Part shown: in pieces, positions 1-64,000 of the stretch | How positions within the stretch are numbered: the first letter of the stretch is position 1 | Layout: each line of letters starts with the position of its first letter | Assembly (NCBI RefSeq): GCF_024502345.1 | Contig: NZ_JALDNN010000001.1 | From: Escherichia coli | GTDB lineage: Bacteria; Pseudomonadota; Gammaproteobacteria; Enterobacterales; Enterobacteriaceae | Direction: 5' to 3' (one strand) | DNA length: 64,000 nucleotides | Notes under the pieces: generated by a model | What the model saw: only the letters and a program-made list of their open reading frames with translations | Databases searched by the model: none | What the model was told of the DNA's origin: nothing | Made by a program: the position numbers and the translations under genes

Positions 1-54
1 TGGCTGGCCGATTCTCGCCATGTGGAACTAATACGTTCGCCAAACGCTGAATAA
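1..54 (+). CDS. citT: 3' end of upstream gene, probably citrate/succinate antiporter CitT (partial; frame ends ...SPNAE-stop at 52-54)
   Basis: Open frame running off the window start, ending TAA at 52-54; citT precedes rna in K-12 gene order (from memory). Identity not verifiable from 17 codons. Confidence 0.35.
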   Translation, partial: WLADSRHVELIRSPNAE

Positions 55-61
55 ATCATCA

Positions 62-96
62 CGCCCGCCAGGTAAGCCCACCTGGCGGGCTTTTTT
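62..96 (+). terminator. Rho-independent terminator (GC hairpin cgcccgccagg/cctggcgggc followed by TTTTTT)
   Basis: Perfect inverted repeat 62-72 and 81-90 followed by T6 at 91-96, directly after the upstream stop codon. Confidence 0.7.
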
Positions 97-144
97 ATGA
101 TTTAATAGATAGTATTCAGTGTATGTATGAGTTCCACACCCATT

Positions 145-951
145 ATGAAAGCATTCTGGCGTAACGCCGCGTTGCTCGCGGTTTCTCTGCTTCCCTTCTC
201 TTCTGCCAACGCCTTAGCGTTGCAGGCAAAACAGTATGGCGATTTTGATCGCTATGTCCTGGCTCTCTCCTGGCAAACCGGATTTTGCCAGAGTCAACAC
301 GATCGAAATCGTAACGAACGAGATGAATGTCGCCTGCAAACCGAAACGACCAACAAAGCTGATTTTCTGACCGTACATGGTCTGTGGCCAGGATTACCTA
401 AATCGGTCGCTGCCCGTGGTGTTGATGAACGCCGCTGGATGCGCTTCGGTTGCGCTACTCGCCCAATCCCGAATCTACCAGAAGCGCGCGCCAGCCGGAT
501 GTGTTCATCGCCGGAAACCGGATTATCACTGGAAACGGCCGCTAAACTAAGTGAAGTCATGCCAGGAGCTGGCGGACGTTCCTGCCTGGAACGCTACGAA
601 TATGCCAAACACGGTGCCTGCTTTGGTTTTGATCCGGACGCATACTTCGGTACGATGGTACGCCTGAATCAAGAAATTAAAGAGAGCGAAGCCGGAAAAT
701 TCCTTGCGGATAATTACGGTAAAACAGTGAGCCGCCGTGACTTTGACGCCGCCTTTGCCAAAAGCTGGGGAAAAGAGAACGTGAAAGCAGTTAAGCTAAC
801 GTGCCAGGGTAACCCTGCGTATTTGACTGAAATTCAGATCTCGATCAAAGCTGACGCCATCAACGCTCCGCTTTCTGCAAACTCATTCTTGCCACAACCT
901 CACCCAGGTAACTGTGGCAAAACCTTTGTGATTGATAAAGCGGGTTATTAA
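145..951 (+). CDS. rna: Ribonuclease I (periplasmic RNase T2 family), 268 aa
   Basis: ORF 127..951; translation from MKAFWRNAALLAVSLLPFSSANA (signal peptide) matches RNase I; start refined to the ATG at 145. Confidence 0.93.
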   Translation: MKAFWRNAALLAVSLLPFSSANALALQAKQYGDFDRYVLALSWQTGFCQSQHDRNRNERDECRLQTETTNKADFLTVHGLWPGLPKSVAARGVDERRWMRFGCATRPIPNLPEARASRMCSSPETGLSLETAAKLSEVMPGAGGRSCLERYEYAKHGACFGFDPDAYFGTMVRLNQEIKESEAGKFLADNYGKTVSRRDFDAAFAKSWGKENVKAVKLTCQGNPAYLTEIQISIKADAINAPLSANSFLPQPHPGNCGKTFVIDKAGY

Positions 952-1096
952 TCCTCTGATTTACAAAACACGCTAATTCGTCTTCCATAATCATGACGAT
1001 TAAGAATTATACATAATGCGCTGCATTGAGGAATTCCCTGAATGTGACGCAAATCACTTCAAAGAGTGAGCAACAGTCAGTATCATCATGTGAGTT

Positions 1097-1130
1097 AAAC
1101 CCTCGCCGCCTGACGGTGAGGGTTTTCTTT
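1097..1130 (+). terminator. Possible terminator hairpin in the rna-rnk intergenic region (ccctcgccg...cggtgaggg then TTTTCTTTT)
   Basis: Imperfect inverted repeat followed by a T-rich run; one mismatch in the stem. Confidence 0.35.
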
Positions 1131-1179
1131 TGGGTATGTTTATCTGCGACACTCGCAGTACCGACGACATGGAGTAAAA

Positions 1180-1590
1180 ATGTCCAGACCAACTATCATC
1201 ATTAACGACCTGGATGCCGAACGCATCGATATTCTGCTGGAGCAACCCGCCTATGCTGGTTTGCCAATCGCCGACGCGTTAAACGCAGAGTTGGATCGCG
1301 CCCAAATGTGTTCGCCAGAAGAGATGCCACACGACGTGGTGACAATGAACAGCCGGGTTAAATTCCGCAATCTTAGCGATGGCGAAGTGCGTGTGCGCAC
1401 GCTGGTGTATCCGGCAAAAATGACCGATAGCAATACTCAGCTTTCCGTTATGGCTCCGGTAGGTGCCGCACTGCTGGGACTGCGCGTTGGCGATTCCATT
1501 CACTGGGAACTTCCGGGCGGCGTTGCAACCCACCTTGAAGTGCTGGAACTCGAATACCAGCCAGAAGCTGCTGGCGACTACCTGCTTTAA
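1180..1590 (+). CDS. rnk: Regulator of nucleoside diphosphate kinase Rnk (GreA/GreB-like C-terminal domain), 136 aa
   Basis: ORF 1180..1590; [20 protein letters not shown]... matches Rnk. Confidence 0.92.
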
Positions 1591-1727
1591 TCCCATCTGC
1601 ACAAGCGATAACTCGCTTTGCCCAGAGGATGCACTCGCATCCTCTTTACGCAAAATCAGCAATTTTTCCTGGTTCTCACTGTTCACTTTTGCTGCAAAAT
1701 TATTCCGTTTCGTTTGTGGGAATAACC

Positions 1728-1817
1728 ATGGCAGAAGCATTTTACATCCTGATAGGATTTCTGATTATGGCGGCGATTATCGTCATGGCTGTCCTTTACC
1801 TCGAAAACCACTCCTGA
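1728..1817 (+). CDS. yldA: Small hydrophobic protein, 29 aa (MAEAFYILIGFLIMAAIIVMAVLYLENHS), YldA-like
   Basis: ATG at 1728 inside ORF 1629..1817; single predicted transmembrane helix; position between rnk and ybdR matches the K-12 small protein YldA as I recall it. Confidence 0.5.
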   Translation: MAEAFYILIGFLIMAAIIVMAVLYLENHS

Positions 1818-1820
1818 CGA

Positions 1821-2666
1821 TCATATTGTTCCCCCCGGCATCGCATTCACCAGACCTGAAACCGCCTTCTGCGCCGCCTCTGCGCTTTGTGCACCGGGTA
1901 CCAGAATCACCTTACGGCACTCCTCTTCACGTTTTTCGAAAATCTCATATCCCCGGGCGGCCTCTTCAAACGGCATATAGTGGGTAACAATTTCTTCTGG
2001 TTTCAGTAATCCTTTCTCAATTAACGGTAATAATTCTCCCAGCCATGCGTGAACGTGGGTCTGTCCCATTTTAAACGTCAACCCTTTATCAAAGGCGTCG
2101 CCAAACAGGAAACCGTGAATAAATCCAGCGTAGACGCCCGGTACGCTAACAATGCCGCCACGCCTGACCGCCCCAATACACTGACGCAACGCTTTACCGC
2201 TGCTGCCCTCCAGTTTCAGGTTAGTCAGCACCGTTTCCGTGGTGCTGCCTTTCGCTTCAAAACCGACGGCGTCTATTACTGCATCCACGCCCCGGTGACC
2301 TGCCGTTTGTTCAATAATTGACTGTGCCGGATCGCTATCTTCATCGAAATTAATCGGGATCGCGCCGTAGCGGTCGGCGGCGAAACGCAAGCGGTAGGGA
2401 TGATGATCAACAACAAAAATCTGTTCCGCACCGAGCAACCGTGCACAGGCGATTGTCAACAATCCCACAGGACCAGCACCATAGACTGCAACGCTTGAAC
2501 CTTGTTGGATCTGCGCATTTTTTGCTGCCTGCCATGCCGTTGGCAGAATATCAGAAAGGAAAAGCGCTTTATCATCTGCAAGCAAAGGCGGTACTTTAAA
2601 CGGCCCCACATTCCCTCTAGGGACGCGGACATATTCCGCCTGCCCACCATGTTCAGTGAGAATATA
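1821..2666 (-). pseudogene. ybdR: 5'-truncated Zn-dependent MDR-family dehydrogenase YbdR; only about the C-terminal 280 codons present
   Basis: ORF 1821..2609 carries the Rossmann GAGPVG motif near its own N-terminus; homology continues in frame 16 codons further ([14 protein letters not shown]) to a TAA at 2667-2669. The N-terminal catalytic domain (about 130 aa) is absent and there is no room for it before uspG at 2773. Confidence 0.6.
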
Positions 2667-2772
2667 TTAATCACAGAAACCGTTTGTAAGGAAAAAGAAC
2701 CAGACAAATATCAGGGATAAATATTATAATCATGGTGAATGATTTGTTCATGATTAACAGGGAGAAAGGGTT

Positions 2773-3201
2773 ATGTATAAGACAATCATTATGCCAGTTG
2801 ATGTATTTGAAATGGAATTGAGCGACAAAGCTGTTCGCCACGCTGAATTCCTCGCCCAGGATGACGGAGTTATTCATCTACTTCACGTACTACCCGGGTC
2901 AGCCAGCCTGAGCCTGCACCGTTTTGCCGCTGATGTGCGTCGTTTTGAAGAGCATCTGCAACATGAAGCAGAAGAACGTCTGCAAACGATGGTCAGCCAC
3001 TTCACCATCGATCCTTCCCGCATTAAACAACATGTCCGTTTTGGTAGCGTGCGGGATGAAGTCAATGAGTTGGCAGAAGAACTGGGGGCTGATGTTGTAG
3101 TTATTGGTTCTCGCAACCCATCGATTTCGACCCATCTGTTAGGTTCTAACGCCTCGAGCGTGATCCGCCACGCCAATCTGCCTGTACTGGTCGTTCGCTA
3201 A
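2773..3201 (+). CDS. uspG: Universal stress protein G, 142 aa
   Basis: ORF 2773..3201; [42 protein letters not shown]... matches UspG (YbdQ). Confidence 0.92.
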
Positions 3202-3220
3202 CAGATAAAAGTATTTATGC

Positions 3221-3253
3221 CGCCCTGCCTGGAACATCCCGGCAGGGCTTTTT
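3221..3253 (+). terminator. Rho-independent terminator of uspG (gccctgcctgg...cccggcagggc then TTTTT)
   Basis: Inverted repeat followed by a T-run just after the uspG stop. Confidence 0.65.
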
Positions 3254-3261
3254 AATGCCAT

Positions 3262-3296
3262 AAAAAAGCCGCCAGGTTTGACCCCGGCGGCTAAGC
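3262..3296 (-). terminator. Rho-independent terminator of ahpCF (minus strand: gccgccgggg...cctggcggc then TTTTTT)
   Basis: Inverted repeat plus T-run on the minus strand, just downstream of the ahpF stop at 3322. Confidence 0.65.
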
Positions 3297-3321
3297 AATT
3301 GCAGGTGAATCTTACTTCTTC

Positions 3322-4887
3322 TTATGCAGTTTTGGTGCGAATCAGGTAGTCAAAAGCACTCAGAGAGGCTTTGGCACCTTCGCCAGTGGCGATGATGATC
3401 TGCTTGTACGGAACCGTCGTACAGTCACCCGCTGCGAACACGCCTTTGACGTTGGTTTCGCATTTCGCATCAATGATAATCTCGCCCATGCGGTTACGTT
3501 CGACTGCGCCTTCCAGCCAGTTGGTGTTCGGCAGCAGACCAATCTGGACGAAAATACCGGCCAGTTCGATGTTGTGAATATCGCCGCTGACACGATCTCG
3601 ATATTCCAGACCAACGACTTTGCTGCCGTCGCCTTTCACTTCCGTGGTTTGCGCATTCAGAATAATGTCGACGTTTTTCAGGCTGCGCAGTTTGTCCTGC
3701 AGCACCTGGTCGGCTTTCATTTCTGGCGCAAATTCCAGCAGCGTTACGTGCTCAACGATACCCGCCAGGTCGATTGCCGCTTCCACGCCGGAGTTACCGC
3801 CGCCGATAACCGCTACGCGTTTGCCTTTAAACAGCGGGCCGTCGCAGTGCGGGCAGTAGGTCACGCCTTTGGTGCGATACTGATCTTCGCCCGGAACGTT
3901 CATGTTGCGCCATTTTGCTCCGGTCGCCACGATAATGCTGCGTGCTTTCAGTACCGCGCCAGAAGCTGTTTCAATCTGATGCAGACCACCTTCAACTGCT
4001 GCTGGGATCAGTTTGCTGGCGCTCTGGCTGTCGATCACATCAACGTCGTATTCATCAACGTGAACTTTCAGTGCGCCTGCCAACTTCTGCCCTTCAGTCT
4101 TCGGTACAGAAATGTAGTTTTCGATATCAACGGTATCGAGGATCTGACCACCAAAACGTTCGCCCATCAGACCGGTACGGATGCCTTTACGTGCGGAGTA
4201 AATTGCTGCCGCTGCACCCGCCGGGCCGGAACCAACGATTAATACGTCATAAGCATCACGCTTGTTCAGCTCTTCTGCCGCACGTTTTTCCGCGCCAGTA
4301 TCAATTTTGGCAACGATTTCAGTCAACGTCATGCGGCCCTGACCAAACTCTTTCCCGTTTACGAACACTGCCGGAACGCCCATCACGTTACGATCGGTGA
4401 TTTCGTTCTGGAAGGTGCCGCCATCAATTGCAGTGTGCTTGATGCGCGGGTTCAGTACGCTCATCAGGTTCAGCGCCTGCACCACGTCCGGGCAGTTGTG
4501 GCAAGAGAGCGAGTAATAGGTTTCGAATTCAAAATCACCGTCAATATGGCGAATCTGCTCCAGCAGAGACTGCGCTTCTTTCGACGGATGACCACCGGTC
4601 CACAGCAACGCCAGTACCAGCGAGGTGAACTCATGGCCCAGCGGGGAGCCTGCAAAACGTGGCCCCTGGTTGGAACCTGGGTTGGTGATCAGGAAAGACG
4701 GCTTACGCACTGGCAAGCTGTTATCTTCTTTAAAGGTGACTTTGTCTGACAGTTCTGCGATTTCAGCCAACAGTTCCTTGATTTCTGCCGATTTAGCGCT
4801 GTCATCCAGCGTGGCAATTAACTCAACAGGCTTGGTCAATTTCTCAAGGTAAGCCTTGAGTTGAGTTTTCATATTTGTGTCGAGCAT
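3322..4887 (-). CDS. ahpF: Alkyl hydroperoxide reductase subunit F (NADH-dependent peroxiredoxin reductase), 521 aa
   Basis: ORF 3322..4917; start refined to [17 protein letters not shown]; CxxC redox motif (CPHCDGP) and FAD/NAD-binding glycine motifs present. Confidence 0.93.
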
Positions 4888-5043
4888 GTTTATCTCCTGG
4901 GCTTTAAACATCATCATGCAAGCGGCCTCTACGGCTACCTGGATGCAGCTTGCATCATGGTGCGGGGAAGAAAATCGGGTGCCGCAGCACCCGAAGAATT
5001 AGGTGAATTTCCGAAGTATTTCGCGTCAGAGCAAGGCGGCTAG

Positions 5044-5128
5044 CCTGTGAATCCCCGGGAGCTTACACAAGTAAGTGACCGGGGTGAGCGGGCGACGCCA
5101 ACGCCGCTATGGCGTGAAAGACGAAGGA
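5044..5128. repeat. ERIC/IRU-type intergenic repeat (core gtgaatccccgggagcttacacaagtaagtgaccggggtgagcg)
   Basis: Match to the ERIC consensus core with its internal inverted repeat, in the ahpC-ahpF intergenic region. Confidence 0.7.
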
Positions 5129-5131
5129 AAT

Positions 5132-5695
5132 TTAGATTTTACCAACCAGGTCCAGAGACGGAGCCAGAGTTGCTTCACCTTCTTTCCATTTAGCCGGGCA
5201 AACTTCACCTGGGTGAGAAGCTACGTACTGTGCTGCTTTGATTTTACGCAGCAGGTCAGACGCGTCACGGCCAATGCCTTCAGCGGTAACTTCGATTGCC
5301 TGGATGATACCCTGCGGGTCAACAACGAAGGTCGCACGGTCAGCCAGACCTTCATCTTCACGCATGTTGTCGAAGTTACGGGTCAGGGCGCCAGTCGGGT
5401 CGCCGATCATCGCATATTTGATTTTAGCGATGGTTTCAGAGCTGCTGTGCCATGCTTTGTGGGTGAAGTGAGTATCGGTAGATACTGCGTATACGTCTAC
5501 GCCCAGTTTCTGCAGTTCTTCGTAGTGGTCAGCAACGTCACCCAGTTCGGTCGGGCATACGAAAGTAAAGTCAGCCGGGTAGAAGAAGAAGACGCTCCAG
5601 CGGCCTTCGGTATCTTTTTCGGTGATTTCGATGAATTCGCCGTTTTTGAATGCCTGGTTTTTAAAAGGTTTAATTTTGGTGTTAATCAAGGACAT
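5132..5695 (-). CDS. ahpC: Alkyl hydroperoxide reductase subunit C (2-Cys peroxiredoxin), 187 aa
   Basis: ORF 5132..5695; [51 protein letters not shown]... matches AhpC. Confidence 0.95.
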
Positions 5696-6066
5696 CTATA
5701 CTTCCTCCGTGTTTTCGATGAGATGTAAGGTAACCAATTTTTACCGATTCGGCTAATGCGTTTCCATTATCAAATCGATAAGTTTTACCTTACAACCTTC
5801 GTAAGACAACTTTGTGAACTTTGCACCGCCAGCGGCGATAAAAAGTAAAATGGCCCCCTTTCCAGGTGACCGTGTAATCTGAACTACCCTTTGGTATCTT
5901 CAGCGCCTGCCTGCAGGCTGAGGTGTTGCCCTTACAAATGCAACAACGACATGGATTACAACACCCTCATAAACAAAGGGCAATCACCTGATCTAAGCTC
6001 TTACCTATGACAGTGATAGGTTATGCCTTTTACTCGACTTTTGCACTGACTGAAAAGGACAAATTA

Positions 6067-6813
6067 ATGTTAAAAAAGATACTTTTACTGGCTCTGCTTC
6101 CTGCAATCGCCATCGCAGAGGAACTTCCTGCTCCAGTAAAAGCGATTGAAAAACAGGGCATTACAATCATCAAAACGTTCGATGCCCCCGGAGGAATGAA
6201 AGGTTATCTCGGAAAGTATCAGGATATGGGCGTCACCATCTACCTGACTCCAGATGGTAAGCACGCTATCTCTGGTTATATGTACAACGAGAAAGGTGAA
6301 AACCTGAGTAACACACTTATCGAAAAAGAAATTTACGCACCAGCCGGACGCGAAATGTGGCAACGGATGGAACAATCCCACTGGCTCCTCGACGGTAAAA
6401 AAGACGCGCCGGTCATTGTCTACGTCTTCGCCGATCCGTTCTGCCCATATTGTAAACAGTTCTGGCAGCAGGCGCGCCCGAGGGTAGATTCTGGCAAAGT
6501 GCAATTAAGAACATTGTTGGTTGGGGTTATCAAGCCAGAAAGCCCGGCGACAGCAGCGGCAATTCTTGCCTCCAAAGATCCCGCAAAAACCTGGCAACAA
6601 TATGAAGCCTCTGGTGGCAAGCTTAAGCTAAACGTGCCTGCAAACGTAAGTACAGAGCAAATGAAAGTGTTAAGTGACAATGAGAAACTGATGGACGATC
6701 TGGGGGCAAATGTCACGCCGGCTATCTATTACATGAGTAAGGAAAATACGCTACAACAGGCCGTGGGGTTGCCCGATCAGAAAACGCTTAATATCATTAT
6801 GGGGAATAAATAA
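6067..6813 (+). CDS. dsbG: Periplasmic thiol:disulfide interchange protein DsbG, 248 aa
   Basis: ORF 6007..6813; start refined to [15 protein letters not shown] (signal peptide); CPYC active site present. Confidence 0.9.
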
Positions 6814-7021
6814 AAGGTAATTCATGGATGGTTGAACTATATCTCTGCTTTTCAACCATCCTAAAAAAGCATGAATTGCTCGCTCTGCCCTAAGTGGCTG
6901 TGCTATTTTAGAAAAACTTAATCCTGAGTTAAGCAAAAAAACATAATCAATAAAAATATATACGCAAAAAACATTGATTAAGTGAATATATCATGGAAGA
7001 AAAATATAACCGGAGTAGTGT

Positions 7022-7924
7022 ATGGCCAATCTCTACGACTTGAAAAAGTTCGACTTAAATCTTCTTGTCATATTTGAGTGTATTTACCAGCATTTAAGCA
7101 TTAGCAAAGCTGCTGAATCACTATATATCACCCCATCAGCCGTGAGCCAGTCGTTACAACGCTTACGTGCGCAATTTAATGACCCTTTATTCATTCGCTC
7201 AGGAAAAGGTATCGCGCCGACGACAACAGGGTTGAATCTGCATCACCATCTTGAGAAAAATCTCAGAGGCCTTGAACAAACAATTAATATAGTCAATAAG
7301 TCCGAACTAAAGAAAAACTTTATTATCTACGGCCCTCAGCTCATTTCTTGCTCTAATAATAGTATGCTGATCCGCTGCCTACGGCAAGATGCCTCTGTCG
7401 AGATTGAGTGCCATGATATCCTCATGTCAGCAGAGAATGCTGAAGAACTGTTGGTTCACCGCAAAGCCGATCTGGTGATCACCCAAATGCCAGTGATCAG
7501 CCGTTCCGTCATTTGCATGCCATTGCATACGATTCGCAATACTCTCATTTGTAGTAATAGGCATCCACGAATTACTGACAATAGCACTTATGAACAAATT
7601 ATGGCAGAAGAGTTCACCCAATTAATATCTAAATCAGCAGGGGTTGATGATATTCAAATGGAAATAGACGAGAGATTTATGAATCGCAAAATTTCATTTC
7701 GTGGTTCCTCTTTGCTGACAATCATTAATAGCATTGCAGTTACAGATTTACTGGGAATAGTCCCCTATGAACTTTATAACTCCCACCGTGACTCTCTTAA
7801 TTTAAAAGAGATAAAACTAGAACATCCGTTACCTTCAATAAAGCCTTACATTTCCTATAATAAATCTTCTTTAAACAATCTGGTGTTCTCACGATTTATT
7901 GACCGTCTAAATGAGTGTTTTTGA
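7022..7924 (+). CDS. ybdO: LysR-family transcriptional regulator YbdO, 300 aa
   Basis: ORF 7022..7924; N-terminal helix-turn-helix (ISKAAESLYITPSAVSQSLQRLR) typical of LysR regulators; AT-rich, low-GC gene. Confidence 0.85.
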   Translation: MANLYDLKKFDLNLLVIFECIYQHLSISKAAESLYITPSAVSQSLQRLRAQFNDPLFIRSGKGIAPTTTGLNLHHHLEKNLRGLEQTINIVNKSELKKNFIIYGPQLISCSNNSMLIRCLRQDASVEIECHDILMSAENAEELLVHRKADLVITQMPVISRSVICMPLHTIRNTLICSNRHPRITDNSTYEQIMAEEFTQLISKSAGVDDIQMEIDERFMNRKISFRGSSLLTIINSIAVTDLLGIVPYELYNSHRDSLNLKEIKLEHPLPSIKPYISYNKSSLNNLVFSRFIDRLNECF

Positions 7925-8185
7925 TATATAACCTCAGACAGCTACTATAACTTTCACCTATTTATTCACAGCGCGAATGAAAAATAAAACACTCTGCTTT
8001 TCAGTGTTTACTTTATAATTAACAGTCTTATCTCACTGATCACCCTGTAACGTTCAGAGAGCGTCTTCAGATGTCTATTTATAAAATTCCTCTTCCGCTC
8101 AATATTCTGGAAGCTGCACGAGAGCGTATTACCTGGACACTCAACACCCTACCCCGCGTTTGTGTCTCATTTTCTGGCGGCAAAG

Positions 8186-9242
8186 GGCTTTGTTGAATAA
8201 ATCGAACTTTTGCTGAGTTGAAGGATCAGATCACGTATCTTCCCGACAACGCAGACCGTTCCGTGGCAAAGCAAAAGTTCAAAATCACCAACTGGCCCAC
8301 CTACAATAAAGCCCTCATCAACCGTGGCTCCATAACTTTCTGGCTGGATGATGAAGCTATTCAGGCCTGGTATGAGTCAGCAACACCTTCTTCACGAGGC
8401 AGACCTCAGCGCTATTCTGACCTTGCCATCACGACTGTGCTGGTCATTAAACGCGTATTCAGGCTGACCCTGCGCGCTGCGCAGGGCTTTATTGATTCCA
8501 TTTTTTCTCTGATGAACGTTCCGCTACGCTGCCCGGATTACAGCTGTGTCAGCAGGCGGGCAAAGTCGGTTAATGTCAGTTTCAAAACGCCCACCCGGGG
8601 TGAAATCGCACACCTGGTAATTGATTCCACCGGGCTGAAGGTCTTCGGTGAAGGCGAGTGGAAAGTCAAAAAGCATGGCCAGGAACGCCGCCGTATCTGG
8701 CGTAAGCTGCATCTCGCCGTTGACAGTAAAACACATGAAATCATCTGCGCTGACCTGTCGCTGAACAACGTTACGGACTCAGAGGCCTTCCCCGGGTTAA
8801 TCCGGCAAACCCACCGGAAAATCAGGTCAGCCGCCGCCGATGGCGCTTACGATACCCGGCTATGTCACGATGAACTGCGGCGTAAGAAAATCAGCGCGCT
8901 TATCCCTCCCCGAAAAGGTGCGGGTTACTGGCCCGGTGAATATGCAGACCGTAACCGTGCAGTGGCTAATCAGCGAATGACCGGGAGTAATGCGCGGTGG
9001 AAATGGACAACAGATTACAACCGTCGCTCGATAGCGGAAACGGCGATGTACCGGGTAAAACAGCTGTTCGGGGGTTCACTGACACTGCGTGACTACGATG
9101 GTCAGGTTGCAGAGGCTATGGCCCTGGTACGAGCGCTGAACAAAATGACGAAAGCAGGTATGCCTGAAAGCGTGCGTATTGCCTGAAAACACAACCCGCT
9201 ACGGGGGAGACTTACCCGAAATCTGATTTATTCAACAAAGCC
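8186..9242 (+). mobile_element. IS903-type insertion sequence (IS5 family), 1057 bp, with 18-bp terminal inverted repeats ggctttgttgaataaatc; 9-bp target duplication gcggcaaag at 8177-8185 and 9243-9251
   Basis: Terminal inverted repeats at 8186-8203 and 9225-9242; identical 9-bp direct repeats flank the element; one transposase ORF inside. Confidence 0.9.
8263..9186 (+). CDS. IS903 transposase (DDE, IS5 family); likely GTG start giving 307 aa (ORF track starts at TTG 8218)
   Basis: ORF 8218..9186; [38 protein letters not shown]... matches IS903/IS102 transposase. Confidence 0.85.
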   Translation: MAKQKFKITNWPTYNKALINRGSITFWLDDEAIQAWYESATPSSRGRPQRYSDLAITTVLVIKRVFRLTLRAAQGFIDSIFSLMNVPLRCPDYSCVSRRAKSVNVSFKTPTRGEIAHLVIDSTGLKVFGEGEWKVKKHGQERRRIWRKLHLAVDSKTHEIICADLSLNNVTDSEAFPGLIRQTHRKIRSAAADGAYDTRLCHDELRRKKISALIPPRKGAGYWPGEYADRNRAVANQRMTGSNARWKWTTDYNRRSIAETAMYRVKQLFGGSLTLRDYDGQVAEAMALVRALNKMTKAGMPESVRIA

Positions 9243-10329
9243 GCGGCAAAGACTCTGGTTTAATGCTGCATCTGACAGCCGAACTTGCCCGACAAATGGG
9301 CAAAAAAATCTGCGTTTTGTTTATCGACTGGGAGGCGCAATTCTCTTGCACCATTAACTATGTTCAGTCCCTGCGCGAGTTGTACACCGATGTCATCGAA
9401 GAGTTTTACTGGGTTGCGCTCCCGCTTACGACGCAAAATTCCCTTTCACAATACCAACCCGAATGGCAGTGCTGGGAACCTGATGTCGAATGGGTGCGTC
9501 AGCCCCCGCAAGATGCGATAACCGATCCTGACTTTTTCTGCTTTTACCAGCCAGGCATGACCTTCGAACAATTTGTACGTGAGTTTGCCGAATGGTTTTC
9601 ACAAAAACGTCCGGCGGCGATGATGATCGGCATCCGTGCGGATGAGTCCTACAACCGTTTTGTCGCCATCGCCAGTTTAAATAAACAACGTTTTGCCGAC
9701 GATAAACCCTGGACTACGGCCGCACCAGGCGGTCATAGCTGGTACATTTATCCCATTTACGACTGGAAAGTGGCTGATATCTGGACCTGGTATGCAAATC
9801 ATCAAAGTCTCTGCAACCCACTGTATAACCTAATGTATCAGGCAGGCGTTCCTCTGCGTCATATGCGAATTTGCGAACCTTTTGGCCCGGAGCAACGACA
9901 AGGATTATGGCTCTATCACGTTATCGAACCGGATCGCTGGGCTGCTATGTGCGCACGAGTCAGCGGGGTAAAAAGTGGCGGCATTTACGCCGGACATGAC
10001 AATCATTTCTATGGGCATCGGAAAATCCTCAAGCCAGAACATTTAGACTGGCAAGAATATGCATTATTGCTGCTCAATAGCATGCCGGAAAAAACAGCTG
10101 AGCATTACCGCAATAAAATCGCCATTTATTTGCACTGGTATCAGAAAAAAGGCATCGAGGTTCCACAAACCCAGCAAGGGGACATTGGCGCGAAAGATAT
10201 CCCCTCCTGGCGGCGGATATGCAAAGTTTTACTCAATAACGATTACTGGTGTCGGGCATTATCATTTAGTCCTACGAAAGCGAAGAACTATCAGCGTTAT
10301 AACAAACGGATAAAAGGAAAACGTCAGGA

Positions 10330-10959
10330 ATGGGGGATACTATGCAACAACGATTAACGCAGGATTTAACGCAATTTCTCGCCAGCTTGCCGGAAGATGA
10401 TCGCATCAAAGCGATTAATGAAATCCGCATGGCGATCCATCAGGTTAGCCCCTTTCGTGAAGAGCCAGTGGATTGCGTTCTGTGGGTTAAAAACAGCCAA
10501 CTTATGCCTAATGATTACAACCCAAACAACGTGGCACCACCCGAAAAAAAACTGCTGAAAAAATCCATTGAAATAGATGGTTTTACCCAACCCATTGTGG
10601 TCACGCATACGGATAAAAATGCCCTGGAAATCGTGGATGGTTTTCACCGCCATGAAATTGGTAAAGGCTCATCATCATTAAAATTACGCTTAAAAGGTTA
10701 TTTGCCGGTGACCTGTCTGGAAGGTACGCGTAATCAACGCATCGCCGCGACTATTCGTCATAATCGCGCTCGTGGACGCCATCAAATCACCGCCATGTCG
10801 GAAATCGTCCGTGAACTTAGCCAGTTGGGATGGGACGATAATAAAATTGGCAAAGAGCTGGGAATGGACAGCGACGAAGTGCTGCGCCTGAAGCAAATTA
10901 ACGGCCTGCAAGAGTTGTTTGCCGACCGTCAATATTCCCGCGCCTGGACGGTTAAATAG
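10330..10959 (+). CDS. ybdM: ParB/sulfiredoxin-like nuclease-domain protein YbdM, 209 aa
   Basis: ORF 10330..10959; overlaps the ybdN 3' end; ParB-like domain family. Confidence 0.85.
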   Translation: MGDTMQQRLTQDLTQFLASLPEDDRIKAINEIRMAIHQVSPFREEPVDCVLWVKNSQLMPNDYNPNNVAPPEKKLLKKSIEIDGFTQPIVVTHTDKNALEIVDGFHRHEIGKGSSSLKLRLKGYLPVTCLEGTRNQRIAATIRHNRARGRHQITAMSEIVRELSQLGWDDNKIGKELGMDSDEVLRLKQINGLQELFADRQYSRAWTVK

Positions 10960-12120
10960 CTAAAGCTGGCGCAGGCGTTCAGCGGCTGCCAGCAACGTCG
11001 ATTCCTTCTTGGCAAAACAGAGACGAATCAGTTTATGAGGGAAGGGATCGGCGCAAAACACCGATAGCGGAATCGCCGCTACGCCGTGCTCCTGCGTCAG
11101 CCACTGGCAAAACTCAACATCATCCAGGGTAGATACGGCGCTGTAATCCACCAGCAAAAAGTATGTACCTTCACACGGTAAAATCTCCAGCCGGCTTTCA
11201 TTTAAAGCATTCACCAGAATATCGCGCTTCTGGCGATAAAAGTCCGGTAACGCAAGATAATGCTCAGGTTCTGCACGTAGCATATCCGCAATTGCCAGCT
11301 GTGCCGGGGTATTTACCGAAAATGTCAGATACTGATGTACCTTGCGAATTTCGGCACTGATGGGCGCTGGCGCTATGCAATAACCCACTTTCCAGCCGGT
11401 CATATGATAGGTCTTGCCAAACGATGACACCGCCACTGCCCGCTCACGCAGCTGCGGATGCGCCAGCACACTGGCATGGCCCTGTTGTGAAAAGTTGATG
11501 TGCTCGTAGACTTCATCGCTAATGACAAAAATCTCGTGCCCGGCGATCGCCTGCCACAAAGCGGCGAAATCAGCCTGCTGCCAGACAGTTGCACTGGGAT
11601 TATGCGGAGTGTTGAGGATCACCAGTCTGGTGCGCTCGCTTAACAATGCGGCAAATTCCTGCCAGTCAACGCGAAAATGCGGTGGTTGCAGTGCCATACG
11701 CTTCACTATTCCCCCAGAAAGCGCGATAGCGGGAGCGTAACTGTCATAGCTGGGATCAAAACAAATCACTTCATCGCCATTGCGCACCAGTGCGGTAATC
11801 GCCGCGTATAACGCTTCCGTCGCCCCTGCCGTTACGGTGATATCGCTATCGGCATCTGGTTGATAGCCATACAAACGTTCCGTTTTCTGAGCAATCGCCT
11901 CGCGCAAGGCCTGCACGCCGGTCATGGGCGCGTATTGGTTTGCCCCCTGGGCAACGTGGTACGCCAGCCGCTCCTGTAAATAGCGCGGACCATCAAAATC
12001 AGGAAAGCCTTGCGACAGGTTAATCGCCTGGTGTTGCTGCGCCAGCGCGCTCATCTGGGTGAAAATAGTGGTGCCAAGTTGTGGAAGTTTGCTTTGTGGA
12101 ATCAGAGGGTTATTTGTCAT
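10960..12120 (-). CDS. ybdL: Methionine aminotransferase YbdL (PLP-dependent, class I aminotransferase), 386 aa
   Basis: ORF 10960..12120; MTNNPLIPQSKLPQLGTTIFTQMSALAQQHQAINLSQGFPDFDGP... matches YbdL. Confidence 0.92.
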   Translation of the reverse strand: MTNNPLIPQSKLPQLGTTIFTQMSALAQQHQAINLSQGFPDFDGPRYLQERLAYHVAQGANQYAPMTGVQALREAIAQKTERLYGYQPDADSDITVTAGATEALYAAITALVRNGDEVICFDPSYDSYAPAIALSGGIVKRMALQPPHFRVDWQEFAALLSERTRLVILNTPHNPSATVWQQADFAALWQAIAGHEIFVISDEVYEHINFSQQGHASVLAHPQLRERAVAVSSFGKTYHMTGWKVGYCIAPAPISAEIRKVHQYLTFSVNTPAQLAIADMLRAEPEHYLALPDFYRQKRDILVNALNESRLEILPCEGTYFLLVDYSAVSTLDDVEFCQWLTQEHGVAAIPLSVFCADPFPHKLIRLCFAKKESTLLAAAERLRQL

Positions 12121-12228
12121 TTTTATTGTACCTGACGAAGTTGCGTGTTGAAGGCACTATAACACGATGCTAGTATTTGGCAATCAAGACGTTTAGATGT
12201 CTAAATAAAACAATAAGGACAACACAAC

Positions 12229-13317
12229 ATGCCTCACAATCCTATCCGCGTGGTCGTCGGCCCGGCTAACTACTTTTCACATCCAGGAAGTTTCAATCAC
12301 CTGCACGATTTTTTCACTGATGAACAACTTTCTCGCGCGGTGTGGATCTACGGCGAACGCGCCATTGCTGCGGCGCAAACCAAACTTCCGCCAGCGTTTG
12401 GACTTCCAGGGGCAAAGCATATTTTGTTTCGTGGTCATTGCAGCGAAAGCGATGTACAGCAACTGGCGGCTGAGTCCGGTGACGATCGCAGCGTGGTGAT
12501 TGGCGTCGGCGGCGGCGCACTACTCGACACCGCGAAAGCCCTCGCCCGCCGTCTCGGTCTGCCATTTGTTGCCGCTCCAACGATCGCCGCCACCTGCGCC
12601 GCCTGGACACCGCTCTCCGTCTGGTATAACGATGCCGGACAGGCGCTGCATTATGAGATTTTCGACGACGCCAATTTTATGGTGCTGGTGGAACCAGAGA
12701 TTATCCTCAATGCGCCGCAACAATATCTGCTGGCGGGGATCGGTGACACGCTGGCGAAATGGTATGAAGCGGTGGTGCTGGCTCCGCAACCAGAAACGTT
12801 GCCGCTAACCGTGCGACTGGGGATCAATAATGCGAAGGCCATTCGCGACGTCTTGTTAAACAGTAGCGAACAGGCGCTGAGCGATCAGCAAAATCAACAG
12901 TTAACGCAATCATTTTGCGATGTGGTGGATGCCATTATCGCCGGAGGTGGAATGGTCGGTGGTTTGGGCGATCGTTTTACGCGTGTGGCGGCGGCTCATG
13001 CCGTGCATAACGGTCTGACCGTGCTGCCGCAAACCGAGAAGTTTCTTCACGGCACCAAAGTCGCCTACGGAATTCTGGTGCAAAGCGCCTTGCTGGGTCA
13101 GGATGATGTTCTGGCGCAATTAACCGGGGCGTATCAGCGTTTTCATCTGCCGACTACGCTGGCGGAGCTGGAAGTGGATATCAATAATCAGGCGGAGATC
13201 GACAAAGTGATTGCCCACACCTTGCGCCCGGTGGAGTCCATTCATTACCTGCCAGTCACGCTGACACCAGATACGTTGCGTGCAGCGTTCGAAAAAGTGG
13301 AATCGTTTAAAGCCTGA
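12229..13317 (+). CDS. ybdH: Iron-containing alcohol/hydroxycarboxylate dehydrogenase YbdH (glycerol-dehydrogenase-like), 362 aa
   Basis: ORF 12229..13317; GVGGGALLDTAKA motif of iron-type alcohol dehydrogenases. Confidence 0.9.
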   Translation: MPHNPIRVVVGPANYFSHPGSFNHLHDFFTDEQLSRAVWIYGERAIAAAQTKLPPAFGLPGAKHILFRGHCSESDVQQLAAESGDDRSVVIGVGGGALLDTAKALARRLGLPFVAAPTIAATCAAWTPLSVWYNDAGQALHYEIFDDANFMVLVEPEIILNAPQQYLLAGIGDTLAKWYEAVVLAPQPETLPLTVRLGINNAKAIRDVLLNSSEQALSDQQNQQLTQSFCDVVDAIIAGGGMVGGLGDRFTRVAAAHAVHNGLTVLPQTEKFLHGTKVAYGILVQSALLGQDDVLAQLTGAYQRFHLPTTLAELEVDINNQAEIDKVIAHTLRPVESIHYLPVTLTPDTLRAAFEKVESFKA

Positions 13318-13326
13318 CGTGCAAAT

Positions 13327-13524
13327 TTAGCAGCAGCGCGCGCCGCCTTTTCCACCGTAGCGCGCGTCCTGCCGCTCACGGAAAAACTCCTCGTAGGTCA
13401 TCGGCGTTTGATCGGGATGGTTAACCCGCATATGTTCGACATAGTTGTCGTAATCAGGCATACCAATCATCAGCTTCGCCGCCTGACCTAAATATTTTCC
13501 GGCTTTTGCCAGTGAATCAAACAT
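13327..13524 (-). CDS. ybdD: Small DUF466-family protein YbdD, 65 aa, downstream partner of cstA
   Basis: ORF 13327..13524; [58 protein letters not shown]... Confidence 0.85.
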
Positions 13525-13557
13525 CTTGGCCTCCGCTAACCATGTTGCTGAAAGAGT

Positions 13558-13592
13558 GCCGGATGCGGCGTGAACGCTTTATCCGGCCTACA
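13558..13592. repeat. REP (palindromic unit) element gccggatgcggcgtgaacgctttatccggcctaca
   Basis: Match to the REP consensus in the cstA-ybdD intergenic region. Confidence 0.8.
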
Positions 13593-13616
13593 AATGCTAT
13601 CAACGCACTCGGTCAG

Positions 13617-13654
13617 TCCCCTCGCCCCACCGGGGAGAGGGTTAGGGTGAGGGG
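13617..13654. repeat. GC-rich dispersed repeat (cccctcgccccaccggggagagggttagggtgaggggg); a second copy lies inverted at 21091..21127
   Basis: About 38 bp shared between two intergenic sites in this window; possibly a box C-type element (family name uncertain). Confidence 0.5.
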
Positions 13655-13705
13655 GAACCCTCGGCGCCATGCCAACATTCGCCAACATTCTCCCTCACTC
13701 TGACT

Positions 13706-15811
13706 TTAGTGCGCGCCTTTCGCCTGCGCCACGATCTCCTCGACATTTTCCGGCATCGGCTCATACGGCGTTTCTTTCGCCGTTGGCTTCGGATCTTTCA
13801 ATGCCGCAAGTGCCGTCTTAATCGAGAACAGTGCCAGAACCACCACGACCACCATAAAGAAGATGGTTAACCCAGCATCCAGACGGTTGTTGAACACCAG
13901 TTGCGCCAGTTGTGACTCAGTATACTGCGACGGAATATTGCCGCTGTCGATCATTGCCTGGAACTTGTTAGCAATCGCCAGGAAGCCGACTTTCGCATCC
14001 GGGCTAAACGCTTTCTGCCAGCCTGCGGTCAGGGTACAAATCAGCAGCCAGGCCGTTGGTACCAGCGCCACCCAAGCGTAACGTTGACGTTTCATCTTGA
14101 ACAACACCACGGCACAGAGCATCAGCGCCATCCCTGCCAGCATCTGGTTGGCAATACCAAACAGCGGCCACAGAGTGTTAATACCGCCCAGCGGATCGAC
14201 CACACCCTGATGGAGGAAGTAGCCCCACGCCAGCACGCACAGCGCTGTTGCCAACAGGTTAGCAGGCAGTGAATCGGTCCGTTTCAGGCCCGGAGAAACC
14301 ACGCCCAGCAGATCCTGCAACATAAAGCGCGCAGCACGCGTACCTGCATCCACCGCTGTCAGAATAAACAGTGCTTCAAACAGAATGGCGAAGTGATACC
14401 AGAACGCTACATCCATCATACCACCCAGCGCACCGTGCAGGATGTAAGCCATCCCCACCGCCAACGTCGGCGCACCGCCCGCACGGGAAATGATCGACTG
14501 TTCACCCACTTCGCTGGCAATCTGGTTGAGCGTATCCGGAGTAATCGCAAAGCCCCAGCTACTCACCACTTGCGCGGCAGAAGCGACCACATCCGCCGTC
14601 CCTGCCGGAGCCAGCACCGCCATCGGGCTGTTCATGGCGAAGTAAACGCCCGGATCGATGATACAGGCGGAAACCAGCGCCATAATCGCCACGAAGGATT
14701 CCATTAACATTCCACCGTAGCCGATAAAACAAGCCTGCCCTTCGTTCGCCAGCATCTTCGGCGTGGTGCCGGAAGAGATCAGCGCATGGAAGCCTGACAC
14801 CGCGCCACAGGCGATGGTGATAAACAGGAACGGGAACAGATTACCGGTCCATACCGGGCCAGTGCCATCGACAAATTTGGTCAGCGCAGGCATGGTCAGC
14901 GTCGGACGCATAATCAAAATGCCTACCGCCAGACCGACGATAGTCCCGATTTTCAGGAAGGTAGAGAGGTAGTCACGCGGGGCCAGCAGTAACCACACCG
15001 GCAGCACCGCCGCCACAAAACCGTAGCCCACCAGCATCCAGGTCAGCTGCACGCCGGTAAAGTCAAAGTACGGTGCCCAGGTCGGGCTTTCTGCCACCCA
15101 GCCGCCAGAGATAATGGCGAAAATCAGGAATACCAGACCGATGACCGACACTTCACCAATACGCCCCGGACGCAGATAGCGCAGGTAGATTCCCATAAAA
15201 ATCGCCAGCGGAATGGTGAACGCAACGGTATACGTTCCCCACGGGCTATGAGTCAGGGCTTTCACCACGATCATCGCCAGTACTGCAAGGATAATGACCA
15301 TGATCATAAAGCAGGCCACCAGCGCTATCACCCCGGCGGTTGGCCCCATCTCTTCTTTGACCAGCTCACCCAGCGAACGACCGTCACGGCGCGTAGAAAC
15401 AAACAGCACCATAAAATCCTGCACCGCACCGGCGAGAACCACCCCGGCGAGCAGCCAGATCATCCCCGGCAGGTAACCCATTTGCGCCGCCAGTACCGGA
15501 CCCACCAACGGACCTGCTCCGGCAATGGCCGCAAAATGGTGACCGAACAGCACTTTCTTGTCCGTCGGCACATAGTCCAGCCCGTCGTTATGGCGCACCG
15601 CTGGCGTCATACGCGTCGGGTCAACCGCCAGCACATTTTTGGCGATATACAACCCATAAAAACGGTAAGCGATCAGATAGATACAGACCGACGCCACCAC
15701 AATCCACAGCGCGTTGATCTGTTCCCCACGATTTAAAGCAATGTATCCCAGAGCAAATGCTCCCATTACAGAGAGCACTGTCCAGACGAGGTATTTCCCT
15801 GATTTGTTCAT
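13706..15811 (-). CDS. cstA: Carbon starvation protein A (peptide/pyruvate transporter), 701 aa
   Basis: ORF 13706..15811; polytopic membrane protein; MNKSGKYLVWTVLSVMGAFALGYIALNRGEQINALWIVVASVCIYLIAYRFYG... Confidence 0.93.
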   Translation of the reverse strand: MNKSGKYLVWTVLSVMGAFALGYIALNRGEQINALWIVVASVCIYLIAYRFYGLYIAKNVLAVDPTRMTPAVRHNDGLDYVPTDKKVLFGHHFAAIAGAGPLVGPVLAAQMGYLPGMIWLLAGVVLAGAVQDFMVLFVSTRRDGRSLGELVKEEMGPTAGVIALVACFMIMVIILAVLAMIVVKALTHSPWGTYTVAFTIPLAIFMGIYLRYLRPGRIGEVSVIGLVFLIFAIISGGWVAESPTWAPYFDFTGVQLTWMLVGYGFVAAVLPVWLLLAPRDYLSTFLKIGTIVGLAVGILIMRPTLTMPALTKFVDGTGPVWTGNLFPFLFITIACGAVSGFHALISSGTTPKMLANEGQACFIGYGGMLMESFVAIMALVSACIIDPGVYFAMNSPMAVLAPAGTADVVASAAQVVSSWGFAITPDTLNQIASEVGEQSIISRAGGAPTLAVGMAYILHGALGGMMDVAFWYHFAILFEALFILTAVDAGTRAARFMLQDLLGVVSPGLKRTDSLPANLLATALCVLAWGYFLHQGVVDPLGGINTLWPLFGIANQMLAGMALMLCAVVLFKMKRQRYAWVALVPTAWLLICTLTAGWQKAFSPDAKVGFLAIANKFQAMIDSGNIPSQYTESQLAQLVFNNRLDAGLTIFFMVVVVVLALFSIKTALAALKDPKPTAKETPYEPMPENVEEIVAQAKGAH

Positions 15812-15991
15812 AGTTGTTATCCGTGTGCGTGTCCATAGAGATGTTACATTTTGTTTCTATAACATCTTTGTACAATTTAACAACACGGCAACCATGTAAA
15901 TCGGAGTTGAAACCAATATTTAACTTAACAATGTTAACTCGATCACTCCGTTAACCGAGTTTTCCTGCAATCTCATTTAATTCTGTCGGGC

Positions 15992-17153
<1,162 letters not shown>

Positions 17154-17154
<1 letters not shown>

Positions 17155-18011
17155 TATTTCACCTCGCGGGAGAGTAGCTTCCACCAGGCGTCGATGGTCG
17201 GGTTTTTCGCCAGCATGACAAAGTCGATATCACCATGCACTTTGCGCCAGCGCGCCGCCAGCGCCATCATGCGCACCGAATCCAGACCGTAGTCGATCAG
17301 GTTGTCGTCATCGAACGGTTCATCGGACTCGTCCAGCAACGGCAGGATAACCTCACGCAGCGCCGCTTTGCTGGCGGGGACAGGTGCTGGCAGTAATTCT
17401 TCAGTCATCACCACCCGGCCAGACCGCCCGGCCACATATTTCAGCGACATCAAATGCTCGTCACGGCTGAAATCGGCCAGCGCATCCGCCACCATAAACG
17501 GTTTAATATCGCGCATAAATGCGTCGGTTGCGGTGGTCATACAGCCAATGTGGGCATATACCCCGGTAATAATCAGCTGGTTACGTCCACTCTCTTTGAG
17601 CATTTGCTCCAGCGGAGAACGATGAAACGCGCTGTAGCGCCACTTCACCAGCACCGTGTCGTCGGCATCTGGCGTCAGGCGATCCACCACCTTTTGCTGT
17701 TCCGGCGAACGGGTCAGGCCCGGCCCCCACATATCATTCAACAGCGCCCGATCTTCATCGCTCTGCTCTTTCGGCTGGGCGGTGTAATAAACCGGGATAT
17801 TGTGCTGTTTGCAGTAGTCGCGCAGCGCAGCAATATTCGCGATCACCTGCTCCATCATCGGGCAGTTCTCGCCCCAGAAGCTGACAAAATAGTCCTGCAT
17901 ATCATGGATTAACAACGCGGCACGTTGCGGTTCAAAGGCCCAGTCAACTTTATTCTGCGGAATATCGTGAGACTCCGGCAGTGCGTAAGCCTGTAATTTT
18001 GGAATAGCCAT
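17154..18011 (-). CDS. entB: Isochorismatase / aryl carrier protein EntB, 285 aa
   Basis: ORF 17154..18011; MAIPKLQAYALPESHDIPQNKVDWAFEPQRAALLIHDMQDYF...; carrier-protein serine motif (GLDSV) in the C-terminal domain. Confidence 0.95.
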
Positions 18012-18024
18012 CGTGTTCTCTCCT

Positions 18025-19635
18025 TCAGGCTGATGCGCGTAACGCCAGCCACTGACGTAATTGTTTTTTATCGACTTTCCCGACCGCCGTCAGCGGAAGT
18101 GAATCCACACACTCCACGCGATCCGGTAATTTAAATTCGGCAATACCCTGTTCACGCAGGAAACGACGCACCTGCACCGCGCGCAGCGGCTCTTTTACCA
18201 CCAGATAAGCACAGCTTTTTTCGCCCATCAGCTCATCTTCCATGCTCACCAGTGCGGCATAGATCACCGCCGGATGGCGCAGCAGCAGGTTTTCGATCTC
18301 TTCGGCAGCGATCTTCTCGCCGCCACGGTTGATCTGATCTTTCTCGCGCCCCTGCACGGTGATGTAACCCTCTGGATCAATAGAGATCAGATCGCCGGAA
18401 CAGTAAAAACCGTTGGCATCAAAGGCACTGGCATTGTGCTGCGGACTTTTGTAATAACCGCGGAAGGTGTACGGCCCGCGCGTCATCAGGCGTCCAACTT
18501 CCCCTTGCGGCAGTGGATTTCCTTCAGCATCAGCAACCCATACTTCATCGTCCGGACACATTGGGTAACCCTGGGTATGGATAATTTTCTCCGCGCTATC
18601 ATCAAGTCGGGTGTAGTTCACCAGCCCTTCCGCCATGCCAAACACCTGCTGCAACAGGCAGCCAATCTCAGCGGGAATACGCGCCGCAAGGGTGGCTGAA
18701 AGACGTGCGCCGCCGACCTGTAACAGTTTCAGCGAGGCAAGCTGCGCCCGGCTTTCACCTTCGGTCAGCGCCTGCAACCACAGGCTGACTGCCGGTGGCA
18801 CCAGCGCGGTGACGTTCACCTGATGTTTTTCAATCAATGGGAAGCAAAGCGTGGCGCTGGGATCGGCCGCCAGAACAACCGTTCCTCCGGCAAGAAAGAC
18901 GCCCAGCGATCCCGGCGAACTCATGGCGTAGTTATGAGCCGCCGGGATCGCGCACAGGTAGCGTGTCTGTTGTGTGAACTGACAAATCTCGACGCTACGA
19001 CGCACGCTGTAGTAGTAGTCGTTATGAGTGCGCGGGATCAGTTTCGGTGTGCCGGTGGTGCCGCCGGAAAGCTGGAAATAGGCCACTTCATCAGCAGGTG
19101 ATGGCGTGGCAGTAAAATCCTCAGCCGGATGGTTAATCGCATCCTGCAAGTTATGCTCACCGCTGTCGTTGTGCAGTTGCACCACGCGAATGGAGGAATG
19201 TTCTGTGACGAAAGTATTGAGGAAATCATCCCCGCTAAACAGCGCATGTTGGCGATCGGCAATCAGCAATGCGGGTTCAATCTGGCTGGCATAGGCGTTC
19301 AGTTCACTACGCTGATGGCTGAACAGCGCCAGCACCGGCGCAACGCCCAGTTTCAGCAGCGCGAAAAAGGTAATATACAATTCAGCGACGTTACCCAGTT
19401 GTACCAGCGCGGTTTCACCAGGTTTAATGCCCTGACGGCGTAAACTACACGCGAGGTTATCCGCCGCCTGATTCAGCTCCCGGTAACTCAACTGTCGCTC
19501 GCCGTCGATAACCGCGATGCTGTCACTCGCAGCGTGGCGAGTCAGAATGTCGGTCAGCGGCAAATCCTGCCAGTAGCCTTTTTCCCGATAGCGACGGGCA
19601 AACTCTTCCGGCCAGCGGGTGAATGGAATGCTCAT
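18025..19635 (-). CDS. entE: 2,3-dihydroxybenzoate-AMP ligase EntE (adenylation enzyme), 536 aa
   Basis: ORF 18025..19635; adenylate-forming enzyme motifs (SGGTTGTPK). Confidence 0.95.
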
Positions 19636-19644
19636 CCTCGCTCC

Positions 19645-20820
19645 TTAATGCAATCCAAAAACGTTCAACATGGTAGAAAGTTTGACGCCTGTTTCGCGCC
19701 ACTCACCCAACGGTGACGACGCAGGCACAATCCCCGCTCCGGCAAACAGACGCACCTGATTTTCCCGCAGCTTCGCGCAGCGGATGGTCACCACCCATTC
19801 GCCGTTACCTTCGCTGTCACACCAACCCACAATGCCGCCAAACAGTTCGCGGTCGAATGGCTCCAGTTCAGCAATAACCTGGGTCGCGGCCTGATGCGGG
19901 AAACCGCTCAGCGCGGGGGTTGGATGCAGCAGACAGGCCAGAGTCAGTGCGTTTTCTTGCGAATTCGCTTTACCTTCAAAGGGAGTTGCGAGATGCCACA
20001 GCGTCGGCGTGGTAATCAATTGTGGAGAGGAGGGAACGTGTAACTCACTACTGCGTTCGCGCAGTACCTCTTTCATCGCCTGAGTCACCAGTTCATGTTC
20101 ATGGCGATCTTTTTCTGACGCCAGCAGACGATTACCCGCTTCGCGATCGAGCACTTCATCCGGCTGACGACGCGCGGAACCGGCTAACGGAATGGAGCTA
20201 AAACGCTCGCCGTCTTTACGTAGCAGCAGTTCCGGGCTGGCCCCCAGCAGGACGCCACCATCAGCCAGCGGGACATGGAAGTTGTAACTAACCGGGTTTT
20301 GCGCAATCAACCGTTCCAGCAATACGCCACTATCAATGGCGGCGTCAGTGGTGATATCAATCAATCGTGACAACACCACTTTGTCGACCTGCGGCGTGGC
20401 GGTAAGTGCGGCGGCGCGGGCAACCATCTGTTCAAACGTGGTTTGTTCAGGAATTGCCTGGCGTTCCACCACGTTCAGCGACTGGCTGCGGGTAAAACGG
20501 CGGGCTGAGGTCTGTTTTTCCTGGCGGGAGAACGACTGCCAGGATTCGGGAATATACAGCGACGAAGGCTGACGTGGATCGAAGGGAATCGCCCCGACCA
20601 TCACCGGATTTTTGATGCCCTGCGCTTTGGCATCGGCAAACAGCGCGGCGAGTTTTTGCTGGAAGGGACTGTCGGGCGAATCCCCGTTCACAGCCGGTTC
20701 ATCGAAGCGGGCGAAACATCCTGACGTCGTAAAACTGCGGTACGGCGACATAAAGAAAAAGCGATTGGGCGCAAGTGTTGCCATGGTCTGCTGTACTTCC
20801 TCAGCCAGTGACGTATCCAT
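19645..20820 (-). CDS. entC: Isochorismate synthase EntC, 391 aa
   Basis: ORF 19645..20832; start refined to [30 protein letters not shown]... Confidence 0.93.
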
Positions 20821-20831
20821 ATCATCCTCCA

Positions 20832-20872
20832 CAAAATGATAAAGGCTTTAATAATGATTATCATTTATATTT
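20832..20872. promoter_or_regulatory. Fur box in the entC / fepB divergent promoter region (taataatgattatcatttatat)
   Basis: Close match to the Fur consensus GATAATGATAATCATTATC, immediately upstream of entC. Confidence 0.7.
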
Positions 20873-21025
20873 TCGGTCGCTAACCTAAAAGCAAACGCGC
20901 ACTATGTCAACTCTTGAGGTAACGCAATCTGCAACTCGGGGTTGCATCTGGTTGTGGTTACAATGAAAATGAGAAGCATTATTGATGGATTCGCATAAGC
21001 GCAATGTGATGTCCTGCGCCGTTCT

Positions 21026-21127
21026 GCCCCCTCTCCCTTCCAGGGTGAGGGCTGGGGTGAGGGTTAATGTTCGCACCAGTGCTGGCTGTTCCCCTCACCC
21101 TAACCCTCTCCCCAAAGGGGCGAGGGG
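21026..21127. repeat. Long GC-rich imperfect inverted repeat in the fepB 5' leader; contains a copy of the GC-rich repeat seen at 13617..13654
   Basis: ccctctcccttccagggtgagggctggggtgaggg ... ccctcaccctaaccctctccccaaaggggcgaggg can pair as a long stem-loop. Confidence 0.55.
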
Positions 21128-21194
21128 ACGGATTGTGCGCTTTGTCGAATTTGTCATTACGCCCTTAACCTTATTAATAACAGGAAGCTGATTT

Positions 21195-22151
21195 GTGAGA
21201 CTCGCCCCGCTCTACCGCAACGCCCTTCTAGTAACAGGACTTTTGCTTTCAGGAATAGCCGCAGTTCAGGCCGCTGACTGGCCGCGTCAGATTACTGACA
21301 GCCGTGGCACACATACACTGGAAAGCCAGCCGCAGCGTATTGTTTCCACCAGCGTCACCCTGACCGGCTCACTGCTGGCGATTGATGCTCCGGTGATCGC
21401 CAGCGGCGCGACCACGCCGAATAACCGCGTCGCGGATGACCAGGGCTTTTTACGCCAGTGGAGCAAGGTGGCGAAAGAACGCAAACTGCAACGGCTCTAT
21501 ATCGGCGAACCGAGCGCCGAAGCCGTTGCCGCGCAAATGCCGGATCTGATTTTAATTAGCGCAACCAGCGGGGATTCGGCGCTGGCACTGTATGATCAGC
21601 TTTCCACCATCGCCCCGACATTAATCATCAATTACGACGACAAAAGCTGGCAGTCGCTGTTAACGCAGCTTGGCGAAATTACCGGGCATGAGAAACAAGC
21701 GGCAGAGCGGATTGCACAGTTTGATAAGCAACTGGCAGCGGCGAAAGAGCAAATCAAATTACCGCCGCAGCCGGTCACTGCCATTGTCTATACCGCCGCT
21801 GCACACAGTGCCAATCTCTGGACGCCGGAATCAGCACAAGGGCAGATGCTGGAACAACTCGGCTTTACGCTGGCGAAGTTGCCCGCAGGGTTAAACGCCA
21901 GCCAAAGCCAGGGCAAACGCCATGACATCATTCAGCTTGGTGGGGAAAATCTGGCTGCGGGGTTAAACGGTGAATCGCTATTCCTGTTCGCTGGTGATCA
22001 GAAAGATGCCGATGCGATTTATGCCAATCCACTGCTCGCGCACCTTCCCGCAGTACAAAACAAGCAGGTTTATGCGCTGGGAACCGAGACGTTCCGTCTG
22101 GATTACTACAGCGCCACGCAAGTGCTGGAACGACTTAAGGCGCTGTTTTAA
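21195..22151 (+). CDS. fepB: Ferric enterobactin periplasmic binding protein FepB, 318 aa (non-ATG start)
   Basis: ORF 21195..22151; [38 protein letters not shown]... Confidence 0.93.
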
Positions 22152-22154
22152 GCA

Positions 22155-23405
22155 TTAACTGTCAGACGCTGTCACCTGCGGCGGCGTCTGGCGAAAACGT
22201 CGCAACTCCACCAGCACCAGCAATAACAACACGCCGATAATCAACAAACCAAAACCGCTCGCGCTTGCGGAAGCAACCGGTGTCATCATCGCGCCCAAAC
22301 CACCCAGCAGCGCCGCGCCTATGGCATCGCCCGTCACGTTCTGCGCCGTCCACAAACCGTTAATCCGCCCTAACATCGCTTCCGGGGTTTGCGTTTGCAG
22401 CATTGTATATTGCAGCAACGAACTAACCGCGCTCAGCCAGCCGAACAGCGCCAGACAAACCACGCCTAAAATCCACATCGGCATCAGGCCAAACAGACCA
22501 ATGGCGAGGAACGATCCCAGCGTGGAGAGCAGCATCAATAACCCTGGTCGCGCACTATGTGCCAGCTTCCCGCTGGTTAACGCACCAATAGCCGCGCCGA
22601 GCGGGATCGCCGCGTAGAGAAAACCAATCTGTGCCGCTGACATCTGCCAGTTGTCAGCCAGCGCCGGATACAGTACCCGCACCGCGCTCGCCATCGTCAA
22701 TAAACCACCCAGCAGCGCAATCCCGCCCACCAGCGGGCTGGCAAGCAGAAAACGAAATCCTGCCAGTAATGATTTCAACGGATGCTCACGCGGCTGCGGT
22801 GGCGGTGGCAACGCCGGAAGGCTTAACAACGGTAGCAAGGTAATAAACGTGCCCGCCGCCGCCAGCCCGTAGTTCCAGGCTACGCCACCGGTCGCCAGCA
22901 ATAAACCGCCAATCATGGGCGAAATCACCGACCCCAGACGCACGGTCAACATGGTGATCGCCCCGGCCTGCATTAAGTTTTCACGCCCTACCAGTGCTGG
23001 TGTCGCCGCCAATAGCGCCGTAACGCCAAGCGATGCGAAAAAACCATCCCATAAACCAAGTAAATAGATTGCCAGCAATGACGGCTCCGGCAGCAGTGCA
23101 TTAAGGCACAGTCCAATGAAGCCAATGCCACAGGTGCCGCGCGCCAGCAAAATCACTTTTTTGCGCTCATAGCGATCCGCCAGCACACCGCCAACCATCA
23201 GGCCAACAAACATCGCGCCGCCGGTCAGCGTCACCGAAAGCCCCACCTGCCAGGTAGAATGCGTCATCATCTGGATCTGCACCGGCACCGCGACGCCGAG
23301 CAAACCCAGAGACACAATTGAGATAAAACGAGCGAGGAATACTGCGCGAAACGCCGGGTGCGTTTTCAACAGGCTGAGGTTAAGCAGCCAGGATTGTTTA
23401 TTCAT
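22155..23405 (-). CDS. entS: Enterobactin exporter EntS (MFS transporter), 416 aa
   Basis: ORF 22155..23405; 12-TM major facilitator family protein; [48 protein letters not shown]... Confidence 0.93.
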
Positions 23406-23469
23406 TACAATGCCTTGCCATCAAATATTTTAAATACCTATTCTTAGGCTGCACATGCTAACATATCCA

Positions 23470-23503
23470 AATAATATCGATAACGATAATTAATTTTATT
23501 ATC
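23470..23503. promoter_or_regulatory. Fur box in the entS / fepD divergent promoter region (gataacgataattaattttattatc)
   Basis: Match to the Fur consensus between two divergent iron-regulated genes. Confidence 0.7.
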
Positions 23504-23515
23504 ATGGAAGTTCGT

Positions 23516-24520
23516 ATGTCTGGTTCTGTTGCCGTGACACGCGCCATTGCCGTGCCCGGATTGCTGTTATTACTGATTATCGCGACGGCATTAAGCCTGC
23601 TCATTGGGGCAAAATCACTCCCCGCTTCCGTAGTGCTGGAGGCCCTCTCCGGCACCTGCCAGAGCGCCGACTGCACCATCGTGCTCGACGCGCGACTGCC
23701 GCGCACCCTTGCCGGTTTACTTGCAGGCGGCGCGCTTGGCCTTGCCGGGGCGTTGATGCAAACCCTCACCCGAAATCCACTTGCCGACCCCGGCTTGCTT
23801 GGCGTGAATGCCGGAGCCAGCTTTGCCATTGTGCTGGGTGCGGCGCTGTTTGGTTACTCATCCGCGCAGGAACAACTGGCGATGGCCTTCGCCGGGGCGC
23901 TGGTGGCCTCATTGATTGTTGCCTTTACCGGCAGTCAGGGCGGCGGGCAGTTAAGTCCGGTGCGTTTAACCCTGGCGGGCGTGGCGCTGGCGGCGGTGCT
24001 GGAAGGACTGACCAGCGGCATCGCCCTGCTTAATCCTGACGTCTACGATCAACTGCGTTTCTGGCAAGCCGGTTCGCTGGATATTCGCAATCTACATACC
24101 TTAAAAGTGGTGCTGATCCCGGTGCTGATCGCCGGAGCAACCGCGCTATTACTGAGCCGCGCGCTGAACAGTTTGAGCCTCGGCAGTGACACCGCGACGG
24201 CGCTGGGCAGTCGCGTGGCGCGCACACAGTTGATTGGTCTGCTGGCGATTACCGTGCTTTGTGGTAGTGCGACGGCGGTAGTTGGCCCGATTGCCTTTAT
24301 TGGCCTGATGATGCCGCATATGGCGCGTTGGCTGGTGGGTGCCGATCATCGCTGGTCGCTGCCCGTCACGCTACTTGCTACCCCTGCCCTGCTGCTGTTT
24401 GCCGATATCATCGGGCGGGTGATTGTGCCCGGTGAACTGCGCGTTTCTGTGGTCAGTGCGTTTATTGGTGCACCGGTGCTGATCTTCCTCGTGCGACGTA
24501 AAACGCGAGGTGGTGCATGA
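23516..24520 (+). CDS. fepD: Ferric enterobactin ABC transporter permease FepD, 334 aa
   Basis: ORF 23504..24520 trimmed to MSGSVAVTRAIAVPGLLLLLIIATALSLLIGAKSLPASV... Confidence 0.92.
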   Translation: MSGSVAVTRAIAVPGLLLLLIIATALSLLIGAKSLPASVVLEALSGTCQSADCTIVLDARLPRTLAGLLAGGALGLAGALMQTLTRNPLADPGLLGVNAGASFAIVLGAALFGYSSAQEQLAMAFAGALVASLIVAFTGSQGGGQLSPVRLTLAGVALAAVLEGLTSGIALLNPDVYDQLRFWQAGSLDIRNLHTLKVVLIPVLIAGATALLLSRALNSLSLGSDTATALGSRVARTQLIGLLAITVLCGSATAVVGPIAFIGLMMPHMARWLVGADHRWSLPVTLLATPALLLFADIIGRVIVPGELRVSVVSAFIGAPVLIFLVRRKTRGGA

Positions 24521-25509
24521 TTTACGTCTCTCGCCGATTACTAATCACCTGTTTGCTGCTGATTTCCGCCTGTGTGGTTGCAGGTATCTGGGGATTACGC
24601 AGCGGTGCCGTCACGCTGGAAACCTCGCAGGTATTCGCCGCGCTGATGGGCGATGCGCCGCGCAGTATGACGATGGTGGTCACCGAATGGCGTTTACCAC
24701 GCGTGCTGATGGCGCTGTTGATTGGCGCAGCACTGGGCGTCAGTGGCGCGATTTTTCAGTCGCTGATGCGTAACCCGCTCGGCAGCCCTGACGTAATGGG
24801 TTTTAACACCGGGGCGTGGAGCGGCGTGCTGGTGGCGATGGTGCTGTTTGGTCAGGACCTGACGGCTATCGCGCTGGCAGCAATGGTGGGCGGCATTATC
24901 ACTTCGCTGTTGGTCTGGCTGCTCGCCTGGCGTAACGGTATCGACACCTTTCGGTTGATTATTATCGGTATCGGCGTTCGCGCCATGCTGGTGGCCTTTA
25001 ATACCTGGCTGTTGCTGAAAGCGTCTTTAGAAACGGCGCTAACAGCAGGTTTGTGGAATGCCGGATCGCTCAACGGCCTGACGTGGGCAAAAACCTCGCC
25101 TTCCGCACCCATCATTATATTGATGCTAATTGCCGCCGCCTTACTGGTACGCCGGATGCGCTTGCTGGAAATGGGCGATGATACCGCGTGTGCGCTGGGC
25201 GTCAGCGTCGAACGTTCGCGTCTGTTAATGATGCTGGTTGCAGTGGTGCTTACCGCTGCGGCAACAGCGCTTGCCGGGCCGATTTCCTTTATTGCTTTAG
25301 TCGCGCCGCACATTGCCCGACGCATTAGCGGCACCGCTCGCTGGGGGCTAACCCAGGCGGCGCTATGCGGGGCGCTGTTACTGCTGGCGGCCGATCTCTG
25401 CGCCCAACAACTGTTTATGCCGTATCAACTTCCGGTTGGCGTCGTTACCGTCAGCCTCGGCGGTATTTACCTTATCGTCTTGTTAATTCAGGAGTCTCGC
25501 AAAAAATGA
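24517..25509 (+). CDS. fepG: Ferric enterobactin ABC transporter permease FepG, 330 aa
   Basis: ORF 24517..25509; ATGA overlap with the fepD stop. Confidence 0.93.
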   Translation: MIYVSRRLLITCLLLISACVVAGIWGLRSGAVTLETSQVFAALMGDAPRSMTMVVTEWRLPRVLMALLIGAALGVSGAIFQSLMRNPLGSPDVMGFNTGAWSGVLVAMVLFGQDLTAIALAAMVGGIITSLLVWLLAWRNGIDTFRLIIIGIGVRAMLVAFNTWLLLKASLETALTAGLWNAGSLNGLTWAKTSPSAPIIILMLIAAALLVRRMRLLEMGDDTACALGVSVERSRLLMMLVAVVLTAAATALAGPISFIALVAPHIARRISGTARWGLTQAALCGALLLLAADLCAQQLFMPYQLPVGVVTVSLGGIYLIVLLIQESRKK

Positions 25510-26321
25510 CCGAATCAGTAGCCCGTTTGCGCGGCGAACAGTTAACCCTGGGATATGGCAAATATACCGTTGCGGAGAATCTGACAGTAGAAATACCTGA
25601 TGGTCACTTCACGGCAATTATCGGGCCAAATGGCTGCGGTAAATCCACTTTACTGCGTACCTTAAGCCGCCTGATGACGCCTGCTCACGGGCATGTCTGG
25701 CTGGATGGCGAGCACATCCAACATTACGCCAGTAAAGAGGTTGCACGCCGGATTGGTCTGTTGGCGCAAAATGCTACCACGCCGGGCGATATCACCGTGC
25801 AGGAGCTGGTGGCGCGTGGGCGTTACCCGCATCAACCGCTGTTTACCCGCTGGCGCAAAGAAGATGAAGAAGCGGTAACGAAAGCGATGCAGGCCACGGG
25901 AATAACTCATCTGGCGGATCAAAGCGTGGATACCCTTTCTGGCGGACAACGCCAGCGCGCGTGGATCGCGATGGTGCTGGCCCAGGAAACGGCAATTATG
26001 CTGCTCGACGAACCCACGACCTGGCTGGATATCAGTCATCAGATTGATCTACTGGAACTGTTAAGCGAACTGAACCGCGAGAAAGGCTATACCCTGGCGG
26101 CGGTGCTGCACGATCTTAATCAGGCCTGTCGTTACGCCAGCCATTTGATTGCATTGCGGGAAGGGAAAATTGTTGCTCAGGGAGCGCCGAAGGAGATTGT
26201 CACTGCTGAACTGATTGAGCGCATTTATGGTCTGCGATGCATGATCATTGACGATCCGGTAGCCGGAACGCCGCTTGTGGTGCCGCTCGGACGAACGGCA
26301 CCTTCAACCGCAAATAGTTAA
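25506..26321 (+). CDS. fepC: Ferric enterobactin ABC transporter ATP-binding protein FepC, 271 aa
   Basis: ORF 25365..26321 trimmed to MTESVARLRGEQLTLGYGK...; Walker A (GPNGCGKST) and ABC signature (LSGGQRQR); start overlaps the fepG stop. Confidence 0.93.
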   Translation: MTESVARLRGEQLTLGYGKYTVAENLTVEIPDGHFTAIIGPNGCGKSTLLRTLSRLMTPAHGHVWLDGEHIQHYASKEVARRIGLLAQNATTPGDITVQELVARGRYPHQPLFTRWRKEDEEAVTKAMQATGITHLADQSVDTLSGGQRQRAWIAMVLAQETAIMLLDEPTTWLDISHQIDLLELLSELNREKGYTLAAVLHDLNQACRYASHLIALREGKIVAQGAPKEIVTAELIERIYGLRCMIIDDPVAGTPLVVPLGRTAPSTANS

Positions 26322-27451
26322 ACTAAGTGGTCTGCCATCATGGCATCCTGTTTTCTGGATGCCATCGCATAGCGCAATAACACGCTACCACAAGCCACCA
26401 TCCCGCCGATCAGCGCGGAAAGGATCACAATAATCGCCTTACCCGGACCGTCTTTTTTCACTGGCAATGACGGGCTTAACTGATATTTAAACGGCGTAAA
26501 ATTCACATCGTTGATATTTGCTTTTGTTAACTGCTCAACAAGATACTGACGATTACGTAATTCACCGTTCAGTTCCGCAACGTCAGTGACCGCTTTTTCA
26601 ATTTCCAGTTTGCGTTCAATACCGTCTGCGCCGAGAGAAATAGAGAAATCGGGGTCATCTTTAACGGCCTGACCATTACTGTAAACGGGCTTTTTAATTC
26701 CTGCCGCGTTGGCAATGTCGAGTGAATAATTGAGGCGCTGAATGTTTGCATCAAGTTGATTTTTCATTTTAATGCGGTCCTGAGCCAGTTTTTCTTTTTC
26801 AAACTGGGTTTTGATCTCCAGTTTATAACGGACGTTTTCTATCGACTCTTTCACCACCAACGCAGAGATATAATCGATATACCCGCTCAAAACGGTCTGC
26901 GCCTCTTCACTGGTTGGCGCGGTAAAACTTAGCGTCCAGGAAGTATACAGTGACGGTTCATCTTTTTTCTTACTGGCATTGTCATCAACCGCTTTCATTT
27001 TTTCGCTCAATGCGACAATTGCGCGATGCAAATCCAGTTCGTCGATTTTCGCCTCTTTTAATTGGTCCATCACATAAGGTGATGAACGCAGGTACTCTTC
27101 CAGCAAGCTAACCGACTGAAACTTCTTGATAAACAGATTAAATACACCGCCACGGTCGATATTAACATCGAGATCAAGAACGCGGAGTTTGGTAAAGGTT
27201 TTCTCCAGGTCCTGCCACTGAATGGCTTCAGCGGGAGTAATGACGGCTGAGCTGGTCCATTTTTGCGGCAGGATGAAAGAGATCAGCAAGCCTGCGCAGG
27301 CAAACGCAAAAACGACCGCCATGACCGTTTTTTTGGCCCGCCATAAAACTGAGATTAGATTAAGTAAATCAATTTCATTATTACTGGGCGACGCCAGAGG
27401 ATAATCGGGAAAATGAGCGTCACTTCCCTGTTTAATATTCAGTGATGACAT
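26318..27451 (-). CDS. fepE: FepE, polysaccharide co-polymerase (Wzz-like, O-antigen chain length) protein, 377 aa
   Basis: ORF 26318..27451; MSSLNIKQGSDAHFPDYPLASPSNNEIDLLNLISVLWRAKKTVMAVVFAFACAGLLISFIL... Confidence 0.92.
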   Translation of the reverse strand: MSSLNIKQGSDAHFPDYPLASPSNNEIDLLNLISVLWRAKKTVMAVVFAFACAGLLISFILPQKWTSSAVITPAEAIQWQDLEKTFTKLRVLDLDVNIDRGGVFNLFIKKFQSVSLLEEYLRSSPYVMDQLKEAKIDELDLHRAIVALSEKMKAVDDNASKKKDEPSLYTSWTLSFTAPTSEEAQTVLSGYIDYISALVVKESIENVRYKLEIKTQFEKEKLAQDRIKMKNQLDANIQRLNYSLDIANAAGIKKPVYSNGQAVKDDPDFSISLGADGIERKLEIEKAVTDVAELNGELRNRQYLVEQLTKANINDVNFTPFKYQLSPSLPVKKDGPGKAIIVILSALIGGMVACGSVLLRYAMASRKQDAMMADHLV

Positions 27452-27620
27452 GGGGTATAACCTGAAAATGAGTCCAATAGGGGGAAATCTCCACGGCGCT
27501 CACTTTACCAGTTGGTGAGAATTATCCGAAGCTGAAGTTTGTAAATTCATTCCACTGAATGCAACATTCACTCTATTTAAGAAAAATAACCAGCAAACTT
27601 ATAAATTAAATAAATGATAA

Positions 27621-27660
27621 ACCCATAATTATTTCCTGCAATTATGGGTTTATAGATAAT
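27621..27660 (-). terminator. Rho-independent terminator downstream of entF (minus-strand hairpin aaacccataatt...aattatgggttt followed by a T-rich tract)
   Basis: Perfect 12-bp stem with a U-rich tail on the minus strand, directly after the entF stop. Confidence 0.6.
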
Positions 27661-27666
27661 GTTAAT

Positions 27667-30600
27667 TTATCTGTTTAGCGTTGCGCGAATAATCGGCCCA
27701 ATTTTTTCAAATGCCCCTGGAGAGATAATATCCACATGCGCACAATCCTGACGATAGATATCCAGCTCCGCAATCCACGGCGACCAGGCGCGTTCAGGAC
27801 TCATACCTTCCTGAAGCGTGCGTTCAGCAACAAACAACGTCGCTTTACCGTCAAACGGTACGCTATGAGCAGTCGTCAGCAGGCGCACAGCATCAGCGTA
27901 GTTGCCTTCAATGGTGGTAAACAACTCCGTTGAAGTACTTCCCTGCTGTGCCGCCAGGAAGGCCTCGCGCTCGCGGTTAATCTCCGCCAGCACTTCCGGG
28001 TCCAGACCATTAGCTTCTTTTTCCTGCCAGTTTTGCGTTTCTGGCGGCCAGGTATCCAGCAAGCCAAGAAATGCCACCTGTTCGCCACGGGCACGCAGCC
28101 GCGCCGCAATACCCTGCGCCAGCGTACCGCCAAGGGAATACCCCAGCAGGTAATAAGGGCCGTGCGGTTGTTGTTCAAGTAACGTTGCCAGATGCGCTTC
28201 ACAGACTTCATCCAGATTTGCCGCGGTATGCATGGGGCCATTGGGGCGCGGCGACTGAATGCCGATAATCGACCATTGTGGATCGATATAACGCGAGAGC
28301 ACGCTAAACTGCCAGGCAAAACCGGATGCCGGATGGAAACAATACAGCGTCGGGCCATTACCTTCACGCAACGGCAGAATGGTTTCGAATCCCATGCGCC
28401 GGGAGCTGTCCTCTTCACCATCAATAATCGTTGCCAGTTTGGCGACGGTTGACGCAACCATCACCTGCCCCGGCGTCACCTGACGGGCAAACTGCCGACT
28501 TAACTGCGCTGCCAGTTTCATTGCCAGTAGCGAATGACCGCCAAGCGCGAAGAAATCAGCATCGGCATCCTGCACGTCACAACCCAGTAACGACGAGAAT
28601 GCCGCGGCGATAATCGTTTCACTGCCCGCTTTCGGCGCACGCCCTGGCGCTTGTGCCTTTAGTTCAGGCAACGGTAAGGCTTTGCGATCCAGCTTGCCGT
28701 TGGCGCTAAGTGGTAACTGTGGAAGTTGCAGCAGAACCACCGGTACCATATGTGGTGGCAATGTTTCACGAAGCTGCGCCTGCAATGCGCTGGTATCCAA
28801 CGGCAGGCCCGATTGCGACACCAGATAGCCCACCAACTGACGCGCATCACCACCGGTGGCTGCCGCCTGGTTAATCACACAGGCGTGGGTAACGGCCTGT
28901 TCGACATCCGGCAGCGCCTGCATCACGCGATCGATTTCGCCCAGTTCGATACGCTGCCCGCGAATTTTTAGCTGATCGTCACTGCGCCCGAGGTACTCCA
29001 CCGCGCCGTTATCCAGCCAGCGGGCAACGTCTCCGGTACGGTACATCCGTTCGCCAGGAGCAAAAGGATCGGCAATAAAGCGGCTGGCGGTCAGATCGGG
29101 TCGTCCAAGATACCCCTGCGCCAGTTGAATACCGGTGAGATAGAGATCACCCGCCACACCCGGCGGCACCGGATGCATCATCGCATCAAGAATACGCAGA
29201 CCCGTATTCCATACCGGATACCCAATAGGCACACTGCTGCCGCGCACCTGTGCCAGTTCCTCGCCAAAAGCCGGATACCAGCTCACATCTACCGCCGCTT
29301 CCGTCGGGCCATATAGATTATGCAACGGCGCGCCCGTTAACTGTTGCCATTCGCGGCATAAATCAGCCGGTAAGGCCTCACCACTACAGAAAACCTGTTT
29401 CAACGTCGCGCAATTCTGGCGAGCGGTTTCGGGCGTCAGCGATGCAACAAATGCCGCCAGCATCGACGGCACAAAGTGCGTGGTCGTTACGCCATATTCG
29501 GCAAAGAATTGCTGCATAGCGAGCGGGTCGCGGTGCGCTTCCGGTTCAGCCATCACCAGTTTAGCCCCGGCAATAAACGGCCAGAAAAACTCCCACACCG
29601 AGACATCAAAACTGCACGGCGTTTTTTGGGCAACGACATCTTCGCCTGTAAGCGGGTAGTGGTTTTGCATCCACAGCAGGCGGTTGACGATAGCCGTCTG
29701 CCCGACCATTACCCCTTTCGGCCTGCCGGTGGAGCCAGAGGTAAAGATGATATAAGCCGTGTGATGCGGTTGTGAAAATTGCAGCGGCGCACTGCCCTGC
29801 GGTGTAAGCGGGGCGTTATAGCAAAGGTTGGTTAAATCTGGAACATCGGCAAAGCGCGGCAGTTGATCGTCGGTGGTGATTAACAGCGACGGACGCGCAT
29901 CTTCCAGCATCATTTTCAGGCGATCGTCCGGATAGCCGGTATCCAGCGGTAACCAGGCCGCACCAGCTTCAACTATCGCATGTAGCGCCAGAGTCAAAAA
30001 GACCGAGCGCGGTAGCGCCACCGCTACGCTGTCCCCTGGTTTAACGCCGCGCTCACGCAGCAGATTCGCCAGCGCCACCACCTGCTCGCGCATTTCCCGA
30101 TAGCTGAACTGGTAACGCGCATCTGCCAGCGCCGGAGCATCCGGTGTTTTTGCCGCTTGTTCTGCCACCAGCGCGCTAAGCGTGGTTTCTGGAATCTCAA
30201 CCTGAGTGGCGTTGATCTGCGCCAGCTGCGCATACTCACCTGGCAGCATAATATCGACATCGCCGCACAACAGCGCCGGATCCGCAGCGAACTGGGCAAT
30301 CAGCATTTTCAGGCGTTCAGCATGCTGGATTAACGTTGGCTCATCGTAACGCTGTTTATTGGCGAGGATCTCAATACTCAAATCACCGTGTTCATCCGGG
30401 AACAGGGCCAGTTCAAGGTCATTAACCGGACCGGTTGCCAGGGTATGGGTTTGCGCCTGAACATCAGGAATGTCCAGTTGGTAATCAAATACCTTGATAT
30501 TGAGTACCGGACCAAACAGCGGTTCATCACCTGCCGCTCGCCCACTGTCACGGACAATTTGTTCGGCATCGTAACGTTGATGGCGACGCATTTTTTTCAG

Positions 30601-31548
30601 TTGTGCTGCCAGTCGGGTTGCCAGTTCCGGCAGCGTTTCTTGCGCCGCAATGTGAATACCCAACGGTAAAACGTTGAGCACGGGTCCGGTAGCCGTCAGC
30701 GCCGCCGAGCCCAGTCGACGCATAAAGATAAATCCGGCGGCGTAGTCCATGCGATTGCACAATCGCCCCAGCCACAAGGCTGCCAGCGCAAGGGCTAAAT
30801 CGGTACGCTGCACACCTGAAAGTTGCGTAGCCAGCTGGCGGAATTCCCCGTCGGTAAATTCCAGTTTCAGGCGCAGAATATCTGCCGAGGCGCTGCGCCC
30901 CGCTAAAGGTGCCGGAGAAAGTGACGCGGGCGGCGGCAGTTGACGACGCTGTTCTACCCAGAATGCCGCATCACGCTGCCAGGCTTCGCTTTCGCGGTAT
31001 TGCTGGTACTCTTCCACTACATCAGCGAAAGGCGTAAACGGCGAAGCAGGCGTTGGTTCGCCACGCAGCAATGCGCAGTAAATGTTGGCGATCTGGCGGG
31101 TAATGACCGGGAAACTGAAGCCATCGACCAGCAAATGGTGATAACGCTGATACCAGTACCAGCGGTTATCCGCAACATGTATCAGCTGATGAAAGACCAG
31201 TGGTTTACCGCTATCGACGCGCAAATCTTGTTGCAAATCCGCCTGCATTAATGCCTGCGCAGTACCGTGCGGATCAATATTGGTTCGCAGGTCGATAATT
31301 TCTGGCAGTTCGAATATCAGCGCATCATCGACCCATTGCCAGACTTCGCCGTTATCTTCCGTAAAACGCATCCGCAACGTATCTGCTTGCGCTAATCCGA
31401 CAACCACCGCGCGGGCCAGTAATGGCGCATCAACCTCTCCGGTTAACTCAACGTAATGCGCCACGCTCCAGGCGGAGGGTAAATCCGACAGTTTTTCTGC
31501 CATCCAGATGCCGGGCTGTGCGGCGACCAAAGGTAAATGCTGGCTCAT
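27667..31548 (-). CDS. entF: Enterobactin synthase component F (NRPS: condensation-adenylation(Ser)-PCP-thioesterase), 1293 aa
   Basis: ORF 27667..31548; adenylation core motifs (FTSGSTGRPKG), PCP serine motif (GGHSL), C-terminal thioesterase GYSLGG. Confidence 0.96.
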   Translation of the reverse strand: MSQHLPLVAAQPGIWMAEKLSDLPSAWSVAHYVELTGEVDAPLLARAVVVGLAQADTLRMRFTEDNGEVWQWVDDALIFELPEIIDLRTNIDPHGTAQALMQADLQQDLRVDSGKPLVFHQLIHVADNRWYWYQRYHHLLVDGFSFPVITRQIANIYCALLRGEPTPASPFTPFADVVEEYQQYRESEAWQRDAAFWVEQRRQLPPPASLSPAPLAGRSASADILRLKLEFTDGEFRQLATQLSGVQRTDLALALAALWLGRLCNRMDYAAGFIFMRRLGSAALTATGPVLNVLPLGIHIAAQETLPELATRLAAQLKKMRRHQRYDAEQIVRDSGRAAGDEPLFGPVLNIKVFDYQLDIPDVQAQTHTLATGPVNDLELALFPDEHGDLSIEILANKQRYDEPTLIQHAERLKMLIAQFAADPALLCGDVDIMLPGEYAQLAQINATQVEIPETTLSALVAEQAAKTPDAPALADARYQFSYREMREQVVALANLLRERGVKPGDSVAVALPRSVFLTLALHAIVEAGAAWLPLDTGYPDDRLKMMLEDARPSLLITTDDQLPRFADVPDLTNLCYNAPLTPQGSAPLQFSQPHHTAYIIFTSGSTGRPKGVMVGQTAIVNRLLWMQNHYPLTGEDVVAQKTPCSFDVSVWEFFWPFIAGAKLVMAEPEAHRDPLAMQQFFAEYGVTTTHFVPSMLAAFVASLTPETARQNCATLKQVFCSGEALPADLCREWQQLTGAPLHNLYGPTEAAVDVSWYPAFGEELAQVRGSSVPIGYPVWNTGLRILDAMMHPVPPGVAGDLYLTGIQLAQGYLGRPDLTASRFIADPFAPGERMYRTGDVARWLDNGAVEYLGRSDDQLKIRGQRIELGEIDRVMQALPDVEQAVTHACVINQAAATGGDARQLVGYLVSQSGLPLDTSALQAQLRETLPPHMVPVVLLQLPQLPLSANGKLDRKALPLPELKAQAPGRAPKAGSETIIAAAFSSLLGCDVQDADADFFALGGHSLLAMKLAAQLSRQFARQVTPGQVMVASTVAKLATIIDGEEDSSRRMGFETILPLREGNGPTLYCFHPASGFAWQFSVLSRYIDPQWSIIGIQSPRPNGPMHTAANLDEVCEAHLATLLEQQPHGPYYLLGYSLGGTLAQGIAARLRARGEQVAFLGLLDTWPPETQNWQEKEANGLDPEVLAEINREREAFLAAQQGSTSTELFTTIEGNYADAVRLLTTAHSVPFDGKATLFVAERTLQEGMSPERAWSPWIAELDIYRQDCAHVDIISPGAFEKIGPIIRATLNR

Positions 31549-31763
31549 TGTGCCTCCTGCAACTGGGTGAAATTCGCCGGTGTCAGAGTACGCCAGTGGG
31601 CTTCAAGCCACTGCTGGCAGGACTCTTGTGACTGCGGCTGACACACAATGTCCCAGCCTGCCGGTAAGGCGCATTGTTGCGGCCACAGACTGAATTGCCC
31701 CTGCGCATTGCGCAAAATGTAAAACGCTCCCTGCGGATCATCGAAGGGATTACTGAATGCCAT
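31545..31763 (-). CDS. ybdZ: MbtH-like protein YbdZ, 72 aa
   Basis: ORF 31545..31769 trimmed to MAFSNPFDDPQGAFYILRNAQGQFSLWPQQCALPAGWDIV...; stop overlaps the entF start. Confidence 0.88.
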   Translation of the reverse strand: MAFSNPFDDPQGAFYILRNAQGQFSLWPQQCALPAGWDIVCQPQSQESCQQWLEAHWRTLTPANFTQLQEAQ

Positions 31764-31765
31764 AT

Positions 31766-32968
31766 TCAACTCCTGTCATGGAAAAGTGGTTGCCAGAGGT
31801 CGATTAGCCCCTCCATCAAGCCACCGCGCCAACAAAGCGCATCATGTCCGCCGTCAACCTGACGCCAGAAAATGGATTCTTTTATAGGGTGCAATTGCGC
31901 ATACAGCGCCTGATTGGCCCGCATGATCATCGGCTCGCGAATACCCGCTTCCAGCACAATGCGCAGACCTTCGGCGCTAACTTCACCAGCTTTTAGCTTT
32001 TCAAGTAACACGCCCTCTTGCTGCCCGCCCCGATGCGGCCACCAGTACGATCCTGACTGGCTTAATACACAGCCAAAGCGTTCAGGCCAGTGCAGTCCTG
32101 CATACAGCGCGGAAAGTCCACCAAAACTCTGCCCGGCGACCACGGTGCGATCGGCGCGATCGCTAAAAGGGGCAATAGCTTTCACCAGGGGTAATAACTC
32201 TTGCTGTACTGCGAGCCAGAAATCCGCATTACACGGCAGTTCGTGGGCGCGGTGCGTGGTGTCGATAGCGTCGATCAACACATATACGGCGGGAGGAAGT
32301 TGCTGACGATGGGTCAGCGAAGTCAGCACAGGCCAGACGGGCATACTTTGCGCCCAAAATTCGCCATCGAGCAAAACTGCCAGCGGGCGTTCTTCTGCTG
32401 TTACATCGCCGGTGGTAAAAATCCATACACGACGTGAATTTTTCAACCGTTCACTTTTCCAGATAATTTCTTTGGCTGGTATTTCTGGCGCTTGCGGACA
32501 ATCCCATCCCGGTTGCAGAGGCGCTTGCGGCATTTCGAGTGCAGAAACAGCGTGCCCTCGCCCGCCTTTCCAGCTTTGTGGATTCAGCGGATCGGCTATT
32601 GCCTGGGGTAATAGTTTTCGCCAGCCTTCACGTAATTCGAGGCGATCGGGGGATGGTGCAGAAAAAATGTCATCGCGTTCGGTGGGAATAAAGCAGTAGC
32701 TGCCGCGCCAGTTGGCATTGAGTTGTGTCGTCCACTGCCAGACATCAGTACCTGCAATTCGCTGCATCGACTGGGGCTGGCTGTTCTGATGATGATCGGT
32801 CACACCAGTGATGTAGACCCATACACGCTTTATCGTCGAGTATTCTTCAGAACCTTGGGGATCACGCCACCAGAAAGTGACCTCAAACATTTCGTCATTC
32901 AGACGCTGCCATTCCGGGCCATGTTTCGACTGCCACCAGCTCTCACTTCCTACTTTTAACGCCGTCAC
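31766..32968 (-). CDS. fes: Enterochelin (ferric enterobactin) esterase Fes, 400 aa as an ORF (a shorter annotated start is possible)
   Basis: ORF 31766..32968; esterase motif GQSFGG; MTALKVGSESWWQSKHGPEWQRLNDEMFEVTFWWRDPQG... Confidence 0.9.
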   Translation of the reverse strand: MTALKVGSESWWQSKHGPEWQRLNDEMFEVTFWWRDPQGSEEYSTIKRVWVYITGVTDHHQNSQPQSMQRIAGTDVWQWTTQLNANWRGSYCFIPTERDDIFSAPSPDRLELREGWRKLLPQAIADPLNPQSWKGGRGHAVSALEMPQAPLQPGWDCPQAPEIPAKEIIWKSERLKNSRRVWIFTTGDVTAEERPLAVLLDGEFWAQSMPVWPVLTSLTHRQQLPPAVYVLIDAIDTTHRAHELPCNADFWLAVQQELLPLVKAIAPFSDRADRTVVAGQSFGGLSALYAGLHWPERFGCVLSQSGSYWWPHRGGQQEGVLLEKLKAGEVSAEGLRIVLEAGIREPMIMRANQALYAQLHPIKESIFWRQVDGGHDALCWRGGLMEGLIDLWQPLFHDRS

Positions 32969-33010
32969 ACCATAACCCCATGTTTACTGTGCAATTTTTC
33001 ATTGATTGCA

Positions 33011-33045
33011 GAAATATATTGATAATATTATTGATAACTATTTAC
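33011..33045. promoter_or_regulatory. Fur box(es) in the fes / fepA bidirectional promoter (attgataatattattgataactattt)
   Basis: Tandem GATAAT / ATTATC hexamers matching the Fur consensus, between two divergent iron-regulated genes. Confidence 0.75.
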
Positions 33046-33210
33046 ATTTGCAATAGCGTAATGGCGCGCCGTGGGAAGCGCGGACATTAATTAACCAACT
33101 GCACTGCGTGTCTTTCAGGATCAAAGGTTTTCGCGGTAGCGGGATGCGTCGTGTTGATGACGACCATGCCCGACAGTTGCAATTCGTGGCAAAAATGCAG
33201 GAATAAAACA

Positions 33211-35451
33211 ATGAACAAGAAGATTCATTCCCTGGCCTTGTTGGTCAATCTGGGGATTTATGGGGTAGCGCAGGCACAAGAGCCGACCGATACTCCTGTT
33301 TCACATGACGATACTATTGTCGTTACCGCCGCCGAGCAGAACTTACAGGCGCCTGGCGTTTCGACCATCACCGCAGATGAAATCCGCAAAAACCCCGTTG
33401 CCCGCGATGTGTCGGAGATCATCCGTACCATGCCAGGCGTTAACCTGACCGGTAACTCCACCAGTGGTCAGCGTGGGAATAACCGACAGATTGATATTCG
33501 CGGTATGGGTCCGGAAAACACGCTGATTTTGATTGACGGCAAGCCGGTAAGCAGCCGTAACTCGGTGCGTCAGGGCTGGCGTGGCGAGCGCGATACCCGT
33601 GGTGATACCTCCTGGGTGCCACCTGAAATGATTGAACGTATTGAAGTTCTGCGTGGTCCGGCAGCTGCGCGTTATGGCAACGGCGCGGCGGGCGGCGTGG
33701 TTAACATCATTACCAAAAAAGGCAGCGGCGAGTGGCACGGCTCCTGGGACGCATATTTCAATGCGCCAGAACATAAAGAGGAAGGTGCCACCAAACGCAC
33801 TAACTTTAGCCTGACCGGTCCGCTGGGCGACGAATTCAGCTTCCGCTTGTATGGCAACCTCGACAAAACCCAGGCTGACGCGTGGGATATCAACCAGGGT
33901 CATCAGTCCGCGCGTGCCGGAACGTATGCCACGACGTTACCAGCCGGGCGCGAAGGGGTGATCAACAAAGATATTAATGGCGTGGTGCGCTGGGACTTCG
34001 CACCATTGCAATCGCTGGAACTGGAAGCGGGTTACAGCCGCCAGGGTAACCTGTATGCGGGCGATACCCAGAACACCAACTCTGACGCTTACACTCGCTC
34101 GAAATATGGCGATGAAACCAACCGTCTGTATCGCCAGAACTACTCGCTGACCTGGAACGGCGGCTGGGATAACGGCGTGACCACCAGCAACTGGGTGCAG
34201 TACGAACACACCCGTAACTCGCGTATTCCGGAAGGTCTGGCGGGCGGTACCGAAGGGAAATTTAACGAAAAAGCGACACAGGATTTCGTCGATATCGATC
34301 TTGATGACGTGATGCTGCACAGCGAAGTTAACCTGCCGATTGATTTCCTCGTTAACCAAACGCTGACGCTGGGTACGGAGTGGAATCAGCAACGGATGAA
34401 GGACTTAAGTTCCAACACCCAGGCACTGACCGGAACGAATACCGGTGGCGCTATTGATGGCGTGAGTGCCACCGATCGTAGCCCGTATTCAAAAGCAGAA
34501 ATTTTCTCGCTGTTTGCCGAAAACAACATGGAGCTGACTGACAGCACCATCGTAACGCCGGGGCTGCGTTTCGATCATCACAGTATTGTCGGCAATAACT
34601 GGAGCCCGGCGCTGAACATATCGCAAGGTTTAGGCGATGACTTCACGCTCAAAATGGGCATTGCCCGTGCTTATAAAGCGCCGAGCCTGTACCAGACTAA
34701 CCCTAACTATATCCTCTATAGTAAAGGCCAGGGCTGCTATGCCAGCGCGGGCGGCTGCTATCTGCAAGGTAACGATGACCTGAAAGCAGAAACCAGCATC
34801 AACAAGGAGATTGGTCTGGAGTTCAAACGCGACGGTTGGCTGGCGGGTGTGACCTGGTTCCGCAACGATTATCGCAATAAGATTGAAGCAGGCTATGTTG
34901 CTGTAGGGCAAAACGCAGTCGGCACCGATCTCTATCAGTGGGATAACGTGCCGAAAGCGGTGGTTGAAGGTCTGGAAGGATCGTTAAACGTACCGGTTAG
35001 CGAAACGGTGATGTGGACTAATAACATCACTTATATGCTGAAGAGTGAAAACAAAACCACGGGCGACCGTTTGTCGATCATCCCGGAGTATACGTTGAAC
35101 TCAACGCTGAGCTGGCAGGCACGAGAAGATTTGTCGATGCAAACGACCTTCACCTGGTACGGTAAGCAGCAGCCGAAGAAGTACAACTATAAAGGTCAGC
35201 CAGCGGTTGGACCGGAAACCAAAGAAATTAGTCCTTACAGCATTGTTGGGCTGAGCGCGACGTGGGATGTGACGAAGAATGTCAGTCTGACCGGCGGCGT
35301 GGACAATCTGTTCGACAAACGTTTGTGGCGTGCGGGTAATGCCCAGACCACGGGCGATTTGGCAGGGGCCAACTATATCGCCGGTGCCGGGGCGTATACC
35401 TATAACGAGCCGGGACGTACGTGGTATATGAGCGTAAACACTCACTTCTGA
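33211..35451 (+). CDS. fepA: Ferric enterobactin outer membrane TonB-dependent receptor FepA, 746 aa
   Basis: ORF 33151..35451 trimmed to MNKKIHSLALLVNLGIYGVAQA (signal peptide); TonB box DTIVVTA; C-terminal ...YMSVNTHF. Confidence 0.95.
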   Translation: MNKKIHSLALLVNLGIYGVAQAQEPTDTPVSHDDTIVVTAAEQNLQAPGVSTITADEIRKNPVARDVSEIIRTMPGVNLTGNSTSGQRGNNRQIDIRGMGPENTLILIDGKPVSSRNSVRQGWRGERDTRGDTSWVPPEMIERIEVLRGPAAARYGNGAAGGVVNIITKKGSGEWHGSWDAYFNAPEHKEEGATKRTNFSLTGPLGDEFSFRLYGNLDKTQADAWDINQGHQSARAGTYATTLPAGREGVINKDINGVVRWDFAPLQSLELEAGYSRQGNLYAGDTQNTNSDAYTRSKYGDETNRLYRQNYSLTWNGGWDNGVTTSNWVQYEHTRNSRIPEGLAGGTEGKFNEKATQDFVDIDLDDVMLHSEVNLPIDFLVNQTLTLGTEWNQQRMKDLSSNTQALTGTNTGGAIDGVSATDRSPYSKAEIFSLFAENNMELTDSTIVTPGLRFDHHSIVGNNWSPALNISQGLGDDFTLKMGIARAYKAPSLYQTNPNYILYSKGQGCYASAGGCYLQGNDDLKAETSINKEIGLEFKRDGWLAGVTWFRNDYRNKIEAGYVAVGQNAVGTDLYQWDNVPKAVVEGLEGSLNVPVSETVMWTNNITYMLKSENKTTGDRLSIIPEYTLNSTLSWQAREDLSMQTTFTWYGKQQPKKYNYKGQPAVGPETKEISPYSIVGLSATWDVTKNVSLTGGVDNLFDKRLWRAGNAQTTGDLAGANYIAGAGAYTYNEPGRTWYMSVNTHF

Positions 35452-35490
35452 TGCTAACGTCAGATTGTTGACAAAGTGCGCGTCGTTCAT

Positions 35491-35590
35491 GCCGGATGCG
35501 GCGTGAACGCCTTATCCGGCCTACAAAAATCTTGCCAATTCAATATATTGCAGGACCATGTAGGCCTGATAAGCGTAGCGCATCAGGCAG
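35491..35590. repeat. BIME (pair of inverted REP elements) between fepA and entD
   Basis: gccggatgcggcgtgaacgccttatccggcctaca and the inverted tgtaggcctgataagcgtagcgcatcaggc. Confidence 0.8.
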
Positions 35591-35616
35591 TTTTGCGTTT
35601 GTCATCAGTCTCGAAT

Positions 35617-36246
35617 ATGGTCGATATGAAAACTACGCATACCTCCCTCCCCTTTGCCGGACATACGCTGCATTTTGTTGAGTTCGATCCGGCGAATTTT
35701 TGTGAGCAGGATTTACTCTGGCTGCCGCACTACGCACAACTGCAACACGCTGGACGTAAACGTAAAACAGAGCATTTAGCCGGACGGATCGCTGCTGTTT
35801 ATGCCTTGCGGGAATATGGCTATAAATGTGTGCCCGCAATCGGCGAGCTACGCCAACCGGTGTGGCCTGCGGAGGTATACGGCAGTATTAGCCACTGCGG
35901 GGCTACGGCATTGGCCGTGGTTTCCCGTCAACCGATTGGCGTTGATATCGAAGAAATTTTTTCTGCGCAAACAGCGACCGAATTGACAGACAACATTATT
36001 ACACCAGCAGAACACGAGCGACTCGCAGACTGCGGTTTAGCCTTTTCTCTGGCGCTGACACTGGCATTTTCCGCCAAAGAGAGCGCATTTAAGGCAAGTG
36101 AGATCCAAACTGATGCAGGTTTTCTGGACTATCAGATAATTAGCTGGAATAAACAGCAGGTCATCATTCATCGTGAGAATGAGATGTTTGCTGTGCACTG
36201 GCAGATAAAAGAAAAAATAGTCATAACTCTGTGCCAACACGATTAA
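35617..36246 (+). CDS. entD: Enterobactin synthase phosphopantetheinyl transferase EntD, 209 aa
   Basis: ORF 35476..36246 (which runs through the REP) trimmed to MVDMKTTHTSLPFAGHTLHFVEFDPANF... Confidence 0.88.
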   Translation: MVDMKTTHTSLPFAGHTLHFVEFDPANFCEQDLLWLPHYAQLQHAGRKRKTEHLAGRIAAVYALREYGYKCVPAIGELRQPVWPAEVYGSISHCGATALAVVSRQPIGVDIEEIFSAQTATELTDNIITPAEHERLADCGLAFSLALTLAFSAKESAFKASEIQTDAGFLDYQIISWNKQQVIIHRENEMFAVHWQIKEKIVITLCQHD

Positions 36247-36270
36247 TTGACAACATCTGGTACGATTCGC

Positions 36271-36735
36271 CCGCAGCCATCACTGACTGCGGGCGAAAGT
36301 GTAAAGCAGGTGCCTTACCACTCTGACCTGACAACCGGATATGCGGGGATTGCTCCCCGCACAACGGCTACTTCTTCGGTTCGTAAGCGAGAACAGCCTT
36401 AAACTCAATATTACGTTCCTTTACGGTGAACTCACACAGCGAGTCTCCGACCAGAAGCGTAAATCCCAGCACCGTCAAACACAGCACTATGACTGCCACA
36501 AGGGCATATTTCGTCAGCATGTTTATATTGCCTCCATGCGAAGAAGGGACTACCATCCGAGTTGTTCAGGTTCGGAGTGGCAGCCCCAGGATTGATAGAA
36601 ATATCTCCTGGGGCTTCATCTTTCCAAACCTCAGAGTTAACCTGAAACCGGAAAGCTTCAGGCACCCGCCGTTATCTTACCCTTCCTTAGCAAAATAGCT
36701 GTTTATTTATACAGTGAATCCTGTTTCGGACTTCT
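36271..36735 (-). other. Intact hok/sok-type type I toxin-antitoxin locus (copy 1), about 93% identical to the IS186-associated copy at 36769..36859 plus 38199..38588
   Basis: About 465-bp unit containing the mok/hok overlapping reading frames and flanking conserved leader and 3' sequences; repeated with point differences around IS186. Confidence 0.6.
36368..36520 (-). CDS. Hok-family small membrane toxin, 50 aa ([50 protein letters not shown]), with overlapping mok frame 36368..36556
   Basis: ORF 36368..36556; the last 50 codons are a canonical Hok toxin; differs by K to R at one position from the copy at 38220..38372. Confidence 0.75.
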
Positions 36736-36859
36736 GTCGGCAAAACTCATCATTGCTCTTAAAACGAAACCGCCCGCAGCCATCACTGACCGCGGGCGAA
36801 AGTGTAAAGCAGGTGCCTTACCATCCTGACCTGACAACCGGATATGCGGGGATTACTCC

Positions 36860-38198
36860 CATAAGCGCTAACTTAAGGGTTGAACCATCTGAAGAATGCG
36901 ACGCCTCGGTGCCTCGTTAAGACGATGCCTCGCGTTCTTCAATTGCGTTTTGTAGGCTGTCAGGGATACTGTCCCACGAATGGCCACCTGTAAGCTCCAG
37001 ATGACCATTTTTGTTATTCTCCACAACGAGTTAGTTCTTCTTTTCGGATCCGGCACTTCTGGGGGGGAAATCCAGCGATGGCTGGATTATGTCGTCAATT
37101 AAAAATGCGGCGAGTAGATTAGCAAATATCCACGCTTTCGCGAGTTCAGGTTCCTTTGCACGCAAAGCATCCAGGTGCAGCAAACTTTTGAGCCGCTTAA
37201 AAGCCAGTTCAATTTGCCATCGCAGACGGTAACAATCAGCCACTTGCTCTGCTGAATATTCATCTTCCGGTAATGATGTTAGCAATAGCACATGGCCCGC
37301 TGCTTCCAGCGTTTCCGCCTGAACTACTCGTCCTTTTCGACGATTCTCGCTGAGCAGTCGGGTTTTACTGATTAATGCTTTTTCGGGAGGAAGTGATACG
37401 GCAATGAGACGTGCCGGAAAGGGAGCTCCGGCTTTTTTATTACCTGAATTGCCTATCATTACAGTGGTTTCACCGTTCTTACCGCAATCCAGCCCGCGCA
37501 GAAAACCCATCATGTCAAAGCGCATTCCTTCTGCAGTTAACCAGCGCAATCCTCGCCAGTGAACCCGGACGATATAATCAGCTTCTCCAAAAGCAAGTGA
37601 GCGGATACATTCGGGACGCGAACCGAATCCCCGGTCAGCAATGCGTATCTCGTCTGCCGTTTGCGCAAATCGGTCCAGCCGTTCAGCGTCTCTGCTGTCG
37701 GTTAGCTCAAAATCAGTGAACTGACAGGTATGAGGATCATATCCCATATGTAGTCGCCATTCAGCGCTGCCGCCCCCGGGCGCACTGATTGCTGTTCCAT
37801 CGACAAGACGCAATCTCTTTCCGCTTGTACAACCCGTAACTGCGGCGCGCACAGCAAGTGTTTGTGCGGCAAGTATGCCAAACCAGTCGGCGGCATTCCG
37901 CAGCCGCTTCAGGAGAGCCACGTCAGATAATGTTGCAACGTCATGGAGCTGAGCCCATGCAGTGACTTCACGTAATGACATCCCCCCGGGGCCGTAAGCC
38001 AGCCCCAGACGTAGCAGAGTTGCAGCATCACGAATTTCGCGGCGGCGGGTTAGAGCCCCGGCATTACGTGCCGAAGTATCCAGTTCTTCGGGCTTACCAA
38101 TATGGGCCAGAATTGCTGACCAGTTATCGTGAGAGTAATTCATCGGCACGTTAAATCATATCAGGCGTAATACCACAACCCTTAAGTTAGCGCTTATG
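36860..38198 (-). mobile_element. IS186 (IS4 family), about 1339 bp, terminal inverted repeats cataagcgctaacttaagggttg; 10-bp target duplication ggattactcc at 36850-36859 and 38199-38208
   Basis: Inverted repeats at both ends, flanking direct repeat, and an InsL transposase ORF inside. Confidence 0.88.
37031..38143 (-). CDS. insL: IS186 transposase InsL, 370 aa
   Basis: ORF 37031..38149; (MP)MNYSHDNWSAILAHIGKPEELDTSARNAGALTRRREIRDAATLLRLGLAYG... matches IS186 transposase. Confidence 0.9.
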   Translation of the reverse strand: MNYSHDNWSAILAHIGKPEELDTSARNAGALTRRREIRDAATLLRLGLAYGPGGMSLREVTAWAQLHDVATLSDVALLKRLRNAADWFGILAAQTLAVRAAVTGCTSGKRLRLVDGTAISAPGGGSAEWRLHMGYDPHTCQFTDFELTDSRDAERLDRFAQTADEIRIADRGFGSRPECIRSLAFGEADYIVRVHWRGLRWLTAEGMRFDMMGFLRGLDCGKNGETTVMIGNSGNKKAGAPFPARLIAVSLPPEKALISKTRLLSENRRKGRVVQAETLEAAGHVLLLTSLPEDEYSAEQVADCYRLRWQIELAFKRLKSLLHLDALRAKEPELAKAWIFANLLAAFLIDDIIQPSLDFPPRSAGSEKKN

Positions 38199-38219
38199 GG
38201 ATTACTCCCCGCACAACGG

Positions 38220-38372
38220 CTACTTCTTCGGTTCGTAAGCGAGAACAGCCCTGAACTCAATATTACGTTCCTTCACCGTAAACTCACACAGCGAGTCTCC
38301 GACCAGAAGCGTAAATCCCAGTACCGTCAAACACAGCACTATGACTGCCACAAGGGCATATTTCGTCAGCAT
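38220..38372 (-). CDS. hokE: Hok-family toxin HokE, 50 aa; IS186 lies about 21 bp downstream of its stop codon
   Basis: ORF 38220..38516; the last 50 codons [50 protein letters not shown]. Confidence 0.75.
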
Positions 38373-38812
38373 GTTTATATTGCCTCCATGCGAAGAAGGA
38401 ACTACCATCCAAATTGTCTGGTTTGGAGTGGCAGCCCCAGGGTTGATAGAAATATCTCCTGGGGCTTCATCTTTCCAGACCTCAGAGTAAACCTGAAACC
38501 GGAAAGCTTCAGGCACCCGCCGTTATCTTACCCTTCCTCAACAAAATAGCTGTTTATTTATACAGTAAATCCTGTTTCGGACTTCTCACTCCTCATTTAA
38601 TCAACTGAAGCTGAGCCCGTTTTTTCTGCATGCCTCAATCGTCAAAATTCTTCGCCACCAGCCAGCCGTGCCATAACTTGTCACATTGCAAAAGTAGCCA
38701 AATTGCTTCAGGCACCATCAGTTCACCATCACCAAAAAAAGAAACATTCCAGAACTTCCGCATCTCGCCCAGCCGCTCCGACTTCTATACTGAATAGAAA
38801 ACGCCAACATAA

Positions 38813-39940
<1,128 letters not shown>

Positions 39941-40005
39941 GCCTGGAATTGCCTTACAGAAGAATATCCCTGACAATGGTGTTTTAACTTACATTTAACA
40001 ATGTT

Positions 40006-40254
40006 ATGAAACACCCTTTAGAAACCTTGACCACCGCAGCAGGCATTTTGCTGATGGCTTTCCTCTCTTGCCTGCTGCTTCCCGCCCCCGCACTGGGGCT
40101 GACGCTGGCACAAAAACTGGTGACCACGTTCCATCTGATGGATCTTAGTCAGCTTTACACTTTATTGTTTTGTCTGTGGTTTTTAGTGCTGGGCGCTATT
40201 GAGTATTTTGTTCTGCGCTTTATCTGGCGACGCTGGTTCTCGCTGGCGGATTAA
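40006..40254 (+). CDS. ybdJ: Small inner-membrane protein YbdJ, 82 aa
   Basis: ORF 40006..40254; two predicted transmembrane segments. Confidence 0.8.
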
Positions 40255-40318
40255 ACGTCGATTATCGCCGTACTTCGCGGCATACTTTGCTTATTCTCCT
40301 TCGCCTAAAGGAACGTTT

Positions 40319-40687
40319 ATGGATAAGCAATCACTGCACGAAACGGCGAAACGCCTGGCCCTTGAGTTACCCTTTGTCGAGCTTTGCTGGCCTTTTGGCC
40401 CGGAGTTCGATGTTTTTAAAATTGGCGGCAAGATTTTTATGCTGTCGTCGGAGCTACGCGGCGTCCCCTTTATCAATCTGAAGTCCGATCCACAAAAATC
40501 CCTGTTAAATCAGCAAATATACCCAAGCATTAAGCCAGGGTATCACATGAATAAAAAGCACTGGATTTCGGTGTATCCCGGCGAGGAAATCTCCGAAGCG
40601 TTACTTCGCGATCTGATCAACGATTCGTGGAATCTGGTGGTTGATGGTCTGGCTAAACGCGATCAAAAAAGAGTGCGTCCAGGCTAA
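40319..40687 (+). CDS. ybdF: YbdF (DUF419 family), 122 aa
   Basis: ORF 40199..40687 trimmed to [42 protein letters not shown]... Confidence 0.85.
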
Positions 40688-40780
40688 AGCGGAAATCTAT
40701 AGCGCATTTTTCTCGCTTACCATTTCTCGTTGAACCTTGTAATCTGCTGGCACGCAAAATTACTTTCACATGGAGTCTTT

Positions 40781-41434
40781 ATGGATATCATTTCTGTCGC
40801 CTTAAAGCGTCATTCCACTAAGGCATTTGATGCCAGCAAAAAACTTACCCCTGAACAGGCCGAGCAGATCAAAACTCTCCTGCAATACAGCCCATCCAGC
40901 ACCAACTCCCAGCCGTGGCATTTTATTGTTGCCAGCACGGAAGAAGGTAAAGCGCGTGTTGCCAAATCCGCTGCCGGTAATTATGTGTTCAACGAACGTA
41001 AAATACTTGATGCCTCGCACGTCGTGGTGTTCTGTGCAAAAACCGCGATGGACGATGCCTGGCTGAAGCTGGTTGTTGACCAGGAAGATGCTGATGGCCG
41101 CTTTGCCACGCCGGAAGCGAAAGCCGCGAACGATAAAGGTCGCAAGTTCTTCGCTGATATGCACCGTAAAGATCTGCATGATGATGCAGAGTGGATGGCA
41201 AAACAGGTTTATCTCAACGTCGGTAACTTCCTGCTCGGCGTGGCGGCTCTGGGTCTGGACGCGGTACCCATCGAAGGTTTTGACGCCGCCGTCCTCGATG
41301 CAGAATTTGGTCTGAAAGAGAAAGGCTACACCAGTCTGGTGGTTGTTCCGGTAGGTCATCACAGCGTTGAAGATTTTAACGCTACGCTGCCGAAATCTCG
41401 TCTGCCGCAAAACATCACCTTAACCGAAGTGTAA
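40781..41434 (+). CDS. nfsB: Oxygen-insensitive NAD(P)H nitroreductase NfsB, 217 aa
   Basis: ORF 40730..41434 (TTG-extended) trimmed to [52 protein letters not shown]... Confidence 0.93.
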
Positions 41435-41495
41435 TTCTCCTGACAGCCGGGCCCCCATCCCGGCTCAGATTGCTGACAAAGTGCGCTTTGTTTAT

Positions 41496-41580
41496 GCCGG
41501 ATGCGGCGTGACCGCCTTATCCTGCCTACAAGTTCGTGCCAATTCATTCAGGTAGGCATGATAAGCGTAGCGCATCAGGC
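41496..41580. repeat. BIME (inverted REP pair) between nfsB and ybdG
   Basis: gccggatgcggcgtgaccgccttatcctgcctaca plus inverted aggtaggcatgataagcgtagcgcatcaggc; the upstream flanking motif cagattgctgacaaagtgcgc is shared with the fepA-entD BIME. Confidence 0.75.
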
Positions 41581-41643
41581 AATTTTGTATTTGCCATCAG
41601 CCCTCGCAGGAAATCCCCCCTCAGATTCTCCTGATTTGCATAA

Positions 41644-42939
<1,296 letters not shown>

Positions 42940-42947
42940 TTAAAAAA

Positions 42948-42980
42948 ACCGCTCTCATCGAATGGATGAGAGCGGACATC
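42948..42980. terminator. Bidirectional terminator hairpin between convergent ybdG and pheP (ccgctctcatc...gatgagagcgg), followed by a REP-like element
   Basis: Perfect 11-bp inverted repeat immediately after the ybdG stop with flanking A/T runs. Confidence 0.55.
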
Positions 42981-43006
42981 GTTTTGTCGGATGTAGCGTG
43001 AATGCC

Positions 43007-44383
43007 TTATTTCCGACGCAGCGTTTTAAATGCCACAAACAGGAATACAATCCACACCGGCAGCAGGATCGCTGACAAGCGCATATCATCCATCGTGCAC
43101 ATCAGCAGCAAAATCATGCCGAGGAAGGCAATGCAGAGATAGTTTCCGAACGGATAGAGCAGCGCCTTAAACTGTGTTTCACGCCCCTGACGTCGCATCG
43201 CTGCACGAAAACGCAGATGCGCCAGACAGATCATAATCCAGTTCAACAGCAGCGTTGCTACCACCAGCGCCATCAGCAGACCAAACGCTTTTTGCGGCAG
43301 CAGATAGTTGATTAACACCACCAGCGAAGTGATCGCTCCGGAAAGCATCAGCGAGTTAATCGGCACACCGCGACGGCTGACGCGAGTCAAAAACTTCGGC
43401 GCATTACCCTGCACAGAAAGGCCAAACAGCATGCGGCTGTTAGAGTAAACCCCGCTGTTATACACTGACAGCGATGCTACTAGTATGACGAAGTTCAGCG
43501 CAGAAGCTACCACGTTGCTGTCGAGATTATGGAAAATCATCACAAACGGGCTACTGTTGGATTTCACTTCCACCCACGGATAGAGCGCCAGTAAAACCAC
43601 CAGTGAACCGATGTAAAACAGCAGGATGCGATACACCACCTGATTTACCGCTTTTGGAATGCTTTTTTCCGGATCGCGCGCTTCAGCGGCAGTAATCCCA
43701 ATCAGCTCCAGACCGCCGAAGGAGAACATAATTACCGCCAGCGACAAAATCAGCCCATTCCAGCCGGTGGCGAAGAAACCACCGTAGCGCCAGAGGTTGT
43801 CGATACTGGCTTTCTCGCCGCCGTGACCAGAAAACAGCAGCCACAGGCCAAAGCCGATCATACCGATGATTGCCAGCACTTTAATCAGCGCAAACCAGAA
43901 CTCGGTTTCGCCATATAAGCGCACGTTCACCAGGTTAACGGCGTTGATGATAATAAAGAAGGCGGCAGCCCAAATCCACGTTGGAACATCCGGGAACCAG
44001 TACTGCATATAGATGCCCGCAGCGGTCAGCTCTGCCATTCCCACCAGCACGAACATCACCCAGTAGTTCCAGCCGGAGAGGAACCCGGCGAACGGTCCCC
44101 AGTATTTATAGGCAAAGTGGGCAAATGAACCGGATACCGGCTCCTCAACCACCATTTCGCCAAGCTGGCGCATAATCAGGAAAGCGATGATCCCGGCGAC
44201 GCCGTAGCCCAGCAATACAGCCGGACCCGCCATCTGAATCGCCGGGCCAATGCCAAGAAACAGACCAGTACCAATTGCGCCACCCAGCGCAATCAGTTGA
44301 ATATGACGGTTATGTAATCCGCGATGAAGCGTCGGCTCTTGATTCGACGCAGTATCTTCCGATACGGTTGACGCGTTTTTCAC
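43007..44383 (-). CDS. pheP: Phenylalanine:H+ symporter PheP (APC family), 458 aa, GTG start
   Basis: ORF 43007..44419; start refined to (GTG)KNASTVSEDTASNQEPTLHRGLHNRHIQLIALGGAIGTGLF... Confidence 0.92.
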   Translation of the reverse strand: MKNASTVSEDTASNQEPTLHRGLHNRHIQLIALGGAIGTGLFLGIGPAIQMAGPAVLLGYGVAGIIAFLIMRQLGEMVVEEPVSGSFAHFAYKYWGPFAGFLSGWNYWVMFVLVGMAELTAAGIYMQYWFPDVPTWIWAAAFFIIINAVNLVNVRLYGETEFWFALIKVLAIIGMIGFGLWLLFSGHGGEKASIDNLWRYGGFFATGWNGLILSLAVIMFSFGGLELIGITAAEARDPEKSIPKAVNQVVYRILLFYIGSLVVLLALYPWVEVKSNSSPFVMIFHNLDSNVVASALNFVILVASLSVYNSGVYSNSRMLFGLSVQGNAPKFLTRVSRRGVPINSLMLSGAITSLVVLINYLLPQKAFGLLMALVVATLLLNWIMICLAHLRFRAAMRRQGRETQFKALLYPFGNYLCIAFLGMILLLMCTMDDMRLSAILLPVWIVFLFVAFKTLRRK

Positions 44384-44484
44384 GCCTTTCCCCTGTGTGT
44401 CTTTTTTGTTGAGGGGCACCTTTTAACATTTAGTGCCCATCGTCGCAAGACACAATCCACACGGTTAAACGGGGTATCCTGCTT

Positions 44485-55276: not shown

Positions 55277-58235
55277 CCTTAATCGCGTCATCGGATGGTC
55301 TGGTTTACTGCTGACGTCTTTATTGAGTACCAGCGCACTCGCAGACAATATCGGCACCAGCGCAGAAGAGCTGGGGCTGAGCGATTATCGCCATTTTGTT
55401 ATTTATCCCCGTCTCGATAAGGCGCTGAAGGCACAGAAAAATAACGACGAAGCAACCGCCATCCGCGAATTTGAATATATACACCAGCAGGTGCCGGATA
55501 ATATTCCGCTGACTTTATACCTTGCGGAAGCCTATCGCCATTTTGGTCATGATGACCGGGCGCGGCTGTTGCTTGAGGATCAACTGAAACGTCACCCAGG
55601 AGATGCCCGACTTGAGCGCAGTCTGGCGGCTATTCCGGTTGAAGTGAAAAGCGTTACAACTGTTGAAGAACTGCTTGCCCAGCAAAAAGCGTGCGATGCT
55701 GCGCCGACCCTGCGTTGTCGCAGTGAAGTCGGGCAGAATGCCCTGCGGCTTGCACAGTTACCTGTCGCCAGAGCGCAACTGAACGATGCGACGTTTGCTG
55801 CATCGCCGGAAGGAAAAACGCTGCGAACCGATCTGCTGCAACGGGCAATCTACCTGAAACAATGGTCCCAGGCAGATACGCTATACAATGAAGCACGCCA
55901 GCAGAACACATTAAGCGCGGCAGAACGCCGTCAGTGGTTTGACGTGCTTCTTGCCGGGCAGCTGGACGATCGGATCCTGGCACTGCAATCACAGGGGATC
56001 TTCACCGATCCTCAGTCATATATTACTTACGCGACCGCGCTGGCTTATCGTGGCGAAAAAGCACGCCTCCAGCATTATCTCATTGAAAATAAGCCGCTGT
56101 TTACCACGGACGCACAAGAGAAAAGTTGGCTCTATCTGTTATCTAAATACAGCGCCAACCCCGTTCAGGCATTGGCGAATTATACGGTGCAGTTTGCCGA
56201 TAACCGCCAGTATGTTGTTGGCGCGACGCTACCGGTGCTGTTAAAAGAAGGTCAGTACGACGCAGCGCAAAAACTGCTCGCCACCCTCCCCGCCAATGAA
56301 ATGCTTGAGGAGCGTTATGCTGTCAGCGTGGCGACCCGTAACAAGGCTGAAGCTCTGCGTCTGGCACGATTGCTGTATCAGCAAGAACCGGCAAATCTTA
56401 CCCGCCTGGATCAACTGACCTGGCAACTGATGCAGAACGAGCAGTCACGCGAAGCTGCCGATTTATTGCTGCAACGCTATCCTTTCCAGGGCGATGCGCG
56501 TGTCAGCCAGACTTTAATGGCGCGACTGGCGTCTCTGCTGGAAAGTCATCCTTACCTGGCAACGCCGGCGAAGGTGGCGATTTTATCGAAACCCTTACCG
56601 CTGGCGGAGCAACGTCAGTGGCAAAGTCAGTTGCCGGGTATTGCAGATAATTGCCCGGCAATAGTTCGCTTGCTGGGCGATATGTCGCCTTCCTACGATG
56701 CTGCCGCCTGGAACCGTCTGGCAAAGTGTTATCGGGACACGCTACCCGGTGTGGCGCTGTATGCATGGCTTCAGGCCGAACAACGACAACCGAACGCCTG
56801 GCAACATCGTGCGGTAGCCTATCAGGCGTATCAGGTTGAGGACTACGCCACCGCACTGGCGGCCTGGCAGAAAATCAGTCTTCACGACATGAGCAATGAG
56901 GATCTGCTTGCTGCTGCCAATACCGCCCAGGCGGCAGGAAATGGTGCAGCTCGCGATCGCTGGCTACAACAGGCAGAACAACGTGGACTGGGAAACAATG
57001 CCCTCTACTGGTGGCTGCATGCGCAACGTTACATTCCTGGTCAGCCGGAACTCGCACTGAGCGATCTCACGCGCTCAATCAATATTGCGCCTTCTGCCAA
57101 CGCTTACGTTGCGCGGGCGACAATTTATCGCCAACGTCATAATGTCCCGGCGGCGGTGAGTGATTTGCGCGCCGCGCTGGAACTGGAACCGAATAATAGC
57201 AACATCCAGGCAGCGCTTGGTTACGCCTTGTGGGATAGCGGTGATATCGCACAGTCGCGGGAAATGCTCGAACAGGCGCATAAAGGGCTACCGGACGATC
57301 CGGCACTGATCCGACAACTGGCCTATGTGAACCAGCGTCTGGATGACATGCCTGCGACGCAGCACTACGCCCGGCTGGTGATTGATGACATTGATAATCA
57401 GGCGCTGATAACCCCACTGACCCCAGAGCAAAATCAGCAACGCTTCAATTTCCGCCGTTTGCATGAGGAGGTCGGTCGCCGCTGGACGTTCAGTTTCGAT
57501 TCTTCCATCGGCTTGCGTTCCGGCGCAATGAGTACCGCTAACAATAATGTCGGCGGCGCAGCGCCAGGGAAAAGCTATCGTAGCTACGGACAACTGGAAG
57601 CCGAGTACCGCATCGGACGCAATATGCTGCTGGAAGGCGACCTGCTCTCAGTTTATAGCCGCGTCTTTGCCGATACCGGAGAAAACGGGGTGATGATGCC
57701 GGTGAAAAATCCGATGTCCGGCACCGGTCTGCGCTGGAAGCCGCTGCGCGATCAGATCTTTTTCCTCGCCGTCGAACAGCAGTTGCCGCTGAACGGGCAA
57801 AATGGCGCATCCGATACCATGCTGCGCGCCAGCGCCTCATTCTTTAATGGCGGCAAATACAGCGACGAATGGCACCCGAACGGTTCAGGCTGGTTTGCCC
57901 AAAACCTGTACCTCGATGCGGCGCAATATATCCGCCAGGATATTCAGGCGTGGACGGCAGATTATCGCGTCAGCTGGCATCTGAAGGTAGCTAACGGACA
58001 GACTATTGAGCCTTACGCTCACGTTCAGGACAACGGCTATCGTGATAAAGGCACTCAGGGCGCGCAGCTTGGCGGAGTCGGGGTCCGCTGGAATATCTGG
58101 ACCGGCGAGACGCACTACGACGCCTGGCCGCACAAAGTCAGTCTCGGCGTCGAGTATCAACATACCTTTAAGGCGATTAATCAACGTAACGGAGAGCGCA
58201 ACAACGCGTTTCTCACCATTGGAGTGCACTGGTAA
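55263..58235 (+). CDS. nfrA: NfrA (phage N4 adsorption protein A; outer-membrane TPR-containing protein), 990 aa
   Basis: ORF 55242..58235 trimmed to MKENNLNRVIGWSGLLLTSLLSTSALA (signal peptide); overlaps the nfrB 3' end. Confidence 0.93.
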   Translation: MKENNLNRVIGWSGLLLTSLLSTSALADNIGTSAEELGLSDYRHFVIYPRLDKALKAQKNNDEATAIREFEYIHQQVPDNIPLTLYLAEAYRHFGHDDRARLLLEDQLKRHPGDARLERSLAAIPVEVKSVTTVEELLAQQKACDAAPTLRCRSEVGQNALRLAQLPVARAQLNDATFAASPEGKTLRTDLLQRAIYLKQWSQADTLYNEARQQNTLSAAERRQWFDVLLAGQLDDRILALQSQGIFTDPQSYITYATALAYRGEKARLQHYLIENKPLFTTDAQEKSWLYLLSKYSANPVQALANYTVQFADNRQYVVGATLPVLLKEGQYDAAQKLLATLPANEMLEERYAVSVATRNKAEALRLARLLYQQEPANLTRLDQLTWQLMQNEQSREAADLLLQRYPFQGDARVSQTLMARLASLLESHPYLATPAKVAILSKPLPLAEQRQWQSQLPGIADNCPAIVRLLGDMSPSYDAAAWNRLAKCYRDTLPGVALYAWLQAEQRQPNAWQHRAVAYQAYQVEDYATALAAWQKISLHDMSNEDLLAAANTAQAAGNGAARDRWLQQAEQRGLGNNALYWWLHAQRYIPGQPELALSDLTRSINIAPSANAYVARATIYRQRHNVPAAVSDLRAALELEPNNSNIQAALGYALWDSGDIAQSREMLEQAHKGLPDDPALIRQLAYVNQRLDDMPATQHYARLVIDDIDNQALITPLTPEQNQQRFNFRRLHEEVGRRWTFSFDSSIGLRSGAMSTANNNVGGAAPGKSYRSYGQLEAEYRIGRNMLLEGDLLSVYSRVFADTGENGVMMPVKNPMSGTGLRWKPLRDQIFFLAVEQQLPLNGQNGASDTMLRASASFFNGGKYSDEWHPNGSGWFAQNLYLDAAQYIRQDIQAWTADYRVSWHLKVANGQTIEPYAHVQDNGYRDKGTQGAQLGGVGVRWNIWTGETHYDAWPHKVSLGVEYQHTFKAINQRNGERNNAFLTIGVHW

Positions 58236-59126
58236 ATGCGTAAGTTCATTTTCGTATTGCTGACACTGCTTTTGGTCAGCCCTTTTTCCTTTGCGATGAA
58301 AGGTATTATCTGGCAACCACAAAACCGTGATAGTCAGGTTACCGATACCCAGTGGCAGGGGCTGATGAGTCAGTTACGTTTGCAAGGCTTCGATACCTTG
58401 GTTTTGCAATGGACCCGTTACGGCGATGCATTCACCCAGCCAGAACAGCGCGCGTTATTGTTTAAGCGTGCCGCAGCTGCGCAACAGGCTGGCCTGAAGC
58501 TGATTGTCGGGCTGAACGCCGATCCGGAATTTTTTATGCACCAGAAACAGTCGTCCGCAGCGCTGGAAAGCTATCTTAATCGCCTGCTGGCTGCCGATCT
58601 CCAGCAAGCCAGATTATGGAGCGCCGCGCCTGGCATAACGCCGGATGGCTGGTACATCAGCGCGGAAATTGACGACCTGAACTGGCGCAGCGAAGCTGCC
58701 CGTCAGCCTTTGCTAACATGGTTAAACAACGCGCAGCGGCTGATTAGCGATGTTTCAGCAAAACCGGTTTATATCAGTAGTTTTTTCGCCGGAAACATGT
58801 CGCCCGATGGCTATCGCCAACTGCTGGAACACGTTAAAGCAACCGGCGTTAATGTTTGGGTACAGGATGGCAGCGGCGTGGATAAACTGACCGCTGAACA
58901 GCGTGAACGTTATCTACAGGCCAGCGCCGATTGCCAAAGTTCCGCCCCAGCAAGCGGCATTGTTTATGAACTGTTTGTCGCCGGCAAAGGCAAAACCTTT
59001 ACAGCGAAACCGAAACCGGACGCAGAAATTGCCTCGCTGTTAGCGAAACGTTCCTCTTGCGGTAAAGACACGCTCTATTTCTCTCTGCGCTATTTGCCCG
59101 TCGCGCACGGCATTCTCGAGTATTAA
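58236..59126 (+). CDS. ybcH: YbcH (DUF4434 family, secreted), 296 aa
   Basis: ORF 58236..59126; starts 1 nt after the nfrA stop, so likely co-transcribed. Confidence 0.85.
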   Translation: MRKFIFVLLTLLLVSPFSFAMKGIIWQPQNRDSQVTDTQWQGLMSQLRLQGFDTLVLQWTRYGDAFTQPEQRALLFKRAAAAQQAGLKLIVGLNADPEFFMHQKQSSAALESYLNRLLAADLQQARLWSAAPGITPDGWYISAEIDDLNWRSEAARQPLLTWLNNAQRLISDVSAKPVYISSFFAGNMSPDGYRQLLEHVKATGVNVWVQDGSGVDKLTAEQRERYLQASADCQSSAPASGIVYELFVAGKGKTFTAKPKPDAEIASLLAKRSSCGKDTLYFSLRYLPVAHGILEY

Positions 59127-59308
59127 ATCTCCTCCAGGTAAGTCGGGTACGACCTGGCTTACCTCTTTCGCTCTCGTCAGAATTCCATCAAGATTAATTG
59201 CTAAAAAGCATGCTAAAGAAAGAAGATCGTTATCGGCGAACGGGCCGATCACTCATGCAGGAAGCATAGATCCTTTGAGCGGAGTTTCTGATATCTGAGG
59301 AGTGCGAA

Positions 59309-60070
59309 ATGCAATTGAGCAGCAGTGAACCTTGCGTGGTGATCCTGACCGAAAAAGAGGTAGAGGTAAGCGTCAATAACCATGCTACGTTTACCCTTCC
59401 GAAAAACTACCTGGCCGCCTTCGCGTGCAACAATAACGTCATTGAACTCTCAACGTTAAATCACGTATTAATCACCCACATCAACCGTAACATCATCAAC
59501 GATTATCTGTTGTTTTTAAATAAGAACTTAACCTGTGTAAAGCCCTGGTCGCGGCTGGCTACCCCGGTTATCGCTTGTCATAGCCGTACACCGGAAGTGT
59601 TCCGGCTAGCCGCCAACCACAGCAAGCAGCAACCCAGCAAACCCTGCGAAGCGGAGTTGACGCGCGCATTGCTTTTTACCGTATTGTCTAACTTTCTTGA
59701 GCAATCGCGGTTTATTGCCCTACTGATGTATATCTTACGCAGCAGCGTCCGCGACAGCGTCTGCCGCATTATTCAAAGCGATATTCAGCACTACTGGAAT
59801 CTGCGAATTGTCGCCAGTTCGCTATGTTTAAGCCCCAGCCTGCTCAAAAAGAAATTAAAAAACGAAAATACCAGCTATAGCCAGATTGTCACAGAGTGTC
59901 GTATGCGTTACGCCGTACAGATGTTATTGATGGATAACAAAAATATCACTCAGGTGGCGCAATTATGTGGCTATAGCAGCACGTCGTACTTTATCTCTGT
60001 TTTTAAGGCGTTTTACGGCCTGACACCGTTGAATTATCTCGCCAAACAGCGACAAAAAGTGATGTGGTGA
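59309..60070 (+). CDS. envY: AraC-family transcriptional regulator EnvY, 253 aa
   Basis: ORF 59309..60070; C-terminal AraC-type helix-turn-helix (...NITQVAQLCGYSSTSYFISVFKAFYGLTPLNYL). Confidence 0.88.
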   Translation: MQLSSSEPCVVILTEKEVEVSVNNHATFTLPKNYLAAFACNNNVIELSTLNHVLITHINRNIINDYLLFLNKNLTCVKPWSRLATPVIACHSRTPEVFRLAANHSKQQPSKPCEAELTRALLFTVLSNFLEQSRFIALLMYILRSSVRDSVCRIIQSDIQHYWNLRIVASSLCLSPSLLKKKLKNENTSYSQIVTECRMRYAVQMLLMDNKNITQVAQLCGYSSTSYFISVFKAFYGLTPLNYLAKQRQKVMW

Positions 60071-60114
60071 AGAGCAAAGCGGAACGGATAAGACGGGGTT
60101 AAATGAAGAAGAAA

Positions 60115-60159
60115 TGGCGCGCCCTGCAGGATTCGAACCTGCGGCCCACGACTTAGAAG
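60115..60159 (-). pseudogene. pauD: 3' fragment of a tRNA-Arg(UCU) gene (argU-like attachment-site remnant, pauD-like); acceptor/T-arm through the anticodon region only
   Basis: tggcgcgccctgcaggattcgaacctgcggcccacgacttagaag is the reverse complement of the 3' 45 nt of tRNA-Arg(UCU); the 5' half is absent. Confidence 0.7.
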
Positions 60160-60581
60160 TTCCTAGAACGACATTTTAAGTCAACAAATTACCGCGCCAT
60201 CTCTGCGCTCATACGTCCCACTACCTCAAAACATGTAAAGCCTTGCAAGCCATTGTGAGGCCTTATGTGTCTCAGTTTTGTCCCTCTTTTTTGTACTAAA
60301 AAACATAGCAATTGAGGATAAACCTCATGCTATTTTCGCTTATATGCCTTTAAAGGCATGGCGCTTAAATAGATAAAAACACCACAAAATCATAAAAAAC
60401 CACACAGTAAAACCGCAACATAAAACAATAACAGATAATTAAACCAAAAACAGATAGCGCATTGTGATAATCATTCAATACTAAACAAAATATAAACAGT
60501 GGAGCAATATGTGATTGACTCATTAAGTTAGATATAAAAAATACATATTCAATCATTAAAACGATTGAATGGAGAACTTTT

Positions 60582-60832
60582 ATGCGGGCGAAACTTCTGG
60601 GAATAGTTCTGACAACCCCTATTGCGATCAGCTCTTTTGCTTCTACCGAGACTATATCGTTTACTCCTGACAACATAAATGCGGACATTAGTCTTGGAAC
60701 TCTGAGCGGAAAAACAAAAGAGCGCGTTTATCTAGCTGAAGAAGGAGGCCGAAAAGTCAGTCAACTCGACTGGAAATTCAATAACGCTGCAATTATTAAA
60801 GGTGCAATTAATTGGGATTTGATGCCCCAGAT
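60582..60832 (+). pseudogene. ompT: Outer membrane protease OmpT, truncated after about codon 84 by IS903 (only the signal peptide and first about 60 mature residues remain)
   Basis: ORF 60582..60863; MRAKLLGIVLTTPIAISSFASTETISFTPDNINADISLGTLSGKTKERVYLAEEGGRKVSQLDWKFNNAAIIKGAINWDLMPQ then reads into the IS903 inverted repeat. Confidence 0.85.
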
Positions 60833-61889
60833 GGCTTTGTTGAATAAATCGAACTTTTGCTGAGTTGAAGGATCAGATCACGTATCTTCCCGACAACGCA
60901 GACCGTTCCGTGGCAAAGCAAAAGTTCAAAATCACCAACTGGCCCACCTACAATAAAGCCCTCATCAACCGTGGCTCCATAACTTTCTGGCTGGATGATG
61001 AAGCTATTCAGGCCTGGTATGAGTCAGCAACACCTTCTTCACGAGGCAGACCTCAGCGCTATTCTGACCTTGCCATCACGACTGTGCTGGTCATTAAACG
61101 CGTATTCAGGCTGACCCTGCGCGCTGCGCAGGGCTTTATTGATTCCATTTTTTCTCTGATGAACGTTCCGCTACGCTGCCCGGATTACAGCTGTGTCAGC
61201 AGGCGGGCAAAGTCGGTTAATGTCAGTTTCAAAACGCCCACCCGGGGTGAAATCGCACACCTGGTAATTGATTCCACCGGGCTGAAGGTCTTCGGTGAAG
61301 GCGAGTGGAAAGTCAAAAAGCATGGCCAGGAACGCCGCCGTATCTGGCGTAAGCTGCATCTCGCCGTTGACAGTAAAACACATGAAATCATCTGCGCTGA
61401 CCTGTCGCTGAACAACGTTACGGACTCAGAGGCCTTCCCCGGGTTAATCCGGCAAACCCACCGGAAAATCAGGTCAGCCGCCGCCGATGGCGCTTACGAT
61501 ACCCGGCTATGTCACGATGAACTGCGGCGTAAGAAAATCAGCGCGCTTATCCCTCCCCGAAAAGGTGCGGGTTACTGGCCCGGTGAATATGCAGACCGTA
61601 ACCGTGCAGTGGCTAATCAGCGAATGACCGGGAGTAATGCGCGGTGGAAATGGACAACAGATTACAACCGTCGCTCGATAGCGGAAACGGCGATGTACCG
61701 GGTAAAACAGCTGTTCGGGGGTTCACTGACACTGCGTGACTACGATGGTCAGGTTGCAGAGGCTATGGCCCTGGTACGAGCGCTGAACAAAATGACGAAA
61801 GCAGGTATGCCTGAAAGCGTGCGTATTGCCTGAAAACACAACCCGCTACGGGGGAGACTTACCCGAAATCTGATTTATTCAACAAAGCC
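60833..61889 (+). mobile_element. Second IS903-type element, 1057 bp, same orientation as the copy at 8186..9242 and apparently identical; no target-site duplication (flanks gccccagat / tcgctgaaa)
   Basis: Same 18-bp terminal inverted repeats at 60833-60850 and 61872-61889; left flank is ompT, right flank is the interior of an IS3-family element. Confidence 0.88.
60910..61833 (+). CDS. IS903 transposase (copy 2), 307 aa from GTG (ORF track 60865..61833)
   Basis: Translation identical to the transposase at 8263..9186. Confidence 0.85.
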
Positions 61890-62080
61890 TCGCTGAAAGT
61901 GGAATGTATCCATGGAGAACACTTTATCAGCCGGGAAATAATGCGGGCAACGGTGTTTAATTATATCGAATGTGATTACAATCGGTGGCGGCGGCACAGT
62001 TGGTGTGGCGGCCTCAGTCCGGAACAATTTGAAAACCAGAACCTCGCTTAGGCCTGTGTCCATATTACGTGGGTAGGATC
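61890..62080 (+). mobile_element. 3' remnant (about 190 bp) of an IS3-family element: last about 50 codons of the OrfB transposase (...[28 protein letters not shown]) plus right inverted repeat ending ...ggtaggatca
   Basis: Open frame from the IS903 junction to a TAG at 62047-62049, followed by an IS3-group-like terminal repeat ending CA. Confidence 0.6.
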
Positions 62081-62331
62081 ACACCTTCTTCCACACTTTC
62101 TGGAACATTTAGGTAACAACCATCTGGATATTGGTGTTGGAACTGGGTTTTACCTTACTCACGTACCTGAGAGTAGTCTGATATCTTTAATGGATTTGAA
62201 CGAAGCTAGCCTGAACGCGGCATCTACAAGGGCTGGGGAATCAAAAATTAAACATAAAATTAACCATTGATGTAGCCCCCTGAAACACCGGACAGTAGCT
62301 GTATCTCCAGATAAGAGATAGGCTTGAATAT

Positions 62332-62727
62332 ATGTCTAACACTAACGCCAATTTTGAGATGACCGGGATCCTGTTAGGGCAAGAAGTCCGTAAACGTAAA
62401 ACTCCTCAGGAGAAGATCGCCATTATCCAGCAGACGATGGAGCCGGGTATGAATGTCTCCCATGTCGCCCGCCTGCATGGTATCCAGCCCAGCCTGCTGT
62501 TTAAGTGGAAGAAGCAATATCAGGAAGGCAGCCTCACCGCCGTTGCGGCTGGAGAGGAAGTCGTTCCTGCTTCTGAGCTTACTGCTGCTCTGAAGCAGGT
62601 CCGGGAGCTTCAGCGCCTTCTGGGCAAGAAAACGATGGAAGTTGAGATCCTGAAAGAAGCCGTGGAGTACGGTCAGTCGCGAAAATGGATAGCGCACGCG
62701 CCCTTGTTGCCAAAGGACGGGGAATAG
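62332..62727 (+). CDS. IS2-group transposase OrfA (helix-turn-helix DNA-binding subunit), 131 aa
   Basis: ORF 62332..62727; clearly related to, but not identical with, IS2 InsC as I recall it (shared blocks [46 protein letters not shown]...LKEAVEYG). Confidence 0.8.
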
Positions 62728-63566
62728 CCATGGTCAGCCGGACCATGGGCGTGTCGCGTGCGCAACTGTCACTGCGGATTAACCGTTCTGCCGACTGGCA
62801 GGACAGGCGCTGTAACCGGCGTAATGAAGAAGCAGACGCAGAAATACTGTCGGCTATCCTCAACATTATCAGCGATATGCCGAGTTATGGTTATCGACGC
62901 GTGTGGGGCATCCTGCGCAAGCAACGTCGCACAGAGGGACAGCCACCTGTGAATGCCAAACGGCTTTACAGGATAATGAGCGAGCATAACCTGTTGTTGT
63001 TGCATCACAAACCAGAGCGACCGAAGCGTGAACATAAGGGCAAGATAGCGGTGGCAGAAAGCGATATGCGCTGGTGTTCAGATGGCTTCGAGTTCGGCTG
63101 CGACAACGGCGAAAAACTGCGGGTAACGTTCGCGCTGGACTGCTGCGACCGTGAGGCCATAGACTGGGCAGCAAGCACGGGAGGCTATGACAGTTCGACC
63201 GTGCAGGATGTGATGCTGAGGTCGGTGGAAAAGCGCTTCGGCGACAGGTTGCCCGACACAGCGGTGCAGTGGCTGACGGATAACGGTTCAGCGTATACCG
63301 CGTATGAAACGCGGAGGTTCGCGAGAGAGCTGAATCTGGAGCCCTGCACAACAGCGGTGAGCAGCCCGCAGAGTAATGGCATGGCCGAACGGTTCGTGAA
63401 AACGATGAAAGAAGACTATATCGCGTTCATGCCAAAACCGGATGTGAGAACAGCACTGCGAAACCTTGCAGTAGCGTTCACGCATTACAATGAAAACCAC
63501 CCGCACAGCGCGCTGGGATATCACTCCCCGAGGGAATACCGGCGGCAGCGGACATCGTTAACTTAA
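62685..63566 (+). CDS. IS2-group transposase OrfB (DDE integrase domain), 293 aa as an ORF; probably expressed as an OrfAB fusion by -1 frameshifting
   Basis: ORF 62685..63566 in the -1 frame relative to orfA with a 43-nt overlap; conserved [42 protein letters not shown] blocks. Confidence 0.8.
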
Positions 63567-63672
63567 GATACAAAAGCTGTTCGGAGATGGAGGGTCAAGA
63601 TCACATAAAATTAACCATGATGTTTTTGAACCTTATCCCGCGGCGTTACATGGTCAATTTGATTCCATTTCC

Positions 63673-63972
63673 ATGTTTTACCTTCTTCACTGCCTGCCTG
63701 GAAATATATCTACAAAAAGCTGTGTAATACGCAATGCGGCGCAGGCCTTAACTGACGATGGAACTCTATACGGAGCCACAATTCTTGGCGATGGAGTTGT
63801 GCACAATAGCTTCGGTCAAAAACTGATGCGCATTTACAATCAGAAAGGCATCTTTTCAAACACAAAAGATTCCGAAGAAGGCTTAACACATATACTCTCA
63901 GAGCATTTCGAGAATGTTAAAACCAAGGTTCAAGGTACTGTAGTAATGTTTTCCGCTTCAGGGAAAAAATAG
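63673..63972 (+). CDS. Hypothetical protein, 99 aa, no recognisable family
   Basis: ORF 63673..63972 just beyond the IS2-group element; identity unknown; could be a spurious ORF. Confidence 0.25.
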   Translation: MFYLLHCLPGNISTKSCVIRNAAQALTDDGTLYGATILGDGVVHNSFGQKLMRIYNQKGIFSNTKDSEEGLTHILSEHFENVKTKVQGTVVMFSASGKK

Positions 63973-64000
63973 CATCCAACCGCAGCACGTTCTTGCATAA

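Follow-up and report, generated by a model that had tools for sequence, protein, structure and literature searches.

Our analysis of the window, as we call here a 64,000-nucleotide stretch of Escherichia coli DNA in its entirety (RefSeq assembly GCF_024502345.1, contig NZ_JALDNN010000001.1), makes us highly confident that a short open reading frame located between rnk and ybdR is yldA, a real, translated and annotated gene whose product is a membrane protein with a single helix. This is an already known gene, present in the K-12 annotation since a small-protein screen of 2018 and routinely called by PGAP, and as a gene find it adds nothing. What the comparison of protein families contributes is a modest, testable lead: YldA is probably a paralogue of YoaI devoid of the first five residues of the latter.

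Identity and conservation of yldA

A sequence-only reading of the window had pointed out an ATG-started frame of 29 codons between rnk and ybdR, and both the ORF list and the translation agree with it, as the frame on the + strand at 1728-1817 has 29 sense codons from an ATG at 1728-1730 to a TGA at 1815-1817 (the product is given in Table 1). Genes in this part of the window are arranged in the order rna (127-951, +), rnk (+), yldA, ybdR (-), uspG (2773-3201, +), and ahpF (-). The yldA TGA faces the convergent stop codon of ybdR (1821-1823) with 3 nt in between (1818-1820); the earlier statement that the frame ends 4 nt before that stop was correct in placing the two convergent stops next to each other, and off by one base in the size of the gap.

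Table 1. Features of the rnk-yldA-ybdR locus, with positions in the window.
Feature	Coordinates	Strand	Remarks
rnk	1180..1590	+	conserved upstream neighbor; followed by yldA in 34/80 species loci
Hairpin, presumed rnk terminator	1624..1647	+	AGAGGATGC-ACTC-GCATCCTCT, then only TT(T)A
yldA leader / possible promoter region	1648..1727	+	no consensus sigma-70 promoter in scan
Shine-Dalgarno-like element GGGAA	1718..1722	+	weak; 5 nt upstream of ATG
yldA CDS	1728..1817	+	29 codons + TGA; predicted single-pass small membrane protein MAEAFYILIGFLIMAAIIVMAVLYLENHS
ybdR remnant	1821..2649	-	convergent with yldA; promoter and CDS nt 1-410 gone (BLAST vs K-12)

The frame had also been identified as that of the K-12 small protein YldA, and this identification could be confirmed. 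Over the 281 nt of the region 1560-1840, DNA identity to E. coli K-12 MG1655 is 100%, and the same 90 nt that form the window ORF are annotated in MG1655, at 643330-643419 between ybdR and rnk, as yldA (b4734, 'protein YldA'). The peptide matches the NCBIfam model NF041476 ('small membrane protein YldA') with 57.9 bits, above the curated cut-off of 45, and the Pfam model PF23689 ('YldA-like') over its full length (1-29 of 29) with 73.6 bits against a cut-off of 27; RefSeq labels the product 'small membrane protein YldA' in the matched E. coli genomes. The name yldA comes from VanOrsdel 2018 (Proteomics; PMC6001520), where 36 small proteins are listed in Table 1, and the YldA peptide and coordinates reported there are identical to those of the K-12 counterpart of the window ORF. 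In the same study, synthesis of YldA in K-12 was documented by immunoblot after tagging the 3' end of the chromosomal gene with SPA, with the tagged protein being seen in rich-medium cultures, the sole condition tested (PMC6001520). As to the remark that small proteins of this kind are easily missed by gene callers, it is true historically, but RefSeq/PGAP now calls yldA in essentially every E. coli genome. An ORF of 29 codons is, by itself, not above chance, because 59 ORFs of at least 20 amino acids overlap the first 4 kb of the window according to the ORF list; since the short frame alone does not stand out, the reality of yldA rests on comparison across genomes and on the published experiments.

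Conservation across the Enterobacteriaceae had been set beforehand as a test on which the call could fail, and 29-codon orthologues were recovered in 34 of 80 species, with a pN/pS of 0.37. In this survey, Rnk was used as the anchor to take the locus from one genome for each of 80 Enterobacteriaceae species, and yldA was sought there by six-frame search. The orthologues have the same orientation as rnk and are about 140 nt downstream of it, are all exactly 29 codons long, and belong to Escherichia, E. albertii, several Citrobacter, Enterobacter, Lelliottia, Leclercia, Pseudenterobacter, one Kosakonia, and Phytobacter. Across orthologous loci, length is 29 codons in 36 of 36 and the yldA frame is open in 36 of 36, compared to 3-22 of 36 for the other frames; entropy at the three codon positions is 0.66, 0.48, and 1.18, the third position being the most variable, and mean pairwise pN is 0.226 against a pS of 0.616. 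In the orthologue alignment, nucleotide conservation starts at the ATG of the 29-codon form and stops at the stop codon. Judged by these alignments, YldA is under purifying selection with a fixed length across the Enterobacteriaceae.

At the protein level, M1, E3, A21, V22, L25, and E26 are invariant, while I7, A16, V19, L23, and Y24 are near-invariant, and the consensus reads M-x-E-x-L-x-I-T-L-x-F-L-I-x-x-A-I-I-V-x-A-V-L-Y-L-E-R-H-W. The first three residues of the peptide are M-x-E, residues 4-25 make up its hydrophobic core, and its C-terminal end is conserved as A-V-L-Y-L-E-(R/N/Q)-(H/R)-W; it displays the C-terminal AVLYLE motif and the 29-residue hydrophobic helix by which the YldA family is recognized. 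The single transmembrane helix predicted from the letters alone is consistent with a Kyte-Doolittle mean of 2.71 for residues 4-25 and of 2.97 for the best 19-residue window. An alignment with the 62-aa in-frame translation at its head was used for a profile search against 5.8 billion proteins; 281 protein clusters were returned, and nearly all named hits were called YldA. The clusters so named are from Escherichia, Citrobacter, Enterobacter, Lelliottia, Huaxiibacter, and Phytobacter, and named hits are all from Enterobacteriaceae except two odd labels (Vibrio cholerae and Serratia). One UniRef cluster of Citrobacter YldA was auto-named 'Protein MgtR', which is probably a misnomer.

In 46 of the 80 species, including Salmonella, the C. 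freundii complex, Kluyvera, and most Kosakonia, yldA was not found within 2.5 kb of rnk, and because of this absence the gene must be either dispensable or sited elsewhere in those genomes. In Enterobacter cloacae DSM 26481, a decayed yldA remnant ('...NLVAAVLSLKRHR') is located downstream of rnk at about 2920-3009 of the locus, with ybdR being kept. This remnant reads '...AAVLSLKRHR', and its presence suggests that some Enterobacter lineages have lost yldA recently.

Expression signals, alleles, and the truncated ybdR

A ribosome-binding site was the other feature by which the call was to be checked, and a Shine-Dalgarno-like element does precede the frame, at a position that is conserved across orthologues, and is weak in E. 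coli. The anti-Shine-Dalgarno duplex formed by the GGGAA of E. coli has a value of -4.2 kcal/mol, which is reached by 20% of random 20-mers, whereas the corresponding GGGGA of Enterobacter and relatives yields -7.9 to -8.3. A G-rich element is found at a fixed distance from the ATG in all yldA orthologues, with a median of -7.45 against a background mean of -2.3. Expression of YldA in E. coli is probably low, as is to be expected because the Shine-Dalgarno element of this species is weak.

Transcription of yldA may result from read-through of the rnk terminator or from a promoter of its own. The hairpin that follows rnk, presumed to be its terminator, has a weak U-tract, which would make read-through into yldA possible. 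In about 35 species or loci, its stem (GAGGATGC / GCATCCTC) is almost invariant, with a variable loop, no covariation, and a tail of 2-3 T. Sequence conservation of this stem is unusually strict for a terminator. On its upstream side the yldA leader is bounded by this hairpin, and the block in which the two E. coli alleles described below diverge has its left edge there as well. Rfam identified the known rnk leader (RF01771) as a full-length match at 1026-1134 (+) with 124.9 bits; if yldA were read through from rnk, this leader would control yldA too.

Upstream of the yldA ATG, a consensus scan found no sigma-70 promoter, and the promoter-like and terminator-like hits that the scan returned inside the coding sequence were taken as chance. 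No terminator was found after yldA. With Rfam, no family was returned for either strand of 1588-1830, and the scan of 1-3400 gave only the rnk leader; RNAalifold found no conserved leader RNA structure shared among 19 orthologues. A hairpin that could mask the Shine-Dalgarno element, in which TTATTCC (1700-1706) would pair with GGAATAA (1719-1725), was considered and rejected as a conserved feature, since the pairing is perfect in the K-12 type but not kept in other genera. Inspection by eye of the region upstream of yldA showed no Pho box match, as for yoaI, that was convincing or conserved. In a tiling-array study, yldA was part of a 100-gene cluster induced by NaF, along with osmotic and envelope stress genes and with phoPQ/rstAB, and ExcludonFinder reported an overlap of the convergent ybdR and yldA transcripts in no fewer than 50% of the analysed RNA-seq samples.

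The ybdR gene facing yldA is, in the window, a rare 5'-truncated pseudogene. Compared to K-12, a deletion of 507 bp has removed 97 bp upstream along with nt 1-410 of the ybdR CDS, leaving a junction at 2649/2650 and no notable microhomology at the breakpoints. Of 5426 complete E. coli genomes, just two (FDAARGOS_943 and FDAARGOS_944) have this junction, and PGAP labels the remnant as a pseudogene in FDAARGOS_943. Loss of the ybdR promoter should have put an end, in this strain, to convergent transcription reaching yldA. The truncation was not mentioned in the sequence-only reading.

Two deeply diverged types of yldA are found in E. coli. K-12-type yldA (MAEAF...) is accompanied by ybdR in 3602 of the 5426 complete genomes, while a second type, MSEALGITAFYIFIAAIIVAAVLYLEQRW, is carried by 1816 genomes at a locus without ybdR, including the ST131 strains JJ1886 and EC958, and also NC101. 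This second allele is B2-type (an example of its locus is JJ1886 positions 3562-3855), and its peptide is identical to the K-12 type at 15 of 29 residues, with the differences falling mainly in the N-terminal half of the helix. E. albertii carries second-type yldA, and most other genera score closer to the second than to the K-12 type. The divergent block extends from just after the rnk hairpin to the start codon of uspG (window 1652-2772); on its flanks, Rnk is identical and UspG 97% identical between the two types, and the uspG promoter region is completely different. A linkage between yldA and ybdR was also considered and rejected, with all four combinations of presence and absence being found among the 80 species. 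The two alleles provide a natural pair of variants for a comparison of specificity.

Probable relationship between YldA and YoaI

For every YldA variant tested, the YoaI model of NCBIfam (NF041475) was the second-best family, with E-values between 4e-7 and 2.5e-4, and in the reverse comparison the second-best NCBIfam family for YoaI was YldA (E 0.035). These matches always fall in one register, with YldA 3-29 aligned to YoaI 8-34. From a search of 1.84 billion representative proteins we collected 18 YoaI orthologues, and their comparison by hhalign with 34 YldA sequences gave a probability of 96.7% and an E-value of 3.8e-10 over 27 ungapped columns, figures to be read with the caveat that much of the similarity between YldA and YoaI lies within the hydrophobic helix, where profile methods can be over-confident. 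To control for hydrophobic composition, we used shuffled sequences and a search of six-frame segments. YoaI was shuffled 20,000 times with its composition preserved, and no shuffle reached the score of the real sequence against the YldA HMM (18.9 bits; shuffle maximum 14.1). When an HMM built from YoaI only was compared to 14,838 natural six-frame segments (517 kb), 35 of 36 YldA ORFs ranked directly after YoaI; the best unrelated segment scored 12.1 bits, and one YldA was below that value. With the YldA HMM, the best match other than YldA itself was YoaI, with 17.0 bits, the next being at 7.0. A match of 12 bits to the YoaI HMM at window 37540-37701 (+) was considered as a third paralogue and dismissed as a chance match of 13 residues in a non-membrane segment.

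Residue by residue, E8, L10, I12, F16, S26, V27, and E31 never vary among the 18 YoaI orthologues, and S26, V27, and E31 are the invariant residues of YoaI according to PMC11429745. YoaI E8, I12, S26, V27, and E31 align respectively with E3, I7, A21, V22, and E26 of YldA, all of which are highly conserved in YldA, while L10 and F16 align with the more variable YldA positions 5 and 11 (F or Y). The counterparts of Ser26, Val27, and Glu31 are all invariant in YldA, with Val and Glu kept and Ser replaced by Ala. Against NF041475, the window peptide scores 22.5 bits and the other YldA variants 21-30, and because these values are below the cut-off of 45 bits, YldA does not qualify as an orthologue of YoaI and is instead a probable paralogue. 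We also observed that K-12 yoaI (locus positions 9079-9183) abuts the stop of the convergent yeaK (8575-9078) with a gap of 0 nt, to be compared with the 3 nt between yldA and ybdR, which may be a coincidence. YoaI was reported to bind EnvZ in a bacterial two-hybrid assay and to raise the output of an EnvZ-OmpR reporter (Vellappan et al., PMC11429745), and both effects on EnvZ were abolished by the E31A and E31Q substitutions, with membrane insertion being unaffected (PMC11429745).

Possible function of YldA and comparison with known systems

Our literature search returned no report of a function for YldA, the gene being mentioned only in SPA-tag and transcriptome papers. Tentatively, and by analogy with YoaI, we suggest that YldA might modulate a sensor kinase, with EnvZ specifically being less likely as a partner than kinase modulation in general. 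According to such a model, YldA would reside in the inner membrane like YoaI, with its C-terminal L-E-R-H-W tail in the cytoplasm, and its partner would be a larger membrane protein, for which a sensor histidine kinase (EnvZ or another) is the most plausible candidate. Contact would occur via the alanine-rich side of the helix in its C-terminal half and via E26, an invariant juxtamembrane residue that is aligned to E31 of YoaI, and binding would tune the output of the signalling system of the partner. The K-12-type peptide contains no Lys and no Arg, and for this reason its topology is unreadable from charge. In a wider form of this proposal, which we regard as speculative, YldA and YoaI would constitute, in Enterobacteriaceae, a small paralogous family of kinase-modulating membrane peptides, with YldA acting as a second, hitherto unrecognized input to EnvZ-OmpR or to another two-component system, and the diverged alleles would lead to phylogroup-specific affinity or specificity for the partner. 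If this were true, YldA would add a second small-protein input to EnvZ-OmpR, a classic signalling system, and it could explain why deleting yoaI alone causes only a ~1.5-2-fold drop in EnvZ output.

Many characterized small membrane proteins serve as accessory subunits or regulators, and AcrZ-AcrB, KdpF, CydX, MgtS-MgtA, and MgtR-MgtC are precedents for partners that are not kinases. It is conceivable, although we consider it rather doubtful, that YldA likewise regulates, or is a small accessory part of, a membrane complex that is not a kinase, such as a transporter, an oxidase, or a protease, and that its likeness to YoaI reflects descent and not the partner. A lone transmembrane helix, one face of which carries conserved small residues (A16 near-invariant, A21 invariant), would fit such a role, as would the MgtR label on the Citrobacter cluster. 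No transporter or complex gene, however, is consistently adjacent to yldA, whose neighbors are rnk, uspG, and variably ybdR, and YldA is best conserved at the very residues that YoaI conserves, among them the Glu on which EnvZ binding depends.

We find it very improbable that the peptide is functionless and that the locus matters only by being transcribed or translated, for instance with a yldA transcript running antisense into the 3' end of ybdR and repressing this gene by convergent transcription (an 'excludon'). The ybdR-yldA excludon listed for half or more of the RNA-seq samples, the short distance between the two stop codons, and the lack of a terminator after yldA are in line with this idea, but selection acts on the amino-acid sequence and has fixed its length, yldA is kept without ybdR in the 1816 E. 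coli genomes mentioned above and in many species, ybdR is found without yldA in Salmonella and others, and in the window yldA is intact even though its ybdR is already a promoterless pseudogene. With equally little likelihood, YldA might be a hydrophobic peptide akin to type I toxins, membrane-damaging and normally silent. It is indeed very short and very hydrophobic, its E. coli ribosome-binding site is weak, and the TTATTCC/GGAATAA hairpin of K-12 can cover the Shine-Dalgarno element; the tagged protein, however, was detected in rich-medium cultures, the gene is single-copy, syntenic, chromosomal, and conserved across genera, the masking hairpin is not conserved, and no antisense sRNA or Rfam family was found at the locus, so that yldA does not show the cognate antisense sRNA and tight repression that define such toxins. 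Hardly credible at all is the possibility that the true product is that of a 62-codon in-frame ORF starting from an ATG at 1629 (1629-1817), in spite of the frame being open from that position in K-12-type strains and of the 62-aa versions that exist in public protein sets, including some older E. coli records as hypothetical protein. The ATG at 1629 is inside the stem of the rnk terminator, in most orthologues the conserved ATG either follows an in-frame stop by 8-16 codons or has no other start before it, conservation begins only at the ATG of the 29-codon form, and the curated models are 29 residues long.

Among known systems, the closest to the window ORF is K-12 YldA (b4734), which has the same peptide, DNA, and location between rnk and ybdR, with scores above both family cut-offs; the gene is the same at the two loci, which differ in that the neighboring ybdR is here without its promoter and first 410 nt. 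Modulation of a sensor kinase, the role we tentatively propose, would be alike in its general idea to MgrB-PhoQ, SafA-PhoQ, and MzrA-EnvZ, in that a tiny inner-membrane protein would possibly tune a two-component system (PMC11429745), although no sequence similarity of YldA to the MgrB, SafA, and MzrA families was detected and these are absent from its NCBIfam and Pfam scans. Compared to YoaI (b1788, 34 aa), YldA has an N-terminus shorter by five residues, Ala in place of Ser26, an H/R-W end where YoaI has T-G, and a different locus, and its named hits come, save for the two odd labels, from Enterobacteriaceae, whereas YoaI orthologues were reported from 57 Gammaproteobacteria. Both proteins, nonetheless, have one transmembrane helix that is immediately preceded by an acidic residue (E3 in YldA, E8 in YoaI), and over the 27 ungapped columns they have in common the pattern E-x-L-x-I-T...F...V-x-[AS]-V-L-x-L-E-[RK].

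Follow-up and report, generated by a model that had tools for sequence, protein, structure and literature searches.

The window analysed here is a 64,000-nucleotide stretch of an Escherichia coli contig, and its first 5,700 positions hold a locus of the E. coli rna-rnk-yldA-ybdR-uspG-ahpFC type, as read from its open reading frames and from the annotation of matching genomes (Table 1). The ent/fep cluster and the cus genes are also present in the window. Within the locus, ybdR is represented by a 3' remnant that converges with yldA, the stop codons of the two genes being 3 nt apart, and a scan of the interval between them within the window detected no terminator. In K-12, ybdR and yldA form a convergent pair with overlapping transcripts, an excludon (PMC12288877); the interplay of the two genes could have been altered by the truncation.

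Table 1. Features of the rna-ahpFC locus in the window (positions are those of the window)
Feature	Position	Strand	Basis or remark
rna	127-951	+	locus gene order
rnk	1180-1590	+	locus gene order
yldA, 29-aa small membrane protein gene	1728-1817	+	ORF and annotation of matching genomes; convergent with ybdR remnant
ybdR remnant (pseudogene), third base of codon 137 to stop of the 412-aa gene	1821-2649	-	alignment to full-length alleles, Pfam
Stop codon of the ybdR remnant frame	1821-1823	-	ORF reading
First canonical in-frame start of the ybdR remnant, GTG	2607-2609	-	262-aa ORF called here by gene finders
Deletion junction	2649/2650	.	507 bp absent relative to intact genomes
Retained ybdR-uspG spacer, 123 of the original 220 bp	2650-2772	.	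alignment; contains both divergent promoters
TAA bounding the ybdR remnant frame upstream, in former leader DNA	2667-2669	-	frame reading
uspG promoter: -35 CAGACA 2701-2706, -10 TATAAT 2725-2730, start G2737	2701-2737	+	consensus scan, published start site
ybdR promoter: -35 TGAACA 2750-2745, -10 TATAAT 2728-2723, start about 2716-2718	2716-2750	-	scans, published start sites
uspG, 142 aa, intact	2773-3201	+	ORF, annotation, Usp domain PF00582
ahpF	after uspG	-	locus gene order
ahpC	after ahpF	-	locus gene order

The locus was aligned to the genomes of strain 401651 and of the K-12-like strain 2A, both of which carry full-length ybdR. The alignments contain one ungapped 507-bp gap, at window position 2649/2650, with flanks that are about 98-99% identical. 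According to the annotation of intact genomes, ybdR measures 1,239 bp (412 aa) and is separated from uspG by a spacer of 220 bp. The loss therefore comprises the first 410 nt of the gene, from the start codon to the second base of codon 137, and the 97 bp of spacer that adjoin the ybdR start codon, ribosome-binding site included. The same picture emerges from the comparison with ybdR of E. coli K-12 (b0608), which encodes a 412-aa putative zinc-dependent MDR alcohol dehydrogenase and has the same position, orientation, promoter and neighbours (yldA and uspG). Residues 138-412 are about 98-99% identical in the two, whereas the window is without residues 1-137, the ribosome-binding site, 97 nt of the leader, the ADH_N domain and the zinc ligands.

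What is left of ybdR reads as a stop-bounded frame of 281 codons in which the GAGPVG motif starts at codon 63; in the complete 412-aa protein this motif occupies residues 194-199. The residues LTEH that precede GGQAEY in the remnant frame are former leader DNA translated in frame. The original prediction had described a ybdR-like frame with an upstream TAA at 2667-2669, GAGPVG about 60 residues further on and 103 bp between the frame and the uspG start, and had concluded that the 5' part of the gene is deleted and not frameshifted. Its coordinates are correct (the 103 bp are positions 2670-2772, before the ATG at 2773), and the single clean gap against two intact genomes bears out the conclusion. 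The alignment to other E. coli ybdR-uspG regions that it called for sized the deletion at 507 bp. As it had also stated, the uspG upstream region adjoins the truncation, with 123 bp of native DNA between the junction and the ATG. Reference YbdR has 412 residues, not the roughly 280 that would have made the present frame a full-length gene.

In the 412-aa YbdR, Pfam places ADH_N (PF08240) at residues 25-153 with 91 bits and ADH_zinc_N at residues 197-285. A Pfam search of the 281-codon frame of the window did not find ADH_N; it returned ADH_zinc_N (PF00107) at residues 66-153 with 47.6 bits (cut-off 31.8), and GAGPVG is present, i.e. the Rossmann-fold NAD(P)-binding domain with its GxGxxG motif is retained. 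Full-length YbdR aligns end to end with zinc-dependent alcohol and formaldehyde dehydrogenases of solved structure, the best being 4cpd (E = 3.7e-73). The motifs ICGSD (C38), GHE (H60, E61) and CGDCFFCRLQQYAAC (C90, C93, C96, C104) all fall within codons 1-136, which are deleted. From knowledge of the MDR family and the alignment with 4cpd, we take C38, H60 and E61 to be the ligands of the catalytic zinc, and C90, C93, C96 and C104 to be the structural-zinc cysteines of the Cys-x2-Cys-x2-Cys-x7-Cys lobe. The absence of the catalytic domain, which had been predicted, is thus seen both in the missing Pfam domain and in the position of the zinc ligands. Of YbdR, the remnant encodes just the Rossmann half, which binds NAD(P), and the C-terminal tail; because the catalytic domain and the zinc ligands are missing, its product should be unable to work as a zinc-dependent dehydrogenase, on general knowledge of the MDR family.

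To assess how the allele is distributed, window 1500-3300 was used as a megablast query on 5,426 complete E. coli genomes, of which 5,422 matched. The query was covered in full in 3,602 of the 5,422 matching genomes, which were counted as having intact ybdR; among the matches listed, genomes with intact ybdR showed the query in two pieces spanning 2,308 bp, as against 1,801 bp in the window. A second query of 40 bp, centred on the junction and unable to seed on intact genomes, matched two of the 5,426 genomes, FDAARGOS_943 and FDAARGOS_944. In FDAARGOS_943 the equivalent of window 1821-2648 is annotated by PGAP as a pseudogene, "zinc-binding dehydrogenase; incomplete; missing N-terminus". This RefSeq pseudogene (I6H00_RS11635, with a counterpart in FDAARGOS_944) has a deletion junction identical to that of the window; the two remnants differ at 7 of 829 bases, four of the differences being amino-acid changes, and at its synonymous sites the remnant follows another background haplotype. 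The exact 262-aa ORF starting from the GTG at 2609 was found on 43 public contigs (NCBI, Logan, ENA), and one Logan contig equals window 1-5609 with a single mismatch.

It is hardly conceivable that the gap arose in assembly or sequencing, or that the 507 bp are an insertion in the other strains. Nothing specific speaks for either; the question arises only because the lineage of the window lies outside the complete genomes searched, the best match to window 1500-3300 being 99.6%. Two genomes finished independently of each other have exactly this junction, as do many independent contigs, which shows that it is not an artefact of assembly, and the 507 bp encode the conserved ADH_N domain, homologous to solved structures, which marks them as ancestral gene sequence. 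The deletion allele is real; it is rare among finished genomes, and it occurs in a sequenced lineage that the complete-genome set does not include.

Most of the remaining matching genomes, about 1,820 in number, are without ybdR; they include ST131 and other B2-type strains. In these genomes yldA is followed by 123 bp and then by uspG, and this 123-bp spacer gave no alignment with the K-12-type spacer. The interval compared is 1823-1947 in the ybdR-less locus L004 and 1818-2772 in the window. Because the ybdR-less spacer cannot be aligned to the DNA upstream of uspG in K-12-type genomes, uspG has two unrelated promoter regions within E. coli. The ybdR-less haplotype resembles the window in having no functional ybdR beside an intact uspG; it differs in that the whole gene and the spacer are gone, whereas the window has lost only a third of the gene and still has its native promoters. 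PMC6811581 reports that ybdR is pseudogenised in the Shigella sonnei lineage CenAsiaIII and reads this as reductive evolution; the same gene has thus been lost in the E. coli/Shigella group, though not necessarily by the same event. Since about one third of E. coli genomes are without the whole gene, ybdR is plainly dispensable in the species. E. coli shows three states of ybdR: intact, wholly absent, and rarely truncated at the 5' end.

The junction reads CTGCCCACCA followed directly by TGTTCAGTGAG, and the breakpoints in the intact sequence are CCA/GG and CCTGG/. Comparison of the breakpoints between the window and the intact sequence revealed no microhomology, and the junction is free of IS remnants. 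A repeat-mediated deletion by way of the CCA/GG and CCTGG/ sites was considered and rejected; it would leave CCWGG, and the window reads CCATG. With neither microhomology nor an IS fragment at the junction, we infer that the 507 bp were lost from the chromosome in a single event of illegitimate recombination.

A contig of ENA assembly ERZ1744992, from a metagenome or an isolate, agrees with the window in the remnant, the junction and the DNA upstream of uspG, showing one mismatch over window 1500-2750. Over window 1-5025 it shows 108 mismatches, 39 of them in 3000-3250 alone, and its flanks are about 2% divergent. The near identity of a deletion block of about 1.3 kb, next to flanks that diverge much more, suggests that the deletion allele, or the DNA flanking it, has been exchanged between lineages by recombination.

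A consensus scan of the retained 123 bp identified two strong sigma-70-like sites, each matching at 10 of 12 positions: CAGACA-18-TATAAT on the plus strand (2701-2730) and TGAACA-16-TATAAT on the minus strand (2750-2723). The palindromic ATTATAAT at 2723-2730 supplies the -10 element on both strands. These two sites are the only matches of the scan in the intact spacer of a K-12-like genome, where their sequence is identical; the intact counterpart of ATTATAAT lies at positions 3231-3238 of locus L003. Two spacer SNPs, at 2685 and 2736, are common to the window and FDAARGOS_943 and differ from both intact alleles. The SNP T2685 converts CTTACG to CTTACA and thereby gives a weak extra promoter-like match on the minus strand, CTTACA-18-TATATT at 2690-2661, just upstream of the junction.

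Published transcription start sites were taken from the comparison table in the supplement of PMC10469882, with the column meanings taken from the methods of that paper. It places the uspG start 36 nt before the ATG both in K-12 (RegulonDB v10.5) and in EDL933 (Cappable-seq), and the ybdR start 166 nt before the ATG in K-12 and 164, 228 and 229 nt before it in EDL933. No entry for a uspG or ybdR start site was found in the Rend-seq, ROSE or S. flexneri M90T supplements. The ybdR distances were converted to window coordinates by the 508-nt offset obtained from the alignment. On the distances in that table, uspG starts at G2737, seven bases past its -10 element, and ybdR (164-166 nt) at 2716-2718, five to seven bases past its own -10 and 67-69 nt within the retained DNA. 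The SNP T2736, a C-to-T change, falls at position -1 relative to the uspG start site.

Since the start sites of both genes fall in the retained 123 bp, both mapped promoters survive. The suggestion that the deletion had removed the ybdR promoter is thereby contradicted, as the start sites and the TGAACA-16-TATAAT promoter are in retained DNA. The companion suggestion, that part of the uspG upstream regulatory region was removed, holds in the literal sense that about -88 to -184 relative to the uspG start is lost; the core promoter and the start site are intact. On the ybdR side the leader measures about 165 nt, of which the distal 97 nt are lost together with the ribosome-binding site, the start codon and 136 codons. 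The promoters of uspG and ybdR are arranged back to back and overlap, with one common -10 element. Two polymerases are barred from occupying ATTATAAT at once, which suggests that the two genes may be expressed in a mutually exclusive manner.

The coding sequence of uspG, its 36-nt leader, its Shine-Dalgarno sequence and its core promoter are all intact, behind 123 bp of native upstream DNA. Window 2650-3322 has no mismatch with FDAARGOS_943, whose UspG protein (WP_000278505.1) is shared with a strain that has intact ybdR, and the precomputed domain annotation assigns the Usp domain PF00582 to the 142-aa product. Because the promoters, the leader and the Shine-Dalgarno sequence survive, we expect uspG expression to be essentially normal. 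The deletion might nevertheless act mainly through uspG, whose regulation would have changed with the loss of -88 to -184 and the arrival of ybdR coding DNA beside its promoter. We regard this as unlikely. The missing 97 bp of spacer upstream of the uspG promoter are in its favour and could contain an unmapped upstream regulator of uspG; the C-to-T change at position -1, shared by the window and FDAARGOS_943 against two intact alleles, points the same way. Yet nothing has changed in the core promoter, start site, leader or coding sequence, the accessible literature, which is thin, describes no regulatory site in the lost stretch, and a literature search gave nothing specific on a characterised uspG promoter or regulator site. 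About one third of E. coli, moreover, have an unrelated 123-bp region upstream of uspG and no ybdR, so that uspG tolerates other contexts.

For signs of decay, the 275 common codons were compared in four alleles: the window, FDAARGOS_943 and two intact alleles. Changes private to the window are K148R, S161A and A296G, and FDAARGOS_943 has a private serine at codon 225, a position occupied by arginine or histidine in the other alleles. The changes specific to the deletion lineages are hence four nonsynonymous and no synonymous ones, and a comparison of the two intact alleles over the same codons gives two nonsynonymous and seven synonymous changes (Fisher's exact p = 0.02, with 13 changes in the four alleles and a test picked post hoc). 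Private changes that are all nonsynonymous would fit relaxed constraint, on small numbers and a post hoc comparison.

The retained promoter has consequences for the remnant itself. It would still be transcribed from its own promoter as a truncated RNA; having no native translation start, most of this RNA would go untranslated, and its synthesis would tend to terminate early. Ribosomes might to some extent initiate at the GTG at 2609, which has AGAGGG ahead of it, and so make a 262-aa fragment without the catalytic domain. That this ORF is a functional shorter gene, encoding a Rossmann-only NAD(P)-binding protein made from the GTG by way of the retained ybdR promoter, seems to us very improbable. 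Such a gene would have a promoter and start site that were kept, a Shine-Dalgarno-like AGAGGG before an in-frame GTG, and a 262-aa ORF that gene finders call and that recurs exactly on the 43 contigs. But the ORF begins midway in a conserved domain of the 412-aa protein and is without ADH_N and all the Cys, His and Glu zinc ligands, PGAP flags it as a pseudogene, the four lineage-specific substitutions are all nonsynonymous (on the post hoc test above), and the allele occurs in only two of 5,426 complete genomes.

Elsewhere in the window, several differences from other E. coli genomes were observed. A copy of IS903B at 8186-9242 (322-aa transposase, 8218-9186) interrupts the 5' part of ybdN, which is PAPS-reductase-like, with what appears to be a 9-bp target duplication when compared with FDAARGOS_943. 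A second IS903B with an identical transposase (60865-61833) lies downstream of envY. The entC-fepB intergenic region contains an extra 184 bp relative to FDAARGOS_943 (window 20982-21164); this segment is GC-rich, has inverted arms of the CCCTC/GAGGG type and resembles a small intergenic repeat element. In window 60100-64000, envY is followed by the second IS903B and then by an IS3-family element (ORFs 62332-62727 and 62685-63566). None of the complete E. coli genomes matches window 60100-64000 over 80% of its length, and ompT, the next gene after envY in matching genomes, was not located there; the region has possibly been rearranged by IS elements.

Taken together, ybdR shows clear orthology to an intact gene and a lesion that removes the start codon, the ribosome-binding site and an essential domain. 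We conclude, with a probability of roughly 0.93, that ybdR is here a pseudogene produced by a single 507-bp deletion and a rare allele of an oft-absent gene. Its pseudogene status is already recognised by RefSeq in both finished genomes with the identical junction. As the ybdR promoter survives, the remnant may not be inert: it might interfere with yldA in excludon fashion, encode a 262-aa Rossmann-only protein, or belong to an allele spread by recombination and selection. We consider these effects, as a group, quite improbable. Loss of ybdR in this lineage is ordinary gene decay, and the same kind of lesion is already known. For annotation, the 262-aa ORF should be labelled as a ybdR pseudogene and not as a dehydrogenase. 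Beyond correct annotation the significance is small; the locus illustrates gene decay neatly, and it yields as a useful by-product the layout of the uspG and ybdR promoters around a shared palindromic -10 element, untouched by the deletion.

Follow-up and report, generated by a model that had tools for sequence, protein, structure and literature searches.

The ybdN gene of this Escherichia coli chromosome is interrupted by an insertion sequence, which raises the question of how the element came to lie there: whether it arrived by a single and recent transposition, whether it marks one end of a larger mobile or rearranged segment, or whether it was placed there by the assembly, and what its arrival would have meant for ybdN and its operon partner ybdM. 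IS903B is notorious as an inactivator of mgrB and as a passenger of resistance plasmids. Having analysed a 64-kb stretch of DNA that includes the gene (hereafter the window), we consider it close to certain that a single complete IS903B transposed into chromosomal ybdN in one simple, recent insertion.

Results

The element occupies positions 8186..9242 on the plus strand, co-oriented with ybdN, and is a complete, 1,057-bp member of the IS903 group of the IS5 family. It is bounded by 18-bp terminal inverted repeats, GGCTTTGTTGAATAAATC on the left (8186..8203, plus strand) and a repeat matching GGCTTTGTTGAATAAATC on the right (9225..9242, minus strand), which agree at 18/18 positions and inward of which identity falls off at once. 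Across the 64-kb window this repeat was found 4 times against 0.04 expected by chance, and the four matches correspond to the two termini of each of two IS copies. Immediately outside the element lie the two copies of a 9-bp target-site duplication, GCGGCAAAG, at 8177..8185 on the left and 9243..9251 on the right (no strand is assigned to either). The 9-mer occurs twice in the window, both times directly adjoining an IS end, and the chance probability of a 9/9 match at a fixed position is 4^-9, or ~4e-6. The initial annotation had reported an IS903-type element at 8186 with this duplication at its two sides, and every coordinate proved exact.

Within the element, the ORF list, Pfam and NCBIfam identify an intact transposase ORF of the DDE type (8218..9186, plus strand), whose product measures 322 aa from a TTG (the PGAP start) or 307 aa from a GTG at 8263. 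It matches DDE_Tnp_1_5 (137 bits) and DDE_Tnp_1 (115 bits) in Pfam, as well as NF033579 in NCBIfam (357 bits vs a cutoff of 140). The exact protein is found on >1,000 contigs, where it is named 'IS5-like element IS903B family transposase', and the DNA of the ybdN copy matches IS903B-annotated plasmid copies from Citrobacter, Salmonella and E. coli at 100% identity across all 1,057 bp. Plasmid matches to the element fall into two classes, with 1,566 records at an identity of at least 99% and 3,289 records at 95-99%. The name first given to it, IS903, holds for the group on the grounds of length, repeats, 9-bp duplication and transposase; the isoform is refined here to IS903B, a sequence-based assignment whose name derives from the RefSeq/PGAP labels of the 100%-identical copies.

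The 5' fragment of ybdN (8071..8185, plus strand) starts with the ATG at 8071 and comprises codons 1-38 and the first base of codon 39. Its frame reads MSIY...SFSGGK up to 8184 and then enters the IS at 8186, and the fragment as it stands is a 41-aa ORF (8071-8196) that ends GLC* within the IS repeat; an exact-peptide look-up found the junction peptide, P0016, on 5 other contigs as well. The 3' fragment (9252..10357, plus strand), delimited by the rejoined-ORF check and Pfam, runs from the remainder of codon 39 through the stop, and the longest ORF on this side has 364 aa, starts at M43 (9263-10357) and is without the PP-loop. When positions 8186-9251 were removed in silico, the fragments joined in frame into an unbroken ybdN ORF of 406 aa that ends at 10357, in agreement with the roughly 406 codons predicted at the outset. 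The rejoined YbdN exactly matches an intact E. coli protein, P0001, which is present on 55 contigs.

The rejoined protein carries PAPS_reduct (PF01507; residues 30-234, 56.3 bits vs a cutoff of 22.5) and, C-terminally, DUF3440 (PF11922; residues 237-344, 112.3 bits vs a cutoff of 25), together with a weak match to the PP-loop family PF01171 (residues 30-68, 20.3 bits, below the cutoff of 27) whose span includes SGGKDS. Read directly from the rejoined YbdN, S35-G-G-K-D-S40 is the SGGxDS PP-loop motif, and the IS parts K38 from D39 within it. The insertion had been described earlier as lying inside a P-loop, which we correct here: the Walker-A pattern GxxxxGK[ST] is absent from YbdN, where SFSGGKDS has D after the K, no P-loop NTPase family was matched in Pfam, and the motif reads as the PP-loop of PAPS-reductase-type ATP pyrophosphatases. 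A PDB sequence search with the rejoined YbdN returned only a spurious tail-protein match (E = 0.002), NCBIfam gave only PAPS-reductase, CysD and DndC matches, all far below threshold, and PADLOC only weak matches to DndC and BrxP; these three resources add no predicted functional assignment beyond that of Pfam. The earlier statement that ybdN is knocked out is borne out as a predicted loss of function, with a frame that runs into the IS and leaves a short stub and a 5'-truncated remainder, and we infer that YbdN is non-functional in the IS-bearing strain.

Upstream of ybdN lies ybdO/citR (7022..7924, plus strand; annotated as citR in RefSeq relatives), an intact 300-aa ORF with Pfam matches to HTH_1 and LysR_substrate that encodes the LysR-type repressor of the ybdNM operon. 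This operon is repressed by CitR, and its expression is very weak when CitR is present (PMC9068703). The operon partner downstream, ybdM (10330..10959, plus strand), recognised by its ORF and by Pfam as ParB-N / IbrB-like, retains an intact coding sequence that shares 28 nt with the 3' end of ybdN; since the insertion, the IS lies upstream of it. An element that is co-oriented with ybdNM and parts ybdM from its CitR-controlled promoter could in principle act as a mobile promoter, such that ybdM or the 364-aa YbdN fragment would be expressed free of CitR repression, but we regard this as improbable. Promoter and terminator consensus scans over 7850-10450 gave counts at chance level with none at the IS-ybdN junction; the promoter-like sites numbered 3 vs 3.4 expected, none was near 9200-9262, and there was no outward sigma-70-like site at the right IS end or the junction. 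Moreover, the ATG at 9263 reads as having no recognisable ribosome-binding site, and the truncated YbdN product would be without the PP-loop. The knockout probably reaches ybdM through polarity that lowers ybdM expression, because ybdM overlaps ybdN by those 28 nt and ybdNM is an operon.

Nine loci with an empty site could be compared with the window, and all of them (9/9) have one copy of GCGGCAAAG and no pre-existing tandem duplication. Counted on a MAFFT alignment in which some loci contain indels, the flanks of a draft E. coli genome (L012, GCA_028757225.1) differ from the window at 2/13,221 positions and those of a second empty-site locus (L013) at 4/13,221, with 0/3,115 on its left side. 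Because empty-site relatives are this close and rejoined YbdN is identical to intact alleles elsewhere, the insertion can be inferred to be evolutionarily recent; its first description as 'probably recent' is further consistent with the complete identity of the two IS copies in the window. The closest complete genome has 98.5% identity over 24.7 kb. With the junction present in 0/5,426 complete E. coli genomes and, in the same orientation, in two metagenome assemblies from other samples, it can be regarded as a rare lineage marker; an exact-junction scan of JGI metagenome contigs gave 0 matches. The left junction was found in L007 and L008 and the right junction in L003 (0/1,527 mismatches), all of them independent metagenome assemblies. 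The allele is not private to the present assembly, and 'recent' should not be read as 'unique to the isolate'. Some 1.7-2.4 kb upstream, the IS-bearing contigs L007 and L008 depart from the window sequence at 3-5 positions, which calls for a recombination breakpoint or for chimeric metagenome contigs.

These assemblies also bear on whether an IS copy was misplaced into ybdN during repeat resolution. Such strains carry IS903B in multiple copies, at which short-read assemblies break, with L003, L007, L008 and L009 all ending inside the IS, but a precise 9-bp duplication would not arise from misplacement and the assemblies of other samples have reads across flank, duplication and IS end on both sides. 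We consider the chance of such an artefact to be negligible.

A second IS903B copy lies at 60833..61889 (plus strand), in direct orientation and 1057/1057 identical to the ybdN copy. It is without a target duplication, has the flanks GCCCCAGAT and TCGCTGAAA, and lies in a rearranged region; it is likely a sibling or the donor of the ybdN copy and could serve as its partner in homologous recombination. A candidate for a shared right junction of this copy (H48-H50) was rejected, having turned out to be two unrelated IS matches merged into one place. As the two copies are 100% identical, directly oriented and separated by 51.6 kb, with the second in such surroundings, the elements at 8186 and 60833 might be taken to bound a 53.7-kb composite transposon or an IS-mediated rearrangement. 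For the ybdN copy this reading is refuted by the perfect 9-bp duplication that flanks it, and overall we hold it to be extremely unlikely: the ybdN halves rejoin exactly, single alignments show the intervening DNA (ybdM, ybdL, the ent/fep cluster and onward) to be collinear with ordinary E. coli chromosomes, and the outer flanks, which should share a duplication in a composite transposon, are GCGGCAAAG to the left of 8186 and TCGCTGAAA to the right of 61889. A simple insertion of one element into ybdN remains our preferred reading, and the word 'uncomplicated' used for it in the initial annotation suits an intact duplication whose left and right flanks alike are collinear with ordinary E. coli.

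Other inactivating changes in ybdN were also found. In L009 (SRR34049315) an IS end lies at the identical 9-bp site, with the IS inverted and a flank haplotype that differs at 26/3,115 positions; because the orientation of an IS against its flank cannot be changed by homologous recombination, we read it as an independent event. GD33 (NZ_CP076646.1) has a separate IS903B in ybdN after nt 861, with the target duplication GCCGGACAT, and a nonsense allele, C154T (R52*), is widespread, with 125 index blocks listed. Short N-terminal YbdN 'partial' proteins were considered as extra PP-loop-proximal insertions and rejected, as those read end in native sequence; the most frequent of them, P0018, is the R52* nonsense allele. 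The tally of ybdNM inactivations stands at three IS903B events and the widespread R52*.

Such recurrence invites the idea that the element did not land at random, either because codons 36-39 are a favoured IS903B target or because loss of ybdNM is selected and the knockout recurs. The inverted insertion of L009 at the same site on a different haplotype, the IS903B of GD33 and the spread of R52* speak for it, as does the local sequence in part. A target profile built from 165 IS903-group junctions (GTDB scan) has a T-T-T-Y-A preference at positions -6 to -2, a block that sits one base further out than the motif transcribed in PMC2577343 Table 1, and the left half-site at ybdN, TTTTCTG, fits it at the 97th percentile. 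The right half-site has no match, however, and the whole site, at the 92nd percentile, ranks only 149th of 1,212 ybdN positions, with a predicted share of 0.10% of insertions vs 0.08% under uniformity. In addition, the junction-peptide look-up catches same-site events only, against a background of sequenced E. coli that runs into the hundreds of thousands, and neutral decay would be enough to account for the ybdN losses because ybdNM is very weakly expressed with CitR (PMC9068703). We therefore treat non-random landing as possible but doubtful, and think it somewhat less likely again that codons 36-39 are a real IS903B hot spot beyond the known flank preference and that ybdNM is repeatedly lost, perhaps with advantage in some niches.

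Discussion

The history that best fits the locus is a short one. The transposase cut the target GCGGCAAAG, in ybdN codons 36-39, with a 9-bp stagger, and repair left a copy of the 9 bp at either end of the 1,057-bp element, which has stayed unchanged ever since, without deletion, inversion or inter-IS recombination. The outcome is the 41-aa stub and a 5'-truncated ybdN fragment without start context. The donor was presumably another identical IS903B, either the copy 51.6 kb off in the window or a plasmid copy.

In all of this the element behaves like its known relatives. IS903B has been described as 1,057 bp long with 9-bp direct repeats (PMC10513040), a 9-bp duplication is given for the IS903 group (PMC2577343 Table 1), and IS602, an IS903 isoform, also measures 1,057 bp and has an annotated TTG-start tnp ORF of 969 nt (PMC9282650). 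The copy in ybdN is like the IS903B copies of enterobacterial plasmids and chromosomes in its length, 18-bp repeats, 9-bp duplication and single DDE transposase; IS903 of Tn903, IS602 and IS102 are sequence isoforms whose length, ends and duplication size are as in the window element. The element itself is no different from known IS903B copies; what is new is where it has inserted.

The closest parallel within the same gene is ybdN::IS903B of E. coli GD33, which has the same orientation and an IS that is 1053/1057 identical, and which is annotated as two pseudogene fragments; its break lies inside DUF3440 near the PAPS_reduct boundary, whereas that of the window falls in the PP-loop. In Klebsiella, mgrB::IS903B involves recurrent insertion at near-identical 'hot-spot' positions, with a plasmid copy as the likely donor (PMC10513040). 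Element and mechanism (simple insertion, 9-bp repeats, knockout) are the same as in ybdN, but loss of mgrB confers a strongly selected phenotype in the form of colistin resistance, while no function or selectable phenotype is known for ybdN.

A known element has thus produced a well-understood type of gene knockout, and the locus is a clean case of IS-mediated pseudogenisation that carries little weight by itself. Its proper annotation would be one ybdN pseudogene and one IS903B mobile element, instead of two hypothetical genes. The 51.6 kb between the two IS copies hold ybdM, the cus operon and the entire ent/fep cluster for enterobactin, and from the direct arrangement of the copies one homologous recombination event could delete or amplify this segment. 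Finally, the recurrent loss of ybdN offers a small hint on the ybdNM pair, a PAPS-reductase-like PP-loop enzyme and a ParB-like protein.

Results

The ybdN gene starts with the ATG at 8071 and reads MSIYKIPLPLNILEAARERITWTLNTLPRVCVSFSGGK up to 8184; from 8186 it is interrupted by an insertion sequence that begins with GGCTTTGTTGAATAAATC, the reverse complement of which ends the element at 9242. The element is 1,057 bp long and its 18-bp termini are perfect inverted repeats, with identity lost directly inward of them; the window contains this 18-bp repeat four times (0.04 expected by chance), at the ends of two copies of the element. A 9-bp target-site duplication, GCGGCAAAG, lies flush with both ends (8177-8185 and 9243-9251) and has no other occurrence in the 64 kb, so that the coordinates and duplication reported in the initial annotation are exact. 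The same annotation had staked its reading on the two gene fragments rejoining in frame after excision, and removing 8186-9251 in silico indeed yields a single 406-codon ORF that ends at 10357.

All 1,057 bp are 100% identical to plasmid copies from Citrobacter, Salmonella and E. coli, each of which is annotated 'IS5-like element IS903B family transposase', and full-length relatives are found in at least 5,000 plasmid records, with Klebsiella and Escherichia predominating. The unbroken transposase ORF (8218-9186) encodes 322 aa from a TTG (the PGAP start) or 307 aa from the GTG at 8263; its product matches Pfam DDE_Tnp_1_5 and DDE_Tnp_1, scores 357 bits against the NCBIfam IS5-family model NF033579 (cutoff 140) and is identical to a protein present on more than 1,000 contigs. 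IS903B is described as 1,057 bp long with 9-bp direct repeats (PMC10513040), and a 9-bp duplication is listed for IS903 (PMC2577343 Table 1). The element thus appears to have all the testable defining features, the isoform label being taken from others' annotation of identical copies; the original call of IS903 holds for the type of element and is refined to IS903B.

Rejoined YbdN, the product of the in silico excision, contains PAPS_reduct (residues 30-234) and DUF3440 (residues 237-344) domains, both above Pfam cutoffs, and RefSeq annotates the gene as ybdN, 'phosphoadenosine phosphosulfate reductase'; none of the tools applied assigned a function beyond these domains. The element enters codon 39 behind its first base and so separates K38 from D39 in S35-G-G-K-D-S40, the SGGxDS PP-loop of ATP pyrophosphatases; a weak PP-loop family match spans residues 30-68. 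The motif had originally been called a P-loop, but a Walker-A reading is rejected because the lysine is followed by aspartate. What remains of the gene is a 5' ORF of 41 aa with the IS-encoded end GLC* and a 3' part whose first ATG (9263, M43) comes without an obvious ribosome-binding site and without the nucleotide-binding motif. The downstream gene ybdM (ParB-N / IbrB-like, 10330-10959) shares a 28-nt overlap with the end of ybdN, and ChIP-exo and RNA-seq have placed ybdNM in one operon, which is under repression by the LysR regulator YbdO/CitR encoded next to it and shows hardly any expression in wild-type cells (PMC9068703); given this overlap and the common operon, a polar effect on ybdM is likely. 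Promoter and terminator scans around the insertion gave counts at chance level. Elsewhere, one contig (Logan SRR31115871, locus 7194-7824) has a frameshift that splits ybdM into 80-aa and 149-aa ORFs beside an intact ybdN, and this may reflect an error in sequencing or assembly.

A second IS903B copy (60833-61889), in direct orientation and identical at 1057/1057 positions, has a different history. Its flanks, GCCCCAGAT and TCGCTGAAA, show no target duplication. On the left, ompT breaks off after about 250 nt, and its 3' part is missing along with appY. The right side (61890-62094) consists of some 205 bp from the end of an IS3, with 95-98% identity to copies of IS3 throughout E. coli. By its flanks, the copy sits in or against a truncated IS3; it has clearly undergone deletion or nesting, and the site looks like the outcome of IS-mediated adjacent deletion or inter-IS recombination. 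Beyond the IS3 end, a class I SAM-methyltransferase gene is interrupted by a 1,336-bp IS2-like (IS3-family) element (62268-63603), whose 293-aa ORF matches the IS2 TnpB model. This element is bordered by a 15-bp direct repeat, CATAAAATTAACCAT, at 62253-62267 and 63604-63618, which is much longer than the 5-bp duplication of IS2.

The two IS903B copies enclose 51.6 kb, including the ent/fep and cus clusters, and could be taken for the ends of a composite transposon. This reading fails its defining test: the ybdN copy retains its own duplication, the gene halves rejoin perfectly, and the DNA on either side is collinear with ordinary E. coli. For the same reasons the ybdN copy is untouched by deletion or nesting, and its description as a simple insertion holds.

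A search of 5,426 complete RefSeq E. coli genomes did not find the ybdN-IS junction in any of them. Intact alleles on 55 contigs match rejoined YbdN exactly, and all nine loci examined with this exact allele have an empty site with a single GCGGCAAAG. The two closest of these, L012 (GCA_028757225.1) and L013, differ from the window at only 2 and 4 of 13,221 flanking bases (0/3,115 on the left side of L013), and these near-identical flanks indicate that the insertion post-dates a very shallow split, in keeping with its earlier description as recent. Across 9252-34000, the 24.7-kb ybdN-ent/fep stretch, the best of the 5,426 complete genomes is only 98.5% identical, and the draft genome GCA_028757225.1 reaches 99.985% over the 13 kb surrounding ybdN; complete genomes seem to cover this lineage poorly. 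The 41-aa junction-specific peptide is present on five other contigs. The left junction recurs in two ENA metagenome assemblies (L007 and L008) and the right junction in L003, from the sample of L008, with 0/1,527 mismatches; an assembly artefact is therefore ruled out, and the allele is rare, not private to the strain. Between 1.7 and 2.4 kb upstream, L007 and L008 depart from the window sequence at 3-5 sites, where their alleles are shared with another haplotype; either a recombination breakpoint or chimerism of the metagenome contigs would account for this.

Another locus, L009 (Logan SRR34049315, locus 3107-3144), ends in GCGGCAAAG followed directly by GGCTTTGTTGAATAAATCAGATTTCGGGT, that is, at the same 9-bp target. 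The IS903-type end found there is the window's right-hand end, so the orientation is opposite, and the flank differs at 26 of 3,115 positions, as near as 159 bp to the junction. Since homologous recombination inside an IS cannot flip it relative to its flank, L009 represents a second, independent insertion into this site. We attach no probability to this coincidence, because the junction-peptide look-up detects same-site events only and the E. coli in public data number in the hundreds of thousands. A search for the IS left end in GTDB representative genomes yielded 120 loci with 165 unique IS-flank junctions, whose profile is T-T-T-Y-A at -6 to -2 outside the duplication; its bases match those of the published WTTYA...TRAAW motif (as transcribed in PMC2577343 Table 1), but the block lies one base further out. 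The left half of the ybdN site, TTTTCTG, fits well (97th percentile) and the right half does not match; overall, the site scores at the 92nd percentile among window positions and comes 149th of the 1,212 positions in ybdN. Its predicted share of ybdN insertions is 0.10%, against 0.08% under uniformity; by the simple 165-junction profile, no hot spot is expected here, and we regard one as rather unlikely. The same scan covered both flanks of 42 full IS903-group copies (1,054-1,057 bp), and only 16 of them had a perfect 9-bp duplication.

Discussion

The observation is confirmed, and its interpretation as a simple insertion that inactivates ybdN is supported, with four corrections: the isoform is IS903B, the motif is a PP-loop, the allele is rare rather than strain-private, and polarity on ybdM is probable. 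The gene has also been lost in other ways. E. coli GD33 (NZ_CP076646.1, locus 4233-5289) carries an independent IS903B in the same orientation after nt 861 of ybdN, 1053/1057 identical to the window copy and with the duplication GCCGGACAT; our query, one-third of it IS903B, matched 21 places in that record, which suggests many IS copies. Many E. coli assemblies carry a nonsense allele, C154T (R52*), with a 51-aa product in 125 index blocks (seen in L140-L147, locus 1501-1656); this is a second, widespread route of ybdN pseudogenisation. In the neighbouring ybdO/citR, the marine-sediment isolate E. coli DLI.5a (NZ_CP103972.1, locus 148-5187) carries an ISEcp1-blaCTX-M-14-IS903B(partial)-lamB(partial) unit.

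Since CitR leaves the operon almost unexpressed (PMC9068703), neutral decay accounts economically for recurrent ybdN loss; selection favouring the loss is possible. Overall, this is a textbook element with a textbook mechanism and footprint, and the particular ybdN site is new but unremarkable. That this site is a specific hot spot, or that ybdNM undergoes recurrent selected loss, is unlikely in our judgement and, if true, would be of modest interest.

Follow-up and report, generated by a model that had tools for sequence, protein, structure and literature searches.

The locus considered here lies in a 64,000-nucleotide stretch of Escherichia coli DNA (GCF_024502345.1, NZ_JALDNN010000001.1), which was analysed as a whole and which we will call the window. 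In this window, the ybdNM operon is flanked by citR and ybdL, and ybdN is split in two by an insertion sequence of the IS903 type (Table 1). Neither citR nor the flanking genes are touched by the insertion, and the product of citR is clearly recognized by the NCBIfam CitR equivalog (463.5 bits, cut-off 400).

Table 1. Features of the citR-ybdN-ybdM locus, in coordinates of the window
Feature	Position	Strand	Description
citR (ybdO)	7022-7924	+	intact 300-aa ORF for the LysR-type repressor of ybdNM
citR-ybdN intergenic region	7925-8070	+	AT-rich 146-bp spacer; presumed ybdNM promoter region
ybdN 5' fragment	8071-8185	+	codons 1-38 and first base of codon 39; ends in left duplication copy
Target-site duplication, 9 bp, GCGGCAAAG	left copy 8177-8185, right copy 9243-9251	+	copies identical
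IS903-type insertion sequence (IS5 family, IS903 group)	8186-9242	+	1,057 bp; IRL 8186-8203, IRR 9225-9242
Transposase ORF of the IS903-type element	8218-9186	+	single DDE transposase
ybdN 3' fragment	9252-10357	+	remainder of codon 39 to stop
ybdM	10330-10959	+	209-aa ORF, intact; IbrB-like ParB/Srx-fold protein with helix-turn-helix

The IS903 insertion in ybdN

The element is bounded by perfect terminal inverted repeats of 18 bp (GGCTTTGTTGAATAAATC, inverted at both ends), a sequence whose chance expectation in the window is 0.00. Its transposase carries the DDE_Tnp_1_5 and DDE_Tnp_1 domains and reaches 357 bits with the IS5-family model NF033579, for which the cut-off is 140. At the nucleotide level, the element and the IS903B that RefSeq annotates in E. 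coli GD33 are the same except at 4 of 1,057 positions. When the element and one copy of the duplication are removed, so that 8071-8185 is joined to 9252-10357, an open reading frame of 1,221 nt is regained, which encodes a protein of 406 residues differing at 4 of them from the common E. coli YbdN (99% identity). The first-pass annotation had proposed that IS903 disrupts ybdN, and the inverted ends, the 9-bp duplication and the regained reading frame bear out both the event and its placement. The break is a single, simple transposition of IS903, an ordinary insertion.

The start of ybdN is at 8071 (MSIYKIPLPL...) and the break follows nucleotide 115, in codon 39, so the target is the PP-loop motif SGGKDS, which is present in the reconstructed protein and is divided in situ after K38, one base into codon 39 (SGGK/DS). 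In an alignment of 40 diverse YbdN homologues, 4 of them from phages, residues G37, K38 and S40 of this loop are invariant. The 5' fragment now encodes a stub of 41 residues, in which 38 native residues are followed by GLC and a stop codon from the IS (...SFSGGK-GLC-stop), and the longest ybdN ORF left (9263-10357, 364 aa) begins at Met43 and has no PP-loop. This ybdN is a null allele, which yields a stub and, at best, an N-terminally truncated protein devoid of the ATP-binding loop; it is a family member by descent and a real, ordinary insertional pseudogene here.

None of the 5,426 complete E. coli genomes searched contains the exact junction between ybdN and the IS (93 bp), and a second copy of the element, identical to the one in ybdN, is found elsewhere in the window. 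As such repeats can mislead assemblers, one could suspect an assembly or chimera artefact rather than a real insertion. We regard this as extremely improbable, given that real transposition leaves the very signature seen here, with a perfect 9-bp duplication, inverted repeats that are complete and a frame that excision restores exactly, and that E. coli GD33 carries the same element in the same target gene with its own 9-bp duplication. The GD33 insertion is located at another site (nucleotide 861, duplication GCCGGACAT) and is therefore an independent event. The search for other genomes sharing the insertion of the window returned two records covering at least 80% of the region, both of which were set aside as different events: the first is GD33 with its different-site insertion in ybdN, and the second is DLI.5a, in which an ISEcp1-blaCTX-M-14/IS903B-fragment insertion is found in citR.

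Control of the operon and expression of ybdM

The ybdNM operon and its repressor have already been published, CitR (YbdO) having been identified as the repressor of ybdNM by ChIP-exo combined with RNA-seq (PMC9068703). In the citR mutant, the expression of ybdN and ybdM rises by 5.5 and 2.5 log2-fold, with base means of 36 and 20 (PMC9068703). The first-pass annotation was thus right to call the pair "not undescribed": it is already described as YbdNM/IbrAB, and it is the gene family that is under-studied. Since the operon is normally held almost silent by CitR, the loss of ybdN in this strain is probably near-neutral; for ybdM, deletion is reported to bring a fitness gain of 1-2% (PMC8764527). 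At the presumed promoter region, we found one weak sigma-70-like site (7921-7948), in a scan whose total of sites was no higher than chance.

Downstream of the insertion, the 209-codon frame of ybdM is uninterrupted, as had been annotated. Its product differs at two residues from those of common E. coli alleles, is 99% identical to the RefSeq "IbrB-like domain-containing protein" and keeps all 20 family-invariant residues. The overlap of ybdN and ybdM at their junction also holds, and it amounts to 28 nt from the start at 10330 to the ybdN stop (10357). An alternative start, ATG 10342, is conserved in Citrobacter and other homologues; it gives 205-aa products, reduces the overlap to 16 nt and is preceded, four bases upstream, by the Shine-Dalgarno-like sequence GGGGGA. 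Judging from the sequence, this ATG is probably the real start of ybdM. The earlier description of the two-gene module as inactivated therefore stands for ybdN, which is physically broken by the IS, and does not stand for ybdM, which is physically intact.

In its present configuration, ybdM is located behind the IS and about 1.1 kb of ybdN sequence that is probably untranslated. The terminator scan detected no terminator on the + strand between the IS and ybdM, and the sole + strand hairpin (8468-8486), whose T-tract is poor, falls within the ORF of the transposase. An outward promoter of IS903 had been suggested as a possible source of ybdM transcripts; this idea finds no sequence support, as no promoter-like site is present at or near the right junction. 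A consensus scan of 9200-10330 for an outward or hybrid promoter at the right end of the IS came out empty, with overall counts at chance, which is a weak kind of evidence. It is likely that ybdM expression is reduced by polarity rather than raised by an outward promoter. The transposase gene has the same orientation as ybdM, and read-through from it could sustain some ybdM expression.

Domains of YbdN and YbdM and their relation to IbrA/IbrB

The PAPS-reductase-like domain previously attributed to YbdN is well founded. The reconstructed protein matches PAPS_reduct (PF01507) with 56.3 bits (threshold 22.5, E = 5.5e-15), and its AlphaFold model (pLDDT 89.7) matches CysH, APS reductase and the PAPS domain of FAD synthase, so that the adenine-nucleotide alpha-hydrolase fold is present. 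The sequence search of solved structures gave nothing nearer than E = 0.002. YbdN also contains DUF3440 (PF11922, 112.3 bits against a threshold of 25, E = 3e-32), an extra helical domain of about 170 residues without counterpart among the PDB matches listed.

RefSeq names this protein "phosphoadenosine phosphosulfate reductase". If YbdN were indeed the PAPS reductase of sulfate assimilation, the insertion would affect sulfur metabolism, and the PF01507 match, the CysH-like fold and the co-derepression of cys genes in the citR mutant (PMC9068703) would all be consistent with it. Nevertheless, we find this reading hardly credible. The scores of YbdN with the CysH equivalogs are far below their cut-offs (34.8 against 254.2 for TIGR02057 and 34 against 154 for NF002537). 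CysH chemistry requires a catalytic C-terminal cysteine, whereas the YbdN family has no cysteine among the invariant or near-invariant columns of the 40-sequence alignment. The genomic context is also wholly different from that of CysH, APS reductase or FAD synthase. The constant partner of YbdN is ParB-like and putatively DNA-binding, rather than thioredoxin or a sulfite reductase, and the YbdN family is abundant in phages beside DNA-handling genes. The DndC equivalog (TIGR03183) scores no better, with 22.2 bits against a cut-off of 290.4. Because it lacks an invariant cysteine and scores far under the curated cut-offs, YbdN is, by these sequence criteria, neither a true PAPS reductase nor a DndC. 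Membership of a known anti-phage defence system was considered and rejected, since the PADLOC-DB 2.0 matches are marginal for either protein and partial only (DndC 2e-5, BrxP 1e-4, MTase_II 7e-4). Neither PADLOC nor NCBIfam nor the solved structures supplied a nearer clue to function.

For YbdM, the ParB-like assignment of the first-pass annotation is clear in the fold and weak in the sequence. The score with ParB_N (PF02195) is 24.6 bits, just under the gathering score of 26.3, and PF02195 is precomputed for most homologues. With the YbdM model (pLDDT 89), Foldseek retrieves Noc (7nfu, 3e-8), ParB (6sdk, 1.5e-7) and KorB (8qa9, 7e-7), in alignments of 145-157 columns (E from 3e-8 to 1e-6) that cover the nucleotide-binding N-terminal domain and the helix-turn-helix (HTH). 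These two parts are what YbdM has in common with the CTP-dependent clamps ParB, Noc and KorB. The differences are threefold: the arginine-rich GERRxRA box of the clamps is replaced in YbdM by DGFHR, which is nearer to DndB and sulfiredoxin and in which D103, G104 and R107 are invariant and H106 nearly so; YbdM has an extra invariant motif, RHNRARGxH; and it stops shortly past the HTH, without the C-terminal dimerisation domain of the ParB-type clamps. The YbdM of the window carries the family motifs NPN, DGFHR, RHNRARGxH and LGMDxDExLRLKQ. Enteric YbdM copies also have an added two-helix N-terminal extension.

The homology to IbrA/IbrB, also proposed beforehand, is supported from several sides. 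RefSeq names YbdM "IbrB-like"; phage proteins annotated as IbrA and IbrB are 36% identical to YbdN and 48% to YbdM, with a range of 37-48% for the phage IbrB proteins; and an accessory paralogous pair of E. coli is 58% identical to YbdN and 57% to YbdM. In this accessory pair, RefSeq calls the first gene phosphoadenosine phosphosulfate reductase and the second IbrB-like or ParB-family. The paralogous pairs of E. coli adjoin fimbrial operons, an S6 autotransporter peptidase and a PerC regulator, and on account of the PerC-adjacent context we infer that the accessory pair is of the IbrAB type, so that it serves here as a proxy for the IbrA/IbrB of E. coli ECOR-9. The ECOR-9 genes have the same architecture as ybdNM, namely a PAPS_reduct and DUF3440 gene followed by an overlapping gene for an IbrB-like ParB-fold protein. 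They belong to the "immunoglobulin-binding regulator" island (Sandt, Hopper & Hill 2002, J Bacteriol 184:3640, as reported in PMC7649339), and the presence of ibrB is reported to enhance Eib expression (Sandt et al. 2002, in PMC7649339). YbdNM is the core-chromosome copy, located between citR and ybdL, controlled by CitR and found in almost every one of the 5,426 genomes, whereas the IbrAB-type copies are accessory, carried on islands or plasmids near fimbrial, autotransporter and PerC genes. Eib activation, as far as that account goes, has been shown for IbrAB only, a paralogue that is 57-58% identical to YbdNM if measured on the accessory proxy pair. In the accessible literature, we found no biochemical characterisation (activity, substrate, DNA binding or interaction) of YbdN, YbdM, IbrA or IbrB.

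Pairing of the two genes and possible function of the module

The partnership of the two genes is strict. Among 80 genome loci with a YbdN-like gene, spanning at least 7 phyla (Proteobacteria, Bacteroidota, Firmicutes, Verrucomicrobiota, Actinobacteria, Campylobacterota and Lentisphaerae), a YbdM-like ORF lies directly 3' on the same strand in 79, and the remaining locus ends at a contig edge, so that the pair is adjacent in 79/79 testable loci. This neighbourhood comparison excludes that the two genes are never co-conserved. Phages give the same picture: YbdN-like genes occur in 224 phage records and YbdM-like genes in 226, the hosts of the two sets being distributed almost identically, and the two genes are adjacent in four phage families. 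These counts come from an annotated phage collection; a scan of viral contigs with a single protein yielded one near-identical locus only. Both proteins strongly match phage protein families (phrog_2302 for YbdN, 1.6e-76, and phrog_2159 for YbdM, 3.9e-69), and in Faecalibacterium and Mycobacterium phages the pair adjoins terminase genes. Additional partners are found as well. Of 56 non-enteric loci, 18 encode a SNF2-type helicase immediately upstream of the pair, as do two phages. In Bacteroidota, a small partner of about 135 aa is encoded upstream; it has no match in PHROG, and its sole hint of a domain is GNAT, below threshold (E 0.023).

Because every testable genome keeps the two genes side by side and phages carry them together, YbdN and YbdM very probably act together, and the loss of YbdN would disable the module despite the intact ybdM. 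Indeed, as the ATP-binding subunit is lost, the module is most likely non-functional in this strain. One may also consider YbdM as a stand-alone ParB-like DNA-binding regulator, in which case the IS would remove an accessory function only and leave the module half inactivated. Its conserved invariant residues, its own ribosome-binding-like sequence and the combination of an HTH with a ParB N-terminal domain, as in the autonomous KorB and Noc, would suit such a role. Moreover, one study reports that YbdM protein increases 29-fold in response to a CTX-M-15 plasmid, a resistance plasmid, and that overexpressing YbdM by itself lowers the growth rate by 10% (PMC8764527). The same passages mention no matching change of YbdN (PMC8764527), so that YbdM may have some independent life. 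We nonetheless consider stand-alone action quite unlikely, as the constant adjacency and the near 1:1 ratio in phages indicate that neither gene is maintained alone, and as YbdM has no dimerisation domain of the kind found in the autonomous clamps.

As for joint action, we can only tentatively propose a mechanism, to which we grant somewhat less than an even chance. YbdM, with its ParB/Srx-type nucleotide-binding domain (DGFHR, RHNRARGxH) and its HTH, would be the DNA-recognising subunit, and catalysis would fall to YbdN, which combines a PP-loop N-type ATP-pyrophosphatase with the helical DUF3440 and would adenylate a substrate associated with DNA. The joint outcome would be a change in the state of DNA or of a nucleoprotein complex. 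In enterobacteria, the pair may activate silenced, horizontally acquired genes for surface proteins, as in the IbrAB phenotype; in phages, it may act on phage DNA, often with the SNF2 helicase and beside packaging genes.

The intact pair could also be a covalent DNA-modification system, comparable to DndB/DndC, SspB/SspD or DpdB/DpdA, that would mark or protect DNA in the conflict between phages and their hosts, the transcriptional effects being then secondary or specific to IbrAB. DndC/DndB, SspD/SspB and the BREX type 4 protein BrxP all involve, like YbdNM, the pairing of a PAPS-reductase-like PP-loop ATP pyrophosphatase with a protein of the ParB/Srx superfamily that bears a motif of the DGxHR type, DGFHR in YbdM, and both kinds of systems are associated with phages and mobile elements. 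The weak PADLOC matches to DndC and BrxP, the recurrent SNF2 helicase, the strong phage families and the proximity to terminase point in the same direction. Against this stand the very low DndC score and the absence, in the family alignment, of invariant cysteines that could hold an Fe-S cluster or take part in persulfide chemistry. The dndA, dndD and dndE partners of DndC have no counterpart at ybdNM, where YbdN has a C-terminal DUF3440 instead, and nearby we saw neither a cysteine desulfurase nor an SMC-like ATPase nor a partner of the restriction kind. Furthermore, many chromosomal copies lie among housekeeping genes, and the literature accessible to search reports no modified base for such hosts. 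We consider covalent modification less likely than not.

A broader view, which we hold to be rather unlikely, is that the IbrA/IbrB (YbdN/YbdM) family constitutes an unrecognised, widespread and phage-derived DNA-acting system, in which a ParB/Srx-fold subunit would recognise DNA and a PP-loop enzyme devoid of conserved cysteines would adenylate. A small SNF2 helicase would often accompany the two, as would the partner of about 135 aa in Bacteroidota, and the chemistry would be unlike that of Dnd, Ssp and Dpd. If this were true, many phage genes labelled "PAPS reductase / cysH" would be misannotated, and the core copy of E. coli would be represented in the window by a natural null allele of its catalytic subunit. 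Taken as a whole, the explanation that we prefer, and hold to be likely, is that of an insertional null of ybdN that disables a module whose two proteins would act on DNA.

For the window itself, the insertion is of little moment. It turned a normally near-silent, non-essential gene into a pseudogene and makes the strain a natural ybdN knockout in which ybdM is kept, and thus a ready background for questions on YbdM without YbdN. For the family, the strict pairing, the presence in about 225 phage genomes, often by terminase, the SNF2 and small-protein partners and the lack of the cysteines of PAPS reductase and DndC would mark IbrAB/YbdNM as a coherent DNA-acting system. These same features cast doubt on the reading of the phage "PAPS reductase" genes of the YbdN family as auxiliary genes of sulfur metabolism, which is the category that PHROGs assigns to them.

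Insertion of IS903 in ybdN and state of ybdM

In the window, ybdN lies in the usual E. coli neighbourhood, dsbG-citR(ybdO)-ybdN-ybdM-ybdL-hcxA, and is a null allele, disrupted by an IS903-type element as the first-pass annotation had proposed. The element is bounded by perfect 18-bp terminal inverted repeats (GGCTTTGTTGAATAAATC) and differs at 4 of 1,057 positions from an element that RefSeq annotates as IS903B; its transposase is an IS5-family DDE enzyme (NF033579, 357 bits against a cut-off of 140). Deleting the element and one duplicate in silico restores a 1,221-nt ORF, and the reconstructed YbdN has 406 aa, with four residues differing from the commonest E. coli YbdN. The inverted repeats, the 9-bp duplication and the ORF regained on excision thus establish a real, simple and clean insertion. 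A second IS903 copy of the window is identical to it at 1,057 of 1,057 positions, which makes a recent event probable. Such IS pseudogenisation is of a known kind and is not novel in itself.

The break falls after base 1 of codon 39, within the PP-loop S35-G-G-K-D-S40. Across 40 aligned, diverse members of the family (four of them from phages), this loop shows no variation at G37, K38 or S40 and almost none at S35, G36 or D39. The 5' fragment now codes for 38 native residues, then GLC and a stop. The gene of the ATP-binding subunit is therefore destroyed, and its partner, ybdM, is intact, again as first described: its product keeps 20 of 20 invariant columns of a 52-sequence family alignment, with two residues that differ from common alleles. 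The two genes do overlap at their junction, by 28 nt, or by 16 nt if ybdM starts at ATG 10342. This second ATG has GGGGGA four bases upstream and matches the 205-aa products of most homologues, which align from it, and the annotated start (ATG 10330) probably lies four codons upstream of the real one.

The repressor gene citR is complete, and its score exceeds the equivalog cut-off. The orientation of the IS would allow transcripts from the ybdN promoter or the transposase gene to read through toward ybdM; a sequence scan found no terminator-like element between the right end of the IS and ybdM. The same type of scan found no promoter-like site at the right end of the IS, and the suggestion of an outward IS903 promoter for ybdM has no support in the sequence. 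About 1.1 kb of ybdN sequence, probably untranslated, precedes ybdM; such a stretch tends to lower downstream expression through Rho-dependent polarity, which favours a reduced expression of ybdM in the window.

Features of the window and of comparison loci from other genomes and phages (labels beginning with L; coordinates local to each locus)
Feature	Location	Strand	Remarks
ybdN start	8071	+	115 nt of gene precede the element
9-bp target duplication GCGGCAAAG	8177-8185 and 9243-9251		direct
IS903-type element	8186-9242		1,057 bp
Transposase ORF	8218-9186	+	322 codons; only one in the element
Longest leftover ybdN ORF	9263-10357		starts at Met43; lacks the ATP-binding loop
ybdM	10330-10959		uninterrupted
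Segment between IS903 copies	9243-60832		~51.6 kb
ompT-like ORF	60582-60863		reads into second IS903
Second IS903 copy	60833-61889		same orientation as the first
IS3-family element	62332-63566		ORFs of 131 aa and 293 aa
IS903B in ybdN, E. coli GD33 (NZ_CP076646.1)	L001 4983-6039		
ISEcp1-blaCTX-M-14-IS903B-fragment-lamB-fragment unit, E. coli DLI.5a (NZ_CP103972.1)	L002 148-5187		
Accessory pair, E. coli A41 chromosome	L088 6983-8832		
Accessory pair, plasmid pGF131-A	L089 6989-8838		
SNF2 ORF ending at IbrA start	L028, L029, L030, L032, L034, L039, L041, L045, L053, L063, L064, L067, L068, L071, L075, L077		
SNF2-type helicase in phages	L003 2258-3496; L004 1703-2926		
~135-aa protein, examples	L042 4597-4995; L049 2797-3195; L062 281-694; L069 4574-4999		
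Pair and terminase, Faecalibacterium phage FP_Taranis	L005 3501-7786		
Pair and terminase, Mycobacterium phage Gadjet	L006 1069-4471		

Insertion sequences and ybdNM copies among E. coli genomes

The second IS903 copy truncates an ompT-like ORF. Its flanks (CCCCAGAT and TCGCTGAAAG) lack a 9-bp target duplication, a sign that one side may have undergone an IS-associated deletion or rearrangement. The two copies are direct repeats around a segment with the ybdN 3' fragment and ybdM at one end, ompT' at the other and cus and nfr genes inside it; this segment is well placed to be lost by homologous recombination or to move as a composite element. Just past the second copy stands an IS3-family element whose overlapping ORFs resemble orfA/orfB of IS2, and the window ends in an IS-rich, rearranged DLP12/ompT region. 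Among 5,426 complete RefSeq E. coli genomes, positions 36000-60832 find a best match of only ~98.6% over 25 kb and the ybdNM flanks reach up to 99.7%; either this collection holds no close relative of the strain or the region is mosaic.

The ybdNM copy belongs in essence to the core genome (5,420-5,423 of 5,426 E. coli genomes have matches), and the IS903-ybdN junction of the window is absent from the 5,426 complete genomes. In strain GD33, an independent insertion of IS903B interrupts ybdN at nt 861, flanked by a 9-bp duplication of its own (GCCGGACAT), making two separate IS903 events in a 1.2-kb gene. In strain DLI.5a, a blaCTX-M-14 unit lies within citR, with ybdNM intact directly downstream. 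This is curious because carriage of a CTX-M-15 plasmid raised YbdM protein 29-fold according to PMC8764527, which also reports a growth rate 10% lower on YbdM overexpression and a fitness gain of 1-2% on ybdM deletion, and whose authors call YbdM completely uncharacterised. The pair is not undescribed, as had been noted: it is named, and CitR (YbdO) was found by ChIP-exo and RNA-seq to bind upstream of citR-ybdNM and to repress the operon, ybdN rising 5.5 and ybdM 2.5 log2-fold in a citR mutant, from base means that were very low (PMC9068703).

Additional, paralogous pairs are present in many strains; a genome can hold the pair at as many as five places, and 118 places are on plasmids. The two accessory pairs inspected share 58% and 57% identity with YbdN and YbdM and adjoin fimbrial operons, an S6 autotransporter peptidase and a PerC-family regulator, in agreement with the ibrB-perC arrangement published in STEC (PMC7649339). 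As cited there, the homologous IbrAB pair has been characterised genetically only: it activates the expression of eib genes of prophages (Sandt et al. 2002).

Pairing and gene neighbours across genomes and phages

Using the family alignment as query on one genome per species, we obtained 80 loci, from Escherichia, Hafnia, Edwardsiella, Erwinia, Bacteroides, Akkermansia, Helicobacter, Listeria, Clostridia, Rubneribacter, Lentisphaeria and others. The co-conservation assumed at first reading was found at 79 of them, where an IbrB-like ORF (E 1e-25 to 1e-82) follows the YbdN-like gene on the same strand, starting a few bases to ~400 bases past its end; the remaining locus stops two bases past the match. 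Both proteins belong to strong phage families, with YbdN-like genes in 224 records of an annotated phage collection, YbdM-like genes in 226, and near-identical hosts (Flavobacterium 90, Mycobacterium 60, Streptococcus 21, Arthrobacter 12, etc.). The genes are adjacent in all four phage families inspected, in reversed order in Flavobacterium phage 2A. The linkage is as tight as in any two-gene system. Since they were always found together, the module as a whole has most likely lost its function here, in line with the earlier claim that it is inactivated; physically, the insertion disrupts ybdN only and spares ybdM.

Two further partners recur directly upstream of the YbdN-like gene. One is an SNF2-type helicase of ~415 aa, present in 18 of 56 non-enteric loci and likewise in Streptococcus phage CHPC1148 and Flavobacterium phage 2A; its gene often overlaps the IbrA-like gene, forming a recurrent three-gene cassette, and E. 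coli ybdNM lacks it. The other is a conserved protein of ~135 aa (24 of 80 loci, mostly Bacteroidota) with the motifs NYPF[KR]T, INNYY and W.RYVKM, a sub-threshold hint of GNAT and no PHROG match. Both occur together at two loci (L036 and L086). Downstream genes are unrelated between loci. Phages of Faecalibacterium and of actinobacteria have the pair directly in front of their terminase genes; in Gadjet it occupies the expected position of the small terminase subunit, none being annotated there. PHROGs files the phage 'PAPS reductase' genes of the pair under auxiliary metabolic genes, a filing that looks doubtful.

Domains and possible activity of the pair

YbdN is neither a genuine PAPS reductase nor DndC, given its low scores (~35 bits for CysH equivalogs, against cut-offs of 154-254; 22 bits for DndC, against 290) and the absence of a conserved cysteine from the 40-sequence alignment. 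The ParB assignment of YbdM stands by fold, and by sequence it falls just short (ParB_N, 24.6 bits against a threshold of 26.3). Its model (pLDDT 89.0) aligns with Noc, ParB and KorB over 145-157 residues (E 3e-8 to 1e-6), a span comprising the nucleotide-binding N-terminal domain and the helix-turn-helix, with weaker matches to sulfiredoxin and SbnI. The family differs from ParB-type proteins in having an invariant DGFHR in place of the canonical GERRxRA box and an additional invariant RHNRARGxH motif, and YbdM lacks the C-terminal dimerisation domain.

We tentatively propose, as a reading that falls a little short of probable, that YbdM may recognise DNA and control adenylation by YbdN of a DNA-associated substrate. 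YbdM would contact DNA through its helix-turn-helix, employ its ParB/Srx nucleotide pocket, and place or regulate on this substrate YbdN, which would be a PP-loop adenylating enzyme. The main functional rival, a genuine system for covalent DNA modification of the Dnd/Ssp/Dpd kind, seems to us possible though somewhat less likely than the adenylation proposal; the two are not mutually exclusive. Under the adenylation proposal, the outcome in enterobacteria would be the switching on of silenced, horizontally acquired genes, and in phages the pair and the SNF2 motor would work on phage DNA near the time of packaging. YbdNM is a known, named and functionally uncharacterised pair; no biochemical study of its family was found in the literature searched, and it gains some interest only through this IbrAB/YbdNM family, which is coherent, phage-linked and strictly paired.

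Follow-up and report, generated by a model that had tools for sequence, protein, structure and literature searches.

Between entD and ybdK, the window analyzed here (64,000 nucleotides of Escherichia coli DNA) carries a hok unit twice, and an insertion sequence lies directly behind one of the two. This arrangement raises the question of which toxin-antitoxin locus is present and whether either copy retains the elements of a regulated system. The results very probably describe a two-copy tandem chromosomal hokE/sokE locus with IS186 behind the ybdK-proximal copy, in which copy 1 is element-complete and copy 2 is deregulated.

The locus is hokE/sokE, and its features point to a type I toxin-antitoxin locus on an E. 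coli-lineage chromosome. It is bounded on the left by entD (phosphopantetheinyl transferase; 35626..36246, plus strand), an ORF with Pfam 4PPT_N and ACPS domains that is annotated entD in syntenic loci, and on the right by ybdK (carboxylate-amine ligase; 38822..39940, plus strand), identified by ORF, Pfam and the annotation of syntenic loci. RefSeq shows two hokE genes in loci with the matching order entD-hokE-hokE-ybdK. In K-12, the same site holds hokE, sokE and IS186B, and orthology to b4415/b4835 follows from position and high nucleotide identity (95.7% for copy 1 and 97.4% for copy 2). The K-12 locus also shares the LexA box, the Sok promoter and the tac/fbi elements. Both leaders match the full-length Rfam model RF01794 (sok) on the hok strand, scoring 79.3 and 80.2 bits where the gathering score is 59 (E about 1e-17), and both 50-aa ORFs match Pfam PF01848 HOK_GEF, with 34.0 (hok-1) and 33.3 bits (hok-2) against a cut-off of 22. 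A chance match is thus ruled out. NCBIfam Hok models also match both ORFs, with scores below those models' own cut-offs.

Plasmid R1's hok/sok system is the paradigm of type I toxin-antitoxin systems. Like R1, the window locus encodes a Hok-family toxin whose leader fits the same Rfam model, and it has the tac/fbi closure, a post-ORF GC hairpin and a Sok encoded antisense in cis whose 5' tail is single-stranded. Unlike R1, it is chromosomal and duplicated, has a LexA box and shows no evident mok AUG where R1 has one. Chromosomal hok loci are not expected to mediate post-segregational killing.

As a discovery, the locus matters little, since RefSeq already annotates two hokE genes there. The arrangement is a known and ordinary polymorphism, common among annotated genomes and not peculiar to one of them, and hokE, its IS186 neighbor, SOS control and tandem hok 'islets' have all been published previously. 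Such islets group 2-6 hok genes at distances below 2 kb, and local tandem duplication of a hok cluster was reported for 10% of Hok sequences (bioRxiv 10.1101/2025.08.07.668861). The window pair likewise represents one hok cluster duplicated locally in tandem. The searched text of that preprint, in which the terms 'IS186', 'tandem' and 'entD' are absent, is silent on the hokE pair, on its occupancy by IS186 and on its Sok divergence.

The IS186 insertion and its recurrence

IS186 occupies 36860..38198 (1339 bp, minus strand), as delimited by repeat search, by its inverted ends (CATAAGCGCTAACTTAAGGGTTG) and by Pfam and NCBIfam transposase matches. On either side of it (36850-36859 and 38199-38208) stands the target duplication of 10 bp, GGATTACTCC, inside a GGGG-N6-CCCC motif; the earlier note had given the same coordinates and duplication. 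The transposase ORF (37031-38149, minus strand) runs in the same direction as hok-2 and scores 93.7 bits with DDE_Tnp_1 (Pfam) and 133 bits with an NCBIfam IS4 family model. IS186, of the IS4 family, has terminal inverted repeats of about 23 bp. The element in the window has the traits of this class, namely a length of about 1.34 kb, inverted ends, a transposase of the DDE type and a GC-rich target duplicated over 10 bp, and it differs from K-12 IS186B at one of 1339 bases.

The hok-2 stop codon is at 38220-38222 (minus strand), so IS186 starts 21 nt beyond it, in agreement with the estimate in the earlier note of about 21 bp. The insertion is also, as that note claimed, in the 3' region of the hok-2 mRNA, where it splits the ORF from the fbi element and the terminator. 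The parallel drawn there with K-12 hokE proved exact: insertion site, target duplication and orientation relative to hokE are those of IS186B. The hokE/sokE locus of K-12 with IS186B was reportedly described by Pedersen and Gerdes in 1999, in Mol Microbiol 32:1090. K-12 differs in having a single copy, of the ybdK-proximal (copy 2) type, whereas the window has an additional, apparently intact entD-proximal copy. Because the single copy carries IS186B, K-12 is without an IS-free hokE.

A second hok locus of K-12 has a similar insertion. At hokC (gef)/sokC, IS186A has entered the corresponding GGGG-N6-CCCC hairpin behind the ORF, some 20 nt beyond the stop, and is flanked by the 10-bp duplication GGATCACTCC; hokC differs in being another paralogue at another locus, and IS186A is oppositely oriented relative to hok. 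The IS186 target consensus was reportedly defined by saiSree et al. in 2001 as a G-run, a short spacer and a C-run. This target type fits the hokC and hokE sites and the duplication GGGGTGCCCCC, which was published for an unrelated IS186B capture (PMC12102499).

Insertion at the hokE hairpin is widespread among 5426 complete E. coli genomes. IS186 is directly behind the hokE ORF in the orientation of the window in 1873 genomes and in the opposite orientation in 1057, such that the hairpin is occupied in no fewer than 1873 and in as many as about 2900 genomes, in both orientations and behind either copy. At least 35% of complete E. coli genomes therefore carry IS186 at this hairpin in one orientation or the other. 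Both copies are affected in strains C227-11 and 88COLEC, where the hairpin of copy 1 is also taken by IS186; the copy 1 element of C227-11 is oppositely oriented. IS186 was never found inside the hokE ORF. The GGGG-N6-CCCC hairpin is very probably a preferred, recurrent target of IS186, and the insertion in the window one of many.

It is possible, albeit doubtful, that IS186 is kept behind hokE mainly because it silences a costly toxin, and not by target preference alone. The repeated occupation of a single hairpin, in either copy and both orientations, would be consistent with such adaptive inactivation, as would the third or so of genomes that are left without an uninterrupted hokE 3' UTR. 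K-12, in which two of three copies of IS186, the two examined here, lie behind hok genes, can be counted on the same side. However, the hokE site belongs to a target type seen elsewhere for IS186, and thus target preference alone predicts recurrence. Moreover, the toxin ORF itself is never disrupted, and up to 3646 genomes retain an uninterrupted hokE copy. Adaptive inactivation and the main explanation given here for the locus are not mutually exclusive.

Sequence elements of copy 1

Copy 1, the entD-proximal unit delimited as a member of the repeat families, spans 468 bp at 36268..36735 (minus strand) and is IS-free. As claimed in the earlier note, no IS lies near its 3' end. Its post-ORF GC hairpin (GUGCGGGGAGCAAUCCCCGCAU; 36340..36363, minus strand), contained in helix 14 of the homologue alignment and present in 14/14 homologues, is an unoccupied GGGG-N6-CCCC target. 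Strain comparison, one of the checks proposed in that note, found copy 1 to be 100% identical to copy 1 of the IS-free strains O157:H7 TR01 and 14EC033.

The hok-1 CDS (36368..36520, minus strand; Pfam HOK_GEF, 34 bits) encodes 50 aa, is preceded by a GGAGG Shine-Dalgarno sequence and is annotated at the same position as WP_000956465.1 (HokE) in five related genomes. The predicted full-length hok-1 mRNA is 402 nt (36266..36667, minus strand), with its 5' end placed at the start of the Rfam model (RF01794 match at 36512-36667) and its 3' end at the terminator hairpin. The latter, a GC hairpin (CGCCCGCAG...CUGCGGGCG; 36268..36295, minus strand), corresponds to helix 15 of the homologue alignment. 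It is not followed by a U-tract, and the terminator scan called only the hairpin of copy 2, which has one.

Folding of the mRNA, also proposed as a check, yielded a minimum free energy (MFE) of -181.8 kcal/mol (z = -9.0) and left the pairing between tac and fbi intact. Tac-1 (GGGUGCCU; 36660..36667, minus strand), placed at the 5' end of the mRNA by the Rfam match and the fold, forms an 8-bp helix with fbi-1 (AGGCACCU; 36308..36315, minus strand) in both the MFE and centroid folds. The same pairing was obtained for all 13 IS-removed units folded. This helix, helix 1 of the alignment, is kept in 14/14 homologues, and across the 14, from five species-level lineages, 99.5% of predicted base-pair cells are paired, with compensatory changes at 96:110, 98:108 and 380:395. 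Across homologues, the leader and the Shine-Dalgarno region hardly vary.

A Sok gene and promoter, which the earlier note had suggested looking for, are present in copy 1. The promoter (TTGCCT, 17 nt, TACCAT; 36528..36556, plus strand) has the hexamers and spacing found upstream of K-12 sokE, and 57 of the 60 nt of the predicted Sok-1 antisense RNA (36564..36623, plus strand) are identical to annotated K-12 sokE (b4835). Sok-1 is predicted to fold into a terminator-like hairpin preceded by an unpaired 5' tail of some 10 nt. A LexA-box-like palindrome, CTGT-N8-ACAG, was read from the sequence upstream of hok-1 (36699..36714), and the box CTGTATAAATAAACAG is found upstream of copy 1, copy 2 and K-12 hokE. 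LexA regulation of hokE has been reported (PMC11951105; PMC9040746). A strict sigma-70 scan returned zero promoters in the region and is uninformative for promoters as weak as those of hok and Sok, which were therefore placed by position and homology to K-12. No canonical mok start codon was seen by eye at the position equivalent to that of R1. Both copies conserve an ATG in frame with hok, 12 codons upstream of it, and in the K-12 annotation mokC likewise extends hokC in frame.

In its sequence, copy 1 thus appears to lack none of the elements that make up a regulated hok locus, and it looks structurally intact. The suggestion in the earlier note that it could be functional is borne out at the level of sequence, where ORF, Sok gene and tac/fbi are all intact. 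Unlike K-12, this genome could therefore be used to test the role of wild-type hokE.

By analogy with R1, copy 1 would be regulated as follows. The LexA box would lie over a weak hok promoter, and tac and fbi would close the 402-nt mRNA, which would be inert at full length. Slow 3' trimming would take off fbi, and the mRNA would then refold and undergo either translation or, once Sok has bound it, cleavage by RNase III. The Sok-target hairpin, the post-ORF GC hairpin and the divergently transcribed 60-nt Sok RNA would complete the system. DNA damage, through LexA cleavage, would lead to more hok transcription. In the tac/fbi/ucb/dcb model, the 3' stem-loop stabilizes truncated hok mRNA (PMC9841398).

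Alternatively, copy 1 may be an inert relic that produces no toxin under any condition and owes its retention only to hitch-hiking or to gene conversion with copy 2. This is unlikely. IS-free chromosomal hokA, hokB and hokC showed neither post-segregational killing nor a response to rifampicin (bioRxiv 10.1101/2025.08.07.668861), so an intact locus need not be an active one, and the missing U-tract, consensus promoter match and clear mok start of copy 1 would also be expected of a relic. However, the ORFs of the two copies are separated by five synonymous changes and one conservative change, and the conserved base pairs, the compensatory changes and the nearly invariant leader and Shine-Dalgarno regions described above are likewise unlike a decaying pseudogene. 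In addition, the overexpressed HokE CDS of MG1655 served as a toxic positive control (bioRxiv 10.1101/2025.08.07.668861). The preferred reading remains that copy 1 is a structurally intact hokE.

Tandem duplication and divergence of the copies

The 468-bp hok/sok unit of copy 1 recurs as 36771-36859 plus 38209-38586, confirming by repeat search and global alignment, with near base-for-base agreement, the earlier claim of a tandem duplication. The repeat pairs are 36268-36357 and 36771-36860 (96%), 36346-36565 and 38198-38417 (95%), and 36566-36735 and 38417-38586 (95%). Global alignment of both units, with IS186 and one copy of the target duplication taken out, gave 95.1% identity, with 23 differences over 468 columns including one 1-nt indel, and BLAST gave 95.3%; the earlier figure of about 93% was slightly low. 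The K versus R difference noted near the C-terminus of Hok was placed at codon 41 and is the only amino acid change (K41R). The units are separated by a 35-bp filler (36736..36770), identified by alignment and included in the junction query below, and the period is therefore 503 bp.

The 503-bp tandem pair is present between entD and ybdK in 1923 of the 5426 complete E. coli genomes, or about 35%. These were counted with a short junction query centered on the filler, and the two-piece matches that were inspected proved to be true tandems too. Population counts of this kind were not found in the literature searched. The pair is also present in E. whittamii, in Escherichia sp. MOD1-EC7003 and in a divergent 'E. 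coli' species representative. The presence of the junction in this many genomes and in three further Escherichia lineages upholds the view in the earlier note that the duplication is old. Identities between copies across lineages are mosaic (91-98%), without clean orthology of copy 1 or copy 2. The copies were consequently rejected as separate orthologous lineages across species, as loop alleles also swap between them. Matches of 18-mers in a Leucobacter metagenome-assembled genome and a Paenibacillus genome were dismissed as chance, since about 9 are expected in 2 x 298 Gb; with the full unit as BLAST query, one of these two genomes gave a match of only 23 nt and the other none.

RefSeq loci with two hokE copies, such as those of O157:H7 TR01, 14EC033 and O104:H4 2009EL-2050, have the same 503-bp tandem and filler. 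Strain 14EC033 is base-identical to the window at both copies but lacks the IS. O104:H4 2009EL-2050 has the same layout, with IS186 only behind copy 2, and differs in lineage haplotype (98.3% identical), whereas 88COLEC has IS186 behind both copies. The exact window haplotype with IS186 behind copy 2 only occurs in no complete genome of the collection, where the best full-length match is 98.3% over 35900-39000 and 98.5-98.8% over 25 kb at about 90% coverage. On these figures, the idea that the window belongs to K-12 or to one of the strains collected was rejected. Misassembly or recent unequal crossing-over can yield tandem repeats of about 500 bp, but a recent duplication in this strain or an assembly artefact is refuted by the 23 differing sites, by the same junction and filler in 1923 complete genomes and other Escherichia species, and by the base identity of 14EC033 at both copies.

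Copy 2 and the Sok recognition loop

IS186 divides copy 2 into two parts. The ybdK-proximal 5' part (38209..38586, minus strand) contains the LexA box, a palindrome read from the sequence at 38550..38565, the hok promoter, the leader, the Sok-2 gene and the hok-2 ORF (38220..38372, minus strand; 50 aa, Pfam HOK_GEF), which differs from Hok-1 at codon 41. The predicted Sok-2 antisense RNA (38416..38474, plus strand; about 59 nt, from K-12 sokE comparison and fold) has the promoter TTGCCT, 17 nt, TACCAT (38380..38408, plus strand). Tac-2 (38511..38518, minus strand), located by the Rfam match and the fold, is about 1.7 kb from fbi-2 (36811-36818, minus strand). The latter is in the detached 3' fragment (36771..36859, minus strand), which was identified by repeat search and terminator scan and also contains half of the target hairpin. 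The fragment includes the terminator hairpin of hok-2 (36771-36798, minus strand), called by the terminator scan, and the adjacent end of the filler provides its U-tract (GGUUUCGUUUU). Judged by sequence, copy 2 is severed from fbi and its terminator and retains its Sok gene.

IS186 would have entered the loop of the post-ORF GC hairpin, and the hok-2 transcript would read into the element in the sense direction of the transposase. Without the stabilizing hairpin, fbi and terminator, this transcript would not form a stable inert pool. Since it keeps its toxin ORF, LexA box and Sok gene and has lost fbi, copy 2 would combine a deregulated hok with a working Sok donor. With IS186 in place, the 5' end of hok-2 found no consistent long-range partner at any of the transcript lengths folded. 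In MFE folds of 3'-truncated hok mRNAs, the partners of tac differ between copy 1 and copy 2, with no consistent open conformation. The gef/hokC gene with IS186 is still transcribed, as an mRNA of about 644 nt that ends within the IS, and its regulation by antisense RNA persists (PMC3562002). It is conceivable, if improbable, that the copy hit by IS186 is maintained as a source of Sok and of SOS-inducible transcription into the IS186 transposase; if so, SOS-inducible read-through would tie IS186 expression to DNA damage.

The two Sok RNAs differ in the part that would recognize the target. The 5' tails of Sok-1 and Sok-2 are distinguished by three positions and one indel. No other part of the unit varies as much as the 15-nt Sok 5' tail/sokT loop, in which 53% of columns vary versus 14% in the rest (Fisher p = 5e-4). 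The two copies carry different versions of this stretch in each of the five distinct two-copy haplotypes tabulated, and its alleles swap between the copy 1 and copy 2 positions among lineages. Fast divergence of this stretch may keep the two hokE paralogues functionally apart, such that each Sok would mainly control its own hok, but this seems improbable. Full orthogonality of Sok-1 and Sok-2 is itself unlikely, as non-cognate duplexes of the Sok 5' tails still reach -15 to -23 kcal/mol, compared to -29 kcal/mol for cognate ones. Some cross-repression of hok-1 by Sok-2 may occur. With variation so concentrated in the recognition loop, cross-talk in duplicated type I toxin-antitoxin systems becomes a question open to test.

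The tandem hokE/sokE locus and its age

The tandem pair is the hokE/sokE locus of E. coli: it lies between entD, whose end is at 36246, and ybdK, which begins at 38822 (both recognized by ORF and Pfam), and this is the position of that locus. A repeat search of the window resolved a 468-bp minus-strand unit, in three collinear direct-repeat blocks, as copy 1 (entD-proximal, 36268-36735) and copy 2 (ybdK-proximal, 36771-36859 plus 38209-38586, split by IS186), as expected from the tandem hok/sok duplication proposed in the earlier note. A 35-bp filler (36736-36770) sets the period of 503 bp. Aligned without IS186 and with its target duplication reduced to a single copy, the units are 95.1% identical (23 of 468 positions differ, including one 1-nt indel), and BLAST gives 95.3%; the previous estimate of about 93% was too low. 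Both units match Rfam RF01794 above the gathering score, and both 50-aa hok ORFs match Pfam HOK_GEF. Between the two ORFs there are five synonymous substitutions and one K41R, the lysine-arginine difference already noticed.

The K-12 MG1655 locus reads ybdK, sokE, hokE, IS186B, entD, with one hok unit instead of two. RefSeq annotates two hokE genes here in many genomes, hokE is multiple in E. coli W but single in K-12 (PMC3032704), and tandem hok "islets" are known as a class (bioRxiv 10.1101/2025.08.07.668861). The locus and its two-copy annotation are already known; tandem hokE with IS186 is an ordinary feature, correctly recognized in the earlier note, whose interpretation is supported.

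Of 5426 complete E. coli genomes, 1923 matched a query centred on the filler junction and so carry the two-copy arrangement. Many two-copy loci lack the IS (e.g. O157:H7 TR01, 13E0725 and 14EC033), and both copies of 14EC033 are base-identical to those of the window. When a single genome from each bacterial species was scanned for exact words, the 502-503-bp spacing turned up in E. whittamii, in a divergent "E. coli" representative and in Escherichia sp. MOD1-EC7003, which bears out the claim that the duplication is old. By BLAST, the E. whittamii and divergent "E. coli" pairs sit between entD and ybdK, and ybdK was the only flank gene found adjoining the MOD1-EC7003 pair. E. albertii and Escherichia sp. 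E1V33 have a single hokE copy. Compared pairwise, the units all share 91-98% identity in a mosaic pattern: E. coli first copies cluster with the lone copies found in E. albertii and E1V33, the K-12 single copy clusters with second copies, and one loop allele occupies the first position in some lineages and the second in others. We infer an ancient duplication, with later gene conversion and, now and then, the loss of one copy or the other.

IS186 behind copy 2

IS186 occupies 36860-38198 (1339 bp, characteristic inverted ends, 10-bp duplication GGATTACTCC), the bounds given previously, and starts, as also stated, 21 nt beyond the hok-2 stop codon (38220-38222, minus). The suggested likeness to K-12 is exact in placement: IS186B differs from the window element by a single base and shares its insertion nucleotide, duplication and orientation relative to hokE. 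The insertion at hokE and its presumed effect were reportedly described by Pedersen and Gerdes in 1999.

The target lies immediately 3' of the ORF, in the loop of a conserved GC hairpin of 10 bp, GUGCGGGGAGYAAUCCCCGCAU (GGGG-N6-CCCC), which is kept in 14/14 homologues. IS186 lies directly behind the hokE ORF in the window orientation in 1873 genomes and in the opposite orientation in 1057; the window layout, in which IS186 follows the second member of a tandem pair, occurs in 169. In O104:H4 C227-11 a second IS186, oppositely oriented, follows copy 1, and in 88COLEC both copies are followed by an IS186, in the same orientation. Those behind copy 1 must have arisen independently. K-12 IS186A lies in the equivalent hairpin of hokC (GGCGGGGAGTGATCCCCGCC, duplication GGATCACTCC). 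The G-run/C-run target agrees with the IS186 consensus target reportedly described by saiSree et al. in 2001. An unrelated IS186B duplication, GGGGTGCCCCC, also fits this target (PMC12102499). An uninterrupted hokE 3' UTR is kept in at most 3646 genomes, an upper bound because the search can join pieces from neighbouring copies. The site is a hot spot.

Strains with IS186 behind both copies exist in either relative orientation (C227-11, with the IS186 copies at 1958-3296 and 3810-5148 of its locus; 88COLEC). Such pairs 500 bp apart, direct or inverted, could favour deletion or inversion of the hokE copy between them.

The insertion falls, as proposed, in the 3' region that hok mRNA needs: the 5' end of the hok-2 transcript (tac-2, 38511-38518) is cut off from its 3' pairing partner (fbi-2, 36811-36818) and from the terminator (36771-36798). 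In folds with 310 to 900 nt of read-through, stable 5' closure was never seen, and the partner of the 5' end changed with each length. Copy 2 retains the ORF, LexA box, Sok promoter and Sok gene. The transposase ORF is at 37031-38149 (minus), so that the hok-2 transcript runs into IS186 in the sense direction of this ORF. In the analogous gef/hokC-IS186 case, an mRNA of ~644 nt ends within the IS and antisense RNA regulation persists (PMC3562002).

Copy 1 and the Sok-target loop

Copy 1 appears intact by every sequence test available, supporting at that level the suggestion that it could be functional. The predicted hok-1 mRNA (36667 down to 36266, minus, 402 nt) has a folding energy of -181.8 kcal/mol, where shuffled sequences give -131.3 +/- 5.6 (z = -9.0). 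MFE and centroid structures alike pair its 5' GGGUGCCU with AGGCACCU close to the 3' end, a tac/fbi closure of the kind described for R1 hok mRNA (PMC9841398). All 13 IS-removed units show the same pairing, as does the RNAalifold consensus of the 14 homologues. Standard pairs fill 99.5% of pair cells on that consensus and fall to 35-46% when the 3' partners are slid by 1-3 columns; double compensatory substitutions occur at three pairs, one of them the 96:110 pair of the Sok-target hairpin, where G-C becomes A-U. These statistics support the hok structure but are not strong covariation evidence, since homologue diversity is low (97% mean column identity).

Predicted Sok-1 (36564-36623) is identical to annotated K-12 sokE at 57/60 nt and is preceded by TTGCCT-17-TACCAT, as in K-12. 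A LexA-type palindrome, CTGTATAAATAAACAG, upstream of both hok copies fits the SOS control of hokE, which is already known (PMC11951105, PMC9040746). Three points weaken the case for copy 1. Its terminator hairpin is not followed by a U-tract (that of copy 2 is, thanks to the filler), and a promoter scan found no consensus promoter at the locus. No clear mok start was found, the sole conserved candidate being an in-frame ATG 12 codons upstream of hok, which recalls the likewise in-frame mokC of K-12.

Differences between the copies cluster in the Sok-target hairpin loop, which corresponds to the Sok 5' tail. This 15-nt loop holds 7 of the 23 differences, varies at 8/15 columns against 14% elsewhere (14 homologues; Fisher p = 5e-4, post hoc), and differs between copies in all five distinct two-copy haplotypes tabulated. 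The 5'-tail duplexes are predicted at ~-29 kcal/mol when Sok and target are cognate and at -15 to -23 when they are not, so that any insulation between the copies would be only partial. The pattern is explained equally well by relaxed constraint, the antisense partner being encoded by the same DNA.

Other features of the window

A 98-aa ORF (38220-38516, minus) arises in copy 2 from a 1-nt Sok-target-loop deletion that brings an upstream GTG-initiated frame into register with hok; the equivalent frame of copy 1 is out of frame with hok (77-aa ORF). The deletion is common to IS-free copies of O157:H7, 14EC033, E. whittamii and others and is probably harmless if translation begins downstream of it. 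Both hok copies carry GCUUACGAACC (36378-36388 and 38230-38240, minus), a UACG motif at the Tyr46 codon that is invariant in 14/14 homologues; TadA A-to-I editing of hokC, hokD and hokE mRNAs reportedly recodes this position to Cys (bioRxiv 10.1101/2025.08.07.668861). A 117-aa ORF antisense to the hok-2 leader (38196-38549, plus), called "hypothetical protein" (WP_009008364.1) or a frameshifted pseudogene by RefSeq in related genomes, is probably a spurious call over the leader.

The gap between hokE copy 2 and ybdK is ~860 bp longer in E. whittamii, where the extra sequence (3700-4390 of that locus) holds an apparent minus-strand ORF of roughly 220 codons. Because window ~38620-38790 resembles, by eye, the two ends of this segment, E. 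coli may carry a deletion remnant of the gene.

For 39000-63900, no match among complete E. coli genomes in the collection exceeded 98.5-98.8% identity at ~90% coverage; annotated features beneath these matches include cus, nfrAB and T6SS vgrG/Rhs genes. The final 347 bp of the window's entD match Escherichia sp. E1V33 at every base. Among complete E. coli genomes, the window's lineage seems to have few representatives.

The fepA-entD intergenic region contains an Rfam match to the ES036 (CssrF) sRNA (35526-35567, plus; 40.5 bits, gathering score 37.6) and a partial, below-threshold match to REP-like naRNA4 (35500-35521, minus). Rfam matches above the gathering score were also obtained for the rnk leader (1026-1134, plus; 124.9 bits) and the STnc70 sRNA (5840-5933, minus; 44.1 bits).

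Follow-up and report, generated by a model that had tools for sequence, protein, structure and literature searches.

tRNA genes are common integration sites, and the closest described relative of the locus reported here is DLP12, the cryptic lambdoid prophage of Escherichia coli K-12, whose annotated gene order from its right boundary is ompT, appY, tfaX, ybcY, tfaD, aaaD and nohD. The prophage-free layout is known from strain GD33 (locus L007), in which envY, argU and fimZ follow one another without interruption. In many E. coli the neighbour of ompT or appY is an intact homologue of ybcY, encoding a protein of 222 amino acids (aa), and a layout lacking appY also exists, as in E. coli SCU-104, where the methyltransferase gene lies directly after ompT. 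Among the insertion sequences (ISs) found at the locus, ISEcl1 has been listed as an element of 1336 bp belonging to the IS3 family (PMC5001619, Table 2), and 14-bp direct repeats have been noted for it (PMC10913469).

The window analysed here is a stretch of 64,000 nucleotides of E. coli (assembly GCF_024502345.1, contig NZ_JALDNN010000001.1), towards the end of which a fragment of argU is followed by ompT, ybcY and several ISs. We put a probability of about 90% on the reading that this locus is the ordinary right (attR) end of a DLP12-type lambdoid cryptic prophage in argU, the same as in K-12, which has been degraded by ISs. That is to say, it represents the IS-mediated decay of an already known cryptic prophage, and no new strain-specific DNA begins here; the damage consists of three ISs plus one deletion that took most of ompT and, if it was present, appY.

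Features of the Locus

The argU-like fragment, truncated ompT, IS903, IS3 remnant, IS2-group element and 99-aa open reading frame (ORF) listed in the original prediction were all found at, or within a few bases of, the places assigned to them (Table 1). The matches are identity-based with E-values of about 0, so they are not due to chance.

Table 1. Features of the prophage end and of the related IS903B copy, in window coordinates.
Feature	Coordinates	Strand	Evidence and remarks
IS903B, second copy	8186..9242	+	100% identical to the copy at 60833-61889, same orientation; 9-bp duplication gcggcaaag on both sides
envY, AraC-family regulator, last chromosomal gene before the prophage junction	59309..60070	+	253-aa ORF; Pfam HTH_AraC/HTH_18; collinear with K-12
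argU tRNA-Arg(UCU), 3′-terminal 45 nt, attR core of a DLP12-type prophage	60115..60159	-	BLAST and comparison with GD33
ompT 5′ fragment, codons 1-83 of 317	60582..60832	+	Pfam Omptin E=2e-22, profile positions 1-60 of 283 only; collinear with K-12
IS903B, complete (IS5 family), transposase 60865-61833	60833..61889	+	1057 bp; Pfam DDE_Tnp_1_5 and DDE_Tnp_1
IS3 right-end remnant, nt 1067-1258 of 1258	61890..62081	+	99% to K-12 IS3C 567843-568034
ybcY fragment 1, class I SAM-dependent methyltransferase, residues 44-105	62082..62267	+	99% to K-12 ybcY 582692-582501; translation matches the 222-aa protein
Target duplication, left copy, 15 bp CATAAAATTAACCAT	62253..62267	+	occurs only once at this site in L017 and L002, where it is uninterrupted
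ISEcl1, complete (IS3 family, IS2 group); orfA 62332-62727, orfB 62685-63566	62268..63603	+	1336 bp, TG...CA ends
Target duplication, right copy, 15 bp	63604..63618	+	perfect repeat of the left copy
ybcY fragment 2, residues about 101-222 and stop	63604..63972	+	98.7% to K-12 582521-582124

The argU Junction and Collinearity with K-12

The argU fragment extends from the anticodon loop to CCA and corresponds to nucleotides 33-77 of the gene. In BLAST, window 60113-60162 matches K-12 argU at 49 of 50 positions, and when the fragment is set against the complete tRNA of GD33, whose site is unoccupied, the match stops at 60159, which gives the break point. Neither ARAGORN nor Rfam (E-value mode) detected a whole tRNA in the region, as expected for a fragment. 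The original prediction, which took this fragment for a prophage integration junction with accessory DNA beyond it, was right on both points, the accessory DNA being prophage. It had also supposed that K-12 gene order ends at the fragment, which proved incorrect: in the K-12 annotation the corresponding position is the right boundary of DLP12 (586056), and K-12 has the same fragment there, followed by the same ompT.

Window 55000-60832 is 98.7% identical to K-12 591217-585383, and collinearity is unbroken up to codon 83 of ompT, where it stops at 60832 (K-12 585383); the ompT reading frame runs on into IS903 as far as 60863. Collinearity resumes at window 62081-62273 and 63603-64000, which together correspond to K-12 582692-582124 (98.7-99%), that is, at ybcY after the IS cluster, so the proposal that the window ends in strain-specific DNA is incorrect. 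Compared with K-12, 2,690 bp are gone, comprising the 3′ part of ompT, appY, tfaX and the 5′ end of ybcY; the reported absence of appY from the window is borne out. However, the ancestor may have been appY-less as in SCU-104, in which case the loss of host DNA would amount to only 1,061 bp and appY would never have been present. A comparison of single-nucleotide differences against appY-containing and appY-less layouts gave identities of 98.3-100% and did not discriminate between them as the ancestral state.

The Divided ybcY Gene

The window keeps residues 44-222 of YbcY in two pieces, the first 43 codons and the promoter being lost. Fragment 1 is 99.5% identical to the intact gene in the pig isolate NT1N25, and fragment 2 is 100% identical both to NT1N25 and to a metagenome contig (L017). 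The intact 222-aa homologue matches Methyltransf_12/23/25/11 in Pfam above the cut-offs and has a Rossmann-type methyltransferase domain, and the 99-aa ORF at 63673-63972 taken alone has no Pfam match. This ORF is real, as originally described, but it is not an unidentified gene: comparison of translations showed that it is no independent gene and consists of the C-terminal 99 residues of YbcY, read from an internal Met.

The Insertion Sequences

The IS903B next to ompT has 18-bp terminal inverted repeats and a single DDE transposase ORF, as its family should, and is 98.7% identical to the annotated IS903B of NT1N25. No 9-bp target duplication surrounds it, the flanks (tgccccagat and tcgctgaaag) being different, which points to a rearrangement at one end. 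The adjoining IS3 remnant of 192 bp carries the last 50 codons of orfB, with a Pfam rve_2 match on ORF 61899-62051, together with the right inverted repeat, and it ends exactly at the right terminus of IS3, abutting ybcY. Since only this remnant is left, the IS3 element is non-functional.

ISEcl1 splits the remaining ybcY. Many E. coli chromosomes and plasmids of enterobacteria carry copies with which the one in the window agrees at 100% over its 1336 bp; one of these is annotated as ‘ISEcl1’ in OV141395.1. ISEcl2, which is associated with qnrS1, was considered as the identity of this IS2-like element and dropped, since the annotated record and the published size table point to ISEcl1. Its orfA (Pfam HTH_Tnp_1) and orfB (Pfam rve) overlap in the -1 frame, and copies in other genomes are annotated with ‘programmed frameshift’. 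The nearest named relative is IS2 and not IS3, as OrfB has 62.5% amino acid identity to InsD of IS2 versus 22% to InsF of IS3; OrfA is 75% identical to InsC of K-12 IS2, and the nucleotide identity to IS2 is 69.5%. The two elements share the arrangement of two overlapping ORFs (HTH_Tnp_1, then rve) and the TG...CA ends, but they differ in target duplication, which is 5 bp for K-12 IS2A and 15 bp for ISEcl1 here, with 15-16 bp at 8 independent sites. The long duplication is therefore a property of ISEcl1 and gives no reason to doubt the identity of the element.

A separate observation is that target duplications of 15-16 bp, three times the 5 bp of IS2 and longer by about one helical turn, are made consistently by ISEcl1 and also by relatives (ISEc48 among them) with roughly 78% identity to it. 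Exceptions in the survey were a plasmid copy beside repA (L015) and a decayed copy (L020), both without flanking duplication, and a 95% variant (L021) flanked by only 5 bp. Among the GTDB species representatives the ISEcl1 left end occurred at one Enterobacter asburiae locus, which does not include the right end and was left out of the survey. A tentative explanation, to which we give somewhat less than even odds, is that in the ISEcl1-type transpososome of the IS3 family the strand-transfer sites lie about one helical turn further apart than those of IS2. Such wider spacing may not have been systematically described before: in the literature outside ISfinder, no systematic account of IS2-group elements making 15-bp duplications was found, and the 14-bp direct repeats cited above are one passing mention.

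Occurrence Elsewhere and the Sequence beyond the Window

The diagnostic junctions were found in 0 of 5,426 complete RefSeq E. coli genomes. The IS3/ybcY junction taken singly was likewise found in none, and no genome contained the whole arrangement at a coverage of at least 80%, the best (68%) being an unrelated strain with IS903B in ompT. It follows that no intermediate states were seen among these genomes, save for one metagenome contig, OGCV01002408.1, which has the identical IS3/ybcY junction without ISEcl1. This sibling contig is 100% identical to window 63603-64000 and runs on into a gene for a Pin-like invertase, a tail-fibre assembly gene, a gpA terminase fragment and Nu1, its ORFs carrying the domains Resolvase/HTH_7, Caudo_TAP, GpA_ATPase and Phage_Nu1. 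Judging from this contig, whose overlap with the window is only 0.6 kb, the DNA past the window end is probably standard prophage content. The opposite prophage end (attL), with an integrase gene and a complete argU, would likewise lie past position 64000.

Proposed History and Alternative Explanations

By comparison, the ancestral order was envY, the argU 3′ fragment (attR), ompT, appY and tfaX (if present), ybcY and further prophage remnants. On this basis a history in three steps may be proposed. First, IS3 would have inserted at codon 43/44 of ybcY, oriented so that its right end pointed towards the 3′ part of the gene. Then an IS903B-associated deletion would have joined codon 83 of ompT to nt 1067 of IS3, removing the rest of ompT, appY and tfaX (if present), the 5′ end of ybcY and 1066 bp of IS3, and leaving IS903B without target duplication; the missing duplication would thus be due to the associated deletion. 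Finally, ISEcl1 would have inserted by ordinary transposition into the remaining ybcY fragment, giving rise to the 15-bp duplication. That ISEcl1 arrived after IS3 is indicated by OGCV01002408.1, since it has the IS3/ybcY junction and lacks ISEcl1. The most likely route of the deletion is an IS903 adjacent deletion by intramolecular transposition. Homologous recombination between two IS903B copies, one in ompT and the other inside the IS3 of ybcY, leaving one hybrid IS903B, is a less probable but still serious candidate: another identical copy in direct orientation makes multiple copies and recent activity plausible in this strain, and such recombination would be expected to yield exactly what is seen, a complete IS whose 9-bp flanks do not match. 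However, this route needs two independent IS903 insertions within 1-4 kb where the adjacent deletion needs one, and the two leave the same end product and are indistinguishable in this sequence.

The decay of a DLP12-type prophage end also has to be weighed against two explanations of a different kind. It was originally suggested that K-12 synteny stops at the tRNA-Arg fragment and that the window enters a strain-specific island or a novel prophage with an IS-littered edge; appY is indeed absent, and the 4.7-kb stretch is reproduced in no complete E. coli genome. We regard this as very improbable, because the tRNA fragment itself stands at the DLP12 boundary in K-12 and each non-IS base past it matches K-12 DLP12 at 98.7-99% in the K-12 order (ompT, then ybcY), whereas an island would consist of DNA absent from K-12. 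The standard prophage content downstream that would contradict a strain-specific reading is essentially what the sibling contig provides, as it runs on into DLP12-like remnants. ISs are, moreover, a classic cause of mis-assembly, and as the window has two copies of IS903B that are 100% identical, the IS junctions might have been mis-joined, the true genome having an intact ompT-appY-ybcY region and the ISs elsewhere. Such an artefact is more improbable still: all junctions lie exactly at IS termini and none inside shared repeats, the IS3/ybcY junction occurs independently in a metagenome contig, the perfect 15-bp duplication on either side of ISEcl1 is what this element typically produces, and a mis-join would not yield a piece of IS3 that ends at an IS903 terminus.

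Biological and Annotation Consequences

Under the favoured reading of a decayed prophage end, the locus probably contains no functional system and is only a scar, and the strain is predicted to be without functional OmpT protease and without AppY, with ybcY dead. Loss of OmpT and AppY could alter protease-dependent phenotypes and the AppY-controlled regulation of acid phosphatase and hydrogenase. In annotations, the 99-aa ORF ought to appear as a fragment of ybcY instead of a new gene. The IS junctions are absent from all 5,426 complete E. coli genomes and could therefore be of use as markers of a lineage. In summary, the locus clearly illustrates how ISs erode a cryptic prophage step by step, and it is of little import beyond annotation.

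Comparison with Known Prophage Ends

In the pig isolates NT1N25 and NT1W25, ompT is likewise interrupted by IS903B. However, in NT1N25 the element lies at another position in ompT (after about codon 255), so it is an independent insertion, and a simple one without deletion, because both halves of ompT, appY and an intact methyltransferase gene are retained. With DLP12 of K-12, the locus shares the integration site, marked by the argU 3′ fragment beside envY, and the sequence, order and orientation of the ompT 5′ part and ybcY, at 98.7-99% identity. The differences are that the window has IS903B and the 192-bp IS3 remnant in place of 2,690 bp and that its ybcY is further split by ISEcl1, whereas ybcY of K-12, an annotated pseudogene, contains no IS, and the IS3 and IS5 of K-12 itself lie elsewhere in the prophage, in renD and nmpC.

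Comparison with K-12 at the Right End of DLP12

In the annotation of K-12 MG1655, the cryptic prophage DLP12 occupies 564755–586056, and its right end is arranged in the order nohD, aaaD, tfaD, ybcY (pseudogene), tfaX, appY and ompT, beyond which lie the chromosomal genes envY, ybcH and nfrA. When the window was compared with this region by BLAST, collinearity was found to extend to codon 83 of ompT and to restart inside ybcY. The tRNA fragment is the attR junction of DLP12, which is present in K-12 too; that is to say, the original prediction was right in placing a prophage junction at the tRNA gene, but not in ending K-12 gene order there. No complete tRNA was found in the region by ARAGORN or Rfam, and the end of the fragment was set at 60159 by aligning to the window the unoccupied site of GD33, whose order is envY, complete tRNA-Arg and fimZ. 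The part absent from the window is K-12 582693–585382 (2,690 bp). In K-12 this segment holds the 3′ part of ompT, then appY and tfaX, and lastly the region upstream of ybcY with the initial 114 nt of that gene.

The right end of DLP12 is polymorphic among E. coli (loci L001, L002, L003 and that of K-12, L006). In some strains the layout is ompT, appY, a tfa fragment and a methyltransferase gene, while in SCU-104 ompT is directly followed by the methyltransferase gene and then by ferritin-like and catalase genes. The methyltransferase gene is intact in many strains and annotated as a pseudogene in K-12.

Features of the window and their K-12 counterparts (envY and later ORFs read from 59000–64000)
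Feature	Position	Strand	K-12 counterpart	Basis
sok matches	36512–36667 and 38364–38518	minus		Rfam
Transposase ORF, 372 aa, between the two hok/sok-type loci	37031–38149	minus		
nfrA to ompT 5′ part	55000–60832		591217–585383	BLAST, 98.7% identity
envY	59309–60070			ORF reading; AraC-type HTH by Pfam
tRNA fragment	60113–60162		argU	BLAST, 49/50
tRNA-Arg(UCU) 3′ end, 45 nt	60115–60159	reverse complement		Sequence reading
ompT start	60582			ORF reading; Pfam Omptin, first 60 profile positions only
Transposase ORF, 322 aa	60865–61833			Pfam DDE_Tnp_1
IS3 remnant	61890–62085		right end of IS3C	BLAST, 99% identity
50-aa ORF	61899–62051			Pfam rve_2
ybcY, first piece	62081–62273		582692–582501	BLAST, 99% identity
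orfA/orfB pair	62332–62727/62685–63566			Pfam HTH_Tnp_1 + rve
ybcY, second piece	63603–64000		582521–582124	BLAST, 98.7% identity
99-aa ORF	63673–63972			ORF reading

Elsewhere in the window, 36268–38586 contains two hok/sok-type loci, 95% identical over 390 bp. The 372-aa ORF is presumably IS186 InsL, as judged from the hokE/IS186 arrangement of K-12, and the stretch would be a toxin–antitoxin locus that has been duplicated and either is interrupted by an IS or lies on both sides of one.

Identity of the Sequence after the IS Cluster

The mobile elements listed originally were all confirmed. However, the window end, which had been regarded as probably strain-specific DNA, is ybcY of K-12 DLP12 (98.7–99%). 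The IS3 remnant at 61890–62081 is exactly nt 1067–1258 of IS3, and it ends at the right terminus of IS3, where ybcY sequence starts. The 99-aa ORF, formerly called unidentified, has no Pfam match when taken alone. ybcY was reconstructed by joining 62082–62267 to 63619–63972, dropping ISEcl1 and one copy of its duplication, and the joined pieces form an open frame corresponding to residues 44–222 of a 222-aa class I SAM-dependent methyltransferase with one residue different. Since the joined frame matches these residues, the 99-aa ORF is, as read from the sequence, the C-terminus of YbcY beginning at an internal methionine. The gene of the 222-aa protein (Pfam Methyltransf_12/23/25/11 when intact) adjoins ompT or appY in many E. 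coli.

The metagenome contig OGCV01002408.1, retrieved by the IS3/ybcY junction, has the same junction without ISEcl1, begins 54 nt inside IS3 and is 100% identical to window 63603–64000. Past ybcY it carries an 88-aa ORF, a Pin-like serine invertase (Resolvase + HTH_7) and a tail-fibre assembly gene (Caudo_TAP), and further on a gpA terminase fragment followed by Nu1. It matches NT1N25 at 97–99%, and its tail-fibre assembly part matches K-12 tfaD at 92%. Judged by gene content, this downstream DNA of a sibling contig is ordinary for a DLP12-like cryptic prophage, which speaks against a strain-specific region. Among 5,426 complete RefSeq E. coli genomes, none covers at least 80% of 59300–64000 and none has the IS3/ybcY junction; the arrangement is strain- or lineage-specific, and all its parts are known.

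IS903B and the Order of Events

IS903B at 60833–61889 (1057 bp, 98.7% identity to annotated IS903B) has no 9-bp duplication in its flanks and therefore marks a rearrangement site. A second copy at 8186–9242, 100% identical and in the same orientation, has the perfect 9-bp duplication gcggcaaag. Some 51.6 kb lies between these copies and could be deleted or duplicated through them; among complete genomes, GD33 alone covers window 5000–12500 in full, including an IS903B. The pig isolates NT1N25 and NT1W25 carry an independent IS903B at another position in ompT (NZ_CP075484.1, 7285–9304), so ompT has been struck by IS903B more than once.

As IS3 is truncated by IS903, it must already have been present in ybcY when the IS903-associated deletion took place. 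ISEcl1 was inserted later than IS3, since OGCV01002408.1 has the IS3/ybcY junction without it. At the deletion, an intact end of IS903 meets new DNA, and no duplication is present. Adjacent deletion by intramolecular transposition is known behaviour of IS903, and a single copy would have sufficed for it here. Recombination between two IS903 copies would give a junction of this kind as well, so the product fits both routes, but recombination is less economical, and single-copy adjacent deletion is favoured on this ground. From an ancestor with the appY-less layout of SCU-104, the loss of host DNA would have been only 1,061 bp. The event is of a known kind, in which IS elements erode the DLP12 cryptic prophage.

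ISEcl1 and Its Target Duplications

ISEcl1 occupies 62268–63603 (1336 bp, TG...CA ends). One database record labels this 1336-bp element ISEcl1, and ISEcl1 has been tabulated as a 1336-bp member of the IS3 family (PMC5001619). Copies with 100% identity are carried by the chromosomes of many E. coli and by plasmids of Klebsiella, Enterobacter, Citrobacter and Salmonella. Amino-acid identity to the K-12 IS2 proteins is 75% for OrfA and 62.5% for OrfB, against only 22% between OrfB and its IS3 counterpart; therefore, the IS2-group label given at first reading is correct. Four E. coli records show ISEcl1 broken in turn by an IS110-family element (two pieces, 2,502 bp span), and such insertion may be recurrent and targeted.

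On either side of the window copy stands CATAAAATTAACCAT, a perfect direct repeat of 15 bp whose sequence is single-copy at uninterrupted sites. Eight independent insertions (window copy, ETEC1720, S43, H1, AL.H8, LZYWN_4, AREA_C483 and ABWA45; the S43 site, shared with strain 81, was counted once) showed duplications of 15, 15, 16, 15, 15, 16, 15 and 16 bp. In three relatives (SCU-171, ISEc48 on pUMNK88_K88 and AH01), whose nucleotide identity is about 78%, the duplication is likewise 15 bp, with a single mismatch in one of them. The exceptions are a variant of 1333 bp that shares 95% identity with ISEcl1 and has only the 5-bp repeat TCATG (NZ_CP147085.1, 87692–89324), and two copies without a flanking repeat, one on a plasmid adjoining repA (L015) and one decayed on a chromosome (L020). 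In the literature on long ISEcl1-type duplications, only a passing mention of 14-bp direct repeats was found (PMC10913469), so a long ISEcl1 duplication had been seen before. Compared with the 5-bp duplication of K-12 IS2A, that of ISEcl1 is 15–16 bp, and the excess of about 10–11 bp would correspond to about one helical turn.

Follow-up and report, generated by a model that had tools for sequence, protein, structure and literature searches.

A deletion of about 4.1 kb, anchored on IS903B, that includes three quarters of ompT in a prophage remnant of Escherichia coli

The truncated ompT gene and its neighbouring insertion sequences

In the window, which is the whole 64-kb stretch of Escherichia coli DNA analysed here, the 5' part of ompT runs into a complete copy of IS903B (copy B). 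The insertion sequence is followed by the remnant of an IS3 element and by a methyltransferase gene that is interrupted twice, by IS3 and then by a 1336-bp element of the IS2 group. In DLP12-type prophage remnants, this ybcY-like methyltransferase gene naturally lies next to ompT. Outside this stretch, the window is collinear with the rna-ahpCF-ent-fep-cus-nfrBA-ybcH-envY region of E. coli, and almost all of the genes there are intact. The idea of a heavily degraded, Shigella-like genome was considered and found unsupported. Damage among the 48 neighbouring genes examined is confined to ybdN (IS903B insertion), ybdR (5' truncation), and ompT. The features discussed below are the following.

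8186..9242, + strand: IS903B copy A, a simple insertion in ybdN with the 9-bp duplication gcggcaaag at 8177-8185 and 9243-9251
60115..60159, - strand: 45-nt 3' fragment of tRNA-Arg between envY and ompT, the right attachment site (attR) of the DLP12-like prophage remnant that carries ompT
60582..60832, + strand: 5' fragment of ompT, 251 nt, encoding the signal peptide and mature residues 1-63 (by alignment, NCBIfam, and PDB 1I78)
60833..61889, + strand: IS903B copy B, 1057 bp, with the transposase ORF at 60865-61833 and without a target-site duplication
61890..62081, + strand: IS3 remnant, the last 192 bp of the element (nt 1067-1258), with the C-terminus of OrfB and the right inverted repeat
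62082..62267, + strand: 5'-side part of a class I SAM-methyltransferase gene (prophage, ybcY-like), gene nt 130-315
62268..63603, + strand: IS2-group (IS3-family) element, 1336 bp, with OrfA at 62332-62727 and OrfB at 62685-63566
63604..63972, + strand: 3' part of the methyltransferase gene, nt 301-669, including a duplicated stretch of 15 bp

Neither ARAGORN nor Rfam calls a full tRNA at 60115..60159. The 45-nt fragment is of the argU type.

The ompT gene starts at 60582, and in the alignment its identity with intact E. coli ompT genes extends to 60832 (gene nt 251), after which the sequences diverge. The break point corresponds to codon 83 (Gln) followed by 'AT'. An earlier, sequence-only reading of this DNA had placed the end of OmpT after ...AINWDLMPQ, straight into the left inverted repeat of IS903 at 60833, which is correct to the base. 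The other coordinates and sequence statements of that reading also proved correct. The ompT-derived ORF (60582-60863) continues from the 83 OmpT residues into 10 residues read from the insertion sequence, MALLNKSNFC, and ends at a stop codon inside IS903B (60861-60863). Its product is thus composed of a 20-residue signal peptide, 63 of the 297 mature residues (1-63), and 10 IS-derived residues. A profile search aligns it with positions 1-86 of the 317 positions of the NCBIfam omptin profile, and residues 1-63 of the 297 in the OmpT structure PDB 1I78 are matched. The full-length 10-stranded barrel of an omptin (about 297 mature residues) is absent; two close relatives of the window, L056 and L057, encode 317 aa.

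The catalytic residues of OmpT, Asp83/Asp85/Asp210/His212 (PDB 1I78 positions), lie beyond the break, and most of the barrel strands are gone. For these reasons, the remaining OmpT is predicted to be non-functional, which makes ompT a pseudogene and the chromosomal locus OmpT-null. The proposal of an OmpT-protease-deficient genotype holds for the chromosomal locus, where the catalytic residues are lost. The OmpT phenotype at strain level depends also on omptin paralogues (ompP, a plasmid ompT) that may be present elsewhere in the genome, outside the window.

The exact 93-aa OmpT-IS903 fusion product is encoded by nine public contigs, and the left junction is thus independently supported. These contigs show that the truncated ompT allele circulates in public data. 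The fusion and the same truncated ompT are carried by L058 (GCA_050022275.1), in which a single mismatch over 13,646 bp separates it from the window. The allele is also found in a metagenome contig, L005, whose backbone differs by 0.5%.

Copy B has the anatomy of IS903, with a length of about 1057 bp, perfect 18-bp repeats, and one intact DDE transposase (about 307 aa). The terminal repeats, GGCTTTGTTGAATAAATC, lie at 60833-60850 on the + strand and 61872-61889 on the - strand with 0 mismatches. Further matches to GGCTTTGTTGAATAAATC in the 64-kb window, for which the chance expectation is 0, are confined to both ends of copy A. The transposase ORF is intact and reaches 357 bits (cut-off 140) with the IS5-family profile NCBIfam NF033579, which it covers in full (1-289). 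At the DNA level, copy B has 98.7-99.3% identity to copies annotated IS903B in RefSeq, where near-identical copies are labelled 'IS5-like element IS903B family transposase'. Copies A and B, of 1057 bp each, are 100% identical, lie in the same orientation, and are 52 kb apart. IS903B looks active because there is an identical copy with a proper 9-bp duplication, an intact transposase, and two intact ends, which shows recent activity of IS903B in the source genome.

The 9-bp flanks of copy B, gccccagat on the left and tcgctgaaa on the right, had been described as different. Re-inspection confirms this, and comparison of the two flanks in every register gives no match and no target-site duplication around copy B. 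A 9-bp duplication is present at copy A and at the IS903B copies of plasmid NZ_CP145709.1 and of NT1N25, and only copy B lacks one among these. The missing duplication is a property of the history of copy B and not of the IS903B element.

At its other end (61889), copy B abuts the IS3-family remnant that had been estimated at about 190 bp and is exactly 192 bp long. The remnant shows 100% identity to the 3' part of IS3 in plasmid NZ_CP145709.1, ends in ...GGGTAGGATCA, and matches positions 323-369 of the 369 in the NCBIfam profile transpos_IS3. Its right terminal repeat ending in ...CA, the C-terminus of OrfB, and a 4-bp duplication mark it as IS3, of which nt 1-1066 are absent. The right junction in the window (...GGATCA/CACCTTC, with the slash at the joint) fits an IS3 insertion with the 4-bp duplication CACC. 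The CACC at the start of the methyltransferase part at 62082 is the right copy of this duplication, and the left copy is found in L056 and L057.

The IS2-group element farther to the right is bordered at 62253-62267 and 63604-63618 by a target duplication of 15 bp, CATAAAATTAACCAT, and these 15 bp are single-copy in intact methyltransferase genes. IS2 is known for target duplications of 5 bp. Full-length copies of the IS2-group element (n = 17) have duplications of 15-16 bp in eight cases, of 5 bp in four, and none in five. The spacing of the duplications is bimodal, at 5 or 15 bp, a difference of one helical turn. No mention of 15-bp target duplications for the IS3 family was found in the literature searched.

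The locus in close relatives and the IS3 junction on a plasmid

Three arrangements from ompT to the methyltransferase gene occur across E. coli. The two genes are directly adjacent in L002, are separated by appY and a tfa remnant in L001, as in K-12, or are separated by a gene for a 494-aa alpha/beta-hydrolase and a tfa remnant in L008. An ancestral map drawn from allele similarity was ambiguous, with the 5' part of ompT nearest to the hydrolase type and the methyltransferase gene nearest to the appY type, and was settled by relatives. None of the complete E. coli genomes is closer to the window backbone than 98.8-98.9%; near-identical draft and metagenome contigs were found by an exact-sequence look-up of the NfrA protein of the window. 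Across the 13,570 bases at 47263-60832 of the window, L056 (GCA_036619395.1 and 11 similar places) and L057 (ERZ1755925) show 2-3 mismatches.

In L056 and L057, an intact 317-aa ompT is followed by the hydrolase gene, the tfa (tail-fibre-assembly) remnant, nt 1-133 of the methyltransferase gene, and the left end of IS3. The left IS3 junction joins ...GGAACACC to TGATCTTACCCAGC..., and the contigs stop about 390-460 bp into IS3. This left junction and the right junction of the window make up one insertion, after methyltransferase nt 133, with the 4-bp duplication CACC, so IS3 was in the methyltransferase gene before ompT was damaged.

Comparison with genomes that carry an intact ompT had been suggested as a check, and L056 and L057 now define the deleted interval. 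Set against L057, the window is missing 3,052 bp of native DNA and, in addition, IS3 nt 1-1066. The native part consists of ompT nt 252-954, a 186-bp spacer, the 1,485-bp hydrolase gene, 183 bp, the 306-bp tfa remnant, 56 bp, and methyltransferase nt 1-133. The claim that the remainder of ompT had been removed together with the DNA farther on is thus borne out, as the relatives carry an intact ompT and 3 kb that are absent from the window. Compared with L056 and L057, the locus has the anatomy of an adjacent deletion, with an intact insertion sequence, absent intervening DNA, and synteny that is kept on both sides. The deletion is real; it spans about 4.1 kb, takes in three quarters of ompT, and has IS903B as the anchor of one of its ends.

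Contigs of the same lineage that have no more than 3 mismatches in about 13 kb present the locus in three states: prophage-free, with an intact ompT, and with the IS903-anchored truncation. L055, which has no prophage remnant at all, is identical to the window up to 60159 (3 mismatches in 12,897 bp) and continues into fimZ/sfm.

The IS903/IS3 junction was searched for with a 200-bp probe in 5,426 complete E. coli genomes and the best-scoring 5,000 PLSDB records. Among these, only one record, plasmid p2-S1-CAM-01-A (NZ_CP145709.1), gives a full match. This pAA-type plasmid, with aat dispersin-export genes, carries a complete IS3 with IS903B inside it at the position and in the orientation seen in the window. 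The 9 bp tcgctgaaa are present on both sides, as in a simple insertion. The right junction of the plasmid is identical to that of the window, with 100% identity over the last 131 bp of IS903 and the 192 bp of IS3 and with the same 9-bp target. Unlike the window, the plasmid keeps IS3 nt 1-1075 and both copies of the duplication, and its host is not closely related to the lineage of the window. The IS903B copies of plasmid and window differ at 32 of 1057 positions, 27 of which fall in a 205-bp patch. Thus, if the junction is of shared descent, a patch must later have been converted between IS903 variants; if not, the insertions are independent. Comparable IS903 mosaicism is seen in L005.

The preferred target motif of IS903 is WTTYA-N9-TRAAW (PMC2577343). 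The IS3 site and the ompT site each agree with it at only 3 of 10 positions, and an IS903 hot spot was rejected on this ground as the cause of the shared IS3 site. Because the site does not resemble the motif, an independent second insertion of IS903 at the same IS3 base is unlikely (about 1 in 2,500 within IS3). Since NZ_CP145709.1 has a simple insertion at the identical IS3 position, the right (IS3) junction is probably the original insertion and the ompT junction the new joint. The first 9 bp of the IS3 remnant, tcgctgaaa, would then be the surviving copy of the IS903 target duplication.

The left junction between ompT and IS903 occurs in 0 of the 5,426 complete genomes, in which IS903B lies within ompT only in NT1N25/NT1W25, at another site. 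The right junction between IS3 and the methyltransferase gene has 0 records in complete genomes, and exact-pattern scans of genome and metagenome contigs gave 0 matches for both junctions. Look-up of a 50-aa right-side IS3 ORF returned other truncated IS3 copies only, and look-up of a 62-aa antisense ORF that spans the junction found no record. A 44-aa N-terminal fragment of the methyltransferase retrieved 23 contigs that end at nt 132/133 on unrelated backbones. These ends were rejected as evidence, as control codons show contig ends to be uninformative.

Origin of the deletion

The most likely mechanism, with a probability of about one half, is an IS903 adjacent deletion by intramolecular replicative transposition from an IS903B resident in IS3. 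IS903 adjacent deletions are described as common and as dependent on the replicative (cointegrate) pathway, and missing target duplications are ascribed to adjacent deletions or to recombination between insertion sequences (PMC11708052). As the close relatives show, the DLP12-like remnant of the lineage at first read attR, ompT, alpha/beta-hydrolase, tfa remnant, and methyltransferase with IS3 after nt 133. As the plasmid with the identical junction suggests, IS903B would then have inserted in IS3 at nt 1067-1075 and duplicated tcgctgaaa. The left end of the resident IS903B would have attacked ompT nt 243-251 (gccccagat), about 4.1 kb away on the same molecule. During such a deletion, IS903B and its right flank would remain in place. 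The intervening segment, comprising IS3 nt 1-1075, methyltransferase nt 1-133, the tfa remnant, the hydrolase gene, and ompT nt 252-954, would leave as a circle. The left flank would be replaced by ompT, so that the 9-bp flanks would no longer match. No genome with IS903B inside the methyltransferase-borne IS3 and an intact ompT was found, the contigs of the relatives stopping inside IS3. The event is an ordinary, known kind of gene loss caused by insertion sequences.

The sequence-only reading had offered an IS903 adjacent deletion or recombination between two copies. An IS903-associated deletion is supported, and the two routes give an identical sequence. Recombination between copies A and B of the window is ruled out, as copy A retains its own perfect duplication. 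A tentative second place falls to RecA-dependent recombination between two direct IS903B copies, with the second at ompT nt 243-251, which would leave one hybrid copy indistinguishable from what is observed. Recombination between insertion sequences is a standard cause of missing duplications (PMC11708052), and copies of an active, 100% identical IS903B are ideal substrates for it. Additionally, IS903B does enter ompT elsewhere, at nt 765 in NT1N25, with the target duplication ATTCTGTTG. However, this route requires an extra event, the insertion of another copy within 4 kb and in the correct orientation, and a simple insertion of IS903 at ompT nt 243-251 is absent from the 5,426 complete genomes. 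Look-up of the 3' fragment of ompT did retrieve 11 public contigs that start exactly at GCCCCAGAT or CCCCAGAT, at the putative duplication, and so resemble a simple-insertion intermediate. They were rejected as chance, given that control fragments from two arbitrary nearby codons retrieved 12 and 18 contigs. The products of adjacent deletion and direct-copy recombination being the same, the choice of sub-mechanism is one of parsimony only, and the adjacent deletion is favoured because it takes one event fewer.

It is improbable that the order of events was reversed, with IS903B entering ompT first and a rightward adjacent deletion, or a one-step landing at the break, ending at IS3 nt 1066/1067. 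A rightward deletion is mechanistically as possible as a leftward one, and one-step events with an 'IS at the centre of a deletion' and without duplications have been proposed (PMC11708052). However, the right junction would have to match an independent insertion on the plasmid by chance, at the exact base and in the same orientation (about 1 in 2,500 given IS3), and at a site that does not match the preferred IS903 motif (PMC2577343). Least probable of all is an assembly artefact, in which two IS903B copies, in ompT and in IS3 with 4 kb between them, were collapsed as a repeat. The collapse of two direct identical repeats would yield exactly the observed sequence, and the independent short-read contigs confirm the left junction only. 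Against this, the window is contiguous through several repeats of at least 1 kb (two identical IS903B copies, IS186, and the IS2-group element), which implies long reads or finishing able to span a 6-kb unit. In L005, the base that follows the end of IS903 is T, which agrees with tcgctgaaa, and not the G expected from a duplication, a weak argument given that the interior of the L005 insertion sequence is a different variant.

Significance and comparison with known systems

What is added here is the exact interval, the order of events, and the circulation of the allele in public data. The importance beyond strain annotation is small, and the structure will not surprise a specialist. The locus is a natural example in which relatives and a plasmid 'fossil' permit the base-by-base reconstruction of an IS-anchored deletion. 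For annotation, an insertion sequence without a target duplication marks a lost interval and not a simple insertion. A chromosomal ompT pseudogene may affect the cleavage of cationic antimicrobial peptides and the degradation of recombinant proteins. Pseudogenes of ompT are common in public assemblies and arise, for example, through frameshifts, through an IS5 at about nt 150, or through 5' deletions. It is doubtful that OmpT loss was under selection in a human-gut lineage and was recurrent or transferred, with an IS3::IS903B module shuttling between pAA plasmid and chromosome. If it were so, the loss would be analogous to the antivirulence 'black hole' of Shigella and EIEC.

The locus resembles described IS903 adjacent deletions in that the insertion sequence is intact and has one original flank, the other flank was formerly a few kb away, the target duplication is missing, and the intervening DNA is gone (PMC11708052). 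Unlike in those cases, the donor IS903B here would have resided inside IS3, the event is reconstructed from natural isolates, and the sub-mechanism is chosen by parsimony.

In NT1N25/NT1W25 (NZ_CP075484.1), an IS903B that is 98.7% identical inactivates the same gene in the same orientation. However, that copy lies at nt 765 within a perfect 9-bp duplication, the 3' part of ompT and appY are kept, and nothing is deleted.

In Shigella and EIEC, the complete absence of ompT is the rule and forms a pathoadaptive 'black hole' (Nakata et al. 1993, reviewed in PMC5723341). The window holds no indication of an invasive pathotype. What it shares with Shigella and EIEC is the loss of an OmpT encoded in a DLP12-type prophage remnant. 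Whereas those pathotypes lack the gene or the prophage entirely, a loss tied to IcsA-dependent spread (PMC5723341), the window has a 4-kb IS-anchored deletion only.

IS903B copies and the nested IS3::IS903B module

Besides the IS903B copy that truncates ompT (1057 bp, window 60833-61889) and is joined to the last 192 bp of IS3, the following insertion-sequence copies bear on the history of the element:

Window 8186-9242: second IS903B copy, same orientation as the ompT copy; simple insertion in ybdN with a 9-bp duplication, gcggcaaag
Plasmid NZ_CP145709.1, segment 84411-94610, positions 2969-5292 of the segment: nested IS3::IS903B on a pAA-type plasmid

The second copy, which interrupts a PAPS-reductase-like gene (ybdN), shares 100% identity with the ompT copy. 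An identical copy present as a simple insertion with its 9-bp duplication implies that IS903B was recently active in this genome. The IS903/IS3 junction and the 9-bp target on NZ_CP145709.1, a plasmid bearing the enteroaggregative E. coli marker genes aatPABC, are exactly those of the window. Among complete E. coli genomes and the best-scoring 5,000 PLSDB records, this plasmid is the sole record with that junction. The shared junction suggests movement of the nested module from one replicon or strain to another.

The ompT region within the lineage and in public assemblies

For two 11-12-kb core segments of the window, none of the 5,426 complete E. coli genomes in RefSeq exceeds a nucleotide identity of 98.8-98.9%, whereas draft and metagenome contigs reach 99.98%. 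The lineage therefore has no representative among the complete genomes. Within it, the ompT region varies among four contigs that differ from window 47263-60832 by no more than 3 bases in about 13 kb; several contigs of the lineage come from human-gut metagenomes. One (L055) lacks the prophage remnant at this region, two (GCA_036619395.1 and ERZ1755925) have an intact ompT, and the fourth (GCA_050022275.1) shares the IS903-truncated ompT of the window. The truncated allele also occurs in a metagenome contig (L005) whose backbone differs from the window at 28 sites upstream of 60100 and which is identical to it from attR (60115-60159) onward.

Public E. coli assemblies frequently carry an inactivated ompT. 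An OmpT fragment with an internal start, when looked up, matched 240 index blocks, and ten public contigs (L045-L054) have ompT damaged in its 5' part. Damage types include 1-bp indels, a 34-bp 5' deletion, and IS5 at about nt 150.

Other loci in the window

The hokE/sok toxin-antitoxin locus is present twice within 36346-38586, in copies of about 390 bp that are 95% identical, with Rfam sok matches at 36512-36667 and 38364-38518; at the corresponding place, hokE occurs once in a reference genome. Between the two copies lies:

Window 37031-38149: 372-aa transposase of an IS186-like element

Separately, ybdR (zinc-dependent alcohol dehydrogenase, 1824-2773) is missing its first 137 codons, and the ybdR-uspG interval is about 0.5 kb shorter than in strain EC01.

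The IS2-group element and its target duplications

Window 62268-63603: IS2-group (IS3-family) element with no assigned name; flanking repeats at 62253-62267 and 63604-63618

The element is flanked by a 15-bp target duplication, CATAAAATTAACCAT, a sequence that occurs once in intact methyltransferase genes. Of 17 full-length copies of the element, eight have target duplications of 15-16 bp and four of 5 bp; the other five have none. A literature search found no report of 15-bp target duplications in the IS3 family. Of the 5,426 complete genomes of E. coli, 162 carry the element. Its closest named relative is ISEc48 (~78% identity), and its target duplications are unusually long.
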